Assembly: GCA_023248495.1 (NCBI GenBank)
Contig: JAHFEK010000008.1
Location: 1,920 to 65,919 of the forward strand
Direction of reading: 5' to 3'
DNA from: Nitrospinales bacterium
GTDB lineage: Bacteria; Nitrospinota_A; UBA7883; JACRGQ01
Length of the DNA: 64,000 nucleotides
In this document: piece after piece, positions 1 to 64,000 of the stretch
How the letters are laid out: the number at the start of each line of letters is the position of its first letter
Numbering within the stretch: position 1 is the first letter of the stretch
Notes under the pieces: model-generated
What the model was told of the DNA's origin: nothing
What the model saw: only the letters and a program-made list of their open reading frames with translations
Database searches by the model: none
Translations under genes and position numbers: made by a program

Positions 1-21
1 CGGCGTAATTGAAGGAAACCA

Positions 22-939
22 TTATTTTTGCGCCGCCTTCAGCGTGTTGTTGATCGCCATCAATCGGGCCGCCGCGTCGCGGTAGGTCTTATCGGTCTTG
101 TAGACCGCCCCCAGGAAATTGAAGGCCTCCTTGAGCATCCCCATTTCCTGCAATGTTACACCAATTTCATAGCGGAAACCCATAATCTCGGCCGGATCCT
201 GCGTCGCTTGCGCGCCCGCCTTGAACCGTTCAATCGCTTCCTTGTGCCTTTTAAGGTGGCGCAGGCATACCCCGGCCATGCTTAGGGCCTCCATGCGGAA
301 ATCGGCGCTCTTGGCCGCGCGTTCAAATTCAGCCAGCGCCTGTTCGTGCAATCCCATATCCATGTAGCTCACGCCGAGGTTGTAAATCGTCTCGCCATCG
401 GCCTCGCCCAACTGTTCGTGCACCTTATCTGAAAAATCGGCAAACATCTTCTTGAAACTGTCGGTATCCATTTCCGCTTGGCCAACCTCGGCGGGAGCGG
501 GCGGCGGGGCCGCGTGGGCGGGCGCCATCCGTTCGATGAACATATCCTCGCGGATTTCTTCTTCCACCACCGGGTTGAAAACGTTCTTGGCGCTGTTGAC
601 GATGAATTCGGTATTGTCGTCTTTGGTGAAATAGCTGGAGAGCTTAAGCTTGCGCAGCTTCACCTCCAGCGATACATCGATACGTTCGGTATAGACAAAA
701 ATCTCCACCCCTTTCATGGCGGGATTGGCTTTAAGTTCTTCCAGAAAATGCATGGGGTTGGCGTTCTTCGCGTTTACGAGGGTGACGTCGATATCGGTCA
801 CGACGATCCCCGGTTTGGCCGCGATAATCGCGGTGATGTCCGGGCGACCGGTGACGACTTCGTATCCCGCCTTCTGATACAGAGCGGCAAGGCCCACCTT
901 CGCGGTGAAAGGGTCTTCGACGATATATATTTTTCCCAT
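22..939 (-). CDS. Receiver-like (REC) domain protein with C-terminal TPR repeats
   Basis: 305-aa ORF. The N-terminal ~110 aa look like a CheY-type receiver (IYIVEDP...VVTDIDV), though the acidic pocket may be degenerate. The C-terminal half has TPR-like repeats (GVSYMDMGLHEQALAEFERA, GVTLQEMGMLKEAFNFLGAVYK). Confidence 0.6.
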   Translation of the reverse strand: MGKIYIVEDPFTAKVGLAALYQKAGYEVVTGRPDITAIIAAKPGIVVTDIDVTLVNAKNANPMHFLEELKANPAMKGVEIFVYTERIDVSLEVKLRKLKLSSYFTKDDNTEFIVNSAKNVFNPVVEEEIREDMFIERMAPAHAAPPPAPAEVGQAEMDTDSFKKMFADFSDKVHEQLGEADGETIYNLGVSYMDMGLHEQALAEFERAAKSADFRMEALSMAGVCLRHLKRHKEAIERFKAGAQATQDPAEIMGFRYEIGVTLQEMGMLKEAFNFLGAVYKTDKTYRDAAARLMAINNTLKAAQK

Positions 940-1181
940 TATTCCATAATTTTTCGTTTAGCGTCTTCTATGGGCATTTCTAACATTTCATTTTAACTTA
1001 ATCGGCATCCCTCCCGGTACTCCTATTTGGTGGCTTTAAAGCGGCCTAAATTTATTGCGGGAGCTATTTTTTCACCGCAGTCCATTGACACCTTGGTTGC
1101 CGGAGGAGGAAAATAAAAGGCAGGGAAGGGTATTTGAGTTACGGATGGACACAACCAATCCCATAAAAGGGGGTGAGTTGA

Positions 1182-1436
1182 ATGAAATATAATGATTCGC
1201 GTAAAGAGGAAATGTGGCTTTGGTTTCACGATAATTTTGCGCCACCCGAAGAGTGCAATCCGTCGATGAGCGCCGAACACGGATACCAATATGTCTGTGG
1301 AGGGCCCTATTATGCGACGGAAGTGTTAACAGCCGCCTTTGGCGGGAAGATGCACCACCTGCTAATCAAGGAGGTGGCGGAGGATCTTGAATTGGAATCG
1401 CACGAGTGGATTGTGAAGGAAGGACACGCCGTCTGA
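1182..1436 (+). CDS. Hypothetical small protein
   Basis: 84-codon ORF with an AAGGGGGTGA Shine-Dalgarno a few nt upstream of the ATG. No family recognised. Confidence 0.35.
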   Translation: MKYNDSRKEEMWLWFHDNFAPPEECNPSMSAEHGYQYVCGGPYYATEVLTAAFGGKMHHLLIKEVAEDLELESHEWIVKEGHAV

Positions 1437-1568
1437 GGGCAGGCCGCGCGCGATTGCCTCTTTCCCATTCAGCGCCAAGGGGCAATGCCGTGCGGGGTGA
1501 TGGGATTGCGGTTTTGTCTTTTTTACTTTTCCGGCGGGGGATGATGATATTCTTCATAAATACATCCC

Positions 1569-2825
1569 ATGGCGAAAGTAGACGGTATCCAGGAATCCCC
1601 CGCCGCGCGCGTCGTGCGCGGTATACGCACCGGCTTTTTCCTGCTGGCGGAAGCGGGGCGTTCGTTTCTGCGTAATAACCAGTTCGAAACCGCGGCCGCC
1701 TTGGCCTATTACGGTTTTTTCGCGATGATCCCGCTGCTGTTGCTGGCGATGCTAATGCTGGGCACCTATATCATAAGTTCGCGCGAGGCTATGACCGGCA
1801 TCGATGCGCTCACCCGGCAGATTTTCCCCGAGTTCAGCAAGGTTATCATCAAGGAGGTTCACTCTCTGTCGCGCAGCGCGAAAAGTTGGGGATTGCTGGG
1901 GCTTATCGCCGTCTTCTGGGCCGCTACGCCGCTCACTGGCGGTTTGCGCACGGCCTTTAAGGAAATTTTCCGCGTGGAACGGCGCGTTTCAATTGTGCGC
2001 GGTATGCTCTTTGATGCGGCGGCGGTGGCTATCATCCTGGCGCTTTTTGTGGCGCTTACGGTAAGCAACATCGGCTATTCGGTGGTGCAGGCCCGCTTCT
2101 TGAACAGCGTTCCGGCGGTTTACCGGATCAGTTACGCCGTCGGCCCTTTTCTGCTCATCCTCGTTTTCCTGGCCATTTTTTATTTTCTTTTTGCACCCCG
2201 CGTCTCCCCGCGTCACCTTGCCGTGGGCACGGTGATCACCGCCGTGGCCTGGATTGCGATGAAGTGGATGTTTAGCTTTTTTATCACCCTCAATCCGGCG
2301 TACGGCGTTGCTTTTGGCTCCCTCCAGGCGGTATTCATCGTGATCGCCTGGGTATATGTTTCATTCATAGTGATACTTTTCGGCGCCGAGTTCATGGCCG
2401 CCCTCGGCATGCGGGAAGCGTTGCTGCTAAAGGAAGTATTTGCCTCGCCCGCGCGTTTCCAGCGGCGCGAAAAACTATTGCATAAATACATTCAATCCAT
2501 TTCGGATGGCGAGGTCATTTGCCGCGAAGGGGAGCGGGGGAGCAGCATGTTTTATCTGTTGGAGGGGGAAGTCGAAATCAGGCGGGCGGGGGCGACGCCA
2601 CGGCGGTTGGGGCCGAAAGAGTTTTTCGGGGAAATCGCCATGTTGCTGGGCGGCGACCGCTCGGCCACGGCGATCGCCGCGGCGCAATGCCGCGTGATAG
2701 AAATTTCGCGGGACAATTTTCATAAAATTAACGAGCTTGATTCAAGCATTAGCGCCACGCTGCTTCGCCAAATGGCGGTGCGGCTTAAATATCACGAACG
2801 GAATGAGGAAAATATCCATCCATGA
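1569..2825 (+). CDS. YihY/BrkB-family membrane protein fused to a C-terminal cyclic-nucleotide-binding domain
   Basis: 418 aa. The multi-TM N-terminal part has the AAALAYYGFFAMIPLLLL motif typical of the YihY family. The last ~120 aa are CAP-effector-like (FYLLEGEVEI...FFGEIAMLLGGDRSATAIA). Confidence 0.75.
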   Translation: MAKVDGIQESPAARVVRGIRTGFFLLAEAGRSFLRNNQFETAAALAYYGFFAMIPLLLLAMLMLGTYIISSREAMTGIDALTRQIFPEFSKVIIKEVHSLSRSAKSWGLLGLIAVFWAATPLTGGLRTAFKEIFRVERRVSIVRGMLFDAAAVAIILALFVALTVSNIGYSVVQARFLNSVPAVYRISYAVGPFLLILVFLAIFYFLFAPRVSPRHLAVGTVITAVAWIAMKWMFSFFITLNPAYGVAFGSLQAVFIVIAWVYVSFIVILFGAEFMAALGMREALLLKEVFASPARFQRREKLLHKYIQSISDGEVICREGERGSSMFYLLEGEVEIRRAGATPRRLGPKEFFGEIAMLLGGDRSATAIAAAQCRVIEISRDNFHKINELDSSISATLLRQMAVRLKYHERNEENIHP

Positions 2826-3526
2826 ACCCCCACGCACTCACGCTCCTCAAAGGTTTTTTCGCCATCCTGCTGTTGTCGTCGGGAGCTCTGGTATATTGGG
2901 AATATCGGACGGAGGGCCTGACCCCGGGCCAACTCGCCCGGCAGGTGCGGGAGTTTGGCGTGTGGGGGCCGGTCGTTTTTGTGTCCGCCTATGCGTTGCT
3001 CACGGGCGCCGGTTTTCCGGCCGTTGTTCTTTCCACGCTTGGCGCGCTCGTTTTTGGCAAGTGGCTCGGCACGGCGTTCAACCTTCTCGGCGCGATGGGT
3101 GGCGCTTCTATCGCATTTGCTTTCTCCCGTTTCCTGCTCAAGGATTTTTTTGAACGCCGCGTTTTTGGGGGAATTCCGTGGTACGCGCGCTTTAACGAGG
3201 GAGTCGGGCAAAATGGTTTTTATTACATTCTCCTCGTCCGTCTGATACCGCTGTTTCCCTTTAACGGAATAAACTTCGCCGCGGGCATAACCAACCTGGG
3301 CTACCGGCGTTATTTTTTCGGCACGCTGCTGGGAATGGTGCCGCACGCATTTGTATACGCCAACGCGGTGGCGGAGTTGGGAGAATCCGCCGCCCAAGGG
3401 TTCCGCATGACCTCCGGGCTCGCGGTGGCGATGGTCTTGCTGGTGCTGTTCGTCATCGCGTCAATGTTGGTGAAAAAGTCCATCGAACGCCGTAGGGGGG
3501 CCGCGCCGAAGCTGGGCGCCGACTAG
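2822..3526 (+). CDS. TVP38/TMEM64 (DedA-related, SNARE-associated) family membrane protein
   Basis: 234-aa multi-TM ORF. Its start overlaps the upstream stop (ATGA). Motifs VFVSAYALLTGAGFP and LIPLFPFNGINFAAG are typical of the family. Confidence 0.75.
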   Translation: MNPHALTLLKGFFAILLLSSGALVYWEYRTEGLTPGQLARQVREFGVWGPVVFVSAYALLTGAGFPAVVLSTLGALVFGKWLGTAFNLLGAMGGASIAFAFSRFLLKDFFERRVFGGIPWYARFNEGVGQNGFYYILLVRLIPLFPFNGINFAAGITNLGYRRYFFGTLLGMVPHAFVYANAVAELGESAAQGFRMTSGLAVAMVLLVLFVIASMLVKKSIERRRGAAPKLGAD

Positions 3527-5205
3527 TGCTCTTCGTGCGCGAGGGCGCGGGCGCCCATCCGGATCGGCAGAAACACCGCTGCCGCGGTGAGGCCGACAAC
3601 GATGGCGTAGCAGGCGTACACTTCCCAGCCCCCCACTTCCTGATTCAGGAATTTTTGGGAAAAGTGAACCCAGACTGGCCGTACGCCGAACATCACGATA
3701 ATGCCAAGATAGCCAAGTGCAAGGATCATGTAGTAAATCGCGCCGGTGGAGACGCCCACCTCGGCGATATTCTCGTGCTCGAATACCGGATAGAGCGCGC
3801 CCAGTCCGATGCCCAGCCCCGTCAGTCCCACCGTGATGAAGAAAATCCCCCCGGCGGAAATCGCCATGAGGAACGGGTCAACCTCGAGAAAAAGGTTGCT
3901 GACCACCACCAGCGTCTCCGCCAGCAGGAGCAGCGGCGCAAGGTAGAAAAAAAACTTTGTCCAGAGGTATTGCGAGAAATCGACCGGCGCGCATTTGATA
4001 ATCCAAAAGCTCCGCGCCTCGATCGAGGTGCTCGTGAAAACAAAGCGGACCGCGATGGCGGCCAGCACCACGCCGGCCAGTCCGATGTTCATCACCGATA
4101 CGAAGTTCTTGAGGAAAAGCGAATCCATCGGCAGCGAGCGGATGTTGAAGATGTAGACCGCAACCAGCGCGGAGAGCATGAATATCTGAGTCCACTGCGC
4201 CGGATCGCGCCAGAATACCCGGACATCCTTCATGATGATGGTCCGCAACGGCGGCGCGGCCCATGAAAGCACATTTTCCATACGGGGATAGAATCGGCTG
4301 GCGCGCCGTCCCCGCACCCCTTCGCGCCCGGTGTAGGCGATGGACCAGCCGCGGTAATACACGCGCGACACGCCGAAAAACACGGCCGCCAGCAACGCCG
4401 CGGCGGCGGCCCACGCGACGAGCGTCCAGAACCACATCTCGCCGAAATTGCCTTTGGTGCCCGCACCCAGCGCGGAGGCGAGCCACGTGCTCGGCAGCCA
4501 CGGGTAGGAGGGCGCCTTCAACCGCTCGACGTACATCTGTATTTCGGCCATCGGAATTTTTTTGCCCAGGAATTTTTCCGGCTGCATGAACCGGAAGAAC
4601 ATGACGAGGCTTCCCATGAAAATCAGCCCGATGATGGAAAGGAACTGATAAGTTTTGCGTGCGGGAAACCATCGCATCAGCAGCATCGTGACCGCCGTGC
4701 CTATCGCCGCCGGAATCAGGATAAACGGCATCATCGCCAGCAACATCAGGGGATAGTAAGGGGCCGGCGCGTTATGGCATTCCCCCAGCGCCACGAAAAT
4801 CGGCAGGCCGAAAACAAACAGCATCCACGAACTGTTGATGGTGGTCTGCTGAAAGCGTTGGGCGAATATCGGCCGCATTCCGATGGGAGAGGCGATCAGG
4901 AGGTCGAGATCTTTGGAAAGATAAAAGGTGCTGATGGCGGCGATGATATTGGAGAAGGTCAACATGGAGAAAAAGGTAAGGCAAATCACCATGAGGAACT
5001 GCGGGATAAGAATGTCGGCCAACTCCAGCGGCAGCGTGAGGATGTAGTCGATCACCCGGCGGAAGAAGAGGTAGTCTCCGGCGATGAATGCGATTGCCAG
5101 CAGCGTGAGCAGGATCATCCCGTTGCGCTGGTGGCGCGTGGCGCGGGTAATGCTATTCCACAAGACGCGCCGCCGGACGCCGCTGAGCAAAAGATAGCCC
5201 CTCAT
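3523..5205 (-). CDS. Large polytopic membrane protein (ABC-2-type permease-like, no cognate ATPase nearby)
   Basis: Long, very hydrophobic ORF with many predicted TM segments. Start moved from 5310 to ATG 5205 (MRGYLLL) so it no longer overlaps the upstream gene. The family call is tentative. Confidence 0.55.
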   Translation of the reverse strand: MRGYLLLSGVRRRVLWNSITRATRHQRNGMILLTLLAIAFIAGDYLFFRRVIDYILTLPLELADILIPQFLMVICLTFFSMLTFSNIIAAISTFYLSKDLDLLIASPIGMRPIFAQRFQQTTINSSWMLFVFGLPIFVALGECHNAPAPYYPLMLLAMMPFILIPAAIGTAVTMLLMRWFPARKTYQFLSIIGLIFMGSLVMFFRFMQPEKFLGKKIPMAEIQMYVERLKAPSYPWLPSTWLASALGAGTKGNFGEMWFWTLVAWAAAAALLAAVFFGVSRVYYRGWSIAYTGREGVRGRRASRFYPRMENVLSWAAPPLRTIIMKDVRVFWRDPAQWTQIFMLSALVAVYIFNIRSLPMDSLFLKNFVSVMNIGLAGVVLAAIAVRFVFTSTSIEARSFWIIKCAPVDFSQYLWTKFFFYLAPLLLLAETLVVVSNLFLEVDPFLMAISAGGIFFITVGLTGLGIGLGALYPVFEHENIAEVGVSTGAIYYMILALGYLGIIVMFGVRPVWVHFSQKFLNQEVGGWEVYACYAIVVGLTAAAVFLPIRMGARALAHEEH

Positions 5206-5227
5206 GCCGCCATTATAACCCGTTGTC

Positions 5228-5935
5228 TCAGGCCAAATCTTCCTTGGCGGCCTTGTGCGCGTTTCTTCCCTCAATATATTTTTTGATGCGTATCGGCGCC
5301 AGGCTGACAAACGCCAGCAGGCAAAGTGCCGCTATCAGGCCCGGACTCATTTTAAATCCGTTAGCCGCCGCTTCCCCCACCTCCACCACGGCATTCGTCA
5401 AGGTGAAGTCGTACGGCAACATGCCGATCATTGTGGCAAGCAGAAAATGCCGGTACCGGATGTTGGTGAGGCCGGAAGCGTAGTTGGTTCCATTGAAAGG
5501 GAATATCGGCATGAATCGCACGAAAAGCATGTAATAAAAGCCGTCTTTTTCGATGCCCTTGGAGAAGGTCTCGAACCATTTTGCGCCAGCGAATCTCTCG
5601 GCGATGAAATCCCGCGCAATAAGCCGGGCTATCCAAAACGCGCCGCTGGCCCCCATGCTGGCCCCGAACAGATTTATGCAGGTTCCATAAAACCGCCCAA
5701 ACACCAGCCCCCCCACAGTGGAGCAAAGAACGGCGGGAAAGCCGAATGTGACCAGCGTTCCATACATCGCGATGAACACCAGCGGCGCAAATATCCCAAA
5801 GCCGGTGATCCACGCGCGAAGCTCGGCCACCGTTATGAGGTTGCCCGATCTAAAAGCCCAAATTCCGTAGCCGATGGCGGAAATAATAACCAGGGTAAAA
5901 AGAATTCTGGCCAATCTCAATTTGTTTCCAGTCAC
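5228..5935 (-). CDS. TVP38/TMEM64 (DedA-related) family membrane protein, paralog of 2822..3526
   Basis: 235 aa. FAPLVFIAMYGTLVTFGFPAVLCSTVGGLVFG and FMPIFPFNGTNYASG parallel the motifs of the 2822..3526 protein. Confidence 0.75.
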   Translation of the reverse strand: MTGNKLRLARILFTLVIISAIGYGIWAFRSGNLITVAELRAWITGFGIFAPLVFIAMYGTLVTFGFPAVLCSTVGGLVFGRFYGTCINLFGASMGASGAFWIARLIARDFIAERFAGAKWFETFSKGIEKDGFYYMLFVRFMPIFPFNGTNYASGLTNIRYRHFLLATMIGMLPYDFTLTNAVVEVGEAAANGFKMSPGLIAALCLLAFVSLAPIRIKKYIEGRNAHKAAKEDLA

Positions 5936-6139
5936 TTTTTATCTCCCCCTTCCCCTATGCGCCAGTCTATCCCATTTCAGCCCCTGCCGGATCGGAAGGG
6001 AAACCTGCGGGCGGTGGATCAGCCGGCGCGCGGATCCCGCAAAACCGGCGGGCGCATAACCGCTGGCGGAGTGGTCTCCATGCATCTTTTCCGCCTCGCG
6101 GATTGATTCTTCTTGTTGAGTGGGTTTGGCTGATGCCGC

Positions 6140-6970
6140 TTACTGGCGCAGGTAGACGATGCCCACCGAATAGGTCGTCCCTTCAGCCGTGTTTTTGCCG
6201 TACAGTGTCGGTGTGTAGCCAAACTCCAGTCCCCATGTATCGGTCAATTTATACCCCAGCGCTGTGTCAAGCTTTTGCAGGTCGAACTGATATATTGTTG
6301 TGGGATTGCCGCTTTTGTCCGCCATATTGTCGGCGTTGTACACGCTGGAAATGCCGTCCAGTTTCACCCGCGCATAAAGCTGTTTGGTGATGTTTATGCC
6401 GGCTTCCACGAGATAACGGAACTCGTCCGAAGGCGCTTCGGCCCGGTAGCGGTAACCCGCCTCGAAATTGGCGTATCCGGGCAACAGGCGCCACAACGAA
6501 AGTCCGTATAAAAGGCGGTATTCCGCGTCGAATTGACCGTTGCCGAGCGGCAACCCGCTGTTTTTGTCGTACGGGCCGGGAATTTTCACCAGGGCCTGAT
6601 GCGACAGAACGCCATAGATGCCGTCCGCCAGTTTATGTTTCAATCCCACCTCAATATCCGCGATCCCGGAGGTCGTGGTGGTCGTGGTGGTGCCGGAAGC
6701 GGTGGATTCATATTTATTCCTGATCTGTTTAAAATAAATGGAATTGGCGAGGCTGACGGTATCGGAAAGGCCGTATTCAATATAGTTGCCCACGTTCGTG
6801 TCGGTAAAATGGGGATCCGCCGAGTAATTGTTCAGGGAGACCTTGTCATACAGCTTCCCCTCCGCCAGCGTCCATGCCCCCGCGAAGCAGTCATTGAACG
6901 CCCCTGAAAGCATGATGTCCGCCATAACGGCCATGACGATAAATACTTTGATGGTGTTACGTATTTTCAT
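6140..6970 (-). CDS. Outer-membrane beta-barrel protein (porin-like)
   Basis: 276 aa. Signal peptide (MKIRNTIKVFIVMAVMA...FAGA) followed by alternating-hydrophobic strand patterns rich in Tyr and Gly. Confidence 0.5.
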   Translation of the reverse strand: MKIRNTIKVFIVMAVMADIMLSGAFNDCFAGAWTLAEGKLYDKVSLNNYSADPHFTDTNVGNYIEYGLSDTVSLANSIYFKQIRNKYESTASGTTTTTTTSGIADIEVGLKHKLADGIYGVLSHQALVKIPGPYDKNSGLPLGNGQFDAEYRLLYGLSLWRLLPGYANFEAGYRYRAEAPSDEFRYLVEAGINITKQLYARVKLDGISSVYNADNMADKSGNPTTIYQFDLQKLDTALGYKLTDTWGLEFGYTPTLYGKNTAEGTTYSVGIVYLRQ

Positions 6971-7043
6971 AAGCAGCCTTTTTACACAATCCGCCCTTCC
7001 CGTTTTTGGGAGCGCGGTGCTATCAGTTCAAACATGTTGTAGT

Positions 7044-7079
7044 TGCCGTATAAGGGGTTGCTCAACCCCTTATACGGCA
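7044..7079 (-). terminator. Perfect 17-bp palindromic hairpin downstream of the rhodanese lipoprotein gene (no clear U-tract)
   Basis: TGCCGTATAAGGGGTTG-CT-CAACCCCTTATACGGCA read directly from the sequence. It lies between two co-directional minus-strand genes. Confidence 0.3.
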
Positions 7080-7117
7080 CATTCGATCAGATCAATCCGG
7101 CCTTGCGGTTGCCGGTT

Positions 7118-9391
7118 TTAGGGAGTGGCTCCCGTGTTGACGGGGGCCGTGGTATCAGCGGACCATTCAGTCCACGATCCGTCGTAATTGCTGACGTTGT
7201 ACCCCATATACCGGAAGATGAAGTAATGGAGGGACGACCGCCAGCCGACCCAGCAATGGGTGATGATCGTTTTGCCCGCGGTTATGCCGTTCGCGGCCAT
7301 GACATTCTCAAGGGTGGTGTAATCCCGCGTCGACACGTCGGTGGCGGAGACATACCCCACTCCCTTTTTCGCGGTGAGGGCCACGCCGGTCACATCGCCG
7401 GCGGCGCCGATCGACGTAACGGAAACGATGGCCGCGTGATTGCCCCCGCCCACCATCAGGAGATTGCCGACGGTATAACCCGTGCCGCCTGCATTGACCG
7501 AAACGGCCGTCAACGCGCCGCCGGAGGTGGTCACCGTGGAAGTGCCCGCAACGATGGCCGAAGCGGTGGTATTAAGGGTGCATCCGGTGCCTGCGGTTAT
7601 GCCTGACGTGGGCAGAACCAGATTGGGCGAGGCCGGCTGCAGGAAATGGCCGGTGAGGATGTTGACGGCTTTGGGGATATGCCCGCCGATATAGGTGCTG
7701 CTGGTCGTGTAGTTATCGTATTCACGGGAATCGACGATGGAGTAATTCGTCGTGTCGGCATAACTGGCCAGCACGTATGACTTGATAGCCAACTTAATGC
7801 TTTCCACCGTTGAAGTGAACGTCGTGGCGGTCTTGGTGTTTGCGGTCGTCTGGGCCGTATTCGGCACCGCAGTCCATGCGGTATATCCGCCGTCGAGGAT
7901 GTGGACGTTCTTGGCGCCGAGGTATTCCAGAATCCAGAAAAGCCGCGCGGCGTAGGTGTCGACGGTGTCGCCGTAGATCAGTATTTCGCTGCCGTGGGAA
8001 ATGCCGGCCGCGCCAAGTTTGTACGCAACCGTGGCGGCATCCTCCTCCAGCATGGTGGTTATCCCGGAGGTGTTGTATTCATCGAAGGTGTCCCCCGGCA
8101 AACTGATGGCGCCGGTAATGTGGCCGGCCGTGTATTTCGCCAGGGTTCTCGCATCGACGATCACCAAAGTGCTGTCGGTGGAATGCGTGGTCAAATCCGT
8201 TGTCGACCACAGCAGGCCGGTATTGTATTTCGCCGGGATTACGGAAACCTCGCTGGATATCGCGCTTTCGCCATTGGAATTAACCGCGGTGACGATAAAG
8301 TAGTAAATCGTTCCATTCGTCAGGCCGGTTATGGTCTTGCTTGTGCCGGTTATGCCGGTGACCTTGGTGGTTGCCGAGGTGGTGACGCCGGCGGCGGTGC
8401 CGTAGTAGATATTATAGGTTGATGCCCCGGTGGCGGCCGGCCAACCGAGAGTCACCTGTCCGTTTCCGCCGGTCGTCGCTATACCAGCCGGCTTGCTTGC
8501 GATGGCCGTGGTGGGCAACGAAGTATCCGCGGCCCATTCGGCCCAGGAGCCATCGTAATTGCTTACGTTGAATCCCATCAGCCTGAGCATGAAATATCCT
8601 TGCCCGGACATATAGCCAACGTAGCAGTGGGTTATGGCCGTTTTGCCGGCGGTAACTCCCTTGGCATCCAGCAATGTTTTGATGTCCGCATAGGACTTTG
8701 TGGTGCCGTCCGTATTCAGGTAATCGGTTTCCAGGATGTTGACGGCATTGGGGATGTGCGCCGCGCTGAAATCGGCGGCAAACCGCGAATCAACGATCGC
8801 GTAGTTGGTTGTATCGGAGTAATGCGCCAGGACATCGGCCTTGGTGGCGATCTTGGTGGTATCCACGGTGGCCGTAAACGTCGTCGCCGCTGGCGTGTTC
8901 GCGGTGGTCTGCGGAGTATTGGCCGTTATCGCCGTCCATGCGGGGTATCCGCCATCAAGGACATGGACATCCTTTGCGCCCATGTATTCCAGCGCCCAGA
9001 ATACCCTTTCCGGGCCGCCGAAATCGCTGCTGGGATTGCCCGCCCCATACACAATGATGGTTGCCGTGTTGGAAACACCGGCGGCGCCTAGAACGGCGGG
9101 CGCCCCGGTGGGAGCGGTGTTGAGCACGGTCGAGGATGAAGTGGTGTCGAGCGACGAGGGGGACAAATGGATGGCGCCGGTAATATGGCCGGCGGCATAA
9201 AGGGCCGCGCTTCTGGTATCGATAATCACCTGGTTCGACGCGCTAACATTCAGCGATGCGGCGCTCACAAGCAGGCTGGATGTCGCTTTCGGGTAGGTTG
9301 TGGCAACGGTGGAGGTCGTGCTGCTGCCGCATGCGGCGAGGACAAGCATCCCGGCAAAAAATAAAATCGGAACCCCAAATAACTTCTTCAT
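7118..9391 (-). CDS. Secreted lipoprotein with two tandem-rhodanese (sulfurtransferase) modules separated by an FN3 domain
   Basis: Lipobox MKKLFGVPILFFAGMLVLAAC. Start set at ATG 9391. Two catalytic-type loops are present: THCYVGYMSGQ and THCWVGWRSSL, each followed by SNYDGSW(A/T)EW. The FN3 segment is GNGQVTLGWPAATGASTYNIYYG...GLTNGTIYYFIVTAVNSNGES. The fourth rhodanese domain carries a Gly/Thr-rich insertion. Confidence 0.8.
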   Translation of the reverse strand: MKKLFGVPILFFAGMLVLAACGSSTTSTVATTYPKATSSLLVSAASLNVSASNQVIIDTRSAALYAAGHITGAIHLSPSSLDTTSSSTVLNTAPTGAPAVLGAAGVSNTATIIVYGAGNPSSDFGGPERVFWALEYMGAKDVHVLDGGYPAWTAITANTPQTTANTPAATTFTATVDTTKIATKADVLAHYSDTTNYAIVDSRFAADFSAAHIPNAVNILETDYLNTDGTTKSYADIKTLLDAKGVTAGKTAITHCYVGYMSGQGYFMLRLMGFNVSNYDGSWAEWAADTSLPTTAIASKPAGIATTGGNGQVTLGWPAATGASTYNIYYGTAAGVTTSATTKVTGITGTSKTITGLTNGTIYYFIVTAVNSNGESAISSEVSVIPAKYNTGLLWSTTDLTTHSTDSTLVIVDARTLAKYTAGHITGAISLPGDTFDEYNTSGITTMLEEDAATVAYKLGAAGISHGSEILIYGDTVDTYAARLFWILEYLGAKNVHILDGGYTAWTAVPNTAQTTANTKTATTFTSTVESIKLAIKSYVLASYADTTNYSIVDSREYDNYTTSSTYIGGHIPKAVNILTGHFLQPASPNLVLPTSGITAGTGCTLNTTASAIVAGTSTVTTSGGALTAVSVNAGGTGYTVGNLLMVGGGNHAAIVSVTSIGAAGDVTGVALTAKKGVGYVSATDVSTRDYTTLENVMAANGITAGKTIITHCWVGWRSSLHYFIFRYMGYNVSNYDGSWTEWSADTTAPVNTGATP

Positions 9392-9562
9392 GTCAGCAGA
9401 TACTCCCATAAATTAATTTTTCGTAAAAAGGTCATAAGACCGGCAACCCGTTCCCCCCGTGGGGCCAGCTTGTTTTTTTCAACAAACATCCATTCTTACG
9501 CTTGAAAAGTATACTGGAAGTAGATTGGAACGGCCCAGAATAATTTAACTTAATAGTAAAGT

Positions 9563-9594
9563 ATTCAATTGGATAAGCGACTAATTGAACGCTT
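9563..9594 (-). promoter_or_regulatory. Operator-like motif, copy A (inverted repeat TTCAATT-N12-AATTGAA) overlapping a TTGAAT -35-like element
   Basis: ATTCAATTGGATAAGCGACTAATTGAACGCTT is 26/32 identical to 13730..13761. It lies 172 nt upstream of ATG 9391 (minus strand) and ~100 nt upstream of ATG 9697 (plus strand). Confidence 0.5.
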
Positions 9595-9696
9595 GAATAT
9601 AGCTATTGATTTTGTCCTGCCGTCCGGCGCTTGATAAGCCGCTTTGTGTTAAACTTCCAGAACCTTGAAGGAACGCAACAACAGCAACGGAGCGTC

Positions 9697-11169
9697 ATGG
9701 GCTTTGATTACCTGCGCATATTGACAATTATCCATTTTACCTCCCTTGGCGGGCTGCTTTGTTACGGGCTGCACCGGGTATGGTTAATCACCGGTTGGTA
9801 CACGGAGCGCCGCAAGGAACGCTCGGCCGCGCCACCCGCCAGCCCGGCGTATTTTCCGCCGGTGACCATCCAGTTACCCCTCTACAACGAGCGTTTCGTC
9901 GCCGCCCGGCTTATCGAATCCGCCGCCCATCTTCAGTGGCCGAAGGATAAACTGGAGATACAGGTGCTGGACGATTCGACCGACGATACCATGGGCATCG
10001 TTGATGAAACCGCGCGCCGGCTGGCCCTTGAAGGGGTAAATATCAGGGTATTCCGGCGTGGGCGCCGGAAAGGGTTTAAGGCGGGGGCGCTGCAAGAGGG
10101 GATGGCGCATGCGGCGGGCAAATTCATTGCCATTTTCGACGCGGACTTTCTTCCGCAACCCGGTTTTCTGGTTAAGACGATTCCCAGCTTCTCAAACCCG
10201 AAAGTCGGCATGGTTCAGGCGAGATGGACTTTTCTTAACGCCGAGGCATCGTGGCTCACCGGCGTCCAGTCCCTTCTGCTTGGGCCGCATTTCGGAATCG
10301 AGCACCGGGTGCGGTGCGGGCGCAACCTTTTTTTTAACTTTAACGGAACGGCCGGCATATGGCGGCGGAGCGCGATAGAATCCGCCGGCGGATGGAAGTC
10401 GGATACGGTGACCGAAGACCTGGATTTAAGCTATCGCGCCCAGTTGTGCGGGTGGAAGTTTCTTTACCGGGACGACATAGCCGTTCCCTCCGAACTTCCC
10501 ATCACCCTTGCGGCATTCCGGAGCCAGCAACAGCGATGGGCCAAAGGCTCCATACAAACGGCGCGAAAGGTACTGCCGCGCCTGCTCGCCTCTCCGTTGC
10601 CGTTTTCGGTGAAGGCCGAAGCGGTGGCGCATCTCCTGGCTAACCTCGGCTGGCTGCTTGGCACGTTTACAACCCTTACCCTGTATGCCGCCATCGCGTG
10701 GCGCGTGGGCATCGGGCCGTATCAACTGCTGAAGATCGATGTCCCCTTGCTTGCGGGCACCAGTTTCGCCATTTTGATGTACTTCTTTGCGTATTCCATC
10801 GTCAGCGGTTCGAGCCGCACGCTGCGGTGGCTGCCGCTCCTGCCGGTTTTCAGCATCGGGATGTCCCCCAGTATTTCCCTTTCCGTCATCAAAGGGGCGT
10901 TGAGCGATGGCGGCTATTTTGAGCGGACGCCGAAGTTCGGATTGCAGGGAAGCCAGCCGCCGCCCCTGTTGGCATTTCTCTACCGTCAAAAGGCAATCCC
11001 GTACCTTGCCATGAATACCCTGTTCCTGTTCTACAGTTTTCTGCCGATACTCTTTTCGTGGCAAAGGGGGACGTGGCTGGCGATCCCCTTTTTGTCGCTT
11101 TTTCCCGCCGGATTCATGTTGGTGATCCTGAAAGACCTTGCCGATATGGCACGGATTCGCCGGGCGTAG
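9697..11169 (+). CDS. Membrane-integrated family 2 glycosyltransferase (processive, cellulose-synthase-like)
   Basis: Motifs QVLDDSTDDT, FDADF, TEDLDLSYR and QQQRWAKG (the QxxRW motif), plus multiple C-terminal TM segments. ATG 9697 is preceded by a GGAG SD; the ORF-track start at 9631 is a TTG. Confidence 0.8.
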   Translation: MGFDYLRILTIIHFTSLGGLLCYGLHRVWLITGWYTERRKERSAAPPASPAYFPPVTIQLPLYNERFVAARLIESAAHLQWPKDKLEIQVLDDSTDDTMGIVDETARRLALEGVNIRVFRRGRRKGFKAGALQEGMAHAAGKFIAIFDADFLPQPGFLVKTIPSFSNPKVGMVQARWTFLNAEASWLTGVQSLLLGPHFGIEHRVRCGRNLFFNFNGTAGIWRRSAIESAGGWKSDTVTEDLDLSYRAQLCGWKFLYRDDIAVPSELPITLAAFRSQQQRWAKGSIQTARKVLPRLLASPLPFSVKAEAVAHLLANLGWLLGTFTTLTLYAAIAWRVGIGPYQLLKIDVPLLAGTSFAILMYFFAYSIVSGSSRTLRWLPLLPVFSIGMSPSISLSVIKGALSDGGYFERTPKFGLQGSQPPPLLAFLYRQKAIPYLAMNTLFLFYSFLPILFSWQRGTWLAIPFLSLFPAGFMLVILKDLADMARIRRA

Positions 11170-11173
11170 AATC

Positions 11174-11515
11174 TTACTTGAGAGCGCCAGGTTCCCGGGT
11201 GCGATTTAACCCGGGAAATGCGGCTGATGGAACGCCCAGTTTGAGCAAGGTGGCGGAATGGATATCCACACAAAACGGACAAACATTGATCTGCGATACC
11301 CGGACGGTAATAAGGGCTCTCAAAACAGGTTCGATGGGGGAGGATTTCCGGGTGATAGCGGCCGTAAGCGCATGAAAGCCGTCAAGGAGTTTGGGCGACC
11401 TGCCCCATAGAAAGTAAGGTTCGAGGATGGTTCCGAACGCTTTTTTCTGGAACCAAAAAACAAGCCTCACGAGCAATGGATGTTCGCTTTCGGCCTTATA
11501 AGGAATCCCCGCCAC
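11174..11515 (-). pseudogene. AhpD-like / carboxymuconolactone-decarboxylase-family gene, C-terminally truncated
   Basis: IPYKAESEHPLLVRLVFWFQKKAFG...VSQINVCPFCVDIHSA carries the CxxC motif of the AhpD-like family. It ends about 30 aa after the CxxC, directly against the convergent GT2 stop. The only start in the current context is a GTG. Confidence 0.55.
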
Positions 11516-11781
11516 ATCGAGAAGGTGCCCCCCAGCATTTCGAAGGTTTCAAGCGAAATGCCGAGCCGGTTGGTTTCCTTGTGAAATGCCTGCAACGCCA
11601 CCGGGTGCATCAGGAAGAAGTGGGGAGTTTTCCAGACCGCCTGCACGAGGCTGTCGAGCACATCCGGGGTTAGCGGCTTCTCCTTCGTGGTGTCCGTCCG
11701 CCCCAGAAGGCATGGGATTTTTGGGAACTCGAGAGAAGTTCCGCCTGGCTCGATACCAGCAAATTGCTTTTCATCCCGGGA
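11467..11781 (-). pseudogene. Encapsulin-like (family 2 shell protein) internal fragment B, ending in ...FSMWRG
   Basis: The frame is open from 11781 with no ATG. It translates as ...KPLTPDVLDSLVQAVWKTPHFFLMHPVALQAFHKETNRLGISLETFEMLGGTFSMWRG. As I recall family 2 (SrpI-type) shell proteins, this matches their FLxHP...AF.RE...WRG(I/L)P region. No N-terminal half was found in the window. Confidence 0.45.
11504..11513. repeat. 10-bp breakpoint repeat AATCCCCGCC, copy 1
   Basis: Exact copy of 13511..13520. It sits where fragment B homology stops and the AhpD-like frame begins. Confidence 0.6.
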
Positions 11782-11810
11782 TCATTCTCCGCCATGAGAG
11801 CACCTCCACT

Positions 11811-12260
11811 TCATATGGTTTTTTCAGACGAAACATATGCGTCCGCCGATTTCAGGCCGGATACCATTCCCTTGTTCATTTGCCGTAAAAGGCTTGCGGC
11901 ATCCGCAAAGCCGATGTTGTGATGCACCAATCCGCCGTCCGCGTCGAAAATGAAAGTCGTCGGCAACGTCAGGATTTTCCAGCATTTCGCGGTTTCCATG
12001 TCCTCATCCACGTTTATCGTTATCACCTGCAAGTCCCGCCCAAAGTTCTCCCGGAGCGAATTCAATGCCGGGGTCTGCGCGGATTTGCATACCCGGCAGT
12101 TCGGGGACGTAAAATATACGATATGCGGCGCGCCCCGCCGCCATCCGGGCAAGGCGGCCAAATTCCCGCCGGTTTTTTTGGCGGTTATATACCGTATGAA
12201 TCTGCATGTGCCGATGCCAAAAGCGAAAAAGGCCCCCGCAATCAACAACCTCTCGTACAT
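11811..12260 (-). CDS. Membrane-anchored thioredoxin-fold protein (CxxC)
   Basis: 149 aa. N-terminal TM helix (LLIAGAFFAFGIGT) followed by VYFTSPNCRVCKS, a CxxC in thioredoxin-like context. Confidence 0.7.
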   Translation of the reverse strand: MYERLLIAGAFFAFGIGTCRFIRYITAKKTGGNLAALPGWRRGAPHIVYFTSPNCRVCKSAQTPALNSLRENFGRDLQVITINVDEDMETAKCWKILTLPTTFIFDADGGLVHHNIGFADAASLLRQMNKGMVSGLKSADAYVSSEKTI

Positions 12261-12301
12261 GTTGCCACCTTATATATGCCCGTTGTGGTCAGACGCGATA
12301 G

Positions 12302-12757
12302 TTACGACGCTCTATTGCCGTGTGCGTGACGGCTCCGTATCCTGTTAATCCAGTAGTACATGAAGCACCCGGCGCAAAACCCCGTGAAGAGATTGATGCC
12401 CGCCAGCGCGATGACGACCCAAACAAGCCCCCACCCGGCAAGCGCCATTCCCAAGAGCGCGAGGAGGGCGCCGGCCAACGTGAACGCGGCCCCAACTCCC
12501 TGTGCGAAGCGGTGCGGCGCCGGATCATCGTTCACGATGCGGGGCTTTACGATATTCATTGGTTTCAAAATATAGCGGTAGACCGGCACGAATCCGGGAA
12601 CCCCCAGAAAGGTGCCCAAAGCCAAAACCAACGCGACGAATAGGGCGAGGAACGGCTCGTTCAGCACGAACCCCACCACCAGGAGAATAATGAGCGTGGC
12701 TTGGTTGACGCGCAAGGCATTTTCATCATACCGGGGCGGGTTCTCCTGTTGTGTCAT
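12302..12757 (-). CDS. DUF4395-family membrane protein
   Basis: 151 aa, 4 TM. Contains ALRVNQATLIILLVVGF, DPAPHRFAQGVGAAF and C-terminal GFCAGCFMYY, as I recognise for DUF4395. Confidence 0.7.
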   Translation of the reverse strand: MTQQENPPRYDENALRVNQATLIILLVVGFVLNEPFLALFVALVLALGTFLGVPGFVPVYRYILKPMNIVKPRIVNDDPAPHRFAQGVGAAFTLAGALLALLGMALAGWGLVWVVIALAGINLFTGFCAGCFMYYWINRIRSRHAHGNRAS

Positions 12758-12763
12758 GGCCGG

Positions 12764-13171
12764 TTACTTTTTCCCCGCCGAAGCGGTCTGCATAATTGCC
12801 GTGGCCAGCCGGCATATCAACTCTGGATTGACGGTCTTGAGCCATGCGCTGATGTTTTCCGGCTTCATCATTTCCTGCATCAGGGCGGTGATAAGTTTGG
12901 CGGCATCGTCGGGATTAATGGCCGCGGCCGTATCGGCAACCTTCGTGGCCTTGGTTGCGTCTTTTGACGCGTCGTTCACGATGCCGTTCATGAGCTCGGC
13001 CATTCCCTTGGACGCCGGATTGGATGCAACCACCGCCGGGGGTTGAAGCGTAAGGGAGCTTGCGGCCTTGTCCTTCCCGCCCACTATTTGGAGCGGCGGA
13101 AATTTAGAGACGTCCAGTTTTTCACCAAGAAAAGATAAATCGAAAGGCGATTCTTTTTGCGACATGGGCAC
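12764..13171 (-). CDS. Hypothetical protein (135 aa, Ala/Lys-rich, no recognisable domain)
   Basis: ORF tightly packed in the operon: 6 nt to the next start, and 23 nt after the stop of fragment A. Confidence 0.5.
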   Translation of the reverse strand: MPMSQKESPFDLSFLGEKLDVSKFPPLQIVGGKDKAASSLTLQPPAVVASNPASKGMAELMNGIVNDASKDATKATKVADTAAAINPDDAAKLITALMQEMMKPENISAWLKTVNPELICRLATAIMQTASAGKK

Positions 13172-13194
13172 TTCTCCTTTTTATATTCGACCGG

Positions 13195-13527
13195 TCAAAC
13201 GATGACCTTGGCGACAGCCAAGGAGCCGGGGGTGGTAACAGCCATTCCAACGTACATCGTCATGAGGTAGCTGGCCACGGAAGTATCGGCAATGCCCGTA
13301 AAATCGACCTTGACGAGCGGAAACTTCTGGGTTCCTTCGGTGCCTTCGGTAAAGAGGCTTATTACCCCCTGCTTGGCTTCACCCATACGCAGCAGAATTA
13401 CATTGGTCGTGCAGTTCCCCTCCGGCTTGTCCAGCGCGTGCAGGTGCATACTTTCCTTCTGCTTGCCGGGGCGGTACCGCAGATAGAGCTTGTTGCTCGG
13501 GAGTATGGGCAATCCCCGCCGCTCCAA
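13195..13527 (-). pseudogene. Encapsulin-like (family 2 shell protein) C-terminal fragment A, beginning ...RGLPILPSNK
   Basis: RGLPILPSNKLYL...NVILLRMGEAKQGVISLF...VKVDFTGIADTSVASYLMTMYVGMAVTTPGSLAVAKVIV. This continues the WRG(I/L)P..PS(D/N)K motif exactly where fragment B stops. There is no ATG; the ORF-track start is a TTG. Confidence 0.45.
13511..13520. repeat. 10-bp breakpoint repeat AATCCCCGCC, copy 2
   Basis: Exact copy of 11504..11513, 2007 bp away. It sits where the Tat-signal frame meets fragment A. Confidence 0.6.
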
Positions 13528-13633
13528 GGCCCAAAGCGGCAGTCTTGAGAAAATCCTGACGGCTGGAACCTTCTTCTCCTTGTTTCTCGTCTTTTTCCGG
13601 TGAATCGTTCACGGCGCACCTCCGTTGAAACAT
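13511..13633 (-). pseudogene. 5' gene remnant encoding a Tat-like signal peptide
   Basis: From ATG 13633: MFQRRCAVNDSPEKDEKQGEEGSSRQDFLKTAALGLGAAGI. It is Tat-like (SRxDFLK plus an h-region) but has RQ instead of RR. Downstream it runs out of frame over fragment A. Confidence 0.4.
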
Positions 13634-13729
13634 TTTGATTTTGCCGATTGGCTCCTCAACACCGCTATAGGTGAAGTATAACTGACGGGGATGGAAAGCG
13701 CCCCAAATATATTTTAATAATCGCCTATC

Positions 13730-13761
13730 ATTCAATTAGTTAAGCGAACGATTGAATGCTT
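13730..13761 (-). promoter_or_regulatory. Operator-like motif, copy B (TTCAAT-N14-ATTGAA) overlapping a TTGAAT -35-like element
   Basis: ATTCAATTAGTTAAGCGAACGATTGAATGCTT is 26/32 identical to 9563..9594, in the same orientation relative to its minus-strand operon. It lies 97 nt upstream of ATG 13633. Confidence 0.5.
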
Positions 13762-13932
13762 TGATGTAGTTACCAAGTCTTTGATTAATTTTTGCATATT
13801 TGGGTAAAATCCCCAATCAACTACACGAAGAATTCGGAGATGGTCACCATTCCGATGGTACGAATTCCGCGTGGTGAAAACGGGTGATGAAAACGGCTTG
13901 AATTTGGTACTCTCAAATATCTTTGTGCGGGA

Positions 13933-14820
13933 TTATTTGGAAGAGAGCTTCCACCACGCTTCCATGCCCCCTTCGTAATTGCGCGCGTCGGGCAGCCCCG
14001 CGAGTTGGTGCGCCATCCACACATACCCGGAACGAATCCCTCCCCGGCAGTAATAGACAATCGGCTTGCTGGTATCCACGTCATGCTCCTTCAGCAGTTG
14101 CCTGAAAGCCGCCGCGTCCAACGGCCGGCGGTCGGGTCCGGCGTAAAAGTTTGTCCACTCGATATGAACCGCGCCCGGTATCCTGCCGCGCAGCCATTCC
14201 AGCGTCGAGCGCGTATCGATTAAAATCATCGGGGTCTTTCGCTGCTCGATCTCGGCGGTGGAGATATCCCACCGGGGCGCGAGCGTGAAATTGTAGACGG
14301 CCTTTGGTTTGCTTTTCGGCGCATCCGCCGTTACCGCGAAATTGCCATTCCGCCATGACTGAATGCCGCCGTTCAAAATACGCACGGAACCCGCGTGTCC
14401 CATCCAGTGGAATGTCCACGCGGCCCACCCTTCGCCGCCCCAGCTTTTATCGGCGTCGCCGTAAATGGCAATGGCGGTTTTTTCATCGACGCCCATTTCT
14501 CCCAACGCCGATGCCATCTCCTCCGGGGGCAGCACCCGGAACGGTATTCCTTTCTCATCGGTTCTGGTAAAGTTCTCCCATGAAAACGATAACGCGCCGG
14601 GGACGTGACCGGCTTGCCATTCGGACTTAGGCCGGGCATCAAGGATCACATATTTTGAAAGTTCACCGCTCAGGACGGAAGGTTCGATCAGGCTCATATT
14701 GCCGGCCATTGCGTTTGCCCCCGATAAAAGAATTCCAATCATGACAAATAATAACGCCAACGGCAGTATAAATCCGAATCTGCCACGCCGGATATTTTCC
14801 TGGGGTATCCCGATCATCAT
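13933..14820 (-). CDS. Exported tandem-rhodanese sulfurtransferase
   Basis: Signal peptide RRGRFGFILPLALLFVMIGILLSGANAMA. The N-terminal rhodanese domain lacks a catalytic Cys. The C-terminal domain has the active loop YYCRGGIRSG. Confidence 0.8.
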   Translation of the reverse strand: MMIGIPQENIRRGRFGFILPLALLFVMIGILLSGANAMAGNMSLIEPSVLSGELSKYVILDARPKSEWQAGHVPGALSFSWENFTRTDEKGIPFRVLPPEEMASALGEMGVDEKTAIAIYGDADKSWGGEGWAAWTFHWMGHAGSVRILNGGIQSWRNGNFAVTADAPKSKPKAVYNFTLAPRWDISTAEIEQRKTPMILIDTRSTLEWLRGRIPGAVHIEWTNFYAGPDRRPLDAAAFRQLLKEHDVDTSKPIVYYCRGGIRSGYVWMAHQLAGLPDARNYEGGMEAWWKLSSK

Positions 14821-14887
14821 CGCCTCCTCCTATTGTGTTCTGGCTTTGCAGGACGATCTGCGTTTGTCCATTGCCGCGCTTGCGGGC

Positions 14888-16192
14888 ATGTCCGCCATTG
14901 TCATGGTATCCCTCGCCATCGCCCTTTTTGTGGGGGACGGCGGTGATATTGGCTGGTCACCGCGCACGATCATTTTTTTAGCCGTTGCATTCCGTCTTAT
15001 GTTCTTGTTTCGTTCGCCGGAACTTTCCAGCGACATCTTCCGGTACCTGTGGGATGGTCTGACATTGTTACACGGCAATAACCCGTACAGCTCCGCTCCA
15101 ACGGATGCAAAACCTTTTGCGGCCGCATCCGCGTCACTGCTCAACCAGGTTAACCATCCGCATTTGATTACCATTTATCCGCCAGCGGCACAAATTATAT
15201 TTGCGATGGGCGCGTTTGTGGGCGGCATCGCGGGAATTAAAACGCTGCTTGCCGGGGCGGACATCGCCACCTGCGTCATTATTATGCGCATCCTTTTCCA
15301 TATGAAACTCCCGCCGTCGCGGGCCGTGCTATATGCGTGGCATCCGCTGCCGATCCTGGAAATCGCCGGATCGGGGCATATCGATGGCGCGGGCATATTT
15401 TTTCTGATGCTAGCGCTCATGCTTTTGATTCCCCGGAATGATTTCGCCGCAATTTCGTTCTCCAATAAAGGCCCGTCTCCGGCGGCGGGTGCCGCTTTTT
15501 CAACCGCCATTCTTGTCAAGTTGTTTCCGCTGGTCTTTTTCCCTTTATTCCTTTTCTTGGCCGGCGGGAAGGGGCGGGGGCCGTTTATTCTGGGGGCCGT
15601 TATCGGTTGCGCCGCGCTGTCAATTCCATTCCTTCCCGGCCTGTTCAACATGTTCACCACCTTAGGCGTATATGCGCGCAATTGGGAATTCGCGGGATTC
15701 GCATTCCAGGCGCTTCACAAAGTATTCCCGGATGGCGTCACCGCGCGGCTGATACTTGCGGCCGCATTTTTCTTGGCGGCTGCAACTTTGTACGCCTCTC
15801 TTTTCCGTAAACGTGCAAACCCGGCGGAAGACGCGTATACACCGCTTCTTTTTCCAGAGGCGTTCAAAACCGCGTATTGCGTGGCGCTGGCGTTCCTTTT
15901 GCTTACTCCCACTCTTCATCCGTGGTACGCGCTTTATTTGGCCTGCCTTCTTCCGTTTGTTCCCGGAACCGCCGGGTTGGTGCTCACATGGGCCGTGCTT
16001 CTTTCATACCGCGTGCTTATTAACTTTGCGCTTTTGGGCGCGTGGGAGGAAAAAGACGCCATACCCGCGATCATCTGGCTGGCCGCCGTTGGCGCGCCGA
16101 TCCTTTGCGGGCTTGCCGGGAAACGGGCGCTTAACTTTTTTCGACGTGGAAAAGCGCCCCCACCGTCGTCGGAGACGTGCGATACCCGGTAA
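14888..16192 (+). CDS. Integral-membrane glycosyltransferase (GT87/DUF2029, mannosyltransferase-like)
   Basis: Many TM segments. SDIFRYLWDGLTLLHGNNPY and HLITIYPPAAQIIF resemble PIG-M/DUF2029-type enzymes. The start is uncertain: the ORF opens at 14699 and ATGs lie at 14741 and 14888. The earlier starts would overlap the divergent rhodanese 5' end. Confidence 0.55.
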   Translation: MSAIVMVSLAIALFVGDGGDIGWSPRTIIFLAVAFRLMFLFRSPELSSDIFRYLWDGLTLLHGNNPYSSAPTDAKPFAAASASLLNQVNHPHLITIYPPAAQIIFAMGAFVGGIAGIKTLLAGADIATCVIIMRILFHMKLPPSRAVLYAWHPLPILEIAGSGHIDGAGIFFLMLALMLLIPRNDFAAISFSNKGPSPAAGAAFSTAILVKLFPLVFFPLFLFLAGGKGRGPFILGAVIGCAALSIPFLPGLFNMFTTLGVYARNWEFAGFAFQALHKVFPDGVTARLILAAAFFLAAATLYASLFRKRANPAEDAYTPLLFPEAFKTAYCVALAFLLLTPTLHPWYALYLACLLPFVPGTAGLVLTWAVLLSYRVLINFALLGAWEEKDAIPAIIWLAAVGAPILCGLAGKRALNFFRRGKAPPPSSETCDTR

Positions 16193-16874
16193 ACGATTTC
16201 ATCTCGGCCTTGCTGAACCCCGTCTTTTTCAAAAGGGCGACCAGATGATCCGGCTCCAGCGTGCCCGATACGCAATTTGCCCAGGACTCGCCGCACGGTG
16301 TTCCTTCGCCGTCTTTTTCACGCACGATGTCCGCCAGGTAAAACCGCCCGCCCGGCCGCAAAACCCGGTGGATTTCCTTAAGCACGCACTCCTTGCTGGG
16401 CGAAAGGTTGACGGAGCCGTTTGAGATGACAACATCGGCGCAGCCATCCGCAAGCGTTGTCGCCGTCATATCCGTTTCGATAATTTTGAAGTTCCGCGCC
16501 CCCGACAGCGCAAGGTTGCGCCGCGCTTTTTCGGCCATTGCCGGGGTCATCTCAATGCCGAAGAGCCTTCCCTTGTCCCCTGTCATAAGCGCCGCAACGC
16601 AAAGGTCGCCCCCCGCGCCACAGCCGAAATCAACAACCGTTTCGCCCGCCCTTATCCCGCCGATGGAAAAGATGTTTCCCACCGCGGCCGATGAGGCCCA
16701 CACCTCGTCCGATAGCCGTTCAAGCCACGCGGGGTTATAGCCGAGGGCGCGCGCGTTCTCTTTCCCTTTGCCCCACCCGAAATCCTTTGAGGGATTGACC
16801 GCCAGTTCCGTGTAGAGTTTTTTTATTTCGTCACTAACTCCGGGCCGGGAACCGCACGGGGATGTCTGGCTCAT
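16131..16874 (-). CDS. Class I SAM-dependent methyltransferase (ArsM-like)
   Basis: VVDFGCGAGGDL SAM-binding motif, LRPGGRFYLADI, and conserved Cys residues. Start set at ATG 16874, which overlaps the upstream stop (ATGA). Confidence 0.7.
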   Translation of the reverse strand: MSQTSPCGSRPGVSDEIKKLYTELAVNPSKDFGWGKGKENARALGYNPAWLERLSDEVWASSAAVGNIFSIGGIRAGETVVDFGCGAGGDLCVAALMTGDKGRLFGIEMTPAMAEKARRNLALSGARNFKIIETDMTATTLADGCADVVISNGSVNLSPSKECVLKEIHRVLRPGGRFYLADIVREKDGEGTPCGESWANCVSGTLEPDHLVALLKKTGFSKAEMKSFTGYRTSPTTVGALFHVEKS

Positions 16875-17485
16875 CGGCCCTCCTTTTTCACAAAGATCGC
16901 ACCGTAATGGTACGGCGGCATCTCGACGATTTCGCCCAGGTTGAACCCCGCCGGTTCCACCACATCCCGCACCGACTGGGGCGCCATCCGCATGGAGGAA
17001 AGCGGTCCCCGGGGTTGGCCGAGTATCACGGTCTGTTCCTTCGGCAAGGGATGCCAATTAATGATGATGAATCTGCCGCCCGGCTTTAACACTTTGTGAA
17101 TGGCGGCGGCGAGCGCCGTTTTCTCCGGAACGCCATGGAAGGTGTTCCCGATGACAACGGCATCGGCCTTGTCCGTAAGCATATCGGGCAACAGGCGCGC
17201 ATCCCCTTCAAGCCAGCGGATATTGCCGCATCCGCCGCAGTATGCTTTGGCCCTTTCAAGGATGCCGGGGTCAAGCTCGACAGCCGCCACCCATCCGTTT
17301 CCGGCGATGCCGGCCATCGGCTTGGTAAAGTGGCCGGTGCCGCAACAGAGGTCGACGGTGCACTCCCCGTCCTTGATGCCAAGTGAGCGGAGGCTCGCCG
17401 CCGGATCCGGCCAAAGGGCGTGCCACCAATCAAGGGGCGGCATGGATGTGGCCGGAAACGTTCTTTCATCCGCGGTTTCAGCCAT
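16871..17485 (-). CDS. Class I SAM-dependent methyltransferase
   Basis: VDLCCGTGHFT motif and LKPGGRFIIINW. ATG 17485 is preceded by an AAGGAGAAG SD. Confidence 0.7.
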   Translation of the reverse strand: MAETADERTFPATSMPPLDWWHALWPDPAASLRSLGIKDGECTVDLCCGTGHFTKPMAGIAGNGWVAAVELDPGILERAKAYCGGCGNIRWLEGDARLLPDMLTDKADAVVIGNTFHGVPEKTALAAAIHKVLKPGGRFIIINWHPLPKEQTVILGQPRGPLSSMRMAPQSVRDVVEPAGFNLGEIVEMPPYHYGAIFVKKEGR

Positions 17486-17585
17486 CCGCGCTTCTCCTTT
17501 CCGGCAATTCCGCTTGACAAAAACAAGCAGTTGGTAAACCATCAATCGTGGACAATACAACGCGCCGTTTCGCCGGCCCCCCATC

Positions 17586-17612
17586 AATACTTATATGAGT
17601 ATTAACACATAT
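17586..17612. promoter_or_regulatory. Overlapping palindromes (AATACT-N6-AGTATT and ATATG-N10-CATAT) at the arsR start codon: candidate ArsR/SmtB operator
   Basis: Read directly from the divergent intergenic region between the methyltransferase operon and the ArsR gene. Confidence 0.35.
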
Positions 17613-17954
17613 CAAAAACCCGGTGTCAAGAGGCTCGCGGACATCTTGCGCTTGCTGGGAGAGCCGAACCGGATGACGATCATGCACGGCCTGCGCCTGG
17701 AGTGCCGCTCTGTCGGCCAGATCGTGAAAGAAACCGCCCTCAGCCAGTCGAATGTCTCGTTCCATCTCCGCCTGTTGCGCGAGGCGGGGTTGGTCAGGCC
17801 GGAGCGCCGGGGCAAATTCATCTTTTACTGCCTTCCCGACTCCCGGCTGGCGAGGATACTTGATGCCTTTGATGGGTGGGCGCGCGCGGCGGATGGCGTG
17901 GCCAAAAAACGTGGCCGTGCCGCAAAACCTGCGGTCTCCCGAAAACCGCGATAA
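17595..17954 (+). CDS. ArsR/SmtB-family transcriptional regulator
   Basis: LADILRLLGEPNRMTIMHGL...VGQIVKETALSQSNVSFHLRLLREAGLV is a canonical winged-HTH of the family. Confidence 0.85.
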   Translation: MSINTYQKPGVKRLADILRLLGEPNRMTIMHGLRLECRSVGQIVKETALSQSNVSFHLRLLREAGLVRPERRGKFIFYCLPDSRLARILDAFDGWARAADGVAKKRGRAAKPAVSRKPR

Positions 17955-17975
17955 ACGGGTTTTGAAGAACTGTTT

Positions 17976-18782
17976 ATGGATGTGATTCCGGGGAGCGGGG
18001 CGGCGAAGACTCCCTTTATGGGGCGAAGCGGGCAATTGCCGGTTATCGCGGCCTTTTTATTGGTGGCGTGTCTGGCAACGCCGCTGTACGCTTTCGATTT
18101 CGGCCCGTGGGACGCGATCCTTAAAAAGAATACGCGGCCATCAAGCTACTCGGGCATCGGGTACACCGGTTTCGATTATGCCGCCATCCGCAATTCTCCT
18201 GAATTCGACAACCTCATCGCCGGTTTACAATCCTTCTCGCCGGGAGATCTGCACGGGCGGGATGAAACCTTGGCATTTTGGATAAACGTTTACAATATAT
18301 TCGCGGTGAAGCTGGTGCGCGATCATTTTCCCCTCGCCGGCATTAAGGATGTGGGGAGCCTATTTTCCCCGGTGTGGGAGGTGCCGGCGGGAAACGTCGG
18401 CGGCAAAATGTATTCGCTGGACGACATCGAGCACAAGATACTCCGCCCCTTGAATGAACCGGCCATCCACTTCGCCATCGTATGCGCTTCCGTTTCGTGT
18501 CCCGACCTGCGGACAGAGGCCTACGTGGCTTCAGGGTTAGGGGGCCAATTGAAATCCCAGATAAACCGGTTTCTGGAAAACGGGGAAAAGGGGATGCGGG
18601 TGGATCACGAAAGAAAGACTGTGCGCCTTTCCAGGATTTTCGGCTGGTACAAAAAGGATTTCGCCGCGTCGGGCGGCATTATCGGTTTTCTCAACGGCGA
18701 ATGGGGCGGCGGCCGGCATATCCCCCCGGGTTATGCGGTAAAGGAGATGCGTTACAACTGGGATTTGAACATCGTACGATGA
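17976..18782 (+). CDS. DUF547 domain protein, exported
   Basis: LAFWINVYNIFAVKLV and HFAIVCASVSCPDL are typical of DUF547. The N-terminus looks like a signal peptide. Confidence 0.7.
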   Translation: MDVIPGSGAAKTPFMGRSGQLPVIAAFLLVACLATPLYAFDFGPWDAILKKNTRPSSYSGIGYTGFDYAAIRNSPEFDNLIAGLQSFSPGDLHGRDETLAFWINVYNIFAVKLVRDHFPLAGIKDVGSLFSPVWEVPAGNVGGKMYSLDDIEHKILRPLNEPAIHFAIVCASVSCPDLRTEAYVASGLGGQLKSQINRFLENGEKGMRVDHERKTVRLSRIFGWYKKDFAASGGIIGFLNGEWGGGRHIPPGYAVKEMRYNWDLNIVR

Positions 18783-19513
18783 GCAAGCAGGTTCCCTCGT
18801 TCAGTTTTGTGGTTCCCGCGCTCAACGAGGAAAAGAGCCTGCCCGCCGTTATGGAGGAGATCGCCTCTGCCGCGCTTGCGGGTGGCGTGCTCGATTACGA
18901 AGTCATCGTGGTGGACGACGGCAGCGTGGATGGAACCGCCAAGGCGGTTGCGGGGCTGAATTCCCAATACGGCAATATCAAATATATGCGCAATGAAACC
19001 AGGAAAGGGGTCGGCAAAAGTTTTCTGGCGGGCGTCGCCATCGCGCAAAAAGACTACAGTCTTATCGTTCCCGGCGATAACGAGTTTGACCTGGATTTTT
19101 TTCCCGGGGCGGCCGCCTCGCTTTCCGCCGCTGGGCCGGATTTTGTCGTCACCCACGTGTTGAATCCGTGGCTGCGGCCATACCACCGGCGGGCCATCTC
19201 TTTCCTGTATCTCCATCTCTTCAACTTCCTGTTCCGCACCGATTTCAGATATACCAACGGCATAGTCATTTATCCCACCGCATGGATCCAGTCGGCGAAG
19301 CTGCTGTCGGGGGGATACACCTTTCAGAGTGAGGCGCTTTTAAAGGCCCGCCGCGAGGGGAAGCGGTTTGCCCACGCGGGCATGAATATCCGGCCCCGCG
19401 TTCACGGCAAATCCAAGATATTCTCCTTCGGCGTATTGGCCGAAGTCCTCACTTCGCTGGCGCGGATAAAACGCGCCGTCCGCCGGGCGACGCTTACCGA
19501 AGCGGATAAGTGA
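18779..19513 (+). CDS. Family 2 glycosyltransferase (dolichyl/polyprenyl-phosphate sugar transferase-like)
   Basis: MSKQVPSFSFVVPALNEEKSL...VIVVDDGSVDGT. The internal ATG at 18779 overlaps the DUF547 stop (ATGA). Confidence 0.75.
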   Translation: MSKQVPSFSFVVPALNEEKSLPAVMEEIASAALAGGVLDYEVIVVDDGSVDGTAKAVAGLNSQYGNIKYMRNETRKGVGKSFLAGVAIAQKDYSLIVPGDNEFDLDFFPGAAASLSAAGPDFVVTHVLNPWLRPYHRRAISFLYLHLFNFLFRTDFRYTNGIVIYPTAWIQSAKLLSGGYTFQSEALLKARREGKRFAHAGMNIRPRVHGKSKIFSFGVLAEVLTSLARIKRAVRRATLTEADK

Positions 19514-19542
19514 CGCCGCCGGCGCGCGGGAAGAAAGACCGT

Positions 19543-20358
19543 TTACCAGAATCGTTCGAGGTGTACTTGGCCGGGCTCTTTTTTCTTATGTTCCCTAAAA
19601 CCTTCGGCTAAGAGGAGTTGCGACATTTCTTCCGCCATTGCCGGTGCGCCGCAAATGAAAACGTGCGTATCGTCCGGTTTCGGCTGAACCCCCCAGATCG
19701 ATTCAAGCGTCTTCTTCCGCCACAAATCCTGCACATACCCGGCATGGCCGGTCCAACCCTCCTTTTCATCTTCGTGGCGGCTGATTATCGGAAGGTAGGC
19801 GAAGTTCTTAAAATAATACGCCAGCGTGGAAAGCTCGGCGCGGTACCCCAGATCCCATGAGTGGCGCGCCCCATGGAAAACGGCAAAGCGCCGGTTGGGC
19901 CTTTCTTTGTATTCCGTGCGAATCATGCTCATGTAAGGCGCGATGCCGGTGCCGGTGGCGACCATGACGATATTCGATTGTTCGGGAACCTGCTCCAAGG
20001 TGAACATCCCCTTGAATTTTTCCCCCAGGAAAATCCCGTCCCCTTCTTTCAGGGCGAAAATTCTGGGGGTTAGCGATCCGGAGCGGATAAGGGTTATGTA
20101 CAGTTCGACATACTCCTTTTCTTTTGAGGACGAGGCGATGGAATAGGCGCGCTTGATGAGCTTGTCGGGGGCGGGCGCCTCCGGTTCGGGATCCGACAGC
20201 TCGGTGCGTCTGGCCGATCCGGGGAGGGCGAGAACGGCGTACTGCCCCGGATCAAAGTCCGGCAGCACCCACCCATTGGGGCGGACGGTTAAGATGATCA
20301 ATCCGGGCGCGACTTCAACCCGTCTCAGAATAACGGCGTTCAACTGATTTTCTTCCAT
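19543..20358 (-). CDS. Ferredoxin-NADP(+) reductase
   Basis: RAYSIASS FAD-binding motif, MVATGTGIAPYMSMIR NADP-binding motif, C-terminal ...HLERFW. Confidence 0.85.
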   Translation of the reverse strand: MEENQLNAVILRRVEVAPGLIILTVRPNGWVLPDFDPGQYAVLALPGSARRTELSDPEPEAPAPDKLIKRAYSIASSSKEKEYVELYITLIRSGSLTPRIFALKEGDGIFLGEKFKGMFTLEQVPEQSNIVMVATGTGIAPYMSMIRTEYKERPNRRFAVFHGARHSWDLGYRAELSTLAYYFKNFAYLPIISRHEDEKEGWTGHAGYVQDLWRKKTLESIWGVQPKPDDTHVFICGAPAMAEEMSQLLLAEGFREHKKKEPGQVHLERFW

Positions 20359-20623
20359 AGTGTTTTTCTCCGTTAGTTGTGTGCCACCATTATATTGGAA
20401 AACCGTTTTATGGCTGATCTATTTGGGCGGAAGGGCAATTTAGCTGTTTTGGATTCTCGCTAGGTTCCCAAGTACAAAGAGGAAGAATGGCTGGATCTTG
20501 AAGACGATTATTAAAATCAAGCTAATCGTACTCAAACCACAAATGGTGGCGAACCGTCAAAAAAGCTGATTTTTCAATCAGAGACCTCCAGAAAAATAAT
20601 TTCAATATGTGGAAATATTTTGC

Positions 20624-20653
20624 TTGCATAAATATTTAGAAATGCTTTATAAT
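20624..20653 (+). promoter_or_regulatory. Sigma70-like promoter (TTGCAT-18 nt-TATAAT)
   Basis: Read directly in the AT-rich spacer ~35 nt upstream of the RHH gene. Confidence 0.35.
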
Positions 20654-20686
20654 TCATCTAAAGTAAATGAAGCTATTTAAAACTAT

Positions 20687-20887
20687 GTGGGAAAAAGGCA
20701 AAACGGAATGATTACATCCTCCAAGAAAAAGGTGCCGGTCACCACTCACCTCTTTGAGGATCAAGTGCAGATGCTGAACAAGATCGCGAAAGAGTTGCAG
20801 GTTACCAAGGCGGTGCTTTTCAGGGCCGCGGTTGAACAGTTGCTGAAGAAGTACGAAGACAAACAGCTTGATATCGGCATTAAGTGA
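20687..20887 (+). CDS. Ribbon-helix-helix (CopG-like) DNA-binding protein
   Basis: 66 aa. VPVTTHLFEDQVQMLNKIAKELQVTKAVLFRAAVEQLL fits a beta-alpha-alpha RHH pattern. The start is either GTG 20687 or ATG 20707. Confidence 0.5.
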   Translation: MGKRQNGMITSSKKKVPVTTHLFEDQVQMLNKIAKELQVTKAVLFRAAVEQLLKKYEDKQLDIGIK

Positions 20888-20957
20888 GGAATGCGTGGGT
20901 TCATCTCAATTAATGCTGTTTAATCAATAAATCACCAAGAAAGGAGGATTGTATATA

Positions 20958-21020
20958 ATGGCAGCCAAGAAAAAAGCGGCTAAGAAAAAGACCGCCCCGA
21001 AGAAAGCTAAAAAAAAGTAA
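20958..21020 (+). CDS. Candidate 20-aa Lys-rich sORF (MAAKKKAAKKKTAPKKAKKK)
   Basis: An AAGGAGG SD lies 10 nt upstream of the ATG. 11 of 20 codons are Lys. A strong intrinsic terminator follows 80 nt downstream. Confidence 0.3.
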   Translation: MAAKKKAAKKKTAPKKAKKK

Positions 21021-21101
21021 CTTATAAAATAGTCCGCACCGCGGCGAAAGCCGTTGACACAGGCGGACAGCTTTCGGACGGCTCTCAAATATCGAAGTCG
21101 A

Positions 21102-21139
21102 GGCCGGGAATATGCACTATATTCCCGGCCAATTTTTTT
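21102..21139 (+). terminator. Rho-independent terminator
   Basis: 12-bp perfect stem GGCCGGGAATAT / ATATTCCCGGCC, 5-nt loop, then AATTTTTTT. Confidence 0.7.
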
Positions 21140-21158
21140 ATGACGGAACCGGATTGGT

Positions 21159-22298
21159 TTGATGAAAAAAAAGAACGCGCGCGAATTTGATGCCGCATCC
21201 GGCGGCGTGCTGCCGGTGCAGATGTTGCGCGGTCTTTGCGCGCAAAAGCGCATCGCCGCCGATACGCCGATGCGCAAAGAGCAGTTCCAGCCCTCCAGTA
21301 TCGATTTAAGGCTGGGGACGAAGGCCTACCGCATCCGCAGCTCGTTTCTTCCACAACGCGGCACGGTGGAATCCACGCTTAAAGAACTCGTTATGTACGA
21401 GCTTGATCTGCGCGGTGGCGCCATACTTGAGCGCGAGAACGTCTATCTCATCCCGCTTCTCGAGCGGCTGGCCCTGCCGCGCGGCGTCCGGGGCCGCACC
21501 AATCCGAAATCCTCCACCGGACGGCTGGACATTTTCACCCGCGTGATATCGGACCATACGCCCCGCTTTGAAGACATCCGCGAAGGATACGAAGGGGGGC
21601 TGTACCTTGAAGTGGTGCCGCGCTCCTTTACCATCAAGGTGCGCACCGGTCTTTCCCTCAACCAGCTGCGGCTGTTCAGCGGGCCGCCGGGGGATTCGGT
21701 GGTCGAGGATAGCCAACTCATGAACATCCACAACCACAAGCCGCTGGTCTACAACGCGGCCGGTAAAATACCGGAACCGGAGATACGCGGCGGCCTCACC
21801 CTCGGCGTCGAGACGCACACCGATGCGCCCCACCGCGTCATCGGGTACAAGGCGAAGAAGAACAGCGCCGTGATCGACACGTCCCGCGTGGGAAAGTACC
21901 GCATTCACGATTTTTGGGAAACGATAGAATCGCCGCGCGAAAAATTCCTGATTCTCGAGCCGGAGGAGTTTTATATCTTCGCCTCGAAGGAGCGGGTGCG
22001 CGTGCCGATGGATTGCGCCGCCGAGATGGTGGAGTTCGACGCCGGCAGCGGCGAGTTGCGGACGCATTATGCCGGTTTTTTCGATTCGGGTTTCGGCGAT
22101 GGCGGCGTGCGCGGCACCAAGGCGGTGTTGGAGGTGCGGCCGCACGATGTGCCATTCCGCATCGAGGACGGACAGCTTTTTTTCAAGCTCCGTTACGAAA
22201 AAATGGCGGCCGTGCCGCTGTTCGGATACGGCAGCGGCATCGGATCCAACTATCACAATCAGGGGCTTAAGCTCAGCAAACATTTTGTGATGGATTGA
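21159..22298 (+). CDS. 2'-deoxycytidine 5'-triphosphate deaminase (long DCD-family form)
   Basis: 379 aa. SSIDLRLG...NPKSSTGRLDIFTRVI...GLSLNQLRLF motifs match those I recognise from the long dCTP deaminase family. Confidence 0.7.
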   Translation: MMKKKNAREFDAASGGVLPVQMLRGLCAQKRIAADTPMRKEQFQPSSIDLRLGTKAYRIRSSFLPQRGTVESTLKELVMYELDLRGGAILERENVYLIPLLERLALPRGVRGRTNPKSSTGRLDIFTRVISDHTPRFEDIREGYEGGLYLEVVPRSFTIKVRTGLSLNQLRLFSGPPGDSVVEDSQLMNIHNHKPLVYNAAGKIPEPEIRGGLTLGVETHTDAPHRVIGYKAKKNSAVIDTSRVGKYRIHDFWETIESPREKFLILEPEEFYIFASKERVRVPMDCAAEMVEFDAGSGELRTHYAGFFDSGFGDGGVRGTKAVLEVRPHDVPFRIEDGQLFFKLRYEKMAAVPLFGYGSGIGSNYHNQGLKLSKHFVMD

Positions 22299-22302
22299 TC
22301 CG

Positions 22303-22815
22303 ATGGCGAGCGAACCGGTCGATCTCCCTTTAGCGCCACCCCCGGCTCCGGACGCAAAAATCCGCGTGTGGAAAAAAAACATCCGCGGCGGGGTGCGCTA
22401 CGATGTGGGCTTGTCCCCCTATGTTCCGGGAATGTTCTACGCCGCGGCGGCGCTTTGCGCTGGCGCGGGCATATTCGGCTGGAATGTCATGCCGCGTGAA
22501 CAGGCGGTAATATTCGGTTTCCTCTTCGGACTTAACGCGTTCATCACCTTGCTGGCGGGCGCGGCCATCCATAAGCTAAAGCGTCCCATAGAGCTCGGCA
22601 CCGGCGGCTTCACCCTCGCCGGTAAAACGGCGCCGCTCGCCCGTATCGATGCGATTACCGTTCAGCGCGGGTTGTTCAGCCGCCTGCGGGTCGCCACCGC
22701 AACCGATTTCGCCGAAATGATGATGGACCGCGGACAAGCTGAATGGCTGAAGGCGGATATCGAATACGAAATCCACGCGCGCCGCGGTCAAACCCCAAAG
22801 AAGGGCGCGGAATAA
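22303..22815 (+). CDS. Hypothetical membrane protein (2 TM)
   Basis: 170-aa ORF starting 5 nt after the dcd stop. Two hydrophobic helices. Confidence 0.45.
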   Translation: MASEPVDLPLAPPPAPDAKIRVWKKNIRGGVRYDVGLSPYVPGMFYAAAALCAGAGIFGWNVMPREQAVIFGFLFGLNAFITLLAGAAIHKLKRPIELGTGGFTLAGKTAPLARIDAITVQRGLFSRLRVATATDFAEMMMDRGQAEWLKADIEYEIHARRGQTPKKGAE

Positions 22816-22984
22816 TCCGCCGCTTCCCCTTGGTTATGCTGGGGTGTTGAGTGGCGAAGAATCCCTTTCAGGAAAAAGAAGGGAAAGGGATACTTCGCTG
22901 CGCTCAAGATGACAAAACCTTCGCCACCATGAGATGCCGCGCCGCCAATCTGTGATATAAACGGCGTAACGGAGATAACGGACG

Positions 22985-23170
22985 ATGGAACTTTTTATGA
23001 CGGCGCTCGGGCTTGTGCTTATCATCGAGGGACTTCCCTATTTTATAAGCCCGCAGGTGATGCAACGCTACGCGTTTCTCATGGCCTCGATGGATGGCCG
23101 TGTGCTCCGATTCGGCGGTTTGACCTTGATGCTCACCGGTCTCGGCATCCTCTATGCTTTTGTGGGTTGA
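22985..23170 (+). CDS. DUF2065-family small membrane protein
   Basis: 61 aa. ALGLVLIIEGLPYFISP...LRFGGLTLMLTGLGIL is typical of the YjeT/DUF2065 family. Confidence 0.6.
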   Translation: MELFMTALGLVLIIEGLPYFISPQVMQRYAFLMASMDGRVLRFGGLTLMLTGLGILYAFVG

Positions 23171-23954
23171 GGCGGCGCTCTTTCTGCCGCTGGCGGAAAC
23201 GCTGATTACGTACGCCGTCGCCGCCGCCGTCTCGCGGGTTCCACCGCCGCCGGTCAACGCGGGTGTGCGCATCTGCTGGCTTTTACGCGAATGGATTTAT
23301 GAGCTTATATTCATCGCTATCGCATTCTTTGTGTGGCCTTTCGACACCGCATTGAGAAAAAACCGGCGGGATGCGGAACGCCCGCTGATTGTGATCGTTC
23401 ACGGTCTTTTTTGCAGCCCATCCCACTGGCTGCCGTTGGCGCTCCGTTTGCGCCGCGCGGGAATTGCCAACGTCATCCGTCCCAAGTATCAGGGGGCGGG
23501 CGGGCTGGAGGAGTGGAGCGCACGGTTGGCCGGGGGCTTGAGGGATCACAAAGGGGGGATCATTTTTATCGGCCACAGTTTTGGCGGGTTGGCGGCGGCG
23601 CATGCCGCGTCGCGGTTGCCGCGCGGCAGCGTTCGGAAGATCATTACGCTCGGCGCGCCATTTGGCGGCACGGTCATGTCATATTTCGGCATAGCGCCCG
23701 CCGGGCGGCGGCTCATTCCCGGTACCGAATATTTACGTACGACGAATGAAGTCATCGCCGCTTTGGAAATTCCGTTCATTTGCTTCTGGTCGCGGTTCGA
23801 TCAGTTGGTGGTTCCGGCGGAGAGCGCGCGGATGCGGGGCGCGGAAAATATTGAGATGGAGGGGCTGGGGCACACCGGGTACCTTTTCTCCCGCGCGGTG
23901 GCGGATCGGCTAATCGCGCTGCTCAAAACGGAAAGCGCGGCAGCCGCAGGTTGA
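23154..23954 (+). CDS. Alpha/beta hydrolase (lipase/esterase-like)
   Basis: GHSFGG nucleophile elbow, LIVIVHGLF oxyanion region, distal GHTGY. Confidence 0.65.
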   Translation: MLLWVEAALFLPLAETLITYAVAAAVSRVPPPPVNAGVRICWLLREWIYELIFIAIAFFVWPFDTALRKNRRDAERPLIVIVHGLFCSPSHWLPLALRLRRAGIANVIRPKYQGAGGLEEWSARLAGGLRDHKGGIIFIGHSFGGLAAAHAASRLPRGSVRKIITLGAPFGGTVMSYFGIAPAGRRLIPGTEYLRTTNEVIAALEIPFICFWSRFDQLVVPAESARMRGAENIEMEGLGHTGYLFSRAVADRLIALLKTESAAAAG

Positions 23955-23974
23955 AACCTGCGGTACCAAAAAAA

Positions 23975-25111
23975 TCAGGGGATGGAGATCTTGCCGAGGA
24001 TGGCGGTGCGTTTCGCGCCGGTCACCTTGGGGAGGTTACCGTGCATTCCGTTGAGTGTGCGGTAGGCCAGCGCCGCCATCAACACCGCTTCGATGTCCTT
24101 TTCACCGTAACCCAACTCCGCGCTCATTGTCACAAAACCGCGCCCCGCGAGGCGCGCGCGGATTTCGTCCAGCAGAGCGTGATTGAACGCGCCTCCGCCA
24201 CAGACGATCCAGCGTACCGCCCGTTTTGGTTTGCAGAACGCAAAAACCTGATTTACCGCCGACGAGGCGGCGACCGCGGCCAGCGTCCGGAGGAAGTCGG
24301 CTTCTTTTACCGCGCCGAATATATTGAGAAGCCCGTTGAAGTATGCGGGGCCAAAGATTTCGCGGCCGGTACTCTTGGGGGGCTTTCGCTTAAAGAAGGG
24401 ATGCGCCATGCAATGCACGTACATCTTCTTGTCCACCGCCCCTTTCAGCGCGATGTCCCCGTTTTTGTCATACGATCTTTTTCCTTTTGAAAAATGCGTG
24501 GCCGCCATATCAAGGAGCATGTTCGCCGGACCGGTATCGAATCCGGTCACCCCCTCGATGCCCACGCCCGCTCGCAGCCAAGTGATGTTGGATATCCCGC
24601 CCATGTTGTGCACCACGCGTTCTTCATTTTTGTCGGAGAAGAGGACGTAGTGCGCCAGAGGGGCCAGCGGCGCGCCGCAGCCACCCGCCGCGATATCGGC
24701 GGGGCGGAAATCGGAAACAACCCAACAGCCGGTGATGGCGGCGATCTCAGCCGCTTCCCCTATCTGGAGGGTGGATGAGATGCCATTTTTGCCGTTCGGC
24801 TGGTGGCGGATAGTTTGGCCGTGCGAGCCGATGAACTCGACCTGTGTAAGCGGGATTTTCGCTTTCTTGCAAAGGGCCGCCGCCGCCTTGCCGAAAAGTT
24901 TTCCGATCTCAACATTAAGGCGGCAGATAAGCTCTGCCGAACCGTCCGTGCGGCTGGCGAGGAATACCTCTTCGCGCAGTTTTGCGGGGTAGGGGTGGAA
25001 GTGTGTTGTAACGACTCGCACCTTGCCATCGGCGAAATCGACCAAGGCGCCGTCGATGCCATCCCCCGACGTGCCGCTCATTAATCCTATGCCGAAGCGT
25101 GAAATCGTCAT
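23975..25111 (-). CDS. anmK: Anhydro-N-acetylmuramic acid kinase
   Basis: GLMSGTSGDGIDGALVDF N-terminal motif and ~380 aa length. Start set at ATG 25111. Confidence 0.85.
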   Translation of the reverse strand: MTISRFGIGLMSGTSGDGIDGALVDFADGKVRVVTTHFHPYPAKLREEVFLASRTDGSAELICRLNVEIGKLFGKAAAALCKKAKIPLTQVEFIGSHGQTIRHQPNGKNGISSTLQIGEAAEIAAITGCWVVSDFRPADIAAGGCGAPLAPLAHYVLFSDKNEERVVHNMGGISNITWLRAGVGIEGVTGFDTGPANMLLDMAATHFSKGKRSYDKNGDIALKGAVDKKMYVHCMAHPFFKRKPPKSTGREIFGPAYFNGLLNIFGAVKEADFLRTLAAVAASSAVNQVFAFCKPKRAVRWIVCGGGAFNHALLDEIRARLAGRGFVTMSAELGYGEKDIEAVLMAALAYRTLNGMHGNLPKVTGAKRTAILGKISIP

Positions 25112-25438
25112 GCCTTTAAAGTACCACGGCATTCCTTTTGGTAAAATATCCTAAAATTGCACAGCTTGCCTTCTGAAGGGAATTGCATCGGCGAGTTCAC
25201 CGCTGAAACATCTTCGGGTTTTTTCCGATTGGGCAAAAATGGAAACCAATTATCAACATTTTTCACAATGGGCGAAAAACGCGCGAAAAGCCAGCTTGAT
25301 TGTTTATACTTGATCGCATAACATGTTATATAAGAAAATGTATTACATCTGGGAATTGGCGAGGTTGTCAATGGGCGGGGCATTCCCCATTGACTTGGTT
25401 ATAAAATGACATTTCGAGGGAAAGGGGAGTTGAGAAAT

Positions 25439-25966
25439 ATGGGAATTTTCAAGAAAAGTCTTCTGCCTGTTATTGTGCTTTGTCTCGCGCTTGTCATGCC
25501 GGCCTTGGCTTTTGCCGATGCGGGCATCGAATTAAGGGTTCCGTACCAGGGGCTGACGAACGCAAGCAGCTTGGCCGGCGGGGCAAGCGGCTCCGGTGTG
25601 TTATTGTTCTTCGGCTTGGACGCCGGCACTACTGTTGGGCTTCTCACGGAGCAGGTTAATTTTACCGATAACAGTGTGATTGGCACCTATATGGTGAATG
25701 CCATCCGCTTCAGCAAGGATGTGATATCCGACCGGTTCTTTTTCGCGTTGGATATTGGCTCGGGCCAAAACGCCGTTAAACAGGGCACTTTAGCCGATGT
25801 GGCATTTGGTTGGAAATATTTGGGAAAAAAAGACCAGATCACTTCATTCATCAATGTTGAGCTGGTATACCGTCTTTTCAGTCCGGGAGCTTCGATGGTC
25901 GCCAAAGGAATCACCACCGATTATGGCGGTGTATTTTTGAACCTCGGCGCCGGATTGTCATTCTAA
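25439..25966 (+). CDS. Small outer-membrane beta-barrel protein
   Basis: AAAGGGGAG SD. Signal peptide ending ALAFA. C-terminus ...FLNLGAGLSF with a terminal Phe. Confidence 0.5.
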   Translation: MGIFKKSLLPVIVLCLALVMPALAFADAGIELRVPYQGLTNASSLAGGASGSGVLLFFGLDAGTTVGLLTEQVNFTDNSVIGTYMVNAIRFSKDVISDRFFFALDIGSGQNAVKQGTLADVAFGWKYLGKKDQITSFINVELVYRLFSPGASMVAKGITTDYGGVFLNLGAGLSF

Positions 25967-26046
25967 ACACGCCGAACCATCGAGGACTGTTCATAAACAT
26001 GGTTAACCTTTAAGCGAAAATTCGAGTTGGCCAGGGGGGCATACCG

Positions 26047-26058
26047 CCCCCCCCCCCC
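26047..26058. repeat. Homopolymeric C12 tract (preceded by G6 at 26034..26039)
   Basis: Counted directly. It lies 211 nt upstream of the FN3/Kelch lipoprotein ATG. Confidence 0.9.
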
Positions 26059-26268
26059 TAGCCACAATCAATACGCCTCCCGCAAACACTTGATCGTATC
26101 CATAGGAACGATCCAATTGCCCAGCTTTGAACGAGCGCGAAAAGTCAAAGCGGCACCGTGGCGCCCCTTATTCTGCCGGCAACAAACATTCATCCTTATG
26201 GGCATAACGTTATATTAATTTTCATGCGCAAATCCCCATGCCGGGTGTAGAATAGAATTGAGAAGGGT

Positions 26269-29070
26269 ATGAAAAAACATTCGGTGAAGGGCTTATTTCT
26301 ACTAGCCGCCCTTTTGTTCATTGCCGCTTGTGGCGCCGGAGGCGTCTTCAGCAATGATCAATCGGGAACCGTAGCTACGGGCACGGGAACCGGCACGGGT
26401 ACCGGCACTGCTGTCAGCGTCAAAGCCACTCTTTCGGGATCTGCCTCCGGAACATTAACAAAGCCTACATCCAAGCCAGACAGTAGCGGCACAGGCACTT
26501 TTCATTCCCCAATGGCGGGCGGCACTATAAAAGTAATCAATTCAAAGGGAGTCGTAATTGGCACCGGGACAATTGCCGCCGATGGGAGTTACACCGTAGC
26601 CGTCGACAAGGGCTCCAACTATATTATTAAGGCCGTAAATGGCAACGTCTGCCTGAAATCGATTGTCGAAGTGGCAGATGGAGATAAGACCGTAACGGTA
26701 GACCCCACTTCTTCCGCCATCGTAAAAGTGTTGTCGAAAAAACTCGGCAAGGACAAGCTGGGTGATGAAGGGGAAGACGTTTCGAGTGTCGTTGGCTCTA
26801 CCGATGTTTCCGCCATTGTGGTGGCGATAAAAAATAGCGGGACGCTTAAGACCATTGCCGAGGCCATCCAGAATGATATTGCCGCCAACGCCGATTATTC
26901 TTCCACCACGGTTACTGTGGGCGTGGTTTCAACCGCGGGGAATGGCGATGCAAACACGCTGGCCATAACCATAACGATTACCATAACGATTGTGGTGAAT
27001 GGCCAGGCGGTAACAGCTCCGGGTGCGCCAACGGGTGTAACCGCCACCGCGGGCGATGGGCAGGCAGCGGTTAACTGGACGGCGGTAACGGGAGCCACCA
27101 GCTACAACTTGTATTATTCGACTACCTCTGGTGTTGCCGGGATAAAAATTAACGGGATAACGACAGGGACATCCTACACCTTGACCGGGTTAACCAATGG
27201 CGTGAAATATTACCTCACCGTTACCGCCTCTAAATCCGGGACGGAGAGCGTGGGATCAGCGCAAATAAGCGCGACGCCACTGGCAACGGCACCCGGAGCG
27301 CCAACGGGGGTTAACGCCGCCGCTGGCAGCGGACAAGTAACGATAAGCTGGACAGGGGCAAAGGGGGCCACCAGCTACAATGTCTATTACAGGACCACGT
27401 CAGGCGTCACTATTGCGAACGGCACAAAGGTCACGGGGGTAGCTTCCGGCGGCACGATCACCGGACTTGCCAATGGCACAACGTATTACTTCATTGTGAC
27501 GGCGGTGAACGTATCGGGTGAGATTGCGTCGAACGAGATAACCGCAACGCCGCAGGTGTTGGCGCCCGCCGCGCCAACTGGATTTTCCGTAACGGCGGGC
27601 GCCCCCTTTACTTTGCACTGGAATTGGGACCCCGGGGTAACCAGCTTTAATATCTACTACAAGGACACCCCGGGCGTAACGATCGCCACCGGCACGAAGG
27701 TTCCGGTGTACACTAACGGCGTCTCGCTTTATCTTCCGGGGACGACGCTCTATTTTGTCGTAACAGCGGTAACCGGCGGCGCGGAAAGCGCGGTGTCGAA
27801 TGAAATCTCAGCCACGCAACCGGCCAACGCGCCCTCTCTTGGCGCCAGTGGAGGAAACGGACAAATTGTCTTAAGCTGGAGCGCGATGCCCAATGCGGTC
27901 AGCTACAATCTGTATTGGAGAAACACGGCTGGCGTCAGGCCGGACCTCGGCACTAAAATCCCTGGCATCACCGGAACCACGTACACTCACACAGGCTTAA
28001 CCAACGGGAAAACATACTATTATATTCTGGAAGCGGTATTTTCGGCGGGAAACAGTTCCCCTTCCCAGGAAATTTCATGTTCCTTGCTGAATGGCTGGAT
28101 AACAAAAGCGCCGATGCTCAATATCCATCATGCTTTTGACGTCGTGTCTGTCAATGGCATCGTATACGTTCTAGGAGGATATACCGCCAACAGCCTTGTG
28201 ATGGATAATGTGGAAGCATACGAGCCCGCAACCGACATCTGGACCGCAAAAGCACCAATGCCAACCGCTAATGCGAATTTTGGGGTAGAGGTGGTTAACG
28301 GAATTATTTATGTGATTGGTGGTTGCGCCAACGGCTGTGGAACCATAACAAATGCCGTACATGCTTATGACCCGGCAACCAATACGTGGAACGCAAAGGC
28401 CCCCATGCCTACCGCGCGCCAGGGCCTCATAGTTTCTCAAGTTAATGGGCTTATCTACGCCATCGGCGGGATCGGCGCTAATAATGGCGCCGCTCAGGTT
28501 ATCGAGGTTTACAATCCCGCGGCCGATGTATGGTCGACAATAACGCCAACGGGGGCGTGGCATAATGTCGTTATGGGGCACGTTCTTTCGTCAGGCAACA
28601 AAATTTTTATAGGCGACGGCAATAGCGGAGACGTTGTGGTTTTTGACGCTTCAACAAATGCGATTTATCTTGTACCGCGGTTTGGCTCACTTCCCGTCGC
28701 ACCAGCCCTTTATTCGTCAGGTAATCAAATTTTCGCTCTGGCATCCGGTGGGGCTATAGCTCAACTTGATCAAGTAAATAAAACATGGATAGATTTGGTT
28801 ACCCCCCCGGTTCCGCGTGGCGGCATGGTTGCCGCCGTGTACAACAATTATTTTTATTCCATTGGGGGTTATACGAATGCGGCCCCCGGAGTAATGACAA
28901 CTACGGTTGAAGTATATGACCCGTACTTTAAGTTCTGGAGCGCAAAACCTTCTCTTTTGACATCAAGGCTCATCGAAAAAGCTCTGGTAATAAATGGCAT
29001 GATCTACACTTTCGGGGGCTATGACTACGTTGCCGCAACGTATGTGAAAACAGTTGAGGCCTATCAATAG
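26269..29070 (+). CDS. Large surface lipoprotein with about five FN3 domains and a C-terminal Kelch-type beta-propeller
   Basis: Lipobox LLFIAAC. Contains a (GT)n run and an ITITITITI run. FN3 units repeat the pattern (...SYN.YY...GLTNG..YY..VTA...). Kelch-like repeats follow (VNGIIYVIGG, VNGLIYAIGG, YFYSIGGY, INGMIYTFGGY). Confidence 0.75.
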   Translation: MKKHSVKGLFLLAALLFIAACGAGGVFSNDQSGTVATGTGTGTGTGTAVSVKATLSGSASGTLTKPTSKPDSSGTGTFHSPMAGGTIKVINSKGVVIGTGTIAADGSYTVAVDKGSNYIIKAVNGNVCLKSIVEVADGDKTVTVDPTSSAIVKVLSKKLGKDKLGDEGEDVSSVVGSTDVSAIVVAIKNSGTLKTIAEAIQNDIAANADYSSTTVTVGVVSTAGNGDANTLAITITITITIVVNGQAVTAPGAPTGVTATAGDGQAAVNWTAVTGATSYNLYYSTTSGVAGIKINGITTGTSYTLTGLTNGVKYYLTVTASKSGTESVGSAQISATPLATAPGAPTGVNAAAGSGQVTISWTGAKGATSYNVYYRTTSGVTIANGTKVTGVASGGTITGLANGTTYYFIVTAVNVSGEIASNEITATPQVLAPAAPTGFSVTAGAPFTLHWNWDPGVTSFNIYYKDTPGVTIATGTKVPVYTNGVSLYLPGTTLYFVVTAVTGGAESAVSNEISATQPANAPSLGASGGNGQIVLSWSAMPNAVSYNLYWRNTAGVRPDLGTKIPGITGTTYTHTGLTNGKTYYYILEAVFSAGNSSPSQEISCSLLNGWITKAPMLNIHHAFDVVSVNGIVYVLGGYTANSLVMDNVEAYEPATDIWTAKAPMPTANANFGVEVVNGIIYVIGGCANGCGTITNAVHAYDPATNTWNAKAPMPTARQGLIVSQVNGLIYAIGGIGANNGAAQVIEVYNPAADVWSTITPTGAWHNVVMGHVLSSGNKIFIGDGNSGDVVVFDASTNAIYLVPRFGSLPVAPALYSSGNQIFALASGGAIAQLDQVNKTWIDLVTPPVPRGGMVAAVYNNYFYSIGGYTNAAPGVMTTTVEVYDPYFKFWSAKPSLLTSRLIEKALVINGMIYTFGGYDYVAATYVKTVEAYQ

Positions 29071-29177
29071 CCTCACGAACGTGCTTCCACGGCAGTGAAA
29101 CACGGAATTGCGACCCTTATAAGGCCCTGCGGAACCCCGTGCGAACCTAACGAAGGGCAGTCACTGGTACTGCGCGG

Positions 29178-29678
29178 CTATTTTGCGCCGTATTCCTTTA
29201 GATTTAATTTTTGTAAAATGCCGTCGGCAAGTTTGGAAGCGGCGTTTCCGGGAAGTCTGGCGGAATCGCTATCCTTTTCTTCAACCTCGAATTCATATAG
29301 GGATTCCCCGGTTGAGCAGTCCGCTATTATGCCTTTTACCGTAACTTCGAATTTCCCTTTGTGATGGATAAGTGAATGTATTTTACTCTCAACTTTTATT
29401 GCGCGGCCGGTGCAACTGTCGGCGATGGTGATTTTGTTGAAAGATTTTTTTTCGAGGAGATTTTCCTTTAGGTGCTCGGTGGCCCGGGCGGCTATTGTTT
29501 TCGGAAGGGACGCGTATTTATCCTCTTCCACGATTGCGTTGTTCGCGTTAAATGGAATAATAACAACCGTGCCGTATTTGGAGAGGGGCTTGTCGGTGGC
29601 GGTTTTTGCGGTAAGCGTGGTGCTTACACACCCAGATGCCAATATGCCCGATAGAAACACCATGATAACCGCTCTCAT
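29178..29678 (-). CDS. Hypothetical lipoprotein
   Basis: 166 aa. Lipobox FLSGILASGC. Confidence 0.55.
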   Translation of the reverse strand: MRAVIMVFLSGILASGCVSTTLTAKTATDKPLSKYGTVVIIPFNANNAIVEEDKYASLPKTIAARATEHLKENLLEKKSFNKITIADSCTGRAIKVESKIHSLIHHKGKFEVTVKGIIADCSTGESLYEFEVEEKDSDSARLPGNAASKLADGILQKLNLKEYGAK

Positions 29679-29968
29679 TTAATCCTCCTTTTTTATTTGG
29701 CAGCGTTCATTTTAATTTGCCCTAACCACGCCCCCCCCGGTTACAAGGGATTTACATTTTTGCGATTTTATCATAATGCCTTTGCCATAACCCGCTGGCC
29801 GGAATAAACGACATACTTGCCGGAAAGGCGCTTATCGAGCGCCGCCTTTCTCCTTTTTGCGTGCCCTTTGAAGTCGCCGGTCAGTGAAAACCGGCCACTG
29901 ATGGTCACTTGAAAACCGGCCATTTTTAGGAAAGGTTTGCCAGAGTATCTCCAAAGAAGGAGATACGG

Positions 29969-30202
29969 ATGGCAAATTACCTGAAGATGGCTGAAATCGA
30001 GTCGATAAAAGGGCTGCTGAAGCCCGGCTGGTCGTTCCGGCGGATTGCGCGCGAGCTGAATATCCACCGCGAAACGGTTGGTCGGCACGCTAAGCAGGGG
30101 GCGGTGGCCGGTTTTGAAGTGACCGCCGGGGGCAATGAACTCCATGGATACGCACTCCGGGCAACATCTCGCGCAATTGAGATAATTTACTTGATAAATT
30201 GA
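29969..30202 (+). pseudogene. IS21-family transposase (IstA) N-terminal HTH fragment
   Basis: IESIKGLLKPGWSFRRIARELNIHRETVGRH resembles IstA N-termini. The ORF ends after 77 aa and no catalytic domain follows. Confidence 0.45.
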
Positions 30203-30225
30203 GTTATTTATGATAGCTTGCGCTC

Positions 30226-31407
30226 ATGTTTAAACGTGCAGCCTATTCCATTCTCATGAAGCGGTTTCATGAGCCGCGCCGGTTTATTCAAGTGATTGCC
30301 GGGCCGCGCCAAGTTGGAAAAACCACATTGGCAAAGCAGGCGATGGAAGCTCTGCCCGTCCCCTTCCACTATGCCTCCGCAGATGAGCCGATGCTTCGCG
30401 ATAACGTATGGCTTGAAGAGCAATGGGAGATTGGAAGGCTTAAAGCCAAGGATTCGGCCAAGGGATGCGTCCTTATTTTGGACGAAGTGCAAAAACTGCC
30501 GAACTGGCCGAATACCGTCAAATTCCTGTGGGATCAGGACAGCCGCAAAAAGGTCAATCTCAAAGCCGCCCTGTTAGGGTCTTCTTCCTTGCTCATCCAG
30601 GGGGGCCTTACGGAAAGCCTTGCGGGACGTTTCGAGATCGTGCCCCTTTCGCATTGGTCGTATGCGGAGATGCGAGAGGCGTTCGGCTTTTCGGTTGAAC
30701 AATACATCTATTTTGGTGGCTATCCCGGTGCCGCATCCCTTATCAATGACGAGAACCGGTGGCGGCGGTATATCTTGGACTCGCTCATTGAGACAACCAT
30801 TTCGAAGGATATTCTGTTCATGACGCGGGTGGACAAACCGGCCTTGTTGCGAAGGCTCTTCCAATTGGGATGCGACTATTCGGCGCAAATACTTTCGTAC
30901 CAGAAAATGATAGGCCAGCTTCACGATGCCGGGAATACCACCACGCTGGCGCATTATCTTGACCTTCTCGCTGGAGCGGGAATGCTGGCCGGACTGCAAA
31001 AATATTCCGGTAAAAAGGTGCGCCAAAGGGGCTCAAGTCCAAAACTGCTTGTCCTCAACACAGCCCTTATGTCCGCGTCCACCGGATTGACATTTGAAAC
31101 GGCCCGAAACGACCGCAACTATTGGGGGCGGCTGGTGGAAACCGCCGTTGGGGCGCACTTATACAATTCCTTGCTCGGTTATAATGGCAAACTCCAGTAT
31201 TGGCGCGAGGCGAACAAGGAAGTCGATTACGTTGTCTCCGGCAGCAAAAAAAACATCGCCATTGAGGTAAAAAGCGGGTCCCGAAAGGAAGCCCTTCCGG
31301 GAATGGATGCTTTCAACGAAGTTTACCCTTCCGCGAAAATGCTCCTGATCGGCGGGCAGGGGCTGTCAATCGAAGAAGCCCTGTCATCAGTATATTTACC
31401 GGAATAG
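30226..31407 (+). CDS. AAA+ ATPase with DUF4143 C-terminal domain
   Basis: Walker A GPRQVGKTT, Walker B ILDEVQKLPNW, ~390 aa architecture typical of the DUF4143 ATP-binding protein family. Confidence 0.75.
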   Translation: MFKRAAYSILMKRFHEPRRFIQVIAGPRQVGKTTLAKQAMEALPVPFHYASADEPMLRDNVWLEEQWEIGRLKAKDSAKGCVLILDEVQKLPNWPNTVKFLWDQDSRKKVNLKAALLGSSSLLIQGGLTESLAGRFEIVPLSHWSYAEMREAFGFSVEQYIYFGGYPGAASLINDENRWRRYILDSLIETTISKDILFMTRVDKPALLRRLFQLGCDYSAQILSYQKMIGQLHDAGNTTTLAHYLDLLAGAGMLAGLQKYSGKKVRQRGSSPKLLVLNTALMSASTGLTFETARNDRNYWGRLVETAVGAHLYNSLLGYNGKLQYWREANKEVDYVVSGSKKNIAIEVKSGSRKEALPGMDAFNEVYPSAKMLLIGGQGLSIEEALSSVYLPE

Positions 31408-31722
31408 ACTGGCGGCCGATACTTCGTACTCGACCGACAGGTATCGTCAATGCCGGTATTTTTCCAGTTCCATGGGGAGTGCCCGCCCCCCAAAGAGGGT
31501 AGAATCCCCGTTAGCATTTACATCGTCAGTGAGCGTCGTCGTGCGAAAGAACGGGGTGGCGAGTGAAGTTGGAAATTGATAGCGAAGCTGCCGGTAACCG
31601 GTCAATCAATGCATTGCTGGGGCAAAAACTCTTGAATCCCCCCTACTGTACACTTTTCCCATTATGCCTACCCAGAGCCTACCCCAAGGCGGATGTGGGG
31701 TAGGACGCCTTATTAACCTGTT

Positions 31723-31774
31723 AAAAAATGGAGCCGGTGCGGGGAATTGAACCCCGGGCCTACTGATTACGAAT
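31723..31774. repeat. 52-bp direct repeat (att, left): displaced 3' part of tRNA-Thr
   Basis: AAAAAATGGAGCCGGTGCGGGGAATTGAACCCCGGGCCTACTGATTACGAAT is identical to 39318..39369. Confidence 0.85.
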
Positions 31775-31904
31775 TATACCGCCATTGCATTTCCAAGCTT
31801 TTCCCAAAGGGGAGCCAATTAGCTATTCATTGACATAACCGCATGGTTACAGGGTATAATCCATGTATAAAGTTAGCGGGTTGTAGATGCTCTTTGATTC
31901 TTGC

Positions 31905-31934
31905 GGGGAACCATAGGGGAACCACGGGGAACCA
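31905..31934 (+). promoter_or_regulatory. Three direct GGGGAACCA repeats (10-11-nt phasing) upstream of int: candidate arm-type integrase sites
   Basis: Copies at 31905, 31916 and 31926. The 24-mer TTGCGGGGAACCATAGGGGAACCA recurs at 39256..39279. Confidence 0.45.
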
Positions 31935-31954
31935 GCTTGGGGGACTGAAATTAC

Positions 31955-33211
31955 ATGGCCGCGAAAAAAGAACACGAGTCGACCACGAAATTAAAAATCA
32001 CCAAGGACACGATTGATAAAAAATGCCCGTACACAGAGCGCGGGCGAGTGATCTACCGGGACACCGAGAAGCCCGGCTTCGGCTTACGGGTGGGAACAAA
32101 TATAAAAGCCTTCTTTGTTCAAAAAAAGATCGCGGGCAAGAAGGTGTTTTACACCCTTGGCATTTACCCGCAAATGACCCCCGATGACGCGCGGAAGCAA
32201 GCGGATATAAAACTGGGAGAAATGGCTAAGGGAACAAACCCTTTCGACAAGAAGCGGGAGGAAAAGGCCCATAAAACCACGCTTGAGGAAGTGTATCGTG
32301 ATTACTTGGAATCCAATTCCAACCTCAAGCCAAAGACCATCTATGACTATACCCGGTGTATTGAGCTTGCCTTCAAGGACTGGAAGCGTAAACCCATCAC
32401 TGAAATCACCAAGGACATGGTGGAGCGGCGGCACAAAAAGTTAGGAGATGAGCGCGGCGCGGCTTACGCGAACCTGTCTATGAGGGTATTGCGGGCATTG
32501 TTTAATTACGCGCAAAGCAAATATGAAACCGGCAAGGGGGAGGCCCTGATTCGTGATAACCCCGTGCGGCGGCTCTCACAGGTTAAGGCATGGTTTAAGA
32601 TAAACAGGCGGGATGATTACATCAAATCTGATAGCCTTCCCGACTTCTTCAAGGTGTTGGACGGCATTGTAAACGATACTTTGCGGGACTACTTCACGTT
32701 GATACTTTTCACCGGACTTCGGCGGGAAGAGGCCGCCCGGATGAAGTGGGGAGACGTGGATTTAAAGAATAAGACTTTCACCATAACCGAAACCAAGAAC
32801 CGTGAAAAACTTGTACTTCCTATCACGGCGCACCTTATGGAGATGTTTGGACGGCGCAAACAAACGGCGGGGAATGGTGAGTGGGTATTCCCCGGCAACG
32901 GGAAAGATGGACATATCACCGAGCCGAAATATCAGATCAACAAGATGCGTGAAGGTATCGGCTCTCATATCACCGTTCATGGCTTGCGGCGCACCTATGC
33001 CACGATTGCCGAATCTTTGGATATTTCACAGTACACCTTGAAACGACTTCTTAATCACAAGCAGGGATCGGATGTTACCGGCGGCTATGTCGTTTCTGAT
33101 CCCGAACGGCTAAGGCAGGCCGCCGAAATGATAGCGGCTCAAATTCTCTTGAAGGGCGGGAGAAGGGAAACCGGGAAGGTTATTCAAATGCCCCAAGGGA
33201 AAAGGGCATAA
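31955..33211 (+). CDS. int: Tyrosine recombinase/integrase (P4-type, N-terminal arm-binding domain)
   Basis: N-terminus YRDTEKPGFGLRVG...FYTLGIYPQMTPDDARKQA. Catalytic region FTGLRREEAARMKW...HGLRRTYATIA...LLNHK...GGY. Confidence 0.9.
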   Translation: MAAKKEHESTTKLKITKDTIDKKCPYTERGRVIYRDTEKPGFGLRVGTNIKAFFVQKKIAGKKVFYTLGIYPQMTPDDARKQADIKLGEMAKGTNPFDKKREEKAHKTTLEEVYRDYLESNSNLKPKTIYDYTRCIELAFKDWKRKPITEITKDMVERRHKKLGDERGAAYANLSMRVLRALFNYAQSKYETGKGEALIRDNPVRRLSQVKAWFKINRRDDYIKSDSLPDFFKVLDGIVNDTLRDYFTLILFTGLRREEAARMKWGDVDLKNKTFTITETKNREKLVLPITAHLMEMFGRRKQTAGNGEWVFPGNGKDGHITEPKYQINKMREGIGSHITVHGLRRTYATIAESLDISQYTLKRLLNHKQGSDVTGGYVVSDPERLRQAAEMIAAQILLKGGRRETGKVIQMPQGKRA

Positions 33212-33222
33212 AGGGGGAGCGG

Positions 33223-33771
33223 ATGAAAAGTAAAGAAAAAACGAAAAAGGCCGGAGTGCTTGTTACCGCCACGGTGGAGCGGCAAATATTCATGGTGCGC
33301 GGGCAAGCGGTGATGATGGATACGCACCTTGCGGAACTGTACGAAGTGGAAACGCGGTCATTGATTCAGGCTGTAACCCGCAATGCGGAACGGTTCCCCG
33401 CTGATTTTATGTTTCAGTTAAATAACAATGAGCATGAATCTTTGAGATCACAATTTGTGATGTCAAAGAAATCCGGGAGGGGTGGACGGCGGACATTGCC
33501 CTACGTTTTCACGGAGCAGGGGGTGGCGATGCTATCCAGCGTATTGCGAAGCGATAGGGCAATAAAGGTGAACATTGAAATAATGCGCGCCTTTATCAAA
33601 ATGCGCGATGTGCTGGCCGGGCATAAGGAACTTGCCCGCAAAGTGGATGAGCATGAACACCGCTTGAACGATCAGGATGAAGTGATTATTTCCATCGTGG
33701 AAGAAATGCGTAAACAGCGGACGGCTCTACCGCCCACCAAACCAAAACGGAAAATTGGATTCAGCAAATAG
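33223..33771 (+). CDS. ORF6N (KilA-N-related) domain DNA-binding protein
   Basis: IFMVRGQAVMMDTHLAELYEVETRSLIQAVTRNAERFPADFMFQL...PYVFTEQGVAMLSSVLRSDRAIKVNIEIMRAF is a characteristic ORF6N pattern. Confidence 0.8.
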   Translation: MKSKEKTKKAGVLVTATVERQIFMVRGQAVMMDTHLAELYEVETRSLIQAVTRNAERFPADFMFQLNNNEHESLRSQFVMSKKSGRGGRRTLPYVFTEQGVAMLSSVLRSDRAIKVNIEIMRAFIKMRDVLAGHKELARKVDEHEHRLNDQDEVIISIVEEMRKQRTALPPTKPKRKIGFSK

Positions 33772-33863
33772 TAAACGTGCCGGGCTAGGGTAGCTCCCGA
33801 ACGGCGGAAATCCTTGCCGCTTGCCCGGTGCAAAATATCAAGGAGCGCACAAGGAGGCGCGAA

Positions 33864-34859
33864 ATGGGAATCAATAAGACAGCCTATCTGAAATACCCTT
33901 CTTTTACTCTTCTTGAAACCGCGTACATCCTTTGCGGGAAAGACATCCCCGATAAATGCAGGGAGCAAGAGGCCCCGGCGGATGTCAATGCTGTTGTTTT
34001 AGGGTGGAGAAAATATCTTGTGTTTTATGAATATGCTTTCATTGAAATCGCAATGAAGAAACTGATGATTGATAAAAACCATCCAGAATTGGAAGAGATT
34101 TTTGCGAAGAAAAGACCAGAGAATGGTGTAGGTGCGGGAATTATGGGGGAAGTGGAGTGGAGAGAGAGTTTGGATTCCCTTTATAGGGTAGTAGACCGCC
34201 CTCTCGCCAAAGCATTTTTAATCCACTATCACGGTGCATGTCTGAGTCAAGAACTTGCAATAAAGGACAAATATGGGTGTTTGGATTTAGTAGATTTTGA
34301 TTTGAAGGTCTACGCAAGCCTTAAAAAAAAGGAGCAAAAAATTGACGCCCCCACCGCGCCATTCAACAAAGCAACACGGGAAGAATATTTTAAAGAGTTC
34401 CGCCTAGGGAATTATTTACGGACTAGTTTTAATGCCGAGTTGCCCGGCTCCATTTATGAAGCTCAAAGAGATGAAGATGGGTACTTGGAATTTGTTGATC
34501 TCTTTTTACGTCATGCGGAAATCCCCGGTAATGCTTTGAAAAGTATTATGAAGGAATTTCATCATTCAGGCTCTTTTATAGGAGCTGACTCCGCTGAAAT
34601 GTATGTCTATGAATCATCGACCGAGACGGAACCAAGAAGCGGTAGGCACCTTATAAACAACAGACGTCGCGAAAATGCCAAATTGGTAGCGTCTGCCTTT
34701 TGGGAAGCAAATCCGCAAATGACAATTGAAGACGTGATAAGAACAAACAGCATTAGCCGGGCTTGCGATAATGAAGCATACGGTGAACAAGTTATCAGGG
34801 GATGGATTAAAGACCTTTGTCCAAACCGCAAGCCGGGCCGCCGTCCCCAAAAGAAATAA
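33864..34859 (+). CDS. Hypothetical protein (331 aa), visibly AT-richer cargo gene
   Basis: ATG 33864 is preceded by an AGGAGG SD. No domain recognised. Composition is clearly AT-richer than the flanking element genes. Confidence 0.6.
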   Translation: MGINKTAYLKYPSFTLLETAYILCGKDIPDKCREQEAPADVNAVVLGWRKYLVFYEYAFIEIAMKKLMIDKNHPELEEIFAKKRPENGVGAGIMGEVEWRESLDSLYRVVDRPLAKAFLIHYHGACLSQELAIKDKYGCLDLVDFDLKVYASLKKKEQKIDAPTAPFNKATREEYFKEFRLGNYLRTSFNAELPGSIYEAQRDEDGYLEFVDLFLRHAEIPGNALKSIMKEFHHSGSFIGADSAEMYVYESSTETEPRSGRHLINNRRRENAKLVASAFWEANPQMTIEDVIRTNSISRACDNEAYGEQVIRGWIKDLCPNRKPGRRPQKK

Positions 34860-34981
34860 ACCCCCTCCTCACCCAAGAAAACTGTTTTCTTGCCTGAGAC
34901 GGGAATTTTGTTCCCGTTTTTCATGTTTTACCTTGACGGAAAGATTGGCAATAACGCCGAACAAAACCGAAAGGGCAGACA

Positions 34982-35200
34982 ATGAAAACAGCACTAGAAA
35001 ACGATCCCAAATTACCCCCTGAACAAGCGGCGGCGGAAATAGGCCGTCAACCTTCCACGTTGGCAAAATGGCGCGTTACCGGCGGCGGCCCTAAATTTAT
35101 CAAGAGCGGCGGGCGCATTCTGTATAGACGTTCTGATCTCGAAGCGTGGATGAATTCCCGAACATTCAATACAACTTCCGAATTCCACGGGGGCAAGTGA
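34982..35200 (+). CDS. AlpA/excisionase-type helix-turn-helix protein
   Basis: 72 aa. AAAEIGRQPSTLAKWRVTGGGPKFIKSGGRILYRRSDLEAWM is typical of AlpA/Xis (MerR-like HTH) proteins. Confidence 0.7.
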   Translation: MKTALENDPKLPPEQAAAEIGRQPSTLAKWRVTGGGPKFIKSGGRILYRRSDLEAWMNSRTFNTTSEFHGGK

Positions 35201-35273
35201 TGAACGCGGGCAAACGCGCCCCCGGCCTCTTGGCGGATGATCGGGGGATTAAGGAAATCAGGGAGGCCGGAAA

Positions 35274-35441
35274 ATGAGGAAGCACTTACCGGCCTTTAGG
35301 ATGATCGACAACCGGAGTATAGCACGATCCGCCCGCCGTGCCGCCGGTTATGCCGCTCAAAACAACCGGCCCCTCTTCTTGCGGGCATTGGCCGCCTACC
35401 GCCGCGCGGGCTGCCTTCTTCAGAGAAGGGGGAGCCGATGA
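35274..35441 (+). CDS. Possible 55-aa basic protein translationally coupled to rep
   Basis: ATG 35274. The stop overlaps the rep ATG (ATGA at 35438). Below the ORF-track cutoff; no homology recognised. Confidence 0.25.
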   Translation: MRKHLPAFRMIDNRSIARSARRAAGYAAQNNRPLFLRALAAYRRAGCLLQRRGSR

Positions 35442-36892
35442 ACACCGCCGCCGCCGTACAAAATAGCCCTCTTGCCGAAGCGGAAATATCCGTTTTAGGA
35501 GGGGTGCTTTTCGAGGGGGATAAGCCGCTCCCAAATGCGGCCCTTGTCACGGCGCGGGAACACCTGACCAACGGGGAAGAGTTTTCCATCCCCCGGCACC
35601 GGATGATTTACGCGGCCATGATTCACCTTGCGGATCGTGGGGAGCCTATCGGCTTTGGCACCTTGTCCGCCGAAATACAAAAACGCGGCGGCGATGGGCG
35701 CGGGGAATTAAATTACCTTGTGGGGATCATGGAGGCCATACCCACCAGCGCAATGGTGGAGCCGTGCGCCCGCATCGTGAAAGAGGCGTATCAAAAACAG
35801 CGACTTGAAAACGCGCTTGTCGATGCGCGGGCGAACCTGAAAAATGGCGCGGAACGTGGCGCGGTGATTGCCGACCTGATCCCCTGCTTGCAGGAAATGG
35901 GGGAAGACGCGGAGCGAGCGGACAAAAAGAAGCGAAGCCTTGATAAGGTGATTCTGAATTGGCCGCAAGTTTTAAAGACCGAAATCCCGCCACTGGTAAT
36001 GATTCTTGCTTGGCTGAAAGCGGGATGCCTTGCGATGGTGTACGCGCCGCGTGGACTTGGGAAAACCTTTTTCGGCCTCTCCCTTGCGGTATGTATTGCG
36101 TGCGGTAAACCGTTTATGCGCTGGCCCGTACTGAATCCGTGCGGGGTGCTCTACATTGATGGGGAAATGCCACTGGCCGACCTACGGGAAAGATTAAGCG
36201 GTTTTATGGTTGCCCCCCCAACGGCTCCGCTCCTGACGCTCTCCCATGAAATTTTTTATCAAGAAGCGGATCGGGACTTGAATATCACCGATGATGGAAT
36301 CCAAAAAGCGATCCTTTCGTACCTTGACGAAAATCCTTTAATCCGCGTCCTGATTATAGACAACCTTTCGGCCCTGACCCGAATCCGGGAAGACAAGGGT
36401 GATGATTGGCGGGAATCGTTTTTCCCTTTCATCATGGCGTGTCGGCGGCGGCGCGTGGCCGTCCTGCTGGTACACCACGCCGGAAAGAATGGAGATCAGC
36501 GCGGCACCGGGGCGCGGGAAGACGCGCTGGATATAACCCTCAAACTGTCAAAGGCGGATGAAGACTACAAGGACGGCGCATATTTTCGCGTGGACTTTAC
36601 GAAGGCGCGGGGGGTGTATGGCGATACCGTCAAACCATTCACGGCCAAACTGGTAAAGGGGGCGGATGGGTTTTTCACTTGGACGCTCAAAGACGTGGAG
36701 GAAGACACGGAAAGCCGCCTTGTGAAGCTGATTGAAGAGACCGGCGGGATCAGCGTTACCGATGCGGCGGAAGAAATCGGCGTTACAAAATCCACAATCT
36801 CCAAAATGAAAAAGCGGCTTATAGATGCGGGTGCCATCAAAAAGACTTCGCCGGGTGCCCACACCCTTATGGAATTGGCGGGGGGATTATGA
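35438..36892 (+). CDS. Replication protein: DnaB-like N-terminal domain fused to RecA/AAA (RepA-like) ATPase
   Basis: The N-terminus (AEISVLGGVLFEG...IPRHRMIYAAM) is DnaB-N-like. Walker A is YAPRGLGKTFF and Walker B LIIDNLSAL. The C-terminus has an HTH (ISVTDAAEEIGVTKSTISKM). Confidence 0.75.
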   Translation: MNTAAAVQNSPLAEAEISVLGGVLFEGDKPLPNAALVTAREHLTNGEEFSIPRHRMIYAAMIHLADRGEPIGFGTLSAEIQKRGGDGRGELNYLVGIMEAIPTSAMVEPCARIVKEAYQKQRLENALVDARANLKNGAERGAVIADLIPCLQEMGEDAERADKKKRSLDKVILNWPQVLKTEIPPLVMILAWLKAGCLAMVYAPRGLGKTFFGLSLAVCIACGKPFMRWPVLNPCGVLYIDGEMPLADLRERLSGFMVAPPTAPLLTLSHEIFYQEADRDLNITDDGIQKAILSYLDENPLIRVLIIDNLSALTRIREDKGDDWRESFFPFIMACRRRRVAVLLVHHAGKNGDQRGTGAREDALDITLKLSKADEDYKDGAYFRVDFTKARGVYGDTVKPFTAKLVKGADGFFTWTLKDVEEDTESRLVKLIEETGGISVTDAAEEIGVTKSTISKMKKRLIDAGAIKKTSPGAHTLMELAGGL

Positions 36893-37102
36893 AAGTTTCC
36901 CAATTGTTTCCTCAAAGGTTTCCATACACCCCCGAAAGTTTCCTGTTTTTCTTGTGCAACGTTGCCCATGCGGAAATGGAAACTTTCACCGCTTCACCCT
37001 TGCAAACAAAGGGGATAATTGTTTCCAGCACAGGAAACTTTCAGGCCAAAGTTTCCACCCCCGGAAACAATTTGTTTCCTGATTGTTTCCCTGAAAGTTT
37101 CC
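36891..37102. repeat. Iteron cluster: at least 11 copies of GTTTCC-core motifs in both orientations (GAAAGTTTCC and TTGTTTCC types); candidate origin of replication
   Basis: Copies read at 36891, 36904, 36914, 36934, 36978(rc), 37019, 37033(rc), 37048, 37062(rc), 37072, 37083 and 37093. The cluster lies immediately 3' of the rep gene. Confidence 0.6.
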
Positions 37103-37115
37103 ACGGGGGGATGAT

Positions 37116-37718
37116 ATGAAGTGCCCCGGATGCGAAGCATATGTAAACCCGGCATGGGATAGATGCCACGCTTGCGGCGGCGCATTGAAGGGCGCGGCGT
37201 TTATTGAGACCGTGAAGCCGGACACCCCCGGCCCGGCACCGGAAGCCGACTTCCAGCGCGTGACCGACAGGCACCGGAACCGGGCGGCGCGGCTGACCCC
37301 TGACGGAACCGGGGAACTGATAGCCAAAGCATGGCCGGGACTTCATCGGCGGATCGTAGCGGCTGACGCGGAGCTTAACCGGCTATGGCTTGCGGCCCGC
37401 CGGGGGAATCAGCCATACCCCCAAACCTTCCCGGCGTTCGTGGCCGCTTGCCGGACGTGGACGCAGTTGAACCTACAGGCCGCCCGGTATGTCCGCTACC
37501 TCGACCGGGGGATCAGGCGTATCTACAGCCGCAAGGTGGACGGCTGGATTTATCTTGTGCGCGACAAGGCCTCCGTGCGTGGTGTGCGGCTCCGGCCCGC
37601 TGGGGTGGTGTATAGCCTCAAAGAGTGCGCCGCCTTGGTGGATGTGAACCCCAGCGCGGATGAACTGCGAATGCTACACAGGGCAAAGATGATGTTTCAG
37701 GGGGAGCTTTCCGCCTGA
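37116..37718 (+). CDS. Hypothetical protein with N-terminal zinc-ribbon (CPGC...CHAC)
   Basis: 200-aa ORF beginning MKCPGCEAYVNPAWDRCHACGG. Confidence 0.5.
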   Translation: MKCPGCEAYVNPAWDRCHACGGALKGAAFIETVKPDTPGPAPEADFQRVTDRHRNRAARLTPDGTGELIAKAWPGLHRRIVAADAELNRLWLAARRGNQPYPQTFPAFVAACRTWTQLNLQAARYVRYLDRGIRRIYSRKVDGWIYLVRDKASVRGVRLRPAGVVYSLKECAALVDVNPSADELRMLHRAKMMFQGELSA

Positions 37719-37749
37719 TATTTGCAGGAAATTTACAGGAGATTAATGC

Positions 37750-38175
37750 ATGGCGAAATTCAAACGTGGAAAAAGCGGGAACCCAAAGGGAAAGCCCAAA
37801 GGTTCGCCGGATAAGCGCACAGCCTACCGGGAACTGTTAAGCGAACGCGCCCCGGAACTGGTGGACATACTTGTTAAAAACGCGCTTGAGGGGGACACGG
37901 CGGCGTTAAGAATCTGCATTGACCGGATCATCCCCCCGATGAGGGCGGTTGACGGCGCGGTATCGGTGGATGTTTCCGGCCCCACGCTTACGGCAAAGGG
38001 GGACGCGATTATCAAGGCGATGGGAGCCGGTACGCTTACGCCGGATCAGGCGGCGACATTGCTACAGGCAATTGGCGCACAGGCGCGGATTGTCGAAATA
38101 GACGAGTTGGAAAAACGGCTTTCAGCGTTGGAAGCCAAAAGCGAAAACAAATCATTGAAAGGGAAACGACCATGA
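37750..38175 (+). CDS. DUF5681-family protein (small-terminase-like)
   Basis: N-terminus FKRGKSGNPKGKPKGSPDKRT, typical of DUF5681 proteins encoded next to phage terminase genes. Confidence 0.6.
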   Translation: MAKFKRGKSGNPKGKPKGSPDKRTAYRELLSERAPELVDILVKNALEGDTAALRICIDRIIPPMRAVDGAVSVDVSGPTLTAKGDAIIKAMGAGTLTPDQAATLLQAIGAQARIVEIDELEKRLSALEAKSENKSLKGKRP

Positions 38176-38363
38176 GTAACATTGAAAAACGCATTACAAA
38201 GCTTGAAGGCACTCGTACCGACCAAAAAAAGCTTGAGGAATATATAAAGTTTCTGAATGACGTAAGAGGTGACGATAAACCGCCCTTAACATTGGCGGAC
38301 TTTCCCGAAGATTACGAAATACCCAGCCATGAGGAAGCCTTAGAAGAACTGGAAAGGAATTGA
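38172..38363 (+). CDS. Small coiled-coil protein (paralog 1)
   Basis: 63 aa, MSNIEKRITKLEG... The start overlaps the upstream stop. Confidence 0.45.
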   Translation: MSNIEKRITKLEGTRTDQKKLEEYIKFLNDVRGDDKPPLTLADFPEDYEIPSHEEALEELERN

Positions 38364-38557
38364 CTATGAGCGGAATTGAAAAACGGATTGAAAAGCTGGA
38401 AGAGAAAACCGAAGATAAAAAAACGGATCTTTGGTGCGTGGAAGGTGAACCCGGCGAGAGTGCCGAAGATGCTGTAATCCGCGACTGCAAAGAGCGCGGA
38501 ATAAGCAGGGAGATTTTTGATAAAGGGATGCCGCTTGTTATCGTCATAGACAAATGA
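38360..38557 (+). CDS. Small coiled-coil protein (paralog 2)
   Basis: 65 aa, MTMSGIEKRIEKLEE... The start overlaps the upstream stop. It shares the IEKRIxKLE N-terminus with 38172..38363. Confidence 0.45.
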   Translation: MTMSGIEKRIEKLEEKTEDKKTDLWCVEGEPGESAEDAVIRDCKERGISREIFDKGMPLVIVIDK

Positions 38558-38826
38558 TGGAGGGAGGCGGCAACAAATCCCCGCACGGCGGCGTGGGCGG
38601 GAAAAAAACCCGGAAAAGAAAAAGGCCCATTACTCCAAGAGGGGTCTACTCTCATCCCCAAGGATAGTGGCGGAACGCCTCCCGCTCCGCACAATGGGCC
38701 AAAATCCTACTATCGAAAAAACGGGCGACGAGTGATTGCTGCGCCTGATTATCAATCTAAGACTGCGAACCAAACGGCCTACACTCAAACGTTCGAAACG
38801 CTCCGCCCTGATTCCACATAGAAAAA

Positions 38827-39189
38827 ATGTACATGTCCGGTTCAGGCGAACATATAGAACCCGGCGGCGCGGCCCCTGAACAGCATTCTCCACCTTCGTC
38901 ATCCGTAGAATCGCACGAAAAGGGAACGGAAGTCAAACCTACCTCGCCACCTTTTCCACATCCACCAGATTACAGGGAAATTATCCGCCCCGTTGACGGG
39001 CGCGGGGATGAAAAACCCGTGAATAAACCCAAAAAATGTTTTATGCCGCCAAGAATTGCGGAAAGAACATTTCATCCCCCAGTGATTTTTCAGCCAAAAC
39101 GCGCCCGCGAGAGAGTGGGTAAATGGGAAATATACGGGAAAAACCCCGCTAGCAGGGAATTTTCAGGGATGAAATGCGTTTCACCCTGA
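38827..39189 (+). CDS. Hypothetical Pro-rich protein
   Basis: 120-aa low-complexity ORF with no homology recognised. It may be non-coding. Confidence 0.2.
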   Translation: MYMSGSGEHIEPGGAAPEQHSPPSSSVESHEKGTEVKPTSPPFPHPPDYREIIRPVDGRGDEKPVNKPKKCFMPPRIAERTFHPPVIFQPKRARERVGKWEIYGKNPASREFSGMKCVSP

Positions 39190-39259
39190 ATTTATGCGGA
39201 TGGAATGAGACTTTATAACTTGGAAAGACGCGCGGGGGTGGATCATGACTTTCCCTTGC

Positions 39260-39279
39260 GGGGAACCATAGGGGAACCA
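39260..39279 (+). promoter_or_regulatory. Two direct GGGGAACCA repeats near the right end: candidate arm-type integrase sites
   Basis: Copies at 39260 and 39271, part of the 24-mer shared with 31901..31924. Confidence 0.4.
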
Positions 39280-39317
39280 TTATTTTTAGGGGTTGAGACA
39301 GGCCATGTACATATTTG

Positions 39318-39369
39318 AAAAAATGGAGCCGGTGCGGGGAATTGAACCCCGGGCCTACTGATTACGAAT
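39318..39369. repeat. 52-bp direct repeat (att, right), overlapping the 3' part of tRNA-Thr
   Basis: Identical to 31723..31774. Confidence 0.85.
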
Positions 39370-39398
39370 CAGTTGCTCTACCCCTGAGCTACACCGGC
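39324..39398 (-). tRNA. tRNA-Thr (anticodon CGU), CCA encoded
   Basis: Manual fold. Acceptor GCCGGTG/CACCGGC, D arm GCTC-AGGGGTA-GAGC, anticodon arm ACTGA-TTCGTAA-TCAGT, T arm CGGGG-TTCAATT-CCCCG, discriminator T, then CCA. Confidence 0.9.
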
Positions 39399-39475
39399 CA
39401 TGTCGAAAGCACGGATGGGAAGGTATCATAGCGGCCACGCGCCGTCAACGAATCCATCCATCAATCCATAAGAAT

Positions 39476-39505
39476 AAAAAACCGGCGGCCGTTGCCAGCC
39501 GCCGG
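39476..39505 (-). terminator. Rho-independent terminator of the DUF507 operon
   Basis: On the minus strand: CCGGCGGC-loop-GCCGCCGG followed by TTTTTT. It lies 26 nt after the stop at 39531. Confidence 0.6.
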
Positions 39506-39530
39506 CGATTACACATCCGATCCACCACAG

Positions 39531-39815
39531 CTAGATATTGATGCCGCGCCGCTTCTTGAATTCCTCGGCGTAATGGCGCTGATACACCACATCCCATTCG
39601 GCGCTTCCTTCGCGGATGTCGCGGCCATAGGATCCGATGGTCTTGCGCACGGCATGTTCGATATCTTCTTCGATCTTCACTTCGTCCTGCATCACCCGCA
39701 CGATTTCCAGCCGGACTTCGTTTTCCTCCAGGAAGTATTCCACCCGGTCGTCGGCCAGCAACGATTTAAGGATCACCTGAGAGAGGTGATTTATTTTTTC
39801 TCTCGACAACCTCAC
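39531..39815 (-). CDS. DUF507-family protein
   Basis: The GTG start overlaps the upstream stop (GTGA). REKINHLSQVILKSLLADDRVEYF...EWDVVYQRHYAEEFKKR. Confidence 0.6.
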   Translation of the reverse strand: MRLSREKINHLSQVILKSLLADDRVEYFLEENEVRLEIVRVMQDEVKIEEDIEHAVRKTIGSYGRDIREGSAEWDVVYQRHYAEEFKKRRGINI

Positions 39816-40093
39816 AGTATCAGCCCCCTTTCGCGCGCCAGCTTGTTTTTCACCATCTGGAACATTTTGCGGTAGTTGATATTGTTTTCGCCCAACGAGC
39901 CTTCCTGCTCGGCGAGAATCGCCTTCACTTCTTCGTTCAAGCGTTCTTCCACTCCCAGGTCGTTTAAGATGGCGCCTTCCACAACGTCTATGACCGATTC
40001 TGCATCGCAATCGAATTCGATAGCCTGTTTTTCGGTCAGACGGCCAACTATCCTTTTAGAGAGATAGCGGACAACTTCTTTCTTCACTTTCAT
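39812..40093 (-). CDS. DUF507-family protein
   Basis: 93 aa. VVRYLSKRIVGRLTEKQAIEF...YRKMFQMVKNKLARERGLIL. Forms a tandem paralog pair, as is usual for DUF507. Confidence 0.6.
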   Translation of the reverse strand: MKVKKEVVRYLSKRIVGRLTEKQAIEFDCDAESVIDVVEGAILNDLGVEERLNEEVKAILAEQEGSLGENNINYRKMFQMVKNKLARERGLIL

Positions 40094-40120
40094 TCCGTTC
40101 TGTTCCTTCCCATAAATGAG

Positions 40121-40954
40121 TTACGCGGCGACGAAGTCGCGCAGCGGATTGAGCGCCATAAATTCCACCAGCCGCTCGCCGGTAAGGCCGGCGGCCAAAA
40201 TTTTGCGGGGTGAGTTGGCGTTGCCGTGAAAGTCGCTCCCGCCTGAAAGACCGATCTTGAAACGTTTTGCCCAGTCGAAGCATTTTTCCACGCTTGCCAA
40301 GGTATGCGACGGATGGAACGCCTCGATGCCGTTCAGCCCGCACTCCACCAACTCGGGTATCAGCGCGGAGGTGTTGTTGGAATACGGGTGGGCGAGGAAA
40401 GCGATGCCCCCCGCTTTGTGGATCAGCCGGATAGCGGCCACGGGCGAGAAGAAGTTCACCGCCTCGTAAGCGGTGGCGTTATCGCCAATATAGAGGTTAA
40501 AGGCGCGTTCGACGCTCGGGGTCAGCCCTTTTTTCACCATGAAGCGGGCAAGGTTCAGCCGGTTGTAGGATCGTTTTTCCAGCGATTCCGCCAGCTCGTC
40601 CTTATCCAGCCGCACTTTGCCGGCGGTGTTGAGCTTGTCCACAATATCCAGCAGCCGTTTTTCACGCCGCGCGGCTATGTTGTCCAGCGTTTCCAAAAGC
40701 GGGGCATACGCGGTGTTTATGTAATAACCGAGCAGATGCACTTCTTTCCCCTCAAGGGTGGAAGTCAGTTCAATGCCGGGAATGAGCGTCGCTTTGTCGG
40801 TTTTGGCTTGTTCAATCCCCTTGACGGAGTCGTGATCGGTGATGGAAAAGGCCTTGAGCCCCTTGTCGACGACCAGTTGGGCCAGCTCTTCGGGACTATT
40901 CAGCCCGTCGGAGAATGTCGAATGCAAATGCAAATCGGCGACAATCTCCGGCAT
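40121..40954 (-). CDS. PHP-domain phosphoesterase (TrpH/YciV-like)
   Basis: DLHLHSTFSDG...ITDHDSV...AHP...GGSDFHG metal-binding motifs. Confidence 0.8.
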   Translation of the reverse strand: MPEIVADLHLHSTFSDGLNSPEELAQLVVDKGLKAFSITDHDSVKGIEQAKTDKATLIPGIELTSTLEGKEVHLLGYYINTAYAPLLETLDNIAARREKRLLDIVDKLNTAGKVRLDKDELAESLEKRSYNRLNLARFMVKKGLTPSVERAFNLYIGDNATAYEAVNFFSPVAAIRLIHKAGGIAFLAHPYSNNTSALIPELVECGLNGIEAFHPSHTLASVEKCFDWAKRFKIGLSGGSDFHGNANSPRKILAAGLTGERLVEFMALNPLRDFVAA

Positions 40955-41228
40955 ACGCCCTCCTGAAAACGGGTTGGCCGTTTAAATGCACAACCGTTCA
41001 TATTCAACCATCTTCAAACTGTTAATCTCAATGGGCAATATAATACAATTTGATGAAGCGATTGTAAACCGAATACATGCCCGAGGTGCGCAAAAACCGT
41101 TACTTTTCAACTATAAAGCGGTTTTTTGCCACAAAAGCTGTGAATTCCGTTTGCTCAATGGTACAATCAGAAATCAATGGATAGGGAGAAGAGTTCACTT
41201 TTTAAAACAATGTATTACCGGTGCATTT

Positions 41229-41771
41229 ATGAAAGAAGCTATACGAACTGGGATACTGGCGCCCACCTTCGACTTGCCCGGAGTGGATGGAAAGAACCAT
41301 ACACTTACGGAAATATTGGGGGGACGCCGAGCGGCGGTGATCCTCTTCTGGTGTAATCACTGCCCCTACGTCAGTTCCTACGAAGAACGGATAAAAAAGA
41401 TGGCGCAACGGTATGCGTCGAAAGGGGTGGCGTTCGTTCTCATTAATTCCGATAGCGAAGCTGCGCACCCTGAAGACTCGATGGACAATATGAAAAAGCG
41501 GGCTGCCGCCGCAGGATACCTTTTCCCCTACCTGCGCGACAAGGATGCCACGGTTGCGCTTGCTTACGAGGCGGACACAATCCCCGAAGCGTTTGTGGTG
41601 GATGCAACGGGCGCCGTCCGCTACGCCGGAAAAATAGACGACTGCTGGCAGAGCGAACGCCGCGTGAAGCGCCAGCCCCTGCGCGATGCGTTGGAGGATG
41701 TGCTGCACGACCGCGACGTGGCGGTGAAAACCGCCGCCCCCGTCGGTTGCGCCATCAAGCGCGAGGCATAG
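41229..41771 (+). CDS. Thioredoxin-fold thiol-disulfide oxidoreductase (AhpC/TSA-like, CxxC)
   Basis: APTFDLPGVDGKNHTL...ILFWCNHCPYV. Start set at the internal ATG 41229. Confidence 0.7.
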   Translation: MKEAIRTGILAPTFDLPGVDGKNHTLTEILGGRRAAVILFWCNHCPYVSSYEERIKKMAQRYASKGVAFVLINSDSEAAHPEDSMDNMKKRAAAAGYLFPYLRDKDATVALAYEADTIPEAFVVDATGAVRYAGKIDDCWQSERRVKRQPLRDALEDVLHDRDVAVKTAAPVGCAIKREA

Positions 41772-41795
41772 CCCGCGCCCTCTCGAAGGGGCGGG

Positions 41796-42431
41796 TTAAT
41801 CCTTCGCGGCGGTTTCCAGAGCTTTCAAGAGCGCTTCGGGCGGCTGGGCTCCCTTCACCATATACTTCCTGTTGATGATAAAACAGGGGACGGCGTTGAC
41901 GCCCAGTTCGCGCCCTTCCGCCTCGTCGTCCCGCACTTCCTTGGAATAGCCGCCGCCATCCAACAGTGTGGCCGTTTCATTCGGTGGAATGCCGATCTCC
42001 CCCGCCAGTTCCGCCAGAACCGCCCTGTCGCCGATTTGTTTTCCTTCAACAAAATAGGCGGCAAAAAGCCGTTCTTCCGCCTTGTCCTGAGCGCCGTATT
42101 TGGCCGCCAGATGCACCAGGCGATGGGCGTTGAACGTGTTCGTGGGAGCCGTTCGGTCAAGGGCGAACGTAAGGCCCGCGCCGGCCGCCATGTCCGCCAC
42201 CTGCGCAGTGGCTTTCTTCGCCCATTCCACGGACTGACCGTATTTGGCCGCCAGCGACTCGTGGATGGAAACCCCCGGCTTAAATATCGCGCCCGGATCC
42301 AGCTCGAAACTTTTCCAAGTAATAGTTACTCGATCCTTGTGCGCGAACCGGCCAAGGGCGGTCTCAAAGGTGCGTTTGCCTATGTAGCAAAACGGGCAGA
42401 CCAAGTCCGACCATATTTCAACGGTAATCAT
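41796..42431 (-). CDS. DsbA-family oxidoreductase (FrnE-like)
   Basis: ITVEIWSDLVCPFCYIGK N-terminal motif. 211 aa. Confidence 0.8.
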   Translation of the reverse strand: MITVEIWSDLVCPFCYIGKRTFETALGRFAHKDRVTITWKSFELDPGAIFKPGVSIHESLAAKYGQSVEWAKKATAQVADMAAGAGLTFALDRTAPTNTFNAHRLVHLAAKYGAQDKAEERLFAAYFVEGKQIGDRAVLAELAGEIGIPPNETATLLDGGGYSKEVRDDEAEGRELGVNAVPCFIINRKYMVKGAQPPEALLKALETAAKD

Positions 42432-42505
42432 GTTTTCCCGGCATCTCCCATATGACCATTATTGAACGCCTTTTAAGGGTGCGGGCGGGCAGGCGGCGCA
42501 GCCTA

Positions 42506-42910
42506 CTATTTGATTTTTCTTTTTACAAACGCCACTGCTTTTTCGGCCTTGCCAATAGCTTCCTGCGCTTCGTCCAGCAGAATTTCCCGCCAATCGTCGG
42601 GGTATCTTTCCGTTACAGCGTAGGTAGTCATACCTTCCACCAGTGTAATCAGTTCGAGAAAAGCCTCATCAGACTTTCCGCAAAGTCTGACCAGTTTCGT
42701 CAAGTCATGGGTTTTTGGAAATTCTGTGCCCATTTCTACCAAAAAGGCTTTTAGGGATTTCTCAATTGCCTGTTGGGAGTGAAAGCATACGTCCTCGGTA
42801 ATGGGAGGGTTGGCCTGCAGGGACGCATGGCCGGCCCTTAGATCATTTTCCCCCTTTGTGAGCCAATGCTCGACAGCCGTTCGTTTTCTGTCAACCATAA
42901 CAAACGACAC
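42506..42910 (-). CDS. HEPN-domain protein (toxin of an HEPN/MNT pair)
   Basis: 134 aa. CFHSQQAIEKSLKAFL and a ...ERYP... context (Rx4-6H-type region). The start overlaps the upstream MNT gene. Confidence 0.7.
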   Translation of the reverse strand: MSFVMVDRKRTAVEHWLTKGENDLRAGHASLQANPPITEDVCFHSQQAIEKSLKAFLVEMGTEFPKTHDLTKLVRLCGKSDEAFLELITLVEGMTTYAVTERYPDDWREILLDEAQEAIGKAEKAVAFVKRKIK

Positions 42911-43196
42911 CCCTATGGCTTACTTCGTAGGCTAAAGTATTCACAACTTTTTTATAATCTTCAAGATGATCTGGCCGCATAACGAAAACATCCATGGAGA
43001 AATCACGGTCATTAAAAAGCCTGTCAATCTCCACCTCGATTTCACGTCTTGATTTCGGCCCCGAATAGACCACGACTAAATCAACGTCGCTTTCCTCGGT
43101 GGCCGTGCCTTTGGCGCGGGAGCCAAAAAGAATGATTTTGTCGGGGTGTATCGCCTCGGCAATTCTCCGCGTGATTTTTTCTACCAAAGCATCCAT
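42891..43196 (-). CDS. Nucleotidyltransferase-domain protein (MNT antitoxin)
   Basis: ILFGSRAKGTATEESDVDLVVV is the GSxxxG...DxD motif. Start set at ATG 43196. Confidence 0.7.
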   Translation of the reverse strand: MDALVEKITRRIAEAIHPDKIILFGSRAKGTATEESDVDLVVVYSGPKSRREIEVEIDRLFNDRDFSMDVFVMRPDHLEDYKKVVNTLAYEVSHRGVVCYG

Positions 43197-43305
43197 ACTT
43201 AAACTATATGGAAAGGCGGGCTTTATCGCAAGTCTAAATGGCACCCCGACAAATGCTACAGAGCAATATCTGATCCCGTCCCCCTTTTCCACTAGAGCGG
43301 CGTTA

Positions 43306-43836
43306 TCAGTATTCTTTAATTATCTGACTCCGCTTTGTCTTGTACTCTTCCGCTTTATGGCCTTTAGAGCCTTTGCTGCAATCATAAGTCCGCCCAGACA
43401 AGACCAATGCGGCCCCACCCGTTGCGGGGCTCCATACAATATGAGTACTGCCGTTATTTGCGGTCTGCCCAAGTGCATCTTCTTTCGCGTGTGCAACCAA
43501 ATTGCCCGAACTTGTACCAGCTACTAAGGCAATAAATTGGCAACCTGCAACCGCAGATTCATCAACTTCGACGACTTTGTTTGAAAACGTATATCCGTCA
43601 TTAGTGATGCCTTTATTAAAGTCCCAATTTTTACATTTATCGACCTAACCTCATCTTTGTTAATTGAAAAGATCCTCGCCTTCGTTTTGATGACGATAGA
43701 AGTGTTATCCATTCCAACAATGGCACCATTTAAGACAATCCCATCATCTAAAGTGACCGTATCGGCATAAGCATAATTAGATGATATGACTGATAGTCAG
43801 AAGAGACGCGCACACTGCCATGTAATAAGCTTTCAT
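43306..43836 (-). pseudogene. Secreted-protein gene disrupted by two frameshifts
   Basis: The signal peptide MKAYYMAVCASLLTISHII stops. The reading continues in a second frame (SNYAYADTVTLDDGIVLNG...EVRS), then in a third (DKCKNWDFNKG...KRSQIIKEY). The patch is AT-rich. Confidence 0.35.
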
Positions 43837-44049
43837 AATTCCCTCTACCGCAATCCTACACCTGTCGGTAGAATCTGCATATACCTCGAAAGGGTAAGAT
43901 TTTCACCTAATGGGCAACGGAACGCGGGAACGGGGCCAAATCTTGATTTGTAGCATTTGGCGGGATGCCATTCTCCGGCGGCGAAGAGAAAAAAAGGGGG
44001 GGCGTGAAATTGCTATTTTATGCCTTTCTTCGGCTTCGTGATTGGAACG

Positions 44050-44367
44050 TTATACCTGCATGCCAAGCGTTTCAACGCGCCGCACTTTAATTTTCACCTC
44101 TACCCGCGATCCGAGCCTATTGATAATCGACATGAGGCGATCGACGGTAAACCGTCCGAGGGCCGCATTGCGGATGCGGGAAAAGTCGGCCGCCGCAACC
44201 CCGGTGCGGCTTTGCGCACCGCGCACGGTCAAACCCTCCCGGTCGAGCGCTTTTATGATTTCGGCGGCCAAGATAGCTTTGAATTGTTCGATGTCCGCGT
44301 TCTCATGGCCTAGATCGCGGAAAACATTCCCACTTCCGCGAAATACTACCAACCCTTTACCTTTCAT
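44050..44367 (-). CDS. XRE-family HTH antitoxin
   Basis: 105 aa. LTVRGAQSRTGVAAADFSRIRNAALGRFTVDRLMSIINRLG. The start overlaps the toxin stop. Confidence 0.7.
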   Translation of the reverse strand: MKGKGLVVFRGSGNVFRDLGHENADIEQFKAILAAEIIKALDREGLTVRGAQSRTGVAAADFSRIRNAALGRFTVDRLMSIINRLGSRVEVKIKVRRVETLGMQV

Positions 44368-44711
44368 GGCAACATCTCCTTCAGTTGTTTCAATCTGTCC
44401 TTAATCAAATCAATCTCATGTTTAGGAGTTTTAACCCCCTGTGCGGATTTCTTCTGGAACGCATGGACAACCCAAAGCTCTTCACCGATCTGCACCGCGT
44501 AGACCACCCGAAAAGCATTGCCCCGATATGGCAACGCAATTTCAAAGACTCCCGCACCGAGGCCCTTCATCGGCTTCGCCATATCCGCCTTGCCGCCTTC
44601 AGCGGCGATTGTCAGCGCCGCAAGGCATATCGACTGTGCCGTTTCCGGAAATCCCCTGAACTCCTTCAGCGCGGCCTTGATCCATGAAACGGGCCTAGTC
44701 GTTCTTGTCAT
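44364..44711 (-). CDS. RelE/ParE-superfamily toxin (phage Gp49-like)
   Basis: WIKAALKEFRGFP...GVFEIALPYRGNAFRVVYAVQIGEELWVVHAFQKKS. Start set at ATG 44711. Confidence 0.7.
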   Translation of the reverse strand: MTRTTRPVSWIKAALKEFRGFPETAQSICLAALTIAAEGGKADMAKPMKGLGAGVFEIALPYRGNAFRVVYAVQIGEELWVVHAFQKKSAQGVKTPKHEIDLIKDRLKQLKEMLP

Positions 44712-44794
44712 CCACCGCCATATATGGCATGTTGTCACATATGACAACATGCCGTCAACCTGATTTATGCAAAAACGGGGTAGGGTGATCCGGG

Positions 44795-45808
44795 TCAGCA
44801 GGAGGCCATGGCGAGGGCGGTGGCGGCCACCACCTCATGCACGCCGCGCGGGTTCACCAGCATCCGTCCGGCATCCCCCATCGCGGGCCACCGCTCCTTG
44901 CGCGCGACGAACAAGGCTATGGCGGCGGTTAATTCGTCATCCGATATTTCCCATGCGTTGCCGGCATGGCGGGCGCATCCTTTGGCCACGTAAGCTGCGG
45001 CATTATTGGCTTGGTGGCGGTCGGTCACCAGCACCATGAACGGTTTGCCCAGCGCCGCCAACTCCATGCACGTGACGCCGCCCGCGCTAACCGCCGCGTC
45101 GCATGAGGCCATTAATTCCGGCAGCTCATTGGTGAATGAAAGAATCCGGTTGCGGTGCCGAAGTTTCAGCGCCGCGGCCGGGGCGGTATAACCGCCGCCA
45201 ACAGCGGTGATGGCAAAGTCCCCCTCCACCTTGTCCAAGGCCTTGAGTACGCGCCCCATTTGGTCGAGGTTGTCCGTCCCGCCCAGCATGACAAGCAGGT
45301 ACGGCTGCTCCGGTTTCTTAGTCGCGCGAACGGCGCCCAGCCGGGGATCGATGAGCGCATATTTCGGCCCGACAAGTTTTAGGCCCGCAAATCCGCCGTA
45401 TCGGCCGGCATCGGCGGAAGGGTTGTGATTTATCACGATATCGGCGTGTGTATAATGCGTGTAAACGTCGTCCACGGCGGTGATTAACACGCCTCCCGCC
45501 TTGAGCATCCGGCGGGATTCATCATCCAGCGCGTAGCTGTCCAGCACGGTGGCGCGCGCGCCAAACGTCCGCATGGCATCAAGATGGAACCGCGCCGCCT
45601 CGATTCCGGCCGAAGCCGGCGTTTTTACGAACGCGATATCGCGCGCGGCAAAAAAATTCTCAACCGCCTCATCGGTCCCGGCTGTGATGAAAAGCGGCTC
45701 GAACCCTTTTTCGCGGTAGGCGGCCGCCAGCACGGCAGAGCGAACGAGGTGCCCAAAGCCGATCTTTTTCGACCCGTCCGCCCGGAACACGATTTTTCTG
45801 TTGTCCAC
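44795..45808 (-). CDS. PseG-like UDP-sugar hydrolase / GT28-type glycosyltransferase
   Basis: KIVFRADGSKKIGFGHLVRSAVLA N-terminus is typical of PseG. No other pseudaminic-acid genes are in the window. Confidence 0.5.
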   Translation of the reverse strand: MDNRKIVFRADGSKKIGFGHLVRSAVLAAAYREKGFEPLFITAGTDEAVENFFAARDIAFVKTPASAGIEAARFHLDAMRTFGARATVLDSYALDDESRRMLKAGGVLITAVDDVYTHYTHADIVINHNPSADAGRYGGFAGLKLVGPKYALIDPRLGAVRATKKPEQPYLLVMLGGTDNLDQMGRVLKALDKVEGDFAITAVGGGYTAPAAALKLRHRNRILSFTNELPELMASCDAAVSAGGVTCMELAALGKPFMVLVTDRHQANNAAAYVAKGCARHAGNAWEISDDELTAAIALFVARKERWPAMGDAGRMLVNPRGVHEVVAATALAMASC

Positions 45809-45875
45809 CTTTTCGATTATACCTTACCGGATTGGCGGATGTTTATTCCGCCGCCCCTTCCGCTATAATGGGCCA

Positions 45876-46520
45876 ATGCTTTTTTGGTTTTTTGCCGCGC
45901 TCTTCGCCCTGCTGCCGCGGGCCGCGCACGCCGTGCCGCTGACCGCCACACATGTGATCGTGCTGGACGCCGGACACGAGCCGGAGGAAGGATTGATCCG
46001 GCCTGGCGCCTCGCAGGAAAAAGAGTTTTGCCAAAAAATCGCCGCTGCGCTCAAGGATATTATTGAGCGGGAGAATGGACAGGCCGTAGCGGTGCTGATT
46101 ATTTCCCCGGCCGACAAAGATCCGCGCCAGCGCGAAAAAGCGGCCGCCGCCAATCAGGCGGAGGGAGACCTTTACCTGGCGATTCATGCGGTACCGGCGG
46201 GCACCGGACAGACGCGCGGCCTGGGGATTTACCTCCCCGATCCAGCCGACGCGCCCGCGAGATCGTGGCGTTCTTCCGCGCGTAATTTTTCGGCAAATAA
46301 CCGGCGGTTGGGCGAACAGCTGAAAACGGCGCTTCAGGCGATTTACCCCGAGATGCGGGTTTTCGCCGCTAGCGCTCCTCTCTACCTATTTCATGGCGTC
46401 AACATGCCCGCCGCCGCGATAGAAGCCGCGGCCGATGGGACCGTTGCCGCCGCACCCGGCTTTTTCGAGCGCGCAGGGCAGGCGCTGTATGACGCCATAA
46501 CGGTCTTCGAGAAAAAGTGA
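45876..46520 (+). CDS. N-acetylmuramoyl-L-alanine amidase-like protein (Amidase_3 fold), exported
   Basis: Signal peptide MLFWFFAALFALLPRAAHA. VIVLDAGHE...EK...DLYLAIHA pattern. Confidence 0.55.
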   Translation: MLFWFFAALFALLPRAAHAVPLTATHVIVLDAGHEPEEGLIRPGASQEKEFCQKIAAALKDIIERENGQAVAVLIISPADKDPRQREKAAAANQAEGDLYLAIHAVPAGTGQTRGLGIYLPDPADAPARSWRSSARNFSANNRRLGEQLKTALQAIYPEMRVFAASAPLYLFHGVNMPAAAIEAAADGTVAAAPGFFERAGQALYDAITVFEKK

Positions 46521-46524
46521 CGCA

Positions 46525-47085
46525 ATGAAAATAATCGCGTTTCTCCTGCTTCTGGCCACAGCGGCGTTTCCGGTGCGGGCCGAAACGGTGCCGCCGTTGT
46601 TGCCTCCGCCCCCCGTGGCCGCGCCGCCGCAGCAACCCACCAGCGGGCCCTTGCTGATGACCGTTTCGCTTTATTTTGAGAGTGCCGGGCTTCTGGCGCC
46701 CGAAACGGCCCAAATCCCCCTTGGCGATCTTTTGGAAAACCGCGTCAAAGAGGCGATCAACCGCCTCATCGCGGGCCCCACCGCCGCGCCGCTAACCCCC
46801 ACTTTGCCGAAAAACGCAACGTTGCGGCGGGTTTTTACCGGCGTTGACAGAAACCTCTACCTTGATTTTGACATGAACATCGTCACCCGCCACCCGGGCG
46901 GCATTACCGCCGAGATTATTTCCGCTGCATCCATCTGCAAGACCGCAATGGCAAATTTCAGCGCCGATTCGGTGTCGATATTGGTTGAGGGAAAAGAGAT
47001 TAAAACGCTGGCGGGACACCTGGACATCGAACGTCCCATCACCCGCATGGGGTGTGAGGCCTTGGCGGGATACCGGCGGGAGTAG
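46525..47085 (+). CDS. GerMN-domain protein, exported
   Basis: AINRLIAGPT...LRRVFTGVDRNLYLDF...SILVEGKEIKTLAGHLD. Confidence 0.6.
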   Translation: MKIIAFLLLLATAAFPVRAETVPPLLPPPPVAAPPQQPTSGPLLMTVSLYFESAGLLAPETAQIPLGDLLENRVKEAINRLIAGPTAAPLTPTLPKNATLRRVFTGVDRNLYLDFDMNIVTRHPGGITAEIISAASICKTAMANFSADSVSILVEGKEIKTLAGHLDIERPITRMGCEALAGYRRE

Positions 47086-47086
47086 C

Positions 47087-47890
47087 ATGGATAAACGGCC
47101 CATCGGCATTTTCGATTCGGGTATCGGAGGCCTCACCGTGCTGCACGAGGTGGCCCGCCTGCTGCCCAACGAAGACCTCGTTTACCTTGGGGACACCGCG
47201 CGCGTCCCCTATGGCACAAAAAGTGCCGAAACGGTGATCCGCTACTCCATCGATAATACGCGCTTCCTCCTTACGAAAGATGTAAAAGCGGTGGTGGTCG
47301 CCTGCAACTCCGCCTCGGCAACCAGCATGGAGCCGTTGCGGGCCGAATTCCCCCTGCCGATCCTCGGCGTGATCGAAGCGGGGGTGGAAGAAGCTCTCCG
47401 CCGCAGCCAACGCGGAACAATCGGCGTCATCGGCACTTACGCGACGATACAATCGGGACAATATGAAGCGCTGTTGCTGGCCGGGGGGGCGGCCCGGGTG
47501 ATCAGCCGGCCTTGTCCTCTGTTCGTGCCGTTGGCCGAAGAAGGGTGGACCGGCAACCTCGTGGCCGAAGAAGTGGCGAAAATTTATCTGGAGCCGTTTC
47601 AACGGGGCAGCGTGGACACGCTCATTCTCGGCTGCACCCATTATCCGCTCCTGGAAGGGGTCATAGGAAAAACGTGCGGCCCCTCGGTTATGCTGATAAA
47701 TTCGGCTTACGCCATCGCGATAAAACTGCGTGAGATGCTGCGCGAAAGCGGGCTTGAGCGGGGTTCTCCCGGCGGCGGGCGCCGTTTCTACTTCACCGAT
47801 TCACCTGAGCGGGCCAAGATGGTCGGCAGCCGGTTCCTCGGCGAGGATTTGGCTAACCGGATCGAGCTGGCCAACCTGCCAACGCACTGA
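47087..47890 (+). CDS. murI: Glutamate racemase
   Basis: IGIFDSGIGGLTVL...YLGDTARVPYG...VVACNSAS...LGCTHYPL. Confidence 0.9.
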   Translation: MDKRPIGIFDSGIGGLTVLHEVARLLPNEDLVYLGDTARVPYGTKSAETVIRYSIDNTRFLLTKDVKAVVVACNSASATSMEPLRAEFPLPILGVIEAGVEEALRRSQRGTIGVIGTYATIQSGQYEALLLAGGAARVISRPCPLFVPLAEEGWTGNLVAEEVAKIYLEPFQRGSVDTLILGCTHYPLLEGVIGKTCGPSVMLINSAYAIAIKLREMLRESGLERGSPGGGRRFYFTDSPERAKMVGSRFLGEDLANRIELANLPTH

Positions 47891-47902
47891 AGGAAAAACG
47901 GG

Positions 47903-48736
47903 CTAACCGGCGGCGGAAGGTGTGGCCGTGTCGCCGTAGAAAAATTCCATTGAAAGGAACTTTTTATCAAGCCGTCCCCCCTGTACCGGAAGCCGGAAGG
48001 AATCGGGAAAGATGGCCACGGGGGTATTTACCCGGATCCACTGTTCGAGCGATCTTACGCTTTCATCGTCCAACACCACACATCCGTGGGTGTCGGGTGT
48101 TCGTTTACCTTGGCCGCTGCCGTGCAGCCAAATGCCGCCGCCCGTACGCCCCTGCGCCACATCAAATGAATTGGGGTAGTTGGTGACGAACACCTTTGGG
48201 CCGTAGATTTTGGGCAAAAGCCTGCCATCTTTGACCTCGGTGATCCGGTAAAAACCGACCGGCGTCCGCATATCCCCCTCGCGCTCTTTGGTGCCGACAA
48301 TCCTGCCGAGGGATATGTCGAATTGGCGGATGACGGTGTAGAAATCGCCATCATCCTTGAGAACCAACAGCAGCTTGTTCGATTTGTCCACGGCAATCGC
48401 ATAATCCGGCGGCGATGGGGGGGGCACCGGGATGGCAGACGCTTTCGGCGCCGGAAAGTTGGCGTTCGAAATAACCGGCATGGCAACGTTTGGCAACGCC
48501 GCCACGGCCGGCATACGGGTGATAAACGCGGCGCCGCCCGCTATTAATAACATGAGGATGATAACGCCCGCGGTCAGTTGCGGAGAAAAGGGAAATGGGG
48601 GCGCGACGCCGGCTCCGCGCGCGATGAAAGCGCGTTCCACCACATAATTATGATAGGCCACCTTCACCTGGGTTTCGGTGATGAATACCCAGCGGTCAAA
48701 ACGTCCTCGCAATCCCATATCTTTGTATTTTACCAA
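47903..48736 (-). CDS. L,D-transpeptidase (YkuD family)
   Basis: Catalytic motif GGGIWLHGSG...THGCVVL. N-terminal TM anchor. Confidence 0.75.
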   Translation of the reverse strand: MVKYKDMGLRGRFDRWVFITETQVKVAYHNYVVERAFIARGAGVAPPFPFSPQLTAGVIILMLLIAGGAAFITRMPAVAALPNVAMPVISNANFPAPKASAIPVPPPSPPDYAIAVDKSNKLLLVLKDDGDFYTVIRQFDISLGRIVGTKEREGDMRTPVGFYRITEVKDGRLLPKIYGPKVFVTNYPNSFDVAQGRTGGGIWLHGSGQGKRTPDTHGCVVLDDESVRSLEQWIRVNTPVAIFPDSFRLPVQGGRLDKKFLSMEFFYGDTATPSAAG

Positions 48737-48814
48737 AATTGCGGGGAGTTCGAGAGTGATTATCCCACAAGCGAAAAAAAAGCCTTATTAAGGGCGTACT
48801 GGCGGGAGAGCGGA

Positions 48815-50053
48815 CTAGAGCGGGCTCCACTCCTCGGAAACGATAAGCCAAATGCCGCCCTGATTTCGAAGCCGCAACCGCTTAAGGCCGCGATCCTGGT
48901 ATGCGCCCGTCTTGTAGGTCTGTTCAAACACCACGGTGGCAATGCCATCCGGCCCTATGCCGATTTTCACGTTGTCGGCGGCGATGGTGAATTTCCGGCC
49001 AGATGAAAATTTTGTTTTCTTATCGCCCAGCCAGCCATCCAGCCCCATATCCTGCCCGCGGAAATCTGCCGCATAGCACGAAGCGTATTTGCCCAAATTC
49101 TTTTCCCGCCACGCGTTCAGCCAAGCGGCCACAGCCTGATTAACCCCCATCTTCACCTTTTCATCATCCGGCTTTTCGGTTGCCGTGATGGGGGCGGCTA
49201 TGGGGGACGGCAACGGCGCGGGTACGGGCACGGGAACCGCCAACGGCGCTCCACCCAAGGCTATCGACGGCCCGGCGGTGCGCGGCTCCCCGCTCCCGGC
49301 ATTGCCGACTTTAGCTTGTAAACCGCTCACTTGTTCTTCCATGAAAATAACGCGCGCCTGCAACGAACGGGAGAGCGCGGCGGCCTCTTCCATCTGCTTT
49401 CCATTCTCCGCCTGCACTTTTTTCAGCTGCTGATTTTCCTCTTCCAGCCGAAGCGATTCTTTCCGCAGCGTCAGGTTGTCGGCGCGGAGGGTTTCGTTTT
49501 CGGCCCTTAGCGCATCAAGATCGCCCGTTCCCTTGTTGTCTGCGGCGGCCGCGGCGGAAACGGAAGGCCCCTGCGCCGCCCGTGGCTGCACGGTGGCGGC
49601 CCCTTCAGACAATTGCACTTCAAGATAATCCGGTTTCTGCGTCAGTTTGAATGGCGCGTCGGCCAGAAGTTCCAGCTCCAGGCGAACCGAATTAACCTTT
49701 GGAAAACGGACAACCATCATGCCGGAAACTATTTTGCCGTCGACAACGATATGGCGCGGTTCAAAATCGAGCGTGGCGTTGGGAATTTCCACCGCCAACC
49801 GCAATGGATCGGCCAGTTTGTAGGCGGTATATTCAAATTTACGCGAACCGAAGACCTTCACGATGGAACGGTTATTTTCAGTCATATAGGTGATTTTTTT
49901 AATCCGCGCGGCAAGCTCGTTTTCAACGGCCGCCGATGGACCGGCATTTCCCGGCGTTTGGCAACCCGCACCCGCCAAAACGGCGGCGACGGTCAACACA
50001 GCCGCCATGGCCCGCGTCAACACTCCGGGATGCGCCCGTTTTCCGTACATCAT
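48815..50053 (-). CDS. Lipoprotein with an AMIN domain, a coiled coil and a C-terminal NTF2-like domain
   Basis: Lipobox LAGAGC (start ATG 50053). AMIN-like VKVFGSRKFEYTAYKLADPLRLAVEIPNA. Heptad region LRAENETLRADNLTLRKESLRLEEENQQLKK. C-terminus AWLNAWREKNLGKYASCYAADF. Confidence 0.6.
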   Translation of the reverse strand: MMYGKRAHPGVLTRAMAAVLTVAAVLAGAGCQTPGNAGPSAAVENELAARIKKITYMTENNRSIVKVFGSRKFEYTAYKLADPLRLAVEIPNATLDFEPRHIVVDGKIVSGMMVVRFPKVNSVRLELELLADAPFKLTQKPDYLEVQLSEGAATVQPRAAQGPSVSAAAAADNKGTGDLDALRAENETLRADNLTLRKESLRLEEENQQLKKVQAENGKQMEEAAALSRSLQARVIFMEEQVSGLQAKVGNAGSGEPRTAGPSIALGGAPLAVPVPVPAPLPSPIAAPITATEKPDDEKVKMGVNQAVAAWLNAWREKNLGKYASCYAADFRGQDMGLDGWLGDKKTKFSSGRKFTIAADNVKIGIGPDGIATVVFEQTYKTGAYQDRGLKRLRLRNQGGIWLIVSEEWSPL

Positions 50054-50064
50054 AACGCCTGCTT

Positions 50065-50292
50065 TCAATGCATTCCGCACATGCCGCCGCCGCACCCGCC
50101 CCGGGGAGGGGTGCCGCCGCACGGGGGCGCGGAAGCGGATGCGGGAACCGACGCGGCAAACGAACTCATTTCCTTTGTCACCTTTTTGGCGCCGCATTTG
50201 GGGCAACCGACATCTTTAAAGCCGCTGCTGGAAAGCCGCAGTTCTTCAAACTTATGCCCGCACTTGTTGCACTTGAATTCGTAAATGGGCAT
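50065..50292 (-). CDS. FmdB-family zinc-ribbon protein
   Basis: [16 protein letters not shown]...GCPKCG. Confidence 0.8.
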
Positions 50293-51098
50293 TATTGGCC
50301 TTCCATTTTCGCCACGATTAGGCGCATTAAATGTTCGCTGAGCATCCGGCGCGGCTTGCCGTCAAGCCATTGCCGGCCTTCTGAATATTGGGTGTATGGA
50401 ATAACCGCCACTTCCGTGCCGCCATCGCCATCGTGCAGCTTTACAGAATACTTGTAACGGATTGTCCGCTGGCCGTCGCCGAAAATGCCGGCGCCTATCC
50501 CGCCGCCGGTCCGTTGCTGAACCATCCATTCGGTTATGATTATTCCGCTGCTTTTGTCGATTACCGTCAGCGGGGCCGCAAGCATCACTTCAATCGTTTT
50601 TTCCCACGCCTGGTCATACGGCATGGCAAAGGTTCGGGCTATCGCGTTGACTCCAAGAGAACTGTCACGCGCCTCCACGGGCGGAGGTGGGGCTACTTTC
50701 TGATCGGGCGCGGGCAATATCATGGCCAATGGGTTGGCCAGCCGTTCCGGTTTATCCGGCACGGACGCCTCGTTATTCAGCGAGGAAGGAGCGGCGCTGG
50801 CCCCGGCTGGTTTTGCGGCGGAAGCCGAACCGGGGGACGCGCTCTCCACTTTTGGCGCTTGACCAAACATCACGGCATCCCCTTCTTCCAATGGGACGTC
50901 CCTCTCTTCCGCGCGGGCCGCTTGCGGCCGCTTTTCCGCCGCCGGTGCGGGCTTAGGGGCGTCCGCTTTTTGTTCTCTCTTTGGGGGGGGCGGATCTTCG
51001 TCGACCGGGTACCATAGCTTATCCGGAAGAATGCTCCCGCACGAAGCGAAAAGGAATGCCGCAGCGCACAAAGTTAACGCCGCTCTTGTTTTTTGCAT
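50292..51098 (-). CDS. Hypothetical lipoprotein with a Pro/Ala-rich linker
   Basis: Lipobox FLFASCGS (start ATG 51098). No domain recognised. Confidence 0.5.
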
Positions 51099-51339
51099 GG
51101 GGGTAACGATAACACCCCCCATCGGGAAGAGTCAACAAAAGTGCGCTTATACGATTGGACCCTTTGAATCATTACGGATGAGGACGCCGGAGGGGTAATT
51201 GCGCGGGCCGTTTATTGCGCTTGGAAAGAGGCACGGATTCTAGTAAAATCGCCGTCTAAGAGTGTAATAGGGTTCGCGCCGGTGGACACAGCTTGACGGC
51301 GCGCACTTCTCCGCAAACAAGATTTGGGATACCGTTGCC

Positions 51340-51675
51340 ATGAAATGTGAAATCAGGAAAGCCGGAAGCGTAACGCTGTTCAGCGTACAGGGAGATGTTG
51401 TTTTCAACCACCTTAACGATATCCGTGAAACGATCAAGGCGGAGATGGTTCAATCCTCCACCGACAAGTTCCTGATCGACCTGAGCGGGGTGGGCATGAT
51501 TGATTCCGCGGGCGTCGGGTTTATCGTTTCCGTCTACAAAACCGTTCTTTCGCGCAAAGGAACGTTCGCCCTCGTCCGTCCCAACGATGCGGTGAAGAGC
51601 GTGTTGCAGACCGTGGGGCTCACCCGCCTCTTCAATATATACGAGAGCGAAGACGAAGCCATTAAGGCCATCTAG
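51340..51675 (+). CDS. STAS-domain anti-sigma-factor antagonist (SpoIIAA-like)
   Basis: 111 aa. LIDLSGVGMIDSAGVGFIVSVYK contains the conserved phosphorylatable-Ser context. Confidence 0.8.
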   Translation: MKCEIRKAGSVTLFSVQGDVVFNHLNDIRETIKAEMVQSSTDKFLIDLSGVGMIDSAGVGFIVSVYKTVLSRKGTFALVRPNDAVKSVLQTVGLTRLFNIYESEDEAIKAI

Positions 51676-51690
51676 GCCGGCCGTGCCCGC

Positions 51691-52164
51691 ATGAGCCGCT
51701 TCCGCATCCGCCAGGAAAGGGAAGAAGTCCCGGAAAAGCGGGATGATCTGCGCCAGTTCGTCGGCATGCGTCTTGGCGCCGAGGAATATGTCATCGAAAT
51801 CACCAAAGCCCGCGAAATACTTCTCTTCGATGAAATTACCTATGTCCCCCGCGTGGCGGGACACTTTGAGGGAGTGATCAACCTGCGCGGTGATGTGGTG
51901 CCAGTGATCAACCTGCGCGTCAAACTGGGGATGGCGATGGTTTCCCTCTCCTCCAGCGCCCGCATCATCATCACCGAATCGGCTTCTGGCGCGCCGGTGG
52001 GACTGCTGGTGGACGCGGTAACCAGCGTTATCCGCCTGCCGGAAAGCGGTATTGAACCGGCTTCCGCCGCGGTGGGGGAAGTAGCGGCGGAATTTATTAA
52101 GGGGATCGGCCGCGCGGGAGACGCCATAGTCGGCTGGCTGGACGTGGATAAACTGGTGGCGTAA
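51691..52164 (+). CDS. CheW-like coupling protein
   Basis: 157 aa. QFVGMRLGAEEYVIEITKAREIL...INLRGDVVPVINLR...GLLVDAVTSV. Confidence 0.8.
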   Translation: MSRFRIRQEREEVPEKRDDLRQFVGMRLGAEEYVIEITKAREILLFDEITYVPRVAGHFEGVINLRGDVVPVINLRVKLGMAMVSLSSSARIIITESASGAPVGLLVDAVTSVIRLPESGIEPASAAVGEVAAEFIKGIGRAGDAIVGWLDVDKLVA

Positions 52165-52203
52165 CAACGCCGCGCGAACAACGGAAACGATCGGAATCAT
52201 ACA

Positions 52204-53664
52204 ATGGCACAGAATAAAAAAGTCGTCGGCATAGACTTTGGCACCACCACCAGCGCCATCGGCATCGTGAAAAACGGCGTTCCCTTCCTTTTTGAAGTGG
52301 ACGATGGGGAAGTGATGATGCCTTCAGTGGTCGCCTTTGGAAAGGGCGGCGAAATTATCGTCGGGCAGAAGGCAAAGAAACAGGCGGTGCTAAACCCCGA
52401 AAAAACCTTCAGTTCGGTGAAGCGCCGCATGGGGGAAAAAGAAACCGTCAACACGGGCGTTGGCGACTGGCCGCTGGAACAAATCGGGGCCGAAATCCTA
52501 AAAAAACTTAAGTCCGAGGCGGAACGCCATCTTGGCCACCCGGTCACCGACGCGGTCATTACCGTGCCAGCCTACTTTAATCAGTTCCAGCGCAAAGCCG
52601 TTCAAGAGGTGGGGAAACTGGCGGGGCTCAACGTGCTGCGCATCATCAACGAGCCGACCGCCGCCGCGATGGCTTATGGCCTCAACCAGCACGATGAGCA
52701 AAGCGTTATGGTCTTCGACTTTGGCGGCGGCACATTCGATGTGTCGGTGCTCACCATCGCCGACGGCGTCTTCGAGGTGAAGGCGACCGGCGGCGACAAC
52801 ATGCTGGGGGGCGACGACATCGACCAGATGCTTATCGACAAAGTGGTGGCCGACTTTAAAAACGATCACGGCATCGACTTGACGCAGGACAAAATGGCGA
52901 TGCAAAAACTGAAGGACGAGGCGGAGAAGCTGAAAATCGCCCTCTCCAACGCCGATTCGGCCCGGCTGAACATCCCCTTTATTACCGCCGACAAACATGG
53001 TCCGATTCACATCGACAAAACCTTCACCCAGGCGCAAATGGAACAGATGACCGTCACGCTCGTGAACAAGGTCATCCGGTTGGCGAAGGATACCCTTAAA
53101 AAGAGCGGACTCGATAATAACACCCTCGACAAGATACTGCTGGCCGGCGGCTCCACCCGCATCCCCGCCGTGCGGGACGCCATCATCGAACATTTCGGCG
53201 ATAAGACGCTGGGAGGGGTGAATCCGCTGGAGTGCATCGCGCTGGGCGCCTCCGTGCAGGCGGCAATTTTAGGCGGTCAGGTGGAGGATACCGTGCTGCT
53301 GGACATTACCCCGCTTTCGCTCGGTCTTGAGATCGAAGGCGGAAGCGCCGAAGAGATTATTCCCGCCAACGCCACTATTCCGGTCTCGTACAAAAAGGTG
53401 TTTTCCACCGTGGCGGATAACCAGACCGAGGTGGAAATCAAGGTTCTGCAGGGGAACAGCAACCGCGCGGCGGAAAATGTGACTTTGGGGCGCTTCATCC
53501 TCGGCGGCATCGAGCTGGCGAAAAAAGGGGAGCCGAAAGTGGAAGTGGAATTCGATATCAACGTGGACGGTATCATGAACGTCCGCGCGCGCGACACCAA
53601 AACCGGCGCCGCCCGCTCCGTCACCATCGACCGGGGTATTGTGGATAAGCGCAAAACAGCGTAA
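52204..53664 (+). CDS. Hsp70-family ATPase lacking the C-terminal helical lid
   Basis: VGIDFGTTTS, DAVITVPAYFN, IINEPTAAAMAYG, VFDFGGGTFDVS and LAGGSTRIP motifs. It is 486 aa and ends shortly after the beta-sandwich substrate-binding region. Confidence 0.85.
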   Translation: MAQNKKVVGIDFGTTTSAIGIVKNGVPFLFEVDDGEVMMPSVVAFGKGGEIIVGQKAKKQAVLNPEKTFSSVKRRMGEKETVNTGVGDWPLEQIGAEILKKLKSEAERHLGHPVTDAVITVPAYFNQFQRKAVQEVGKLAGLNVLRIINEPTAAAMAYGLNQHDEQSVMVFDFGGGTFDVSVLTIADGVFEVKATGGDNMLGGDDIDQMLIDKVVADFKNDHGIDLTQDKMAMQKLKDEAEKLKIALSNADSARLNIPFITADKHGPIHIDKTFTQAQMEQMTVTLVNKVIRLAKDTLKKSGLDNNTLDKILLAGGSTRIPAVRDAIIEHFGDKTLGGVNPLECIALGASVQAAILGGQVEDTVLLDITPLSLGLEIEGGSAEEIIPANATIPVSYKKVFSTVADNQTEVEIKVLQGNSNRAAENVTLGRFILGGIELAKKGEPKVEVEFDINVDGIMNVRARDTKTGAARSVTIDRGIVDKRKTA

Positions 53665-53673
53665 GGGAAACCA

Positions 53674-54036
53674 ATGTACGAAGTTGCGGTCACGGCTCAG
53701 TTTTCGGCGGCACATCAGTTGCGCGGCCACTGGGGCCCGTGCAAAGATATCCACGGCCACAATTGGACGGTGGAGGCCGCGTTTGCGTCCAAGAAGCTGG
53801 ACAAACACGGCATGGTGGTCGATTTCCACCATGTGAAAGAGCAGCTTAGCCGCCTGATGAATATGCTGGATCACAAGATCATCAATGAAGTGCCGCCGTT
53901 CACCAAATTGGACCCCACCGCCGAGCGGATAGCCGAATGGTTTTTTAAGGAGCTGAAAAGGAGTCTGCCGGTGCCGCCTTCGTACGTCACCATCTACGAA
54001 ACCGATCACGCTTGGGCCACCTACCGCGCGAAATAA
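53674..54036 (+). CDS. queD: 6-carboxy-5,6,7,8-tetrahydropterin synthase
   Basis: 120 aa. FSAAHQLRG...CKDIHGHNW...LDH pattern. Confidence 0.85.
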   Translation: MYEVAVTAQFSAAHQLRGHWGPCKDIHGHNWTVEAAFASKKLDKHGMVVDFHHVKEQLSRLMNMLDHKIINEVPPFTKLDPTAERIAEWFFKELKRSLPVPPSYVTIYETDHAWATYRAK

Positions 54037-54113
54037 CGGAGGTCTTTTTTAAAACCGGCCCCCTACGTGCCGCTCCCCAACCCAATGCCGTATTTATTGG
54101 CTAACGGGATGAT

Positions 54114-55298
54114 TCAGCCGTTCTTCCGTTTGCTTTCTTCGAACTCTTTGCGCACGGCGGGGACAAGTTTCGGGTCGCTCATCAGGGCGCAGACGGTTGC
54201 CGCCATCGCGGTTGCGGCCTTTAGCATGTTATCCTCGCCGCGTTTGCCCACCACGGCTTTCAGGAATTCGCGGGAGTGGTTCACGATATGCGGTTCGCTC
54301 ACCGCGAATTCCGGGTGAAGGCACGGCACCACCTGCGAGAGGTTGCCGATGTCGGATGACCCTATCTCCTCGTTTTCCGGTATGCCGCTTTCAATCAAGC
54401 CAAGCCGCTTGATATAGGAAGAAAATATTTTCCCCATCGTCCGGTTCGGCTCGAACGGTTCGTAGGCCAACCCCCCTTTCACCACTTTCAGGCGGGTGCC
54501 GGTCGCTTTGGCGGCGGCGCGGGCGCAATCCATGACTTTATCCATCATCAGGCGGAAATCTTTCATGGTGATGCCGCGGACGAAAAACCGCGCGGCGGCG
54601 TATTCGGGAATGATGTTCGGCGCGTCGCCGCCGTGGCTGACGATGCCGTGGACGCGGGAAAAATTCGGCGTCTGCTGCCGCATGGCGTTGACGCCGTTGA
54701 AAAGCGCGATCACCGCATCGAGCGCGTTGATGCCCAGCTCGGGATGCGCGGCGGCGTGCGATGCCTTCCCGTAGTATTGGAATTCCAACTCCTGCACGGC
54801 GAGCATCCGCGCCACGGTGCGGGTGTGGTTGGCCGGGTGGGTCATGATGGCGGCGTCCACCCCTTTGAACCATCCCCCTTTGACCATGTAGAGTTTTCCG
54901 CCGCCCCCCTCCTCGGCGGGGGTGCCGATGACTTTGAGCGTGCCGCAGTTTTTTCCCAGCAGGCACTTGGCGGCGGTGGCGGCGCCGAACGCGGCCGCGG
55001 CGATCATGTTGTGGCCGCAGGCATGGCCGATATTCGGCAGAGCGTCGTATTCCGCCAGAACGGCGATGACGGGCGTCTTGCGGTTCCCGTGCCAAACCGC
55101 TTCGAACGCGGTTTTCAGCTTTCCCGCGCCACGCCGGATTTTAAACCCCTCGGCTTCCAGCACCGCGCAGAGGTGATCGGCGGCAAAATGCTCCTCGAAG
55201 TTAAGCTCCGGCTTTTCAAAAATCCGCCGGTTGATGTTGACTATGGCCGGGGCGAGCGTCCGGATCTCTTTCTGGGCGGGACGTAAAAAATCCTTCAT
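54114..55298 (-). CDS. M20-family amidohydrolase (M20D/AbgB-like)
   Basis: HACGHN, GTPAEEGGGGK and THP metal-ligand motifs. 394 aa. Confidence 0.8.
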   Translation of the reverse strand: MKDFLRPAQKEIRTLAPAIVNINRRIFEKPELNFEEHFAADHLCAVLEAEGFKIRRGAGKLKTAFEAVWHGNRKTPVIAVLAEYDALPNIGHACGHNMIAAAAFGAATAAKCLLGKNCGTLKVIGTPAEEGGGGKLYMVKGGWFKGVDAAIMTHPANHTRTVARMLAVQELEFQYYGKASHAAAHPELGINALDAVIALFNGVNAMRQQTPNFSRVHGIVSHGGDAPNIIPEYAAARFFVRGITMKDFRLMMDKVMDCARAAAKATGTRLKVVKGGLAYEPFEPNRTMGKIFSSYIKRLGLIESGIPENEEIGSSDIGNLSQVVPCLHPEFAVSEPHIVNHSREFLKAVVGKRGEDNMLKAATAMAATVCALMSDPKLVPAVRKEFEESKRKNG

Positions 55299-56662
55299 GG
55301 CATGATGTTTCTTGCGACGCGGATGTAGTAAAGCTCTTTCGGGATATTCTCGTTCTCGCAGTAGTTGCTGGCGGCCAGAATCTTGAGGTCGGCAAGGGTC
55401 CGCTCGTCCGCCTCGAATTCTATTTCTTTTACCTCGAGGTCGGCAGCCAGTCCTCCCGCTTCCAGCAGATCCAGCACCGAACGGGCGTCGAACCGTCTTC
55501 CGCCGACATGCAGAAAGGCATCGGTGCCGTGTTCTTCCACCACCAGCGTTACGTAATACGCGGGACGCGCGTGGAGGCCCACCGGTGCCGGCAATGTCAC
55601 CATGGCGCGGGCGGTGCGCGCGAGGCGGGTCATCACCCGTTCGCTAATGGTTTTGCCGTACATCATGTAACGGTGGGCATAGTGCAGGCCAAAATCGGCG
55701 ATAATCCGCAACACCGTATTTTTATCGACGATGGAGCTGATCCGGTCACGGCTGGCGTCGGAGTGGATTTCGTTTTCGTGCCGTTCGTAGAAATGGATGA
55801 GCCAGCGGGACATTTCGAACAAGTGCATCGGGATGGAGATGAATGAGCGGAGCTTGGGCAATTCCGGATCGTCCGCCTCGGCCTGCGTTTTGCGGATGTG
55901 CGTGTCGTATTCCGTCTGAAGGTTGTGCAGCGTATTCTCCAGAATTTTTATTTTAGTCTCGTTTACCCGCGTCGGGATCAGCTTGGCGAAATCCTCCGGT
56001 TCGATTTTCTTGCCATAGCGTTCGCGGCTTACCTTCACGGCGGCTTTGCGGTAACTTTCCGCCAGGCGCATCACCATCTGTTCGGTGGTGTGGTAGCTGC
56101 CCACATCCAGCGTTCGGGGAAGCTTCTCCTGTCTCCCGACCTCCTTAAAGTCGCCCGTGTCCACGTCGCCGCTTCTGAGCCCGCAGCCAAGCCGGCGGAA
56201 TTCCGCCGCCGCCTCGTTAATGAGCGCCGTGGTGATGTCGTTGATGTATGTCAACATCTCCCGTCCGGTGGCGAGAAATTCCTCGGCGGCGTGCTCCGGC
56301 TCGGCCGGGGCGTAATCGTGATAGCGCTCCAGCAGGTGTCCCAACTGAAAGGCGGCGATGGAGAAATTGCGGATGCTGGCTATCAGGTCGCGGAAATGGT
56401 GATAGGTGCCATTTTCCTTCGCGCCGTGGTCGTCGAGAAAAAGCTCCAGCTTTTCCGCTTCGTTCATCAGGTTGAAATAGAAAAGGCTGGAGAGGCTTCG
56501 CTTGTCCAAAGTGGCGACCGCCGCCAACCGGAAAAAAGGGATGGCATAGTCCCGCAGCGGCTTTTTGAAATCCTCCTCGCTGATGATAGCCAGCAACGAA
56601 CGCCTATGGATTGGCGATTCGGCGGAGGGGGTCTGTTGCGGCGCCTGTTCTTGCCTTGTCAT
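55295..56662 (-). CDS. Protein with an uncharacterised ~370-aa N-terminal helical domain fused to a C-terminal HPr phosphocarrier domain
   Basis: C-terminus VTLPAPVGLHARPAYYV...DARSVLDLLEAG has the HPr His-15 and Ser-46 contexts. Start set at ATG 56662; the longer ORF-track N-terminus overlaps a plus-strand gene. The stop overlaps the M20 start (ATGA). Confidence 0.65.
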   Translation of the reverse strand: MTRQEQAPQQTPSAESPIHRRSLLAIISEEDFKKPLRDYAIPFFRLAAVATLDKRSLSSLFYFNLMNEAEKLELFLDDHGAKENGTYHHFRDLIASIRNFSIAAFQLGHLLERYHDYAPAEPEHAAEEFLATGREMLTYINDITTALINEAAAEFRRLGCGLRSGDVDTGDFKEVGRQEKLPRTLDVGSYHTTEQMVMRLAESYRKAAVKVSRERYGKKIEPEDFAKLIPTRVNETKIKILENTLHNLQTEYDTHIRKTQAEADDPELPKLRSFISIPMHLFEMSRWLIHFYERHENEIHSDASRDRISSIVDKNTVLRIIADFGLHYAHRYMMYGKTISERVMTRLARTARAMVTLPAPVGLHARPAYYVTLVVEEHGTDAFLHVGGRRFDARSVLDLLEAGGLAADLEVKEIEFEADERTLADLKILAASNYCENENIPKELYYIRVARNIMP

Positions 56663-56756
56663 ATCCTTTAATTGTAATGCGTTTACCCCTGCACATTCAA
56701 ACCGCGCGTTTCGGGCGCTTTTTGCTACAATGTCGCCACAACTGAAGGAGGTGCCA

Positions 56757-57020
56757 ATGAAGAGCGCGCTTGAACTGGCGATGGAACGAACCGGCGGCGG
56801 ACCGAAGCTGACGCCGGAACAGAAAAAGAAGATAGAGGAGATCCGCGCCGTGGCGAAAGCCAAGGTTGCCGAAGAGGAAATCATGGCCGCCAAGAAGATG
56901 GGCGGCATGGACGATCCCGCCGCTGTTGAGCAACTGAAGGGGCAATCCGCCGCGCTCATCCGCAAGATAGAGGCTGATGCCGAATCAAAAGTGGAGAAAG
57001 TTCGCGGCGGCGGCAAATGA
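56757..57020 (+). CDS. Hypothetical coiled-coil protein
   Basis: GAAGGAGG SD. 87 aa. The stop overlaps the rlmN ATG. Confidence 0.45.
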   Translation: MKSALELAMERTGGGPKLTPEQKKKIEEIRAVAKAKVAEEEIMAAKKMGGMDDPAAVEQLKGQSAALIRKIEADAESKVEKVRGGGK

Positions 57021-58042
57021 CGCGAATCAACCTCAAAAACCTCTCATTCGCGCAAATCGACGAATTGACGGCTGCTATGGGGCAGCCGAAGTTCCGCGCG
57101 AAGCAGATGCGCGATTGGCTATACAACAAGAATGCCGTGGATATAGCATCCATGAGCAATCTTCCGAAGGAGTTCAGGGAACAACTGGCCGCCACGCACA
57201 CCGCCCAAGGATTGGCCATCGCCGCCAAGCGGGCGGCGCCGGACGGCACCATCAAGTATCTTTTCACGCTGGACGACGGATTGACCGTGGAAACGGTTTT
57301 CATTCCAGAGGAAAAACGCAACACGGTTTGCATTTCCACCCAGGTGGGATGCAAGTTCCAATGCGCTTTCTGCGCCACGGGCACGATGGGTTTTTCACGC
57401 AATCTCACCTTGGCGGAGATTTTGAATCAAGTGATCGAGACGCGGCGCGATGCGGGCGAAGTGACCAATGTGGTTTTCATGGGGATGGGGGAACCGCTGG
57501 ATAACTTTACCGCGGTGACGCGGGCGCTGGAGGTGATGCACAACCCCGAAGGGTTCAACATCGGTACGCGGCGAATTACCGTCAGCACCGTTGGCTTGCC
57601 GGCGCAAATCGACAAGCTGGGCAAAAGCGGGCTCAAGACGAACCTCGCCATCTCGCTTCATGCGGCGAATGATGCGGTGCGGAGCCGCCTGATGCCGGTG
57701 AACAAGAAATATCCGGTGGCGGCGATCATGAAGGCCTGCGCCCATTATCCGTTGCAGCATGGGCGCGCCATTACGATGGAGGTTATACTTTTTGATGGGG
57801 TAAACGACCGCCCCGAAGATGTTCAAGCCCTCATAAGGGCATTGAGGGGGGTAAAGGCCAAAGTGAACCTTATATGCTTTAACCCGGTGACGGGGGTCGA
57901 GCTGCGTCCCAGTCCGCGGGAGAGGGTGGAAAAATTCCAGAAAGCGCTCATGAGCGCCGATATTGATTGCACGATCCGGCTAAGCCGTGGGGGTGAAATC
58001 GAAGCGGCTTGCGGTCAGCTCAGAACCTCGTTTACAAAATAG
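57017..58042 (+). CDS. rlmN: 23S rRNA/tRNA (adenine-C2)-methyltransferase, radical SAM
   Basis: FRAKQMRDWLY, the CKFQCAFCATG cluster, MGMGEPL, and a C-terminal ...AACGQL. Confidence 0.9.
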   Translation: MTRINLKNLSFAQIDELTAAMGQPKFRAKQMRDWLYNKNAVDIASMSNLPKEFREQLAATHTAQGLAIAAKRAAPDGTIKYLFTLDDGLTVETVFIPEEKRNTVCISTQVGCKFQCAFCATGTMGFSRNLTLAEILNQVIETRRDAGEVTNVVFMGMGEPLDNFTAVTRALEVMHNPEGFNIGTRRITVSTVGLPAQIDKLGKSGLKTNLAISLHAANDAVRSRLMPVNKKYPVAAIMKACAHYPLQHGRAITMEVILFDGVNDRPEDVQALIRALRGVKAKVNLICFNPVTGVELRPSPRERVEKFQKALMSADIDCTIRLSRGGEIEAACGQLRTSFTK

Positions 58043-58633
58043 CGATCTAAAAATAACGTGCCGCCGGTTGTTTTTTCAAGCAATCACAATGAACAATTTT
58101 CTTGTATCATTATTTAAGTCATTGAAGAAGTGAATGCCTTATTTAACTATAAGTTATAATAAGCTATTCACTTGGAGCGGTAAAAATGTTGCATGTTTCG
58201 CAAATAGTGAACGAAACGTTCATATGTAATAGCTGGGATATCGTTAGCATAAACAGCGAGATAGCGTGGCATCGTTTTGGGCACGCATTTTGCTAAGCTA
58301 ATATGTAGAATTGATTCTCCCCCAGAGAAGTCAATTTCGTTAGATCACCCTCTAACCTCCCCTTAGAAATGGGGGTCATCGCCCGATGGTCCCCATTTTA
58401 ATAACATAATTTATCCAAGCTTCTTTGGGAGTTCGGATAATCCGCCCCCGGCGCCGCATCGTTGCAAACACACTGTGAAGAGCGCCGGAGGGCGAAATAT
58501 TTCGCGCTGCTTCGATTTTATTCGGCGGGCAAGCGTAAAATAATGGCGATATTAATTCCTCAATCGTGAAAGCAAAGCATTCATAAGGTTCTCCCGTTTG
58601 CCAAATCGACCGGCGCGGCGGTATAACTAACGC

Positions 58634-59386
58634 ATGGCACGACCACTTATCGGCATCACGCTTGACATTCAGCAAGTTGTCAACAGCCGCGGCGTACGCG
58701 AAAAGCGATACTGGCTTAAGCGCGCGATGGTGGCGGCAGTGGAAAATGCGGGCGGCGAGCCGTTCGCGCTCCCATTTATCGGCACCCGGCAAAGGGCGCG
58801 GAGCGTCATCGGCGCGTTGGACGGGCTTCTAATCTCTGGCGGTGATTTCGACATCGACCCTAAATATTATGGCGAAAAACGCCATAAAAAATGCGGCCCC
58901 GCGGTGGCGGAGCGGACGAAGAGTGAATTGCTGCTATTGACTGAGGCGGTTGCGGCGCGCAAACCGGTGCTGGGAATTTGCGGGGGTTGCCAGCTCATCA
59001 ACGTATATTTTGGCGGCAGCCTTTATCAGGATATTCCAGCGCAGAAAAAGAACGCTCTCGCGCACAGCCAGCTTCAGCCGCACGCCCGCACGTCGCACCG
59101 GGTGTCGATTACCGCGAAGACCCGGCTCGCGGCCGTCACCGGCGTGGCATCGCTCGCTGTAAACAGCACTCATCATCAGGCGGTGAAAATACCGGGGCGC
59201 GGTCTGTTGCCGAGCGCCGCGGCGGCGGATGGCATTATTGAGGGGATCGAGGCGGCGGACGGCCGCTTCATTGTGGGGGTGCAGTGGCACCCGGAATTTT
59301 TAACGCGGTTGAAACCGCACGCCGCCCTTTTCAGGGCGCTGACGCGGGCGGCCATTGCGCGCAAAAGGAGTGGCCAGCCGCGATAA
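58634..59386 (+). CDS. Class I glutamine amidotransferase, gamma-glutamyl-GABA hydrolase (PuuD/peptidase C26) family
   Basis: LGICGGCQLINV nucleophile elbow and GVQWHPE. Confidence 0.8.
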   Translation: MARPLIGITLDIQQVVNSRGVREKRYWLKRAMVAAVENAGGEPFALPFIGTRQRARSVIGALDGLLISGGDFDIDPKYYGEKRHKKCGPAVAERTKSELLLLTEAVAARKPVLGICGGCQLINVYFGGSLYQDIPAQKKNALAHSQLQPHARTSHRVSITAKTRLAAVTGVASLAVNSTHHQAVKIPGRGLLPSAAAADGIIEGIEAADGRFIVGVQWHPEFLTRLKPHAALFRALTRAAIARKRSGQPR

Positions 59387-59495
59387 CCGTCTCCGCTTCG
59401 GAATGGAGCGGGCGCTTGTATCCCTGCATGTCCCCGACGCTAAAAAAAACACTAAAAGCTTCCCTGATAATCCACGCCGCGCCGAGCGGAAACGG

Positions 59496-60038
59496 TTAGT
59501 TGATTGGATATTTCTTATTGTACAGTTCGATTATTTTTGGAGTGATATCGTTTTTCGGGTCGAACCAGATTACCGAACCCGGCATTCCCTGGGTGCGGGT
59601 GCTCGACTCAAAAATCATTGCCAACCCTTCTCCCTTCGCGTAGCCATCCACTATCTCCAAAACCTTTTTCAAAATCGCCTCGGTGGTTTCTTTTTGCTGG
59701 CGTCCGAATTCGTTGCTTTTTTCTTCCCGGTATTTTTCAAACTCTTCGCGCAACTTGCGGAACTTCAGTTCTTTTTCGCTGCGGGCAGCGTCGCTTAACA
59801 TATATCCCTGTTTGGTCATTTCTTCTTCCAGCTTACGCAGTTCGTCCTGTTTTCCCTTGAGCAGGGTGGTTTCCGTTTCCAGCTTCGCTTTGAGGCGCAC
59901 AAGCGCTTTTTTCCCCTCCTCGGTGTCGTTCAGCGCGTGTTGCATGTCGATAATGCCGTATTTAAACTCGGCGGCCAAGGCCGCCATGGGCAGCGCGAGA
60001 GCTATCACAACCACTACTACGCATGTCAACCGTCTCAT
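59496..60038 (-). CDS. skp: OmpH/Skp periplasmic chaperone
   Basis: AAGGAGAAAG SD. Signal peptide ending ALAA. Lys/Glu-rich coiled region. Located just downstream of bamA. Confidence 0.75.
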   Translation of the reverse strand: MRRLTCVVVVVIALALPMAALAAEFKYGIIDMQHALNDTEEGKKALVRLKAKLETETTLLKGKQDELRKLEEEMTKQGYMLSDAARSEKELKFRKLREEFEKYREEKSNEFGRQQKETTEAILKKVLEIVDGYAKGEGLAMIFESSTRTQGMPGSVIWFDPKNDITPKIIELYNKKYPIN

Positions 60039-60087
60039 CGCTTTCTCCTTCCGCCGCCGGGCGCGGCACTGTTTTTTTGCGGGCGTA

Positions 60088-62370
60088 TCAGAATGTCCGC
60101 CCCATCGTGAAGTGGAACTCCATCTGGGATTCGTCCGGTTTCGGATCCAGTTTGAATCCCCACGCCAGCCATATCGGCATCGCGGGAGTGACGATCCGCA
60201 CCCCCCACCCGACGCTGTGGCGCATATTGGAAAGATCATAACGCTGGTCGGTGGTTTTGCTCAAGTCGCCCTCCGAGCCATACACCTGGCCGCGATCGTA
60301 GAACACCACCCCTTCAAACGACTTCGTGAAGGCGTACGATGTTTCCAGGTTAAAAATCAATGAAGAGTCGCCGCCGATGGATGTGCCATTGGTATCGAGA
60401 GGACCGACTTCCTTGAAGGTAAAACCACGCAGGTCGTATGGTCCGCCCATGAAATAGTGTTCAAACACCGGCAATGTTTTGCCGCCATAGGAACTGGCGC
60501 GCTTTATGGCGCCATGCGCCATTACGACGAAATCATAGGGCAATTTCCAATATCGCGCCCCGTCAAAGGATAGTTTGTAATAGTTCACGTCGCCGCTCAG
60601 CGCGCCACCCGCCAGGCGCATATCCCACACCACCTTGAAACCGTCGGTGGGTTTCCATGAAACGTCCCGTTGGTCATTCGAAATCGTGTAGCCAATCGAA
60701 CTGATGTTCCGCATTCCCTCCTGGGAAAGCAGGAACGTGGTCGGCGTATAGAGATTGTTGAGTTCCACGGTGATAGCCTCAAAGCGGTAGTCCAGCGACA
60801 TTTTGGTGTACTCGCCGAATCCTTTTCCCATGCTCAGGCCGACACCCTTGGAATAGTTGGTATAGCTGGTGTAATCGAACTGCCGGGAGAAAAGCGAGTA
60901 GCCAAGCGAAACCTCGCGGTCTTGCCAGCGGGGATTGGTAAAATCTATATAGTAATCCTGCCGCAGCTTGGACGACTCGAGGCCTATTGAAAGCCGCTGG
61001 CCCGTTCCCCACAGGTTGTTTTCGGTTACTGCGGCGCTGAGCATCAGGTTTTCAAGCGAGCTGTATCCCAGCCCGGCTTTGAGTGTTCCGGTTTCCTTTT
61101 CCGTCAGGTTTAGGGTTAGATCCATGGTGTCGGGTTCACGGCTCGATTTTTGATCGACATCGACGCCCCCGAAATAGCCGGTATTGGCGAGGCGCTGGCG
61201 TGACCGGGTCAGTTTTTGCCCGCTGAAGCGTTCCCCTTCCTTTAACCGCATTTCACGGCGCACCACGTTATCGTTTGTCTTGTAGTTGCCAACGGCGTCG
61301 ATCCGTCCGATATACACCACCCTGCCTGGATCGACCTTGACGGTGATGTCCACCGTTTTGGTTTCCTGGTGTTCAGTGATGTCGGGCAGGGGGGCGGCGT
61401 AGGCGTAGCCGTCGTCCATGTAGAGTTCCTGCACGCTGAAAAGGTTTTGGCGGAAAAGCGACTGGTTGAACGGATCCCCTTTTCTTAAGCTAATCCGCGA
61501 CATGATTTCGTCTTCGGAATGGATGTCGTCCCCCTGGGCGGCGATGTCGCCGAGGAAATACCGGTCTCCCTCGTGCACCGTGAGGGTGACGATGATCGAA
61601 CCGTCCTCGCGGTCAACCTCCACTTTTGGCTCTTCGAGCCGCGCCTTGATAAATCCAAAGTCGCGGTAGCGCGATTCTATCCTGAGGACGTCTACCTTGA
61701 GTATTTCGCGTTGATAGCTTCCGGCATCCGTGAATAACTGCCAGAATCCGGCGGAGCGGCTTTCCATGATGTCGGACAATTGATAGTCGTTCAAAAACTT
61801 GTTTCCGCGAAAGACTACTTTGCCGATCTTTACCTTTTGCCGCTCGATGATTTCATATACCACGTCAACCTGGTTATTACCGGTTTCGGTGGCGGAGGTT
61901 TTGACCTCGGTGAAATAAAATCCCTTTTTAAGATATTTATTTTTGATTTTGAGCACATCTTTTTTCAGCACGTGTTTCTGGAAGAACGAGCCCTTCTTCA
62001 TGGCGATGAGAAGCAACATGTCCTTGTCGGGCACCTCCTTGGCTCCTTTGATCGTAACTGATTTGACGAAGGGCTTCTCTTTCACCTCGTATACCAGCGT
62101 GAGGCCGTCGTCCTTTTCCTTGATAATGAGCCGGATGTCATCGAAATAACCGAGGTTGTATATACGCCGGATGTCTTCGCGCGTGGTCTGGACGGAATAC
62201 GGCGCTCCAGTTTTTGAGCGGATGTAGAACCGGATGGTGTTTTCGTTGGCCCGTTGCGCTCCGGAAATCATGATTTCCTTCACCGGTTTTTCCAGGTCAA
62301 CCGCCCCGGCGGCGCGGGGGATGAGCAACGCAAAAACGGCGGCGAAGAGATGAATTGAAAAGTTTTTCAT
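60088..62370 (-). CDS. bamA: Outer membrane protein assembly factor BamA
   Basis: 760 aa. Signal peptide, POTRA-type repeats (IKEIMISGAQRANENTIRFYI..., VTIKGAKEV..., KIGKVVFRGNKFL...), an Omp85 barrel, and C-terminus FHFTMGRTF. Confidence 0.9.
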   Translation of the reverse strand: MKNFSIHLFAAVFALLIPRAAGAVDLEKPVKEIMISGAQRANENTIRFYIRSKTGAPYSVQTTREDIRRIYNLGYFDDIRLIIKEKDDGLTLVYEVKEKPFVKSVTIKGAKEVPDKDMLLLIAMKKGSFFQKHVLKKDVLKIKNKYLKKGFYFTEVKTSATETGNNQVDVVYEIIERQKVKIGKVVFRGNKFLNDYQLSDIMESRSAGFWQLFTDAGSYQREILKVDVLRIESRYRDFGFIKARLEEPKVEVDREDGSIIVTLTVHEGDRYFLGDIAAQGDDIHSEDEIMSRISLRKGDPFNQSLFRQNLFSVQELYMDDGYAYAAPLPDITEHQETKTVDITVKVDPGRVVYIGRIDAVGNYKTNDNVVRREMRLKEGERFSGQKLTRSRQRLANTGYFGGVDVDQKSSREPDTMDLTLNLTEKETGTLKAGLGYSSLENLMLSAAVTENNLWGTGQRLSIGLESSKLRQDYYIDFTNPRWQDREVSLGYSLFSRQFDYTSYTNYSKGVGLSMGKGFGEYTKMSLDYRFEAITVELNNLYTPTTFLLSQEGMRNISSIGYTISNDQRDVSWKPTDGFKVVWDMRLAGGALSGDVNYYKLSFDGARYWKLPYDFVVMAHGAIKRASSYGGKTLPVFEHYFMGGPYDLRGFTFKEVGPLDTNGTSIGGDSSLIFNLETSYAFTKSFEGVVFYDRGQVYGSEGDLSKTTDQRYDLSNMRHSVGWGVRIVTPAMPIWLAWGFKLDPKPDESQMEFHFTMGRTF

Positions 62371-62435
62371 TATCAGGCGGCGCGCGGGAAAAACAGATCA
62401 GGCATAGTTCCGTTCATGGAAATTCCGTCCGCCGC

Positions 62436-63998
62436 CTATACGGTTTCGACCGTGGCTTTTTCCGTGATATGCAGGGAATCATCCCGGAGTTCCACCATGA
62501 TCGTGCTCCCCGGCTTAAAAACCCCAGAAAGGATTTTCTCGGAGAGGGGGTTTTCAAGATACTTCTGGATGCCGCGCCGCAAGGGGCGGGCGCCGTACGC
62601 GGGGTCGAACCCTTTATCGATGAGCCACTCTTTAGCCTCGCGGCTCATTTCAATATCCAGGTTTTCTTCAAGCAAGCGTTGGCGCACCTTTTCCAGCTGA
62701 AGGTCGATGATGCGCGCCATCGATTCGCGCGCCAACTTGCGGAACACCACGATTTCATCGACGCGGTTCAGAAACTCCGGGCTGAAAACCTTTTTCAGTT
62801 CCGCGCGGATGCCTTCCGACATCTTCTTGTGCGTTGTTTCGCCTTCAATGTTCTGGAATCCCATCGAGAATTCCTTTTCGATCAGCCGCGCCGAGAGGTT
62901 TGAGGTCATGATGAGGATCACATTTTTAAAGCTTACCCGGCGGCCGAAGCTGTCGGTGAGCGATCCGTCGTCCATGATTTGCAGAAGCATCTGGTAGATG
63001 TCCGGGTGCGCTTTTTCGATTTCATCCAGCAACACGACCGAATAGGGGCGGCGGCGCACCTGTTCCGTGAGTTGGCCCCCTTCTTCGTAACCGACATAGC
63101 CCGGAGGCGCGCCGGTCAGCTTGGATGACGCGAATTTCTCGCCGTATTCCGACATATCAAGCCGGATGGCCGCCTTGCGGTCGCCGAAGAGGTACTCCGC
63201 CAGCACGTGCGCCAACTCGGTTTTGCCCACACCGGTCGGCCCCAGGAAGAGGAACGAACCCATTGGCCGGCTGTGATCTTTCAATCCCGCGCGGCTGCGC
63301 CGGACGGCTTCGCATACCACGTCCACCGCGTCGTCCTGGCCGTAGATTTTTTTCTTGAGGTCGCCGGCCATTTCCATCAGGCGCGCGCTTTCTTCTTTGG
63401 CCAACCGGTTCACCGGGATGCCGGTGATGGAGGAGACCACATGGGCCACGTCGGCCTCGGTCACGGTGGGCTTGCCGATGTGGTCGGCCGAGGCTTCCCA
63501 TTTTTCTTTCAGGAATTCCAGGTCGACCCGCAGTTTTTCCTCTTTGTCGCGCAGTTCCACCGCCTCTTCAAATTCCTGACGGTCGATCCGTTCACGTTTT
63601 TCGCGGGCCAGCACGTCGATTTTTTTCTGCATTTCTCGCACTTCCGGCGGGAACGTGACTTGCCTCAGACGAACCCGGCTGCCAGCCTCATCCAGCACGT
63701 CGATCGCCTTGTCCGGCAGGAAACGGTCGGAAATGTACCGGTCGGAAAGCATCACGGCAGCCTTGATGGCCCCCTCGGTGATAATCGCCTTGTGATGCAA
63801 CTCGTATTCGGGCTTCAGCCCCTTGATGATCAAAATGGTCTCGTCCGTGCTCGGGGCGTTGACCATGATCGGCTGAAAGCGGCGCTCGAGGGCGCCGTTC
63901 TTCTCGATGTACTTTCTATACTCGTCGATGGTGGTGGCCCCCACGCACTGAATCTCGCCGCGCGAAAGCGCCGGTTTGAGCATGTTGGAGGCGTCCAC
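62436..63998 (-). CDS. clpC: ATP-dependent Clp protease ATP-binding subunit ClpC-type (N-terminus beyond the window edge)
   Basis: The open frame runs to the window end. UVR-like linker FEEAVELRDKEEKL. D2 Walker A GPTGVGKTE and Walker B LLDEIEKAH. C-terminal ARPLRR. Confidence 0.85.
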   Translation of the reverse strand: MDASNMLKPALSRGEIQCVGATTIDEYRKYIEKNGALERRFQPIMVNAPSTDETILIIKGLKPEYELHHKAIITEGAIKAAVMLSDRYISDRFLPDKAIDVLDEAGSRVRLRQVTFPPEVREMQKKIDVLAREKRERIDRQEFEEAVELRDKEEKLRVDLEFLKEKWEASADHIGKPTVTEADVAHVVSSITGIPVNRLAKEESARLMEMAGDLKKKIYGQDDAVDVVCEAVRRSRAGLKDHSRPMGSFLFLGPTGVGKTELAHVLAEYLFGDRKAAIRLDMSEYGEKFASSKLTGAPPGYVGYEEGGQLTEQVRRRPYSVVLLDEIEKAHPDIYQMLLQIMDDGSLTDSFGRRVSFKNVILIMTSNLSARLIEKEFSMGFQNIEGETTHKKMSEGIRAELKKVFSPEFLNRVDEIVVFRKLARESMARIIDLQLEKVRQRLLEENLDIEMSREAKEWLIDKGFDPAYGARPLRRGIQKYLENPLSEKILSGVFKPGSTIMVELRDDSLHITEKATVETV

Positions 63999-64000
63999 CG

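Follow-up and report, generated by a model that had tools for sequence, protein, structure and literature searches.

A 7.6-kb island in a tRNA-Thr gene of a Nitrospinota genome as a candidate capsid-less phage satellite

What kind of mobile element is the 7.6-kb island that lies within a tRNA-Thr gene of this Nitrospinota genome, and how does it spread? An earlier note on the 64-kb window (the whole stretch of DNA that was analysed) had described a phage-satellite architecture bounded by perfect 52-bp direct repeats of the tRNA. The repeats are borne out: the two 52-nt copies are 100% identical (Table 1), and their 28-nt core occurs just twice in the window, at the two att sites (shuffles, 0/100). 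Given the position of the tRNA-Thr(CGT) gene on the minus strand, the repeat runs from the anticodon loop through the last base of the tRNA (its 3' 46 nt) and takes in a further 6 nt downstream. In a same-genus genome (G007), homology begins at 39317, and another one (G008) carries a different 12.8-kb island with the same att sequence as borders. These sequences show that a tyrosine integrase recombined the element into tRNA-Thr(CGT), in the segment between anticodon loop and 3' end, and that the tRNA was rebuilt. The element is discrete and probably still mobile. All its genes are on the plus strand, and Pfam reproduced every gene call made previously (integrase, ORF6N, HTH_17, replicase and DUF5681).

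Table 1. Features of the element, in window coordinates.
Feature	Position	Strand	Evidence or remark
attL, partial tRNA-Thr copy (3' 46 nt + 6 nt)	31723-31774	.	Perfect copy of 39318-39369
Arm-type repeats GGGGAACCA, 3 copies, immediately 5' of int	31900-31934	+	Period-10 tandem repeat
P4-type tyrosine integrase, 418 aa	31955-33211	+	Phage_integrase 2.6e-17, Arm-DNA-bind_3 3.4e-12 (Pfam); phrog_1 integrase 4e-57
ORF6N-domain protein, 182 aa, cargo	33223-33771	+	ORF6N 5.8e-33 (Pfam)
int-alpA RNA motif (Rfam RF02996), 5' leader of the 331-aa gene	33778-33843	+	40.5 bits vs gathering score 35.8
331-aa protein: orphan N-terminal 245 aa and ~80-aa C-terminal helical domain ending PGRRPQKK	33864-34859	+	
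Terminator-like hairpin, 11-pair stem then T-run	34896-34920	+	Consensus match only; parts the int/cargo module from the alpA-rep module
AlpA/Xis-type HTH_17 protein, 72 aa	34982-35200	+	HTH_17 (PF12728) 9.1e-09; phrog_66 'excisionase and transcriptional regulator' 3.1e-09
Replicase, 484 aa: DnaB N-terminal domain, RepA-like AAA_25 ATPase, C-terminal MarR-like wHTH	35438-36892	+	Pfam
Origin-like iteron field, 12 GTTTCC/GGAAAC hexamers	36895-37102	.	Tandem at 11-12 bp and inverted pairs
200-aa protein with N-terminal Zn-ribbon	37116-37718	+	No family match (Pfam, PHROG, PADLOC)
DUF5681 protein, 141 aa, candidate small-terminase-like DNA-recognition protein	37750-38175	+	DUF5681 1.3e-11 (Pfam)
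63-aa ORF, N-terminal IEKRITKLE helix	38172-38363	+	Start overlaps DUF5681 stop (ATGA)
65-aa paralog, N-terminal IEKRIEKLE helix	38360-38557	+	Direct repeats D2, D4
Conserved non-coding block, closing stem GGCCCATT/AATGGGCC	38603-38710	.	U-run follows on minus strand
Second arm-type repeat set GGGGAACCA, 2 copies, beside attR	39255-39279	+	25-nt perfect copy of 31900-31924
attR (39318-39369) inside intact tRNA-Thr(CGT) gene (39324-39398)	39318-39398	-	Repeat and tRNA detection

The left module follows the integrase. The ORF6N protein matches a PHROG anti-repressor family (7e-27) and PADLOC PDC-S05 (4.9e-56), which makes it a candidate member of this defence family. The int-alpA RNA was matched over the full length of the covariance model (1-71), above the curated gathering score. 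It is also found 3' of int at two other loci (54.2 and 41.8 bits) and in a same-genus island (36.9 bits), with which the region shows 86% DNA conservation. This Rfam motif is tied to int-alpA islands. We corrected the start of the next gene, a 331/343-aa ORF, to the ATG at 33864, which is preceded by a strong Shine-Dalgarno sequence (AAGGAGG). Searches of Pfam, PHROG and PADLOC gave no match for this ORF. Its C-terminal domain is widespread (381 proteins) and joined to variable N-termini; the AF2 model has four helices, with weak fold matches. We infer that the left module (the ORF6N/PDC-S05 protein, the RNA and the 331-aa protein) serves as cargo or in regulation.

The replicase matches the Pfam profiles of the DnaB N-domain (1.5e-16), AAA_25 (5.7e-27) and a C-terminal wHTH (7.9e-08), and none for a primase domain. 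Its relatives have such a domain (Toprim, PriCT, Prim-Pol) fused to the ATPase. We found 764 homologs, the close ones (60-81% identity) being on contigs of 4-10 kb. The field directly 3' of the gene has 12 GTTTCC/GGAAAC hexamers, where ~0.2 are predicted from the window background. The succession of replicase and iterons is kept in 98 out of 136 homolog loci, and the field is the presumed origin. The Zn-ribbon protein that comes next is confined to the clade of the element, with 6 relatives only, several of which are on contigs equal in size to those encoding close relatives of the replicase.

The DUF5681 gene had been labelled TerS-like in the earlier note. Its position in viruses supports this label: in 64 of 80 IMG/VR contigs with DUF5681-like ORFs a large ORF begins within 700 nt downstream, and among these 64 ORFs Terminase_6N was matched by 46 and Terminase_3 by 40. 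The protein is 38% identical (BLASTP, E 7e-22) to a viral ORF that overlaps a Pfam-verified TerL, its best viral match reaches 44% identity, and Kosakonia phage Kc259 has a homolog two genes ahead of TerL. On the other hand, DUF5681 showed no sequence or fold match to curated or characterised TerS families, and the PHROG families it matches are labelled 'unknown function'. The phage ORFs adjoining TerL mostly share the N-terminal two-thirds only, and they end in acidic tails rather than in the KRLxxLE helix. The protein itself combines a basic arm (SGNPxGKPKG) with a bundle of three helices and a long helical hairpin. In the literature searched, a single paper mentions DUF5681. Distant islands and plasmids carry the gene 3' of rep or primase genes. 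In two small ParA plasmids, one from Shigella (13.3 kb, with a gap in the annotated genes at this place) and Waddlia pWc (15.6 kb), it comes next after a primase-type gene, so a replication or maintenance role would fit too. Both plasmids are circular and non-mobilisable.

The gene is also tied to the small ORFs that follow it, for which we found no Pfam family. Among 22 loci with a full-length DUF5681 gene, 13 have an ORF after it that starts with a KRLxxLE helix, where 0.59 would be expected. A phage contig (L171) has TerL itself as this following ORF, with an N-terminal KRIELLE helix. This pairing is, as read from the loci compared, a new observation. The whole order int, alpA, replicase or primase, DUF5681, small ORFs and tRNA, with other genes before DUF5681, recurs with swapped replicases: in the same phylum with a DUF3987 primase (G031:C93), in five loci from several proteobacterial lineages, and in one IMG/VR contig.

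We searched the element and its flanks for capsid, portal, tail, large-terminase, lysis and relaxase families (Pfam and PHROGs for the element) and found none, which agrees with the lack of virion and lysis genes reported earlier. No element ORF matches a capsid-morphogenesis family (Pfam, PHROGs), and an analogue among the orphan ORFs may be unrecognised. The flanks contain ordinary genes and no phage genes, and conjugation genes are missing from both parts. Three Pfam models for capsids and large terminases found nothing in the host MAG (87.7% complete), and the search for a helper prophage, suggested in the earlier note, came back empty; helpers may be lytic. Of the two things said there about the host, one has to be dropped, since the surrounding 24 kb have 48-61% GC and are not markedly GC-rich. 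The other holds: the phylum is small (33 species genomes) and outside the usual satellite hosts, and the closest relatives of the replicase suggest that it is probably Nitrospinota. To our knowledge, no phage satellites have been described in Nitrospinota.

We compared the element with described satellites. With the Gram-negative PICIs (EcCICFT073 and PmCI172 type; PMC10085698) it shares the att borders, the integrase, the AlpA-type regulator and the accessory genes that separate int from the regulatory module. The replicase likewise precedes an iteron origin, a small gene putatively related to packaging comes after the replication genes, and head-tail connector, portal, tail and holin genes are missing from element and flanks. 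Of the core components of PICIs, the integrase (phrog_1, 4e-57) and the AlpA-type regulator (PF12728, 9.1e-09) are present. It differs in being about half the usual size and in its host outside Proteobacteria and Firmicutes. Its replicase is of the DnaB_N-AAA_25-wHTH type, lacking a primase domain, and forms with the adjacent iterons a putative functional analogue of the primase-replicase and origin; the putative TerS is a member of DUF5681, which is uncharacterised, instead of a known TerS family. The claimed satellite architecture stands as a discrete att-bounded unit, free of virion and conjugation genes, with the order int, cargo, alpA-like gene, replicase, ori and DUF5681, whereas strict PICI membership is not established, because there is no capsid-morphogenesis gene. 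The logic of SatelliteFinder would probably rate it as Type C only, at best Type B.

Other satellites are also close. Like the PICMIs of Vibrionaceae (PICMI115; PMC10803314), the element has a minimal gene set, no capsid-remodelling genes and long non-coding stretches; int is directly adjoined by a further gene, after which come alpA, a small ORF and a replication protein. PICMIs have an integration site beside fis, DUF3987 or DUF5906 primases and no terS-like gene (PMC10803314), whereas the present element uses a tRNA-Thr(CGT) site and has an AAA_25 replicase, DUF5681 and two small paralogs. Their DUF3987 marker is absent here and present in G031:C93. VEIMEs (PMC9618062) and PICI-like tycheposons (bioRxiv 10.1101/2020.12.28.424599) are, as here, small capsid-free islands with a tyrosine integrase, an AlpA/excisionase, a primase/helicase and sometimes TerS. 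What defined them was that they were recovered from virus particles or vesicles, whereas the present element is described from its sequence; the main text of the VEIME paper (PMC9618062) has no word beginning 'Nitrospin'. Phage P4 shares the integrase type with its arm-binding domain, the tRNA 3'-end target, an AlpA-like gene and self-replication. The psu-delta-sid operon (capsid size) and alpha primase-helicase of P4-like satellites (PMC10085698) have no matches here (Pfam, PHROGs), and epsilon is absent as well.

The att borders, the gene content, the int-alpA RNA, the family-wide replicase-iteron layout, the position of DUF5681, the recurring gene order and the published satellites with similar gene logic (PMC10085698 for PICIs, PMC10803314 for PICMIs, PMC9618062 for VEIMEs) lead us to favour, by a modest degree of confidence, a capsid-less phage satellite in the style of PICIs, PICMIs and marine VEIMEs. 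On this gene-based evidence, such an element would most likely spread inside the particles of another phage. A trigger, presumably infection by the helper phage, would switch on the alpA-led operon, and Int and the AlpA-like protein would excise the circle. The wHTH of the replicase would bind the GTTTCC iterons, the origin would be melted, and host DnaG would be recruited through the DnaB-type N-domain. DUF5681 would act as a small-terminase-like subunit that passes the element DNA to the large terminase of the helper and thus into its capsids, and the two small KRIxKLE proteins would probably dock on this same surface of the terminase or compete for it. A bolder version, which we hold to be doubtful, is that DUF5681 and the following small ORFs constitute an unrecognised terminase-hijacking module of a large undescribed class of satellites, integrated and plasmid-borne. 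The C-terminal ELEKRLxxLE helix of DUF5681 would then dock the N-terminal KRLxxLE helix of its cognate TerL, as in L171. The satellite proteins of 60-170 aa would copy this N-terminus, either blocking the small terminase of the helper (a Ppi-like interference) or bridging the satellite TerS to the helper motor.

As the chief alternative, we regard an integrative replicon that does not depend on phages, an 'integrated plasmid', as possible if rather unlikely. Int and the AlpA-like protein would excise the circle, the replicase and iterons would keep it, and transfer would occur by transformation, vesicles or mobilisation from an unrecognised oriT. DUF5681 and the KRLxxLE proteins would bind DNA as an accessory module that serves replication, partition or regulation rather than packaging. 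The place of DUF5681 on the ParA-bearing Shigella and Waddlia plasmids fits this, as do its missing TerS match, the MAG without helper prophage and the search of IMG/VR, which gave no close relative of the replicase or of the DUF5681 protein. Yet phage contigs show a very strong enrichment of DUF5681-like ORFs just 5' of large terminase genes, which they often overlap, and the companion helix is present at the N-terminus of a bona fide TerL. Moreover, the element lacks any partition, relaxase or T4SS gene, and its int-alpA-primase core is the published signature of satellites (PMC10085698, PMC10803314).

That the element is instead a decaying, now immobile remnant of a larger prophage or island seems very improbable. 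It is small, its right end (38558-39317) is 760 nt of non-coding DNA, and the island of G008 at the same att site has no replicase; since this genome has, at another place, a 120-nt fossil of the znr200/DUF5681 junction, such elements do decay in it. But no mismatch separates the copies of the att repeats or of the 25-nt arm repeats, the ORFs are all intact and translationally coupled, the flanks are free of phage genes, close relatives sharing the rep, Zn-ribbon and DUF5681 genes are found in other samples (60-91% protein identity), and the compact architecture recurs across phyla. An integrative mobilisable element hitching on a conjugative one is the reading to which we give least credence. 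A small tRNA-integrated island with its own replication genes would suit it, and two DUF5681 relatives adjoin giant polyvalent proteins (the one tested, at L167, matches LPD38 and ddrB-ParB) of the kind found on conjugative elements and phages. Against it, no element protein matches a relaxase, coupling protein or T4SS family (Pfam, PHROGs), and the large ORFs are all explained, each being the integrase, the replicase or a protein that lacks relaxase motifs.

If the element is a satellite, minimal capsid-less phage parasitism reaches a small, environmentally important phylum, probably that of the nitrite-oxidising Nitrospinota. The element would then also point to DUF5681 as the signature gene of a broad family that has no name yet, ranges over Proteobacteria, plasmids of Chlamydiota and the host phylum, and would probably be rated by SatelliteFinder as low-confidence 'Type C' at most, and the pairing of DUF5681 with KRLxxLE helices would give a testable handle on how these elements engage the helper terminase. 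If it is an integrative replicon, what this module marks is a family of small replicons of that kind. The element also has a conserved non-coding block after the small ORFs. Its folding z-scores reach only -1.9 and -1.0, and over 100 nt it shares 94% identity with a 3.1-kb contig from a different genus.

The 7.6-kb element is a minimal, capsid-less, satellite-like island that combines a DnaB_N-AAA_25-wHTH replicase with a DUF5681/KRLxxLE module. The earlier note described its ends as perfect direct repeats of 52 bp covering the 3' part of a tRNA-Thr gene plus 6 nt, and the two copies are indeed exact. The right copy is made of the final 46 nt of the tRNA (anticodon loop to 3' end) and the 6 nt downstream, so that the left copy is a partial tRNA left by integration. 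A 28-nt core of the repeat occurs nowhere else in the 64 kb than in these two copies and was never found in 100 shuffles. The perfect 25-nt repeats internal to these ends sit where arm-type sites would be expected for an integrase with an arm-binding domain.

Features of the element and of its insertion site, in window coordinates
Feature	Position	Strand	Remarks
Left direct repeat	31723-31774		52 nt, perfect
Putative arm-type repeats	31900-31924 and 39255-39279		perfect 25-nt repeat just inside each end; GGGGAACCA units
P4-type tyrosine integrase		+	Phage_integrase, Arm-DNA-bind_3; phrog_1 4e-57
ORF6N protein		+	
int-alpA RNA (RF02996)	33778-33843		full-length Rfam match, 40.5 bits (gathering score 35.8)
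331-aa protein	start ATG 33864	+	AAGGAGG ahead of start
Terminator-like hairpin	34896-34920		
AlpA/Xis-type protein, 72 aa		+	HTH_17
Possible ORF, 55 aa		+	between the 72-aa HTH_17 gene and the replicase
Replicase, 484 aa		+	DnaB N-terminal domain, RepA-like AAA_25 ATPase, MarR-like wHTH
Iteron field, 208 bp	36895-37102		12 GTTTCC/GGAAAC hexamers
Zn-ribbon protein, 200 aa		+	
DUF5681 protein, 141 aa		+	
Two small paralogs, 63 and 65 aa		+	translationally coupled
Right end of the element			760 nt without convincing gene
Right direct repeat	39318-39369		52 nt, perfect
tRNA-Thr(CGT)	39324-39398	-	sole tRNA gene in the window; Rfam, 73 bits

All the credible genes of the element are on the plus strand. 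Family searches of its ORFs bore out the gene content described before and gave no match to capsid, portal, tail, large-terminase (TerL), lysis, relaxase or T4SS families. The flanks carry ordinary genes: to the left, an AAA_14/DUF4143 ATPase gene and an IS21 stub, and to the right, genes for DUF507, PHP, AhpC/TSA and DsbA proteins. The element thus does not belong to a larger prophage or ICE, an alternative raised in the earlier note. It is almost certainly a discrete integrative replicon. The surrounding DNA has 48-61% GC, and the host is therefore not markedly GC-rich, contrary to what had been supposed.

We compared the insertion site with those of two genomes of the same genus. In one (G007), homology with the window begins at 39317, one base before attR, and runs rightwards at 86%. 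In the other (G008), the same tRNA-Thr is occupied by a different island of 12.8 kb (L253, 184-13100), bounded by an attL-like sequence 96% identical to that of the element. This island encodes an integrase 44% identical to the element's, an XRE HTH protein, an ORF6N gene overlapping the integrase stop codon and an int-alpA RNA, and its cargo comprises two gene pairs, one for type III restriction-modification (N6_N4_Mtase and ResIII) and one for MNT/HepT toxin-antitoxin proteins; no replicase is encoded. The tRNA-Thr site is thus a hot spot for related integrases with mosaic cargo. No empty attB could be demonstrated in the same-genus genomes because each of the three has different DNA to the left of the tRNA: the left flank of G007 is missing from the host MAG (G000), and G008 carries another island there.

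The AAA_25 core of the replicase is widespread (764 homologs), and many of the homologs also contain a primase domain of the Toprim, PriCT or Prim-Pol type. In the clade of the element, a DnaB N-domain stands in place of the primase domain. Because this domain is the DnaG-binding part of DnaB, the element may borrow the primase of its host. The iteron field that follows the gene contains its 12 hexamers against about 0.2 expected, arranged as 11-12-bp tandems and inverted pairs. We surveyed the 400 nt 3' of the replicase gene in the 136 homolog loci with enough downstream sequence, and found that in 98 of them a hexamer is repeated more often than the 95th percentile for that locus, with at least seven copies in 94. 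The hexamer cores are related across loci (GGAAAC, GTAAAC, GGGACA, GTTGCA). Iterons behind the replicase gene are thus a family trait, and the iteron field of the element is very probably its replication origin. An ORF of 76 codons (36889-37119, with ATGA overlaps at both ends) spans the field exactly. It has no family match, its translated similarity to another compared locus (L017) reflects shared GTTTCC repeats, and it is probably a by-product of the repeats rather than a gene.

The association of this replicase with DUF5681 recurs in other lineages. Of 240 replicase-homolog loci, many of them incomplete, 14 contain a match to an HMM of the DUF5681 family (profile A2, built from 29 relatives), and in all but three of the 14 the gene is found 3' of the replicase in the same orientation. 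Islands with both genes were found in Halomonas (at a tRNA-Ser), Vreelandella (tmRNA), a Desulfovibrionaceae MAG (tRNA-Ala), a Rhizobiaceae MAG (tRNA-Glu) and Geminicoccus. Related islands are thereby available in strains that can be grown, Halomonas organivorans CECT 5995 and Vreelandella olivaria TC10. Among 33 species genomes of the host's phylum, DUF5681 is present only in the host MAG and in G031. The G031 contig (C93) encodes, in this order, an integrase, HTH_17, a DnaG-type Zn-ribbon, a DUF3987 primase, small ORFs, DUF5681 and a 169-aa ORF, and the contig then ends in a partial tRNA. Apart from the added DUF5681, this arrangement is the int-alpA-primase core published for satellites (PMC10803314). 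An IMG/VR contig (L165) has an integrase, an SF2 helicase, a Toprim primase, a 150-aa ORF and DUF5681. Replication genes are swapped between elements, and DUF5681 stays at the tRNA-proximal end.

Close relatives of the element occur in other samples, with identities of 60-81% for the replicase, 74-91% for DUF5681 and 62-76% for the Zn-ribbon protein, several of them on contigs of matching lengths (3,956, 5,322, 5,912 and 4,164 nt). The contigs with the close relatives measure 4-10 kb. Among named genomes, the closest replicases are from Nitrospinota MAGs (around 51-52%). When metagenomes were scanned with the replicase profile, no match exceeded 50% identity, and in IMG/VR single-protein searches found no close relatives and profiles only distant ones. 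An intergenic gap of the host MAG (L255, 3855-3972) contains a 120-nt sequence 90% identical to window positions 37686-37805, a stretch that runs from the 3' end of the Zn-ribbon gene through the intergenic ATTTRCAGGA repeats into the first 19 codons of DUF5681. This sequence seems to be what is left of a related, earlier element.

The earlier note called the DUF5681 protein similar to small terminases (TerS), the weakest link in its description and a claim that gene position supports. The A2 profile recovered 80 IMG/VR contigs; in 64 of these a large ORF begins within 700 nt downstream of the DUF5681-like ORF, often overlapping its stop codon, and 46 of these ORFs match Terminase_6N and 40 Terminase_3. 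One homolog that overlaps a verified TerL (L172:7893-8375) aligns with the window's protein over 99 residues at 38% identity (E 7e-22), and in Kosakonia phage Kc259 a homolog lies two genes ahead of TerL and portal. In the AF2 model (pLDDT 79), a basic arm (SGNPKGKPKG) that is disordered accompanies a bundle of three helices and a long helical hairpin, a layout compatible with small terminases. Against this, the profile matched no solved TerS among PDB sequences, Foldseek and VIA-align on the model returned only generic helical hairpins and no TerS, relaxed Pfam searches of the 29 family members matched no TerS family, and the PHROG families matched are all unannotated. Most of the phage homologs next to TerL are alike in the N-terminal two-thirds only, and their C-termini are acidic tails. 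We also counted against a TerS role that mass spectrometry detected a DUF5681 protein when the structural proteome of a Salmonella phage was analysed (PMC8954984). The argument for a TerS role is thus one of position.

We considered the 8.7-kb 'Bacteriophage sp.' MT836812.1 (L163) as a possible packaged satellite and rejected it, because the record is a piece of a phage that includes tail genes. This unverified human-faeces scaffold (1-8660) carries DUF5681, tail assembly chaperone-like and tape-measure genes together with a Mob_Pre plasmid relaxase, an odd mix or possibly a chimeric assembly. Two circular, non-mobilisable plasmids, one of Shigella flexneri (NZ_CP055032.1, L354, 13.3 kb) and pWc of Waddlia chondrophila (NC_014226.1, L355, 15.6 kb), encode a primase-type gene, then DUF5681, then small ORFs, and each also has a tyrosine recombinase and ParA. 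The position of DUF5681 behind a primase-type gene on these plasmids likewise speaks against a TerS role. The two plasmids may belong, as plasmid forms, to the same family of hitchers.

The small genes downstream of DUF5681 revealed a pairing that is, in our view, a new observation. Full-length DUF5681 proteins have a C-terminal helix of the form ELE[KR]R[IL]xxLE, and ORFs starting at most 400 nt downstream open with [KRQ][RKQ][ILVM]xx[LIVMA][EK]. This motif reads MSNIEKRITKLE and MTMSGIEKRIEKLE in the element's two small ORFs, and MTALERRLTKLEE, MVRLTRRLKILEE and MTPIERRLAKLE, among others, in other loci. A motif-bearing downstream ORF is present in 13 of 22 loci, which are not fully independent and span several phyla, islands and plasmids, against 0.59 expected from a 1% background. 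In IMG/VR contig L171 this ORF is a large terminase: it begins MSSALLKRIELLEE, has a Walker A motif, and is similar to other ORFs in TerL position, including Pfam-verified TerLs (phmmer E 4.6e-12 to 1.1e-28). We infer from these sequences that the KRLxxLE helix may be a docking element between small and large terminases. The small proteins of the islands would then copy the terminase end of such a docking element, and the copy would either interfere with the packaging of a helper, as Ppi does in SaPIs, or bridge to it.

A helper prophage had been proposed as something to look for in the same MAG. The window lies on a 66.6-kb contig of this 2.57-Mb assembly (93 contigs, 87.7% complete), in which Phage_capsid, TerL_ATPase and Terminase_6N had no match. 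Given this completeness, and since the helpers of PICMIs can be lytic, the result neither supports nor refutes the satellite reading. Of the five PICI core components, the element has two, the integrase and the AlpA-type regulator, and candidate counterparts of two more, namely the replicase with its iterons, which has no primase domain, and the DUF5681 protein; the capsid-morphogenesis gene is missing. The definitions of PICMI, P4 and ICE/IME do not fit it. Overall, the balance tips slightly towards an element that works like a satellite of the PICI, PICMI or VEIME type.

The int-alpA RNA is in the leader of the 331-aa gene. The motif also lies 3' of the integrase gene in the related islands L005 (54.2 bits), L043 (41.8) and that of G008 (36.9), and these three have the integrases closest to the element's (43-48% identity). 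Between G000 and G008, the RNA region is 86% conserved at the DNA level and the adjoining ORF6N proteins are 58% identical. In PADLOC, the ORF6N protein falls into PDC-S05, a candidate defence family (4.9e-56). A second ORF6N/PDC-S05 gene lies on a different contig of the host MAG (L257, 2853-3389), its protein 73% identical and 263 nt at 91% DNA identity. The N-terminal 245 residues of the 331-aa protein are orphan, and its C-terminal domain of about 80 residues, ending in PGRRPQKK, recurs on 381 proteins with unrelated N-termini. This domain is modelled as four helices (pLDDT 83), and a fold search with it gave only weak, non-significant hits, mostly HTH transcription regulators. Our guess is a sensor-regulator, with a conserved DNA-binding end on a variable body.

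Within the right end of the element, a non-coding block (38603-38710) is 94% identical over 100 nt to positions 2567-2666 of a 3.1-kb contig from a different genus (L256), the only other genome of the family to have it. The block is closed by a stem (GGCCCATT/AATGGGCC) followed on the minus strand by a U-run; it had no exact match in viral contigs, and its folding z-scores are weak. Candidate roles for the block are an sRNA, a pac site and an att-flanking site. On the G007 contig aligned with the window (L254), two short sequences (4225-4328, about 100 nt, and 4944-5007, about 60 nt) match about 25 and 9 places, respectively, across G000 contigs at 80-97% identity, and look like MITE-like dispersed repeats of the genus. 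Finally, 3 kb of the window (41776-44794) are missing from G007, where the flanks are 5 nt apart (the match on L254 stops at 8297 and restarts at 8303), which confirms this region as a variable islet.
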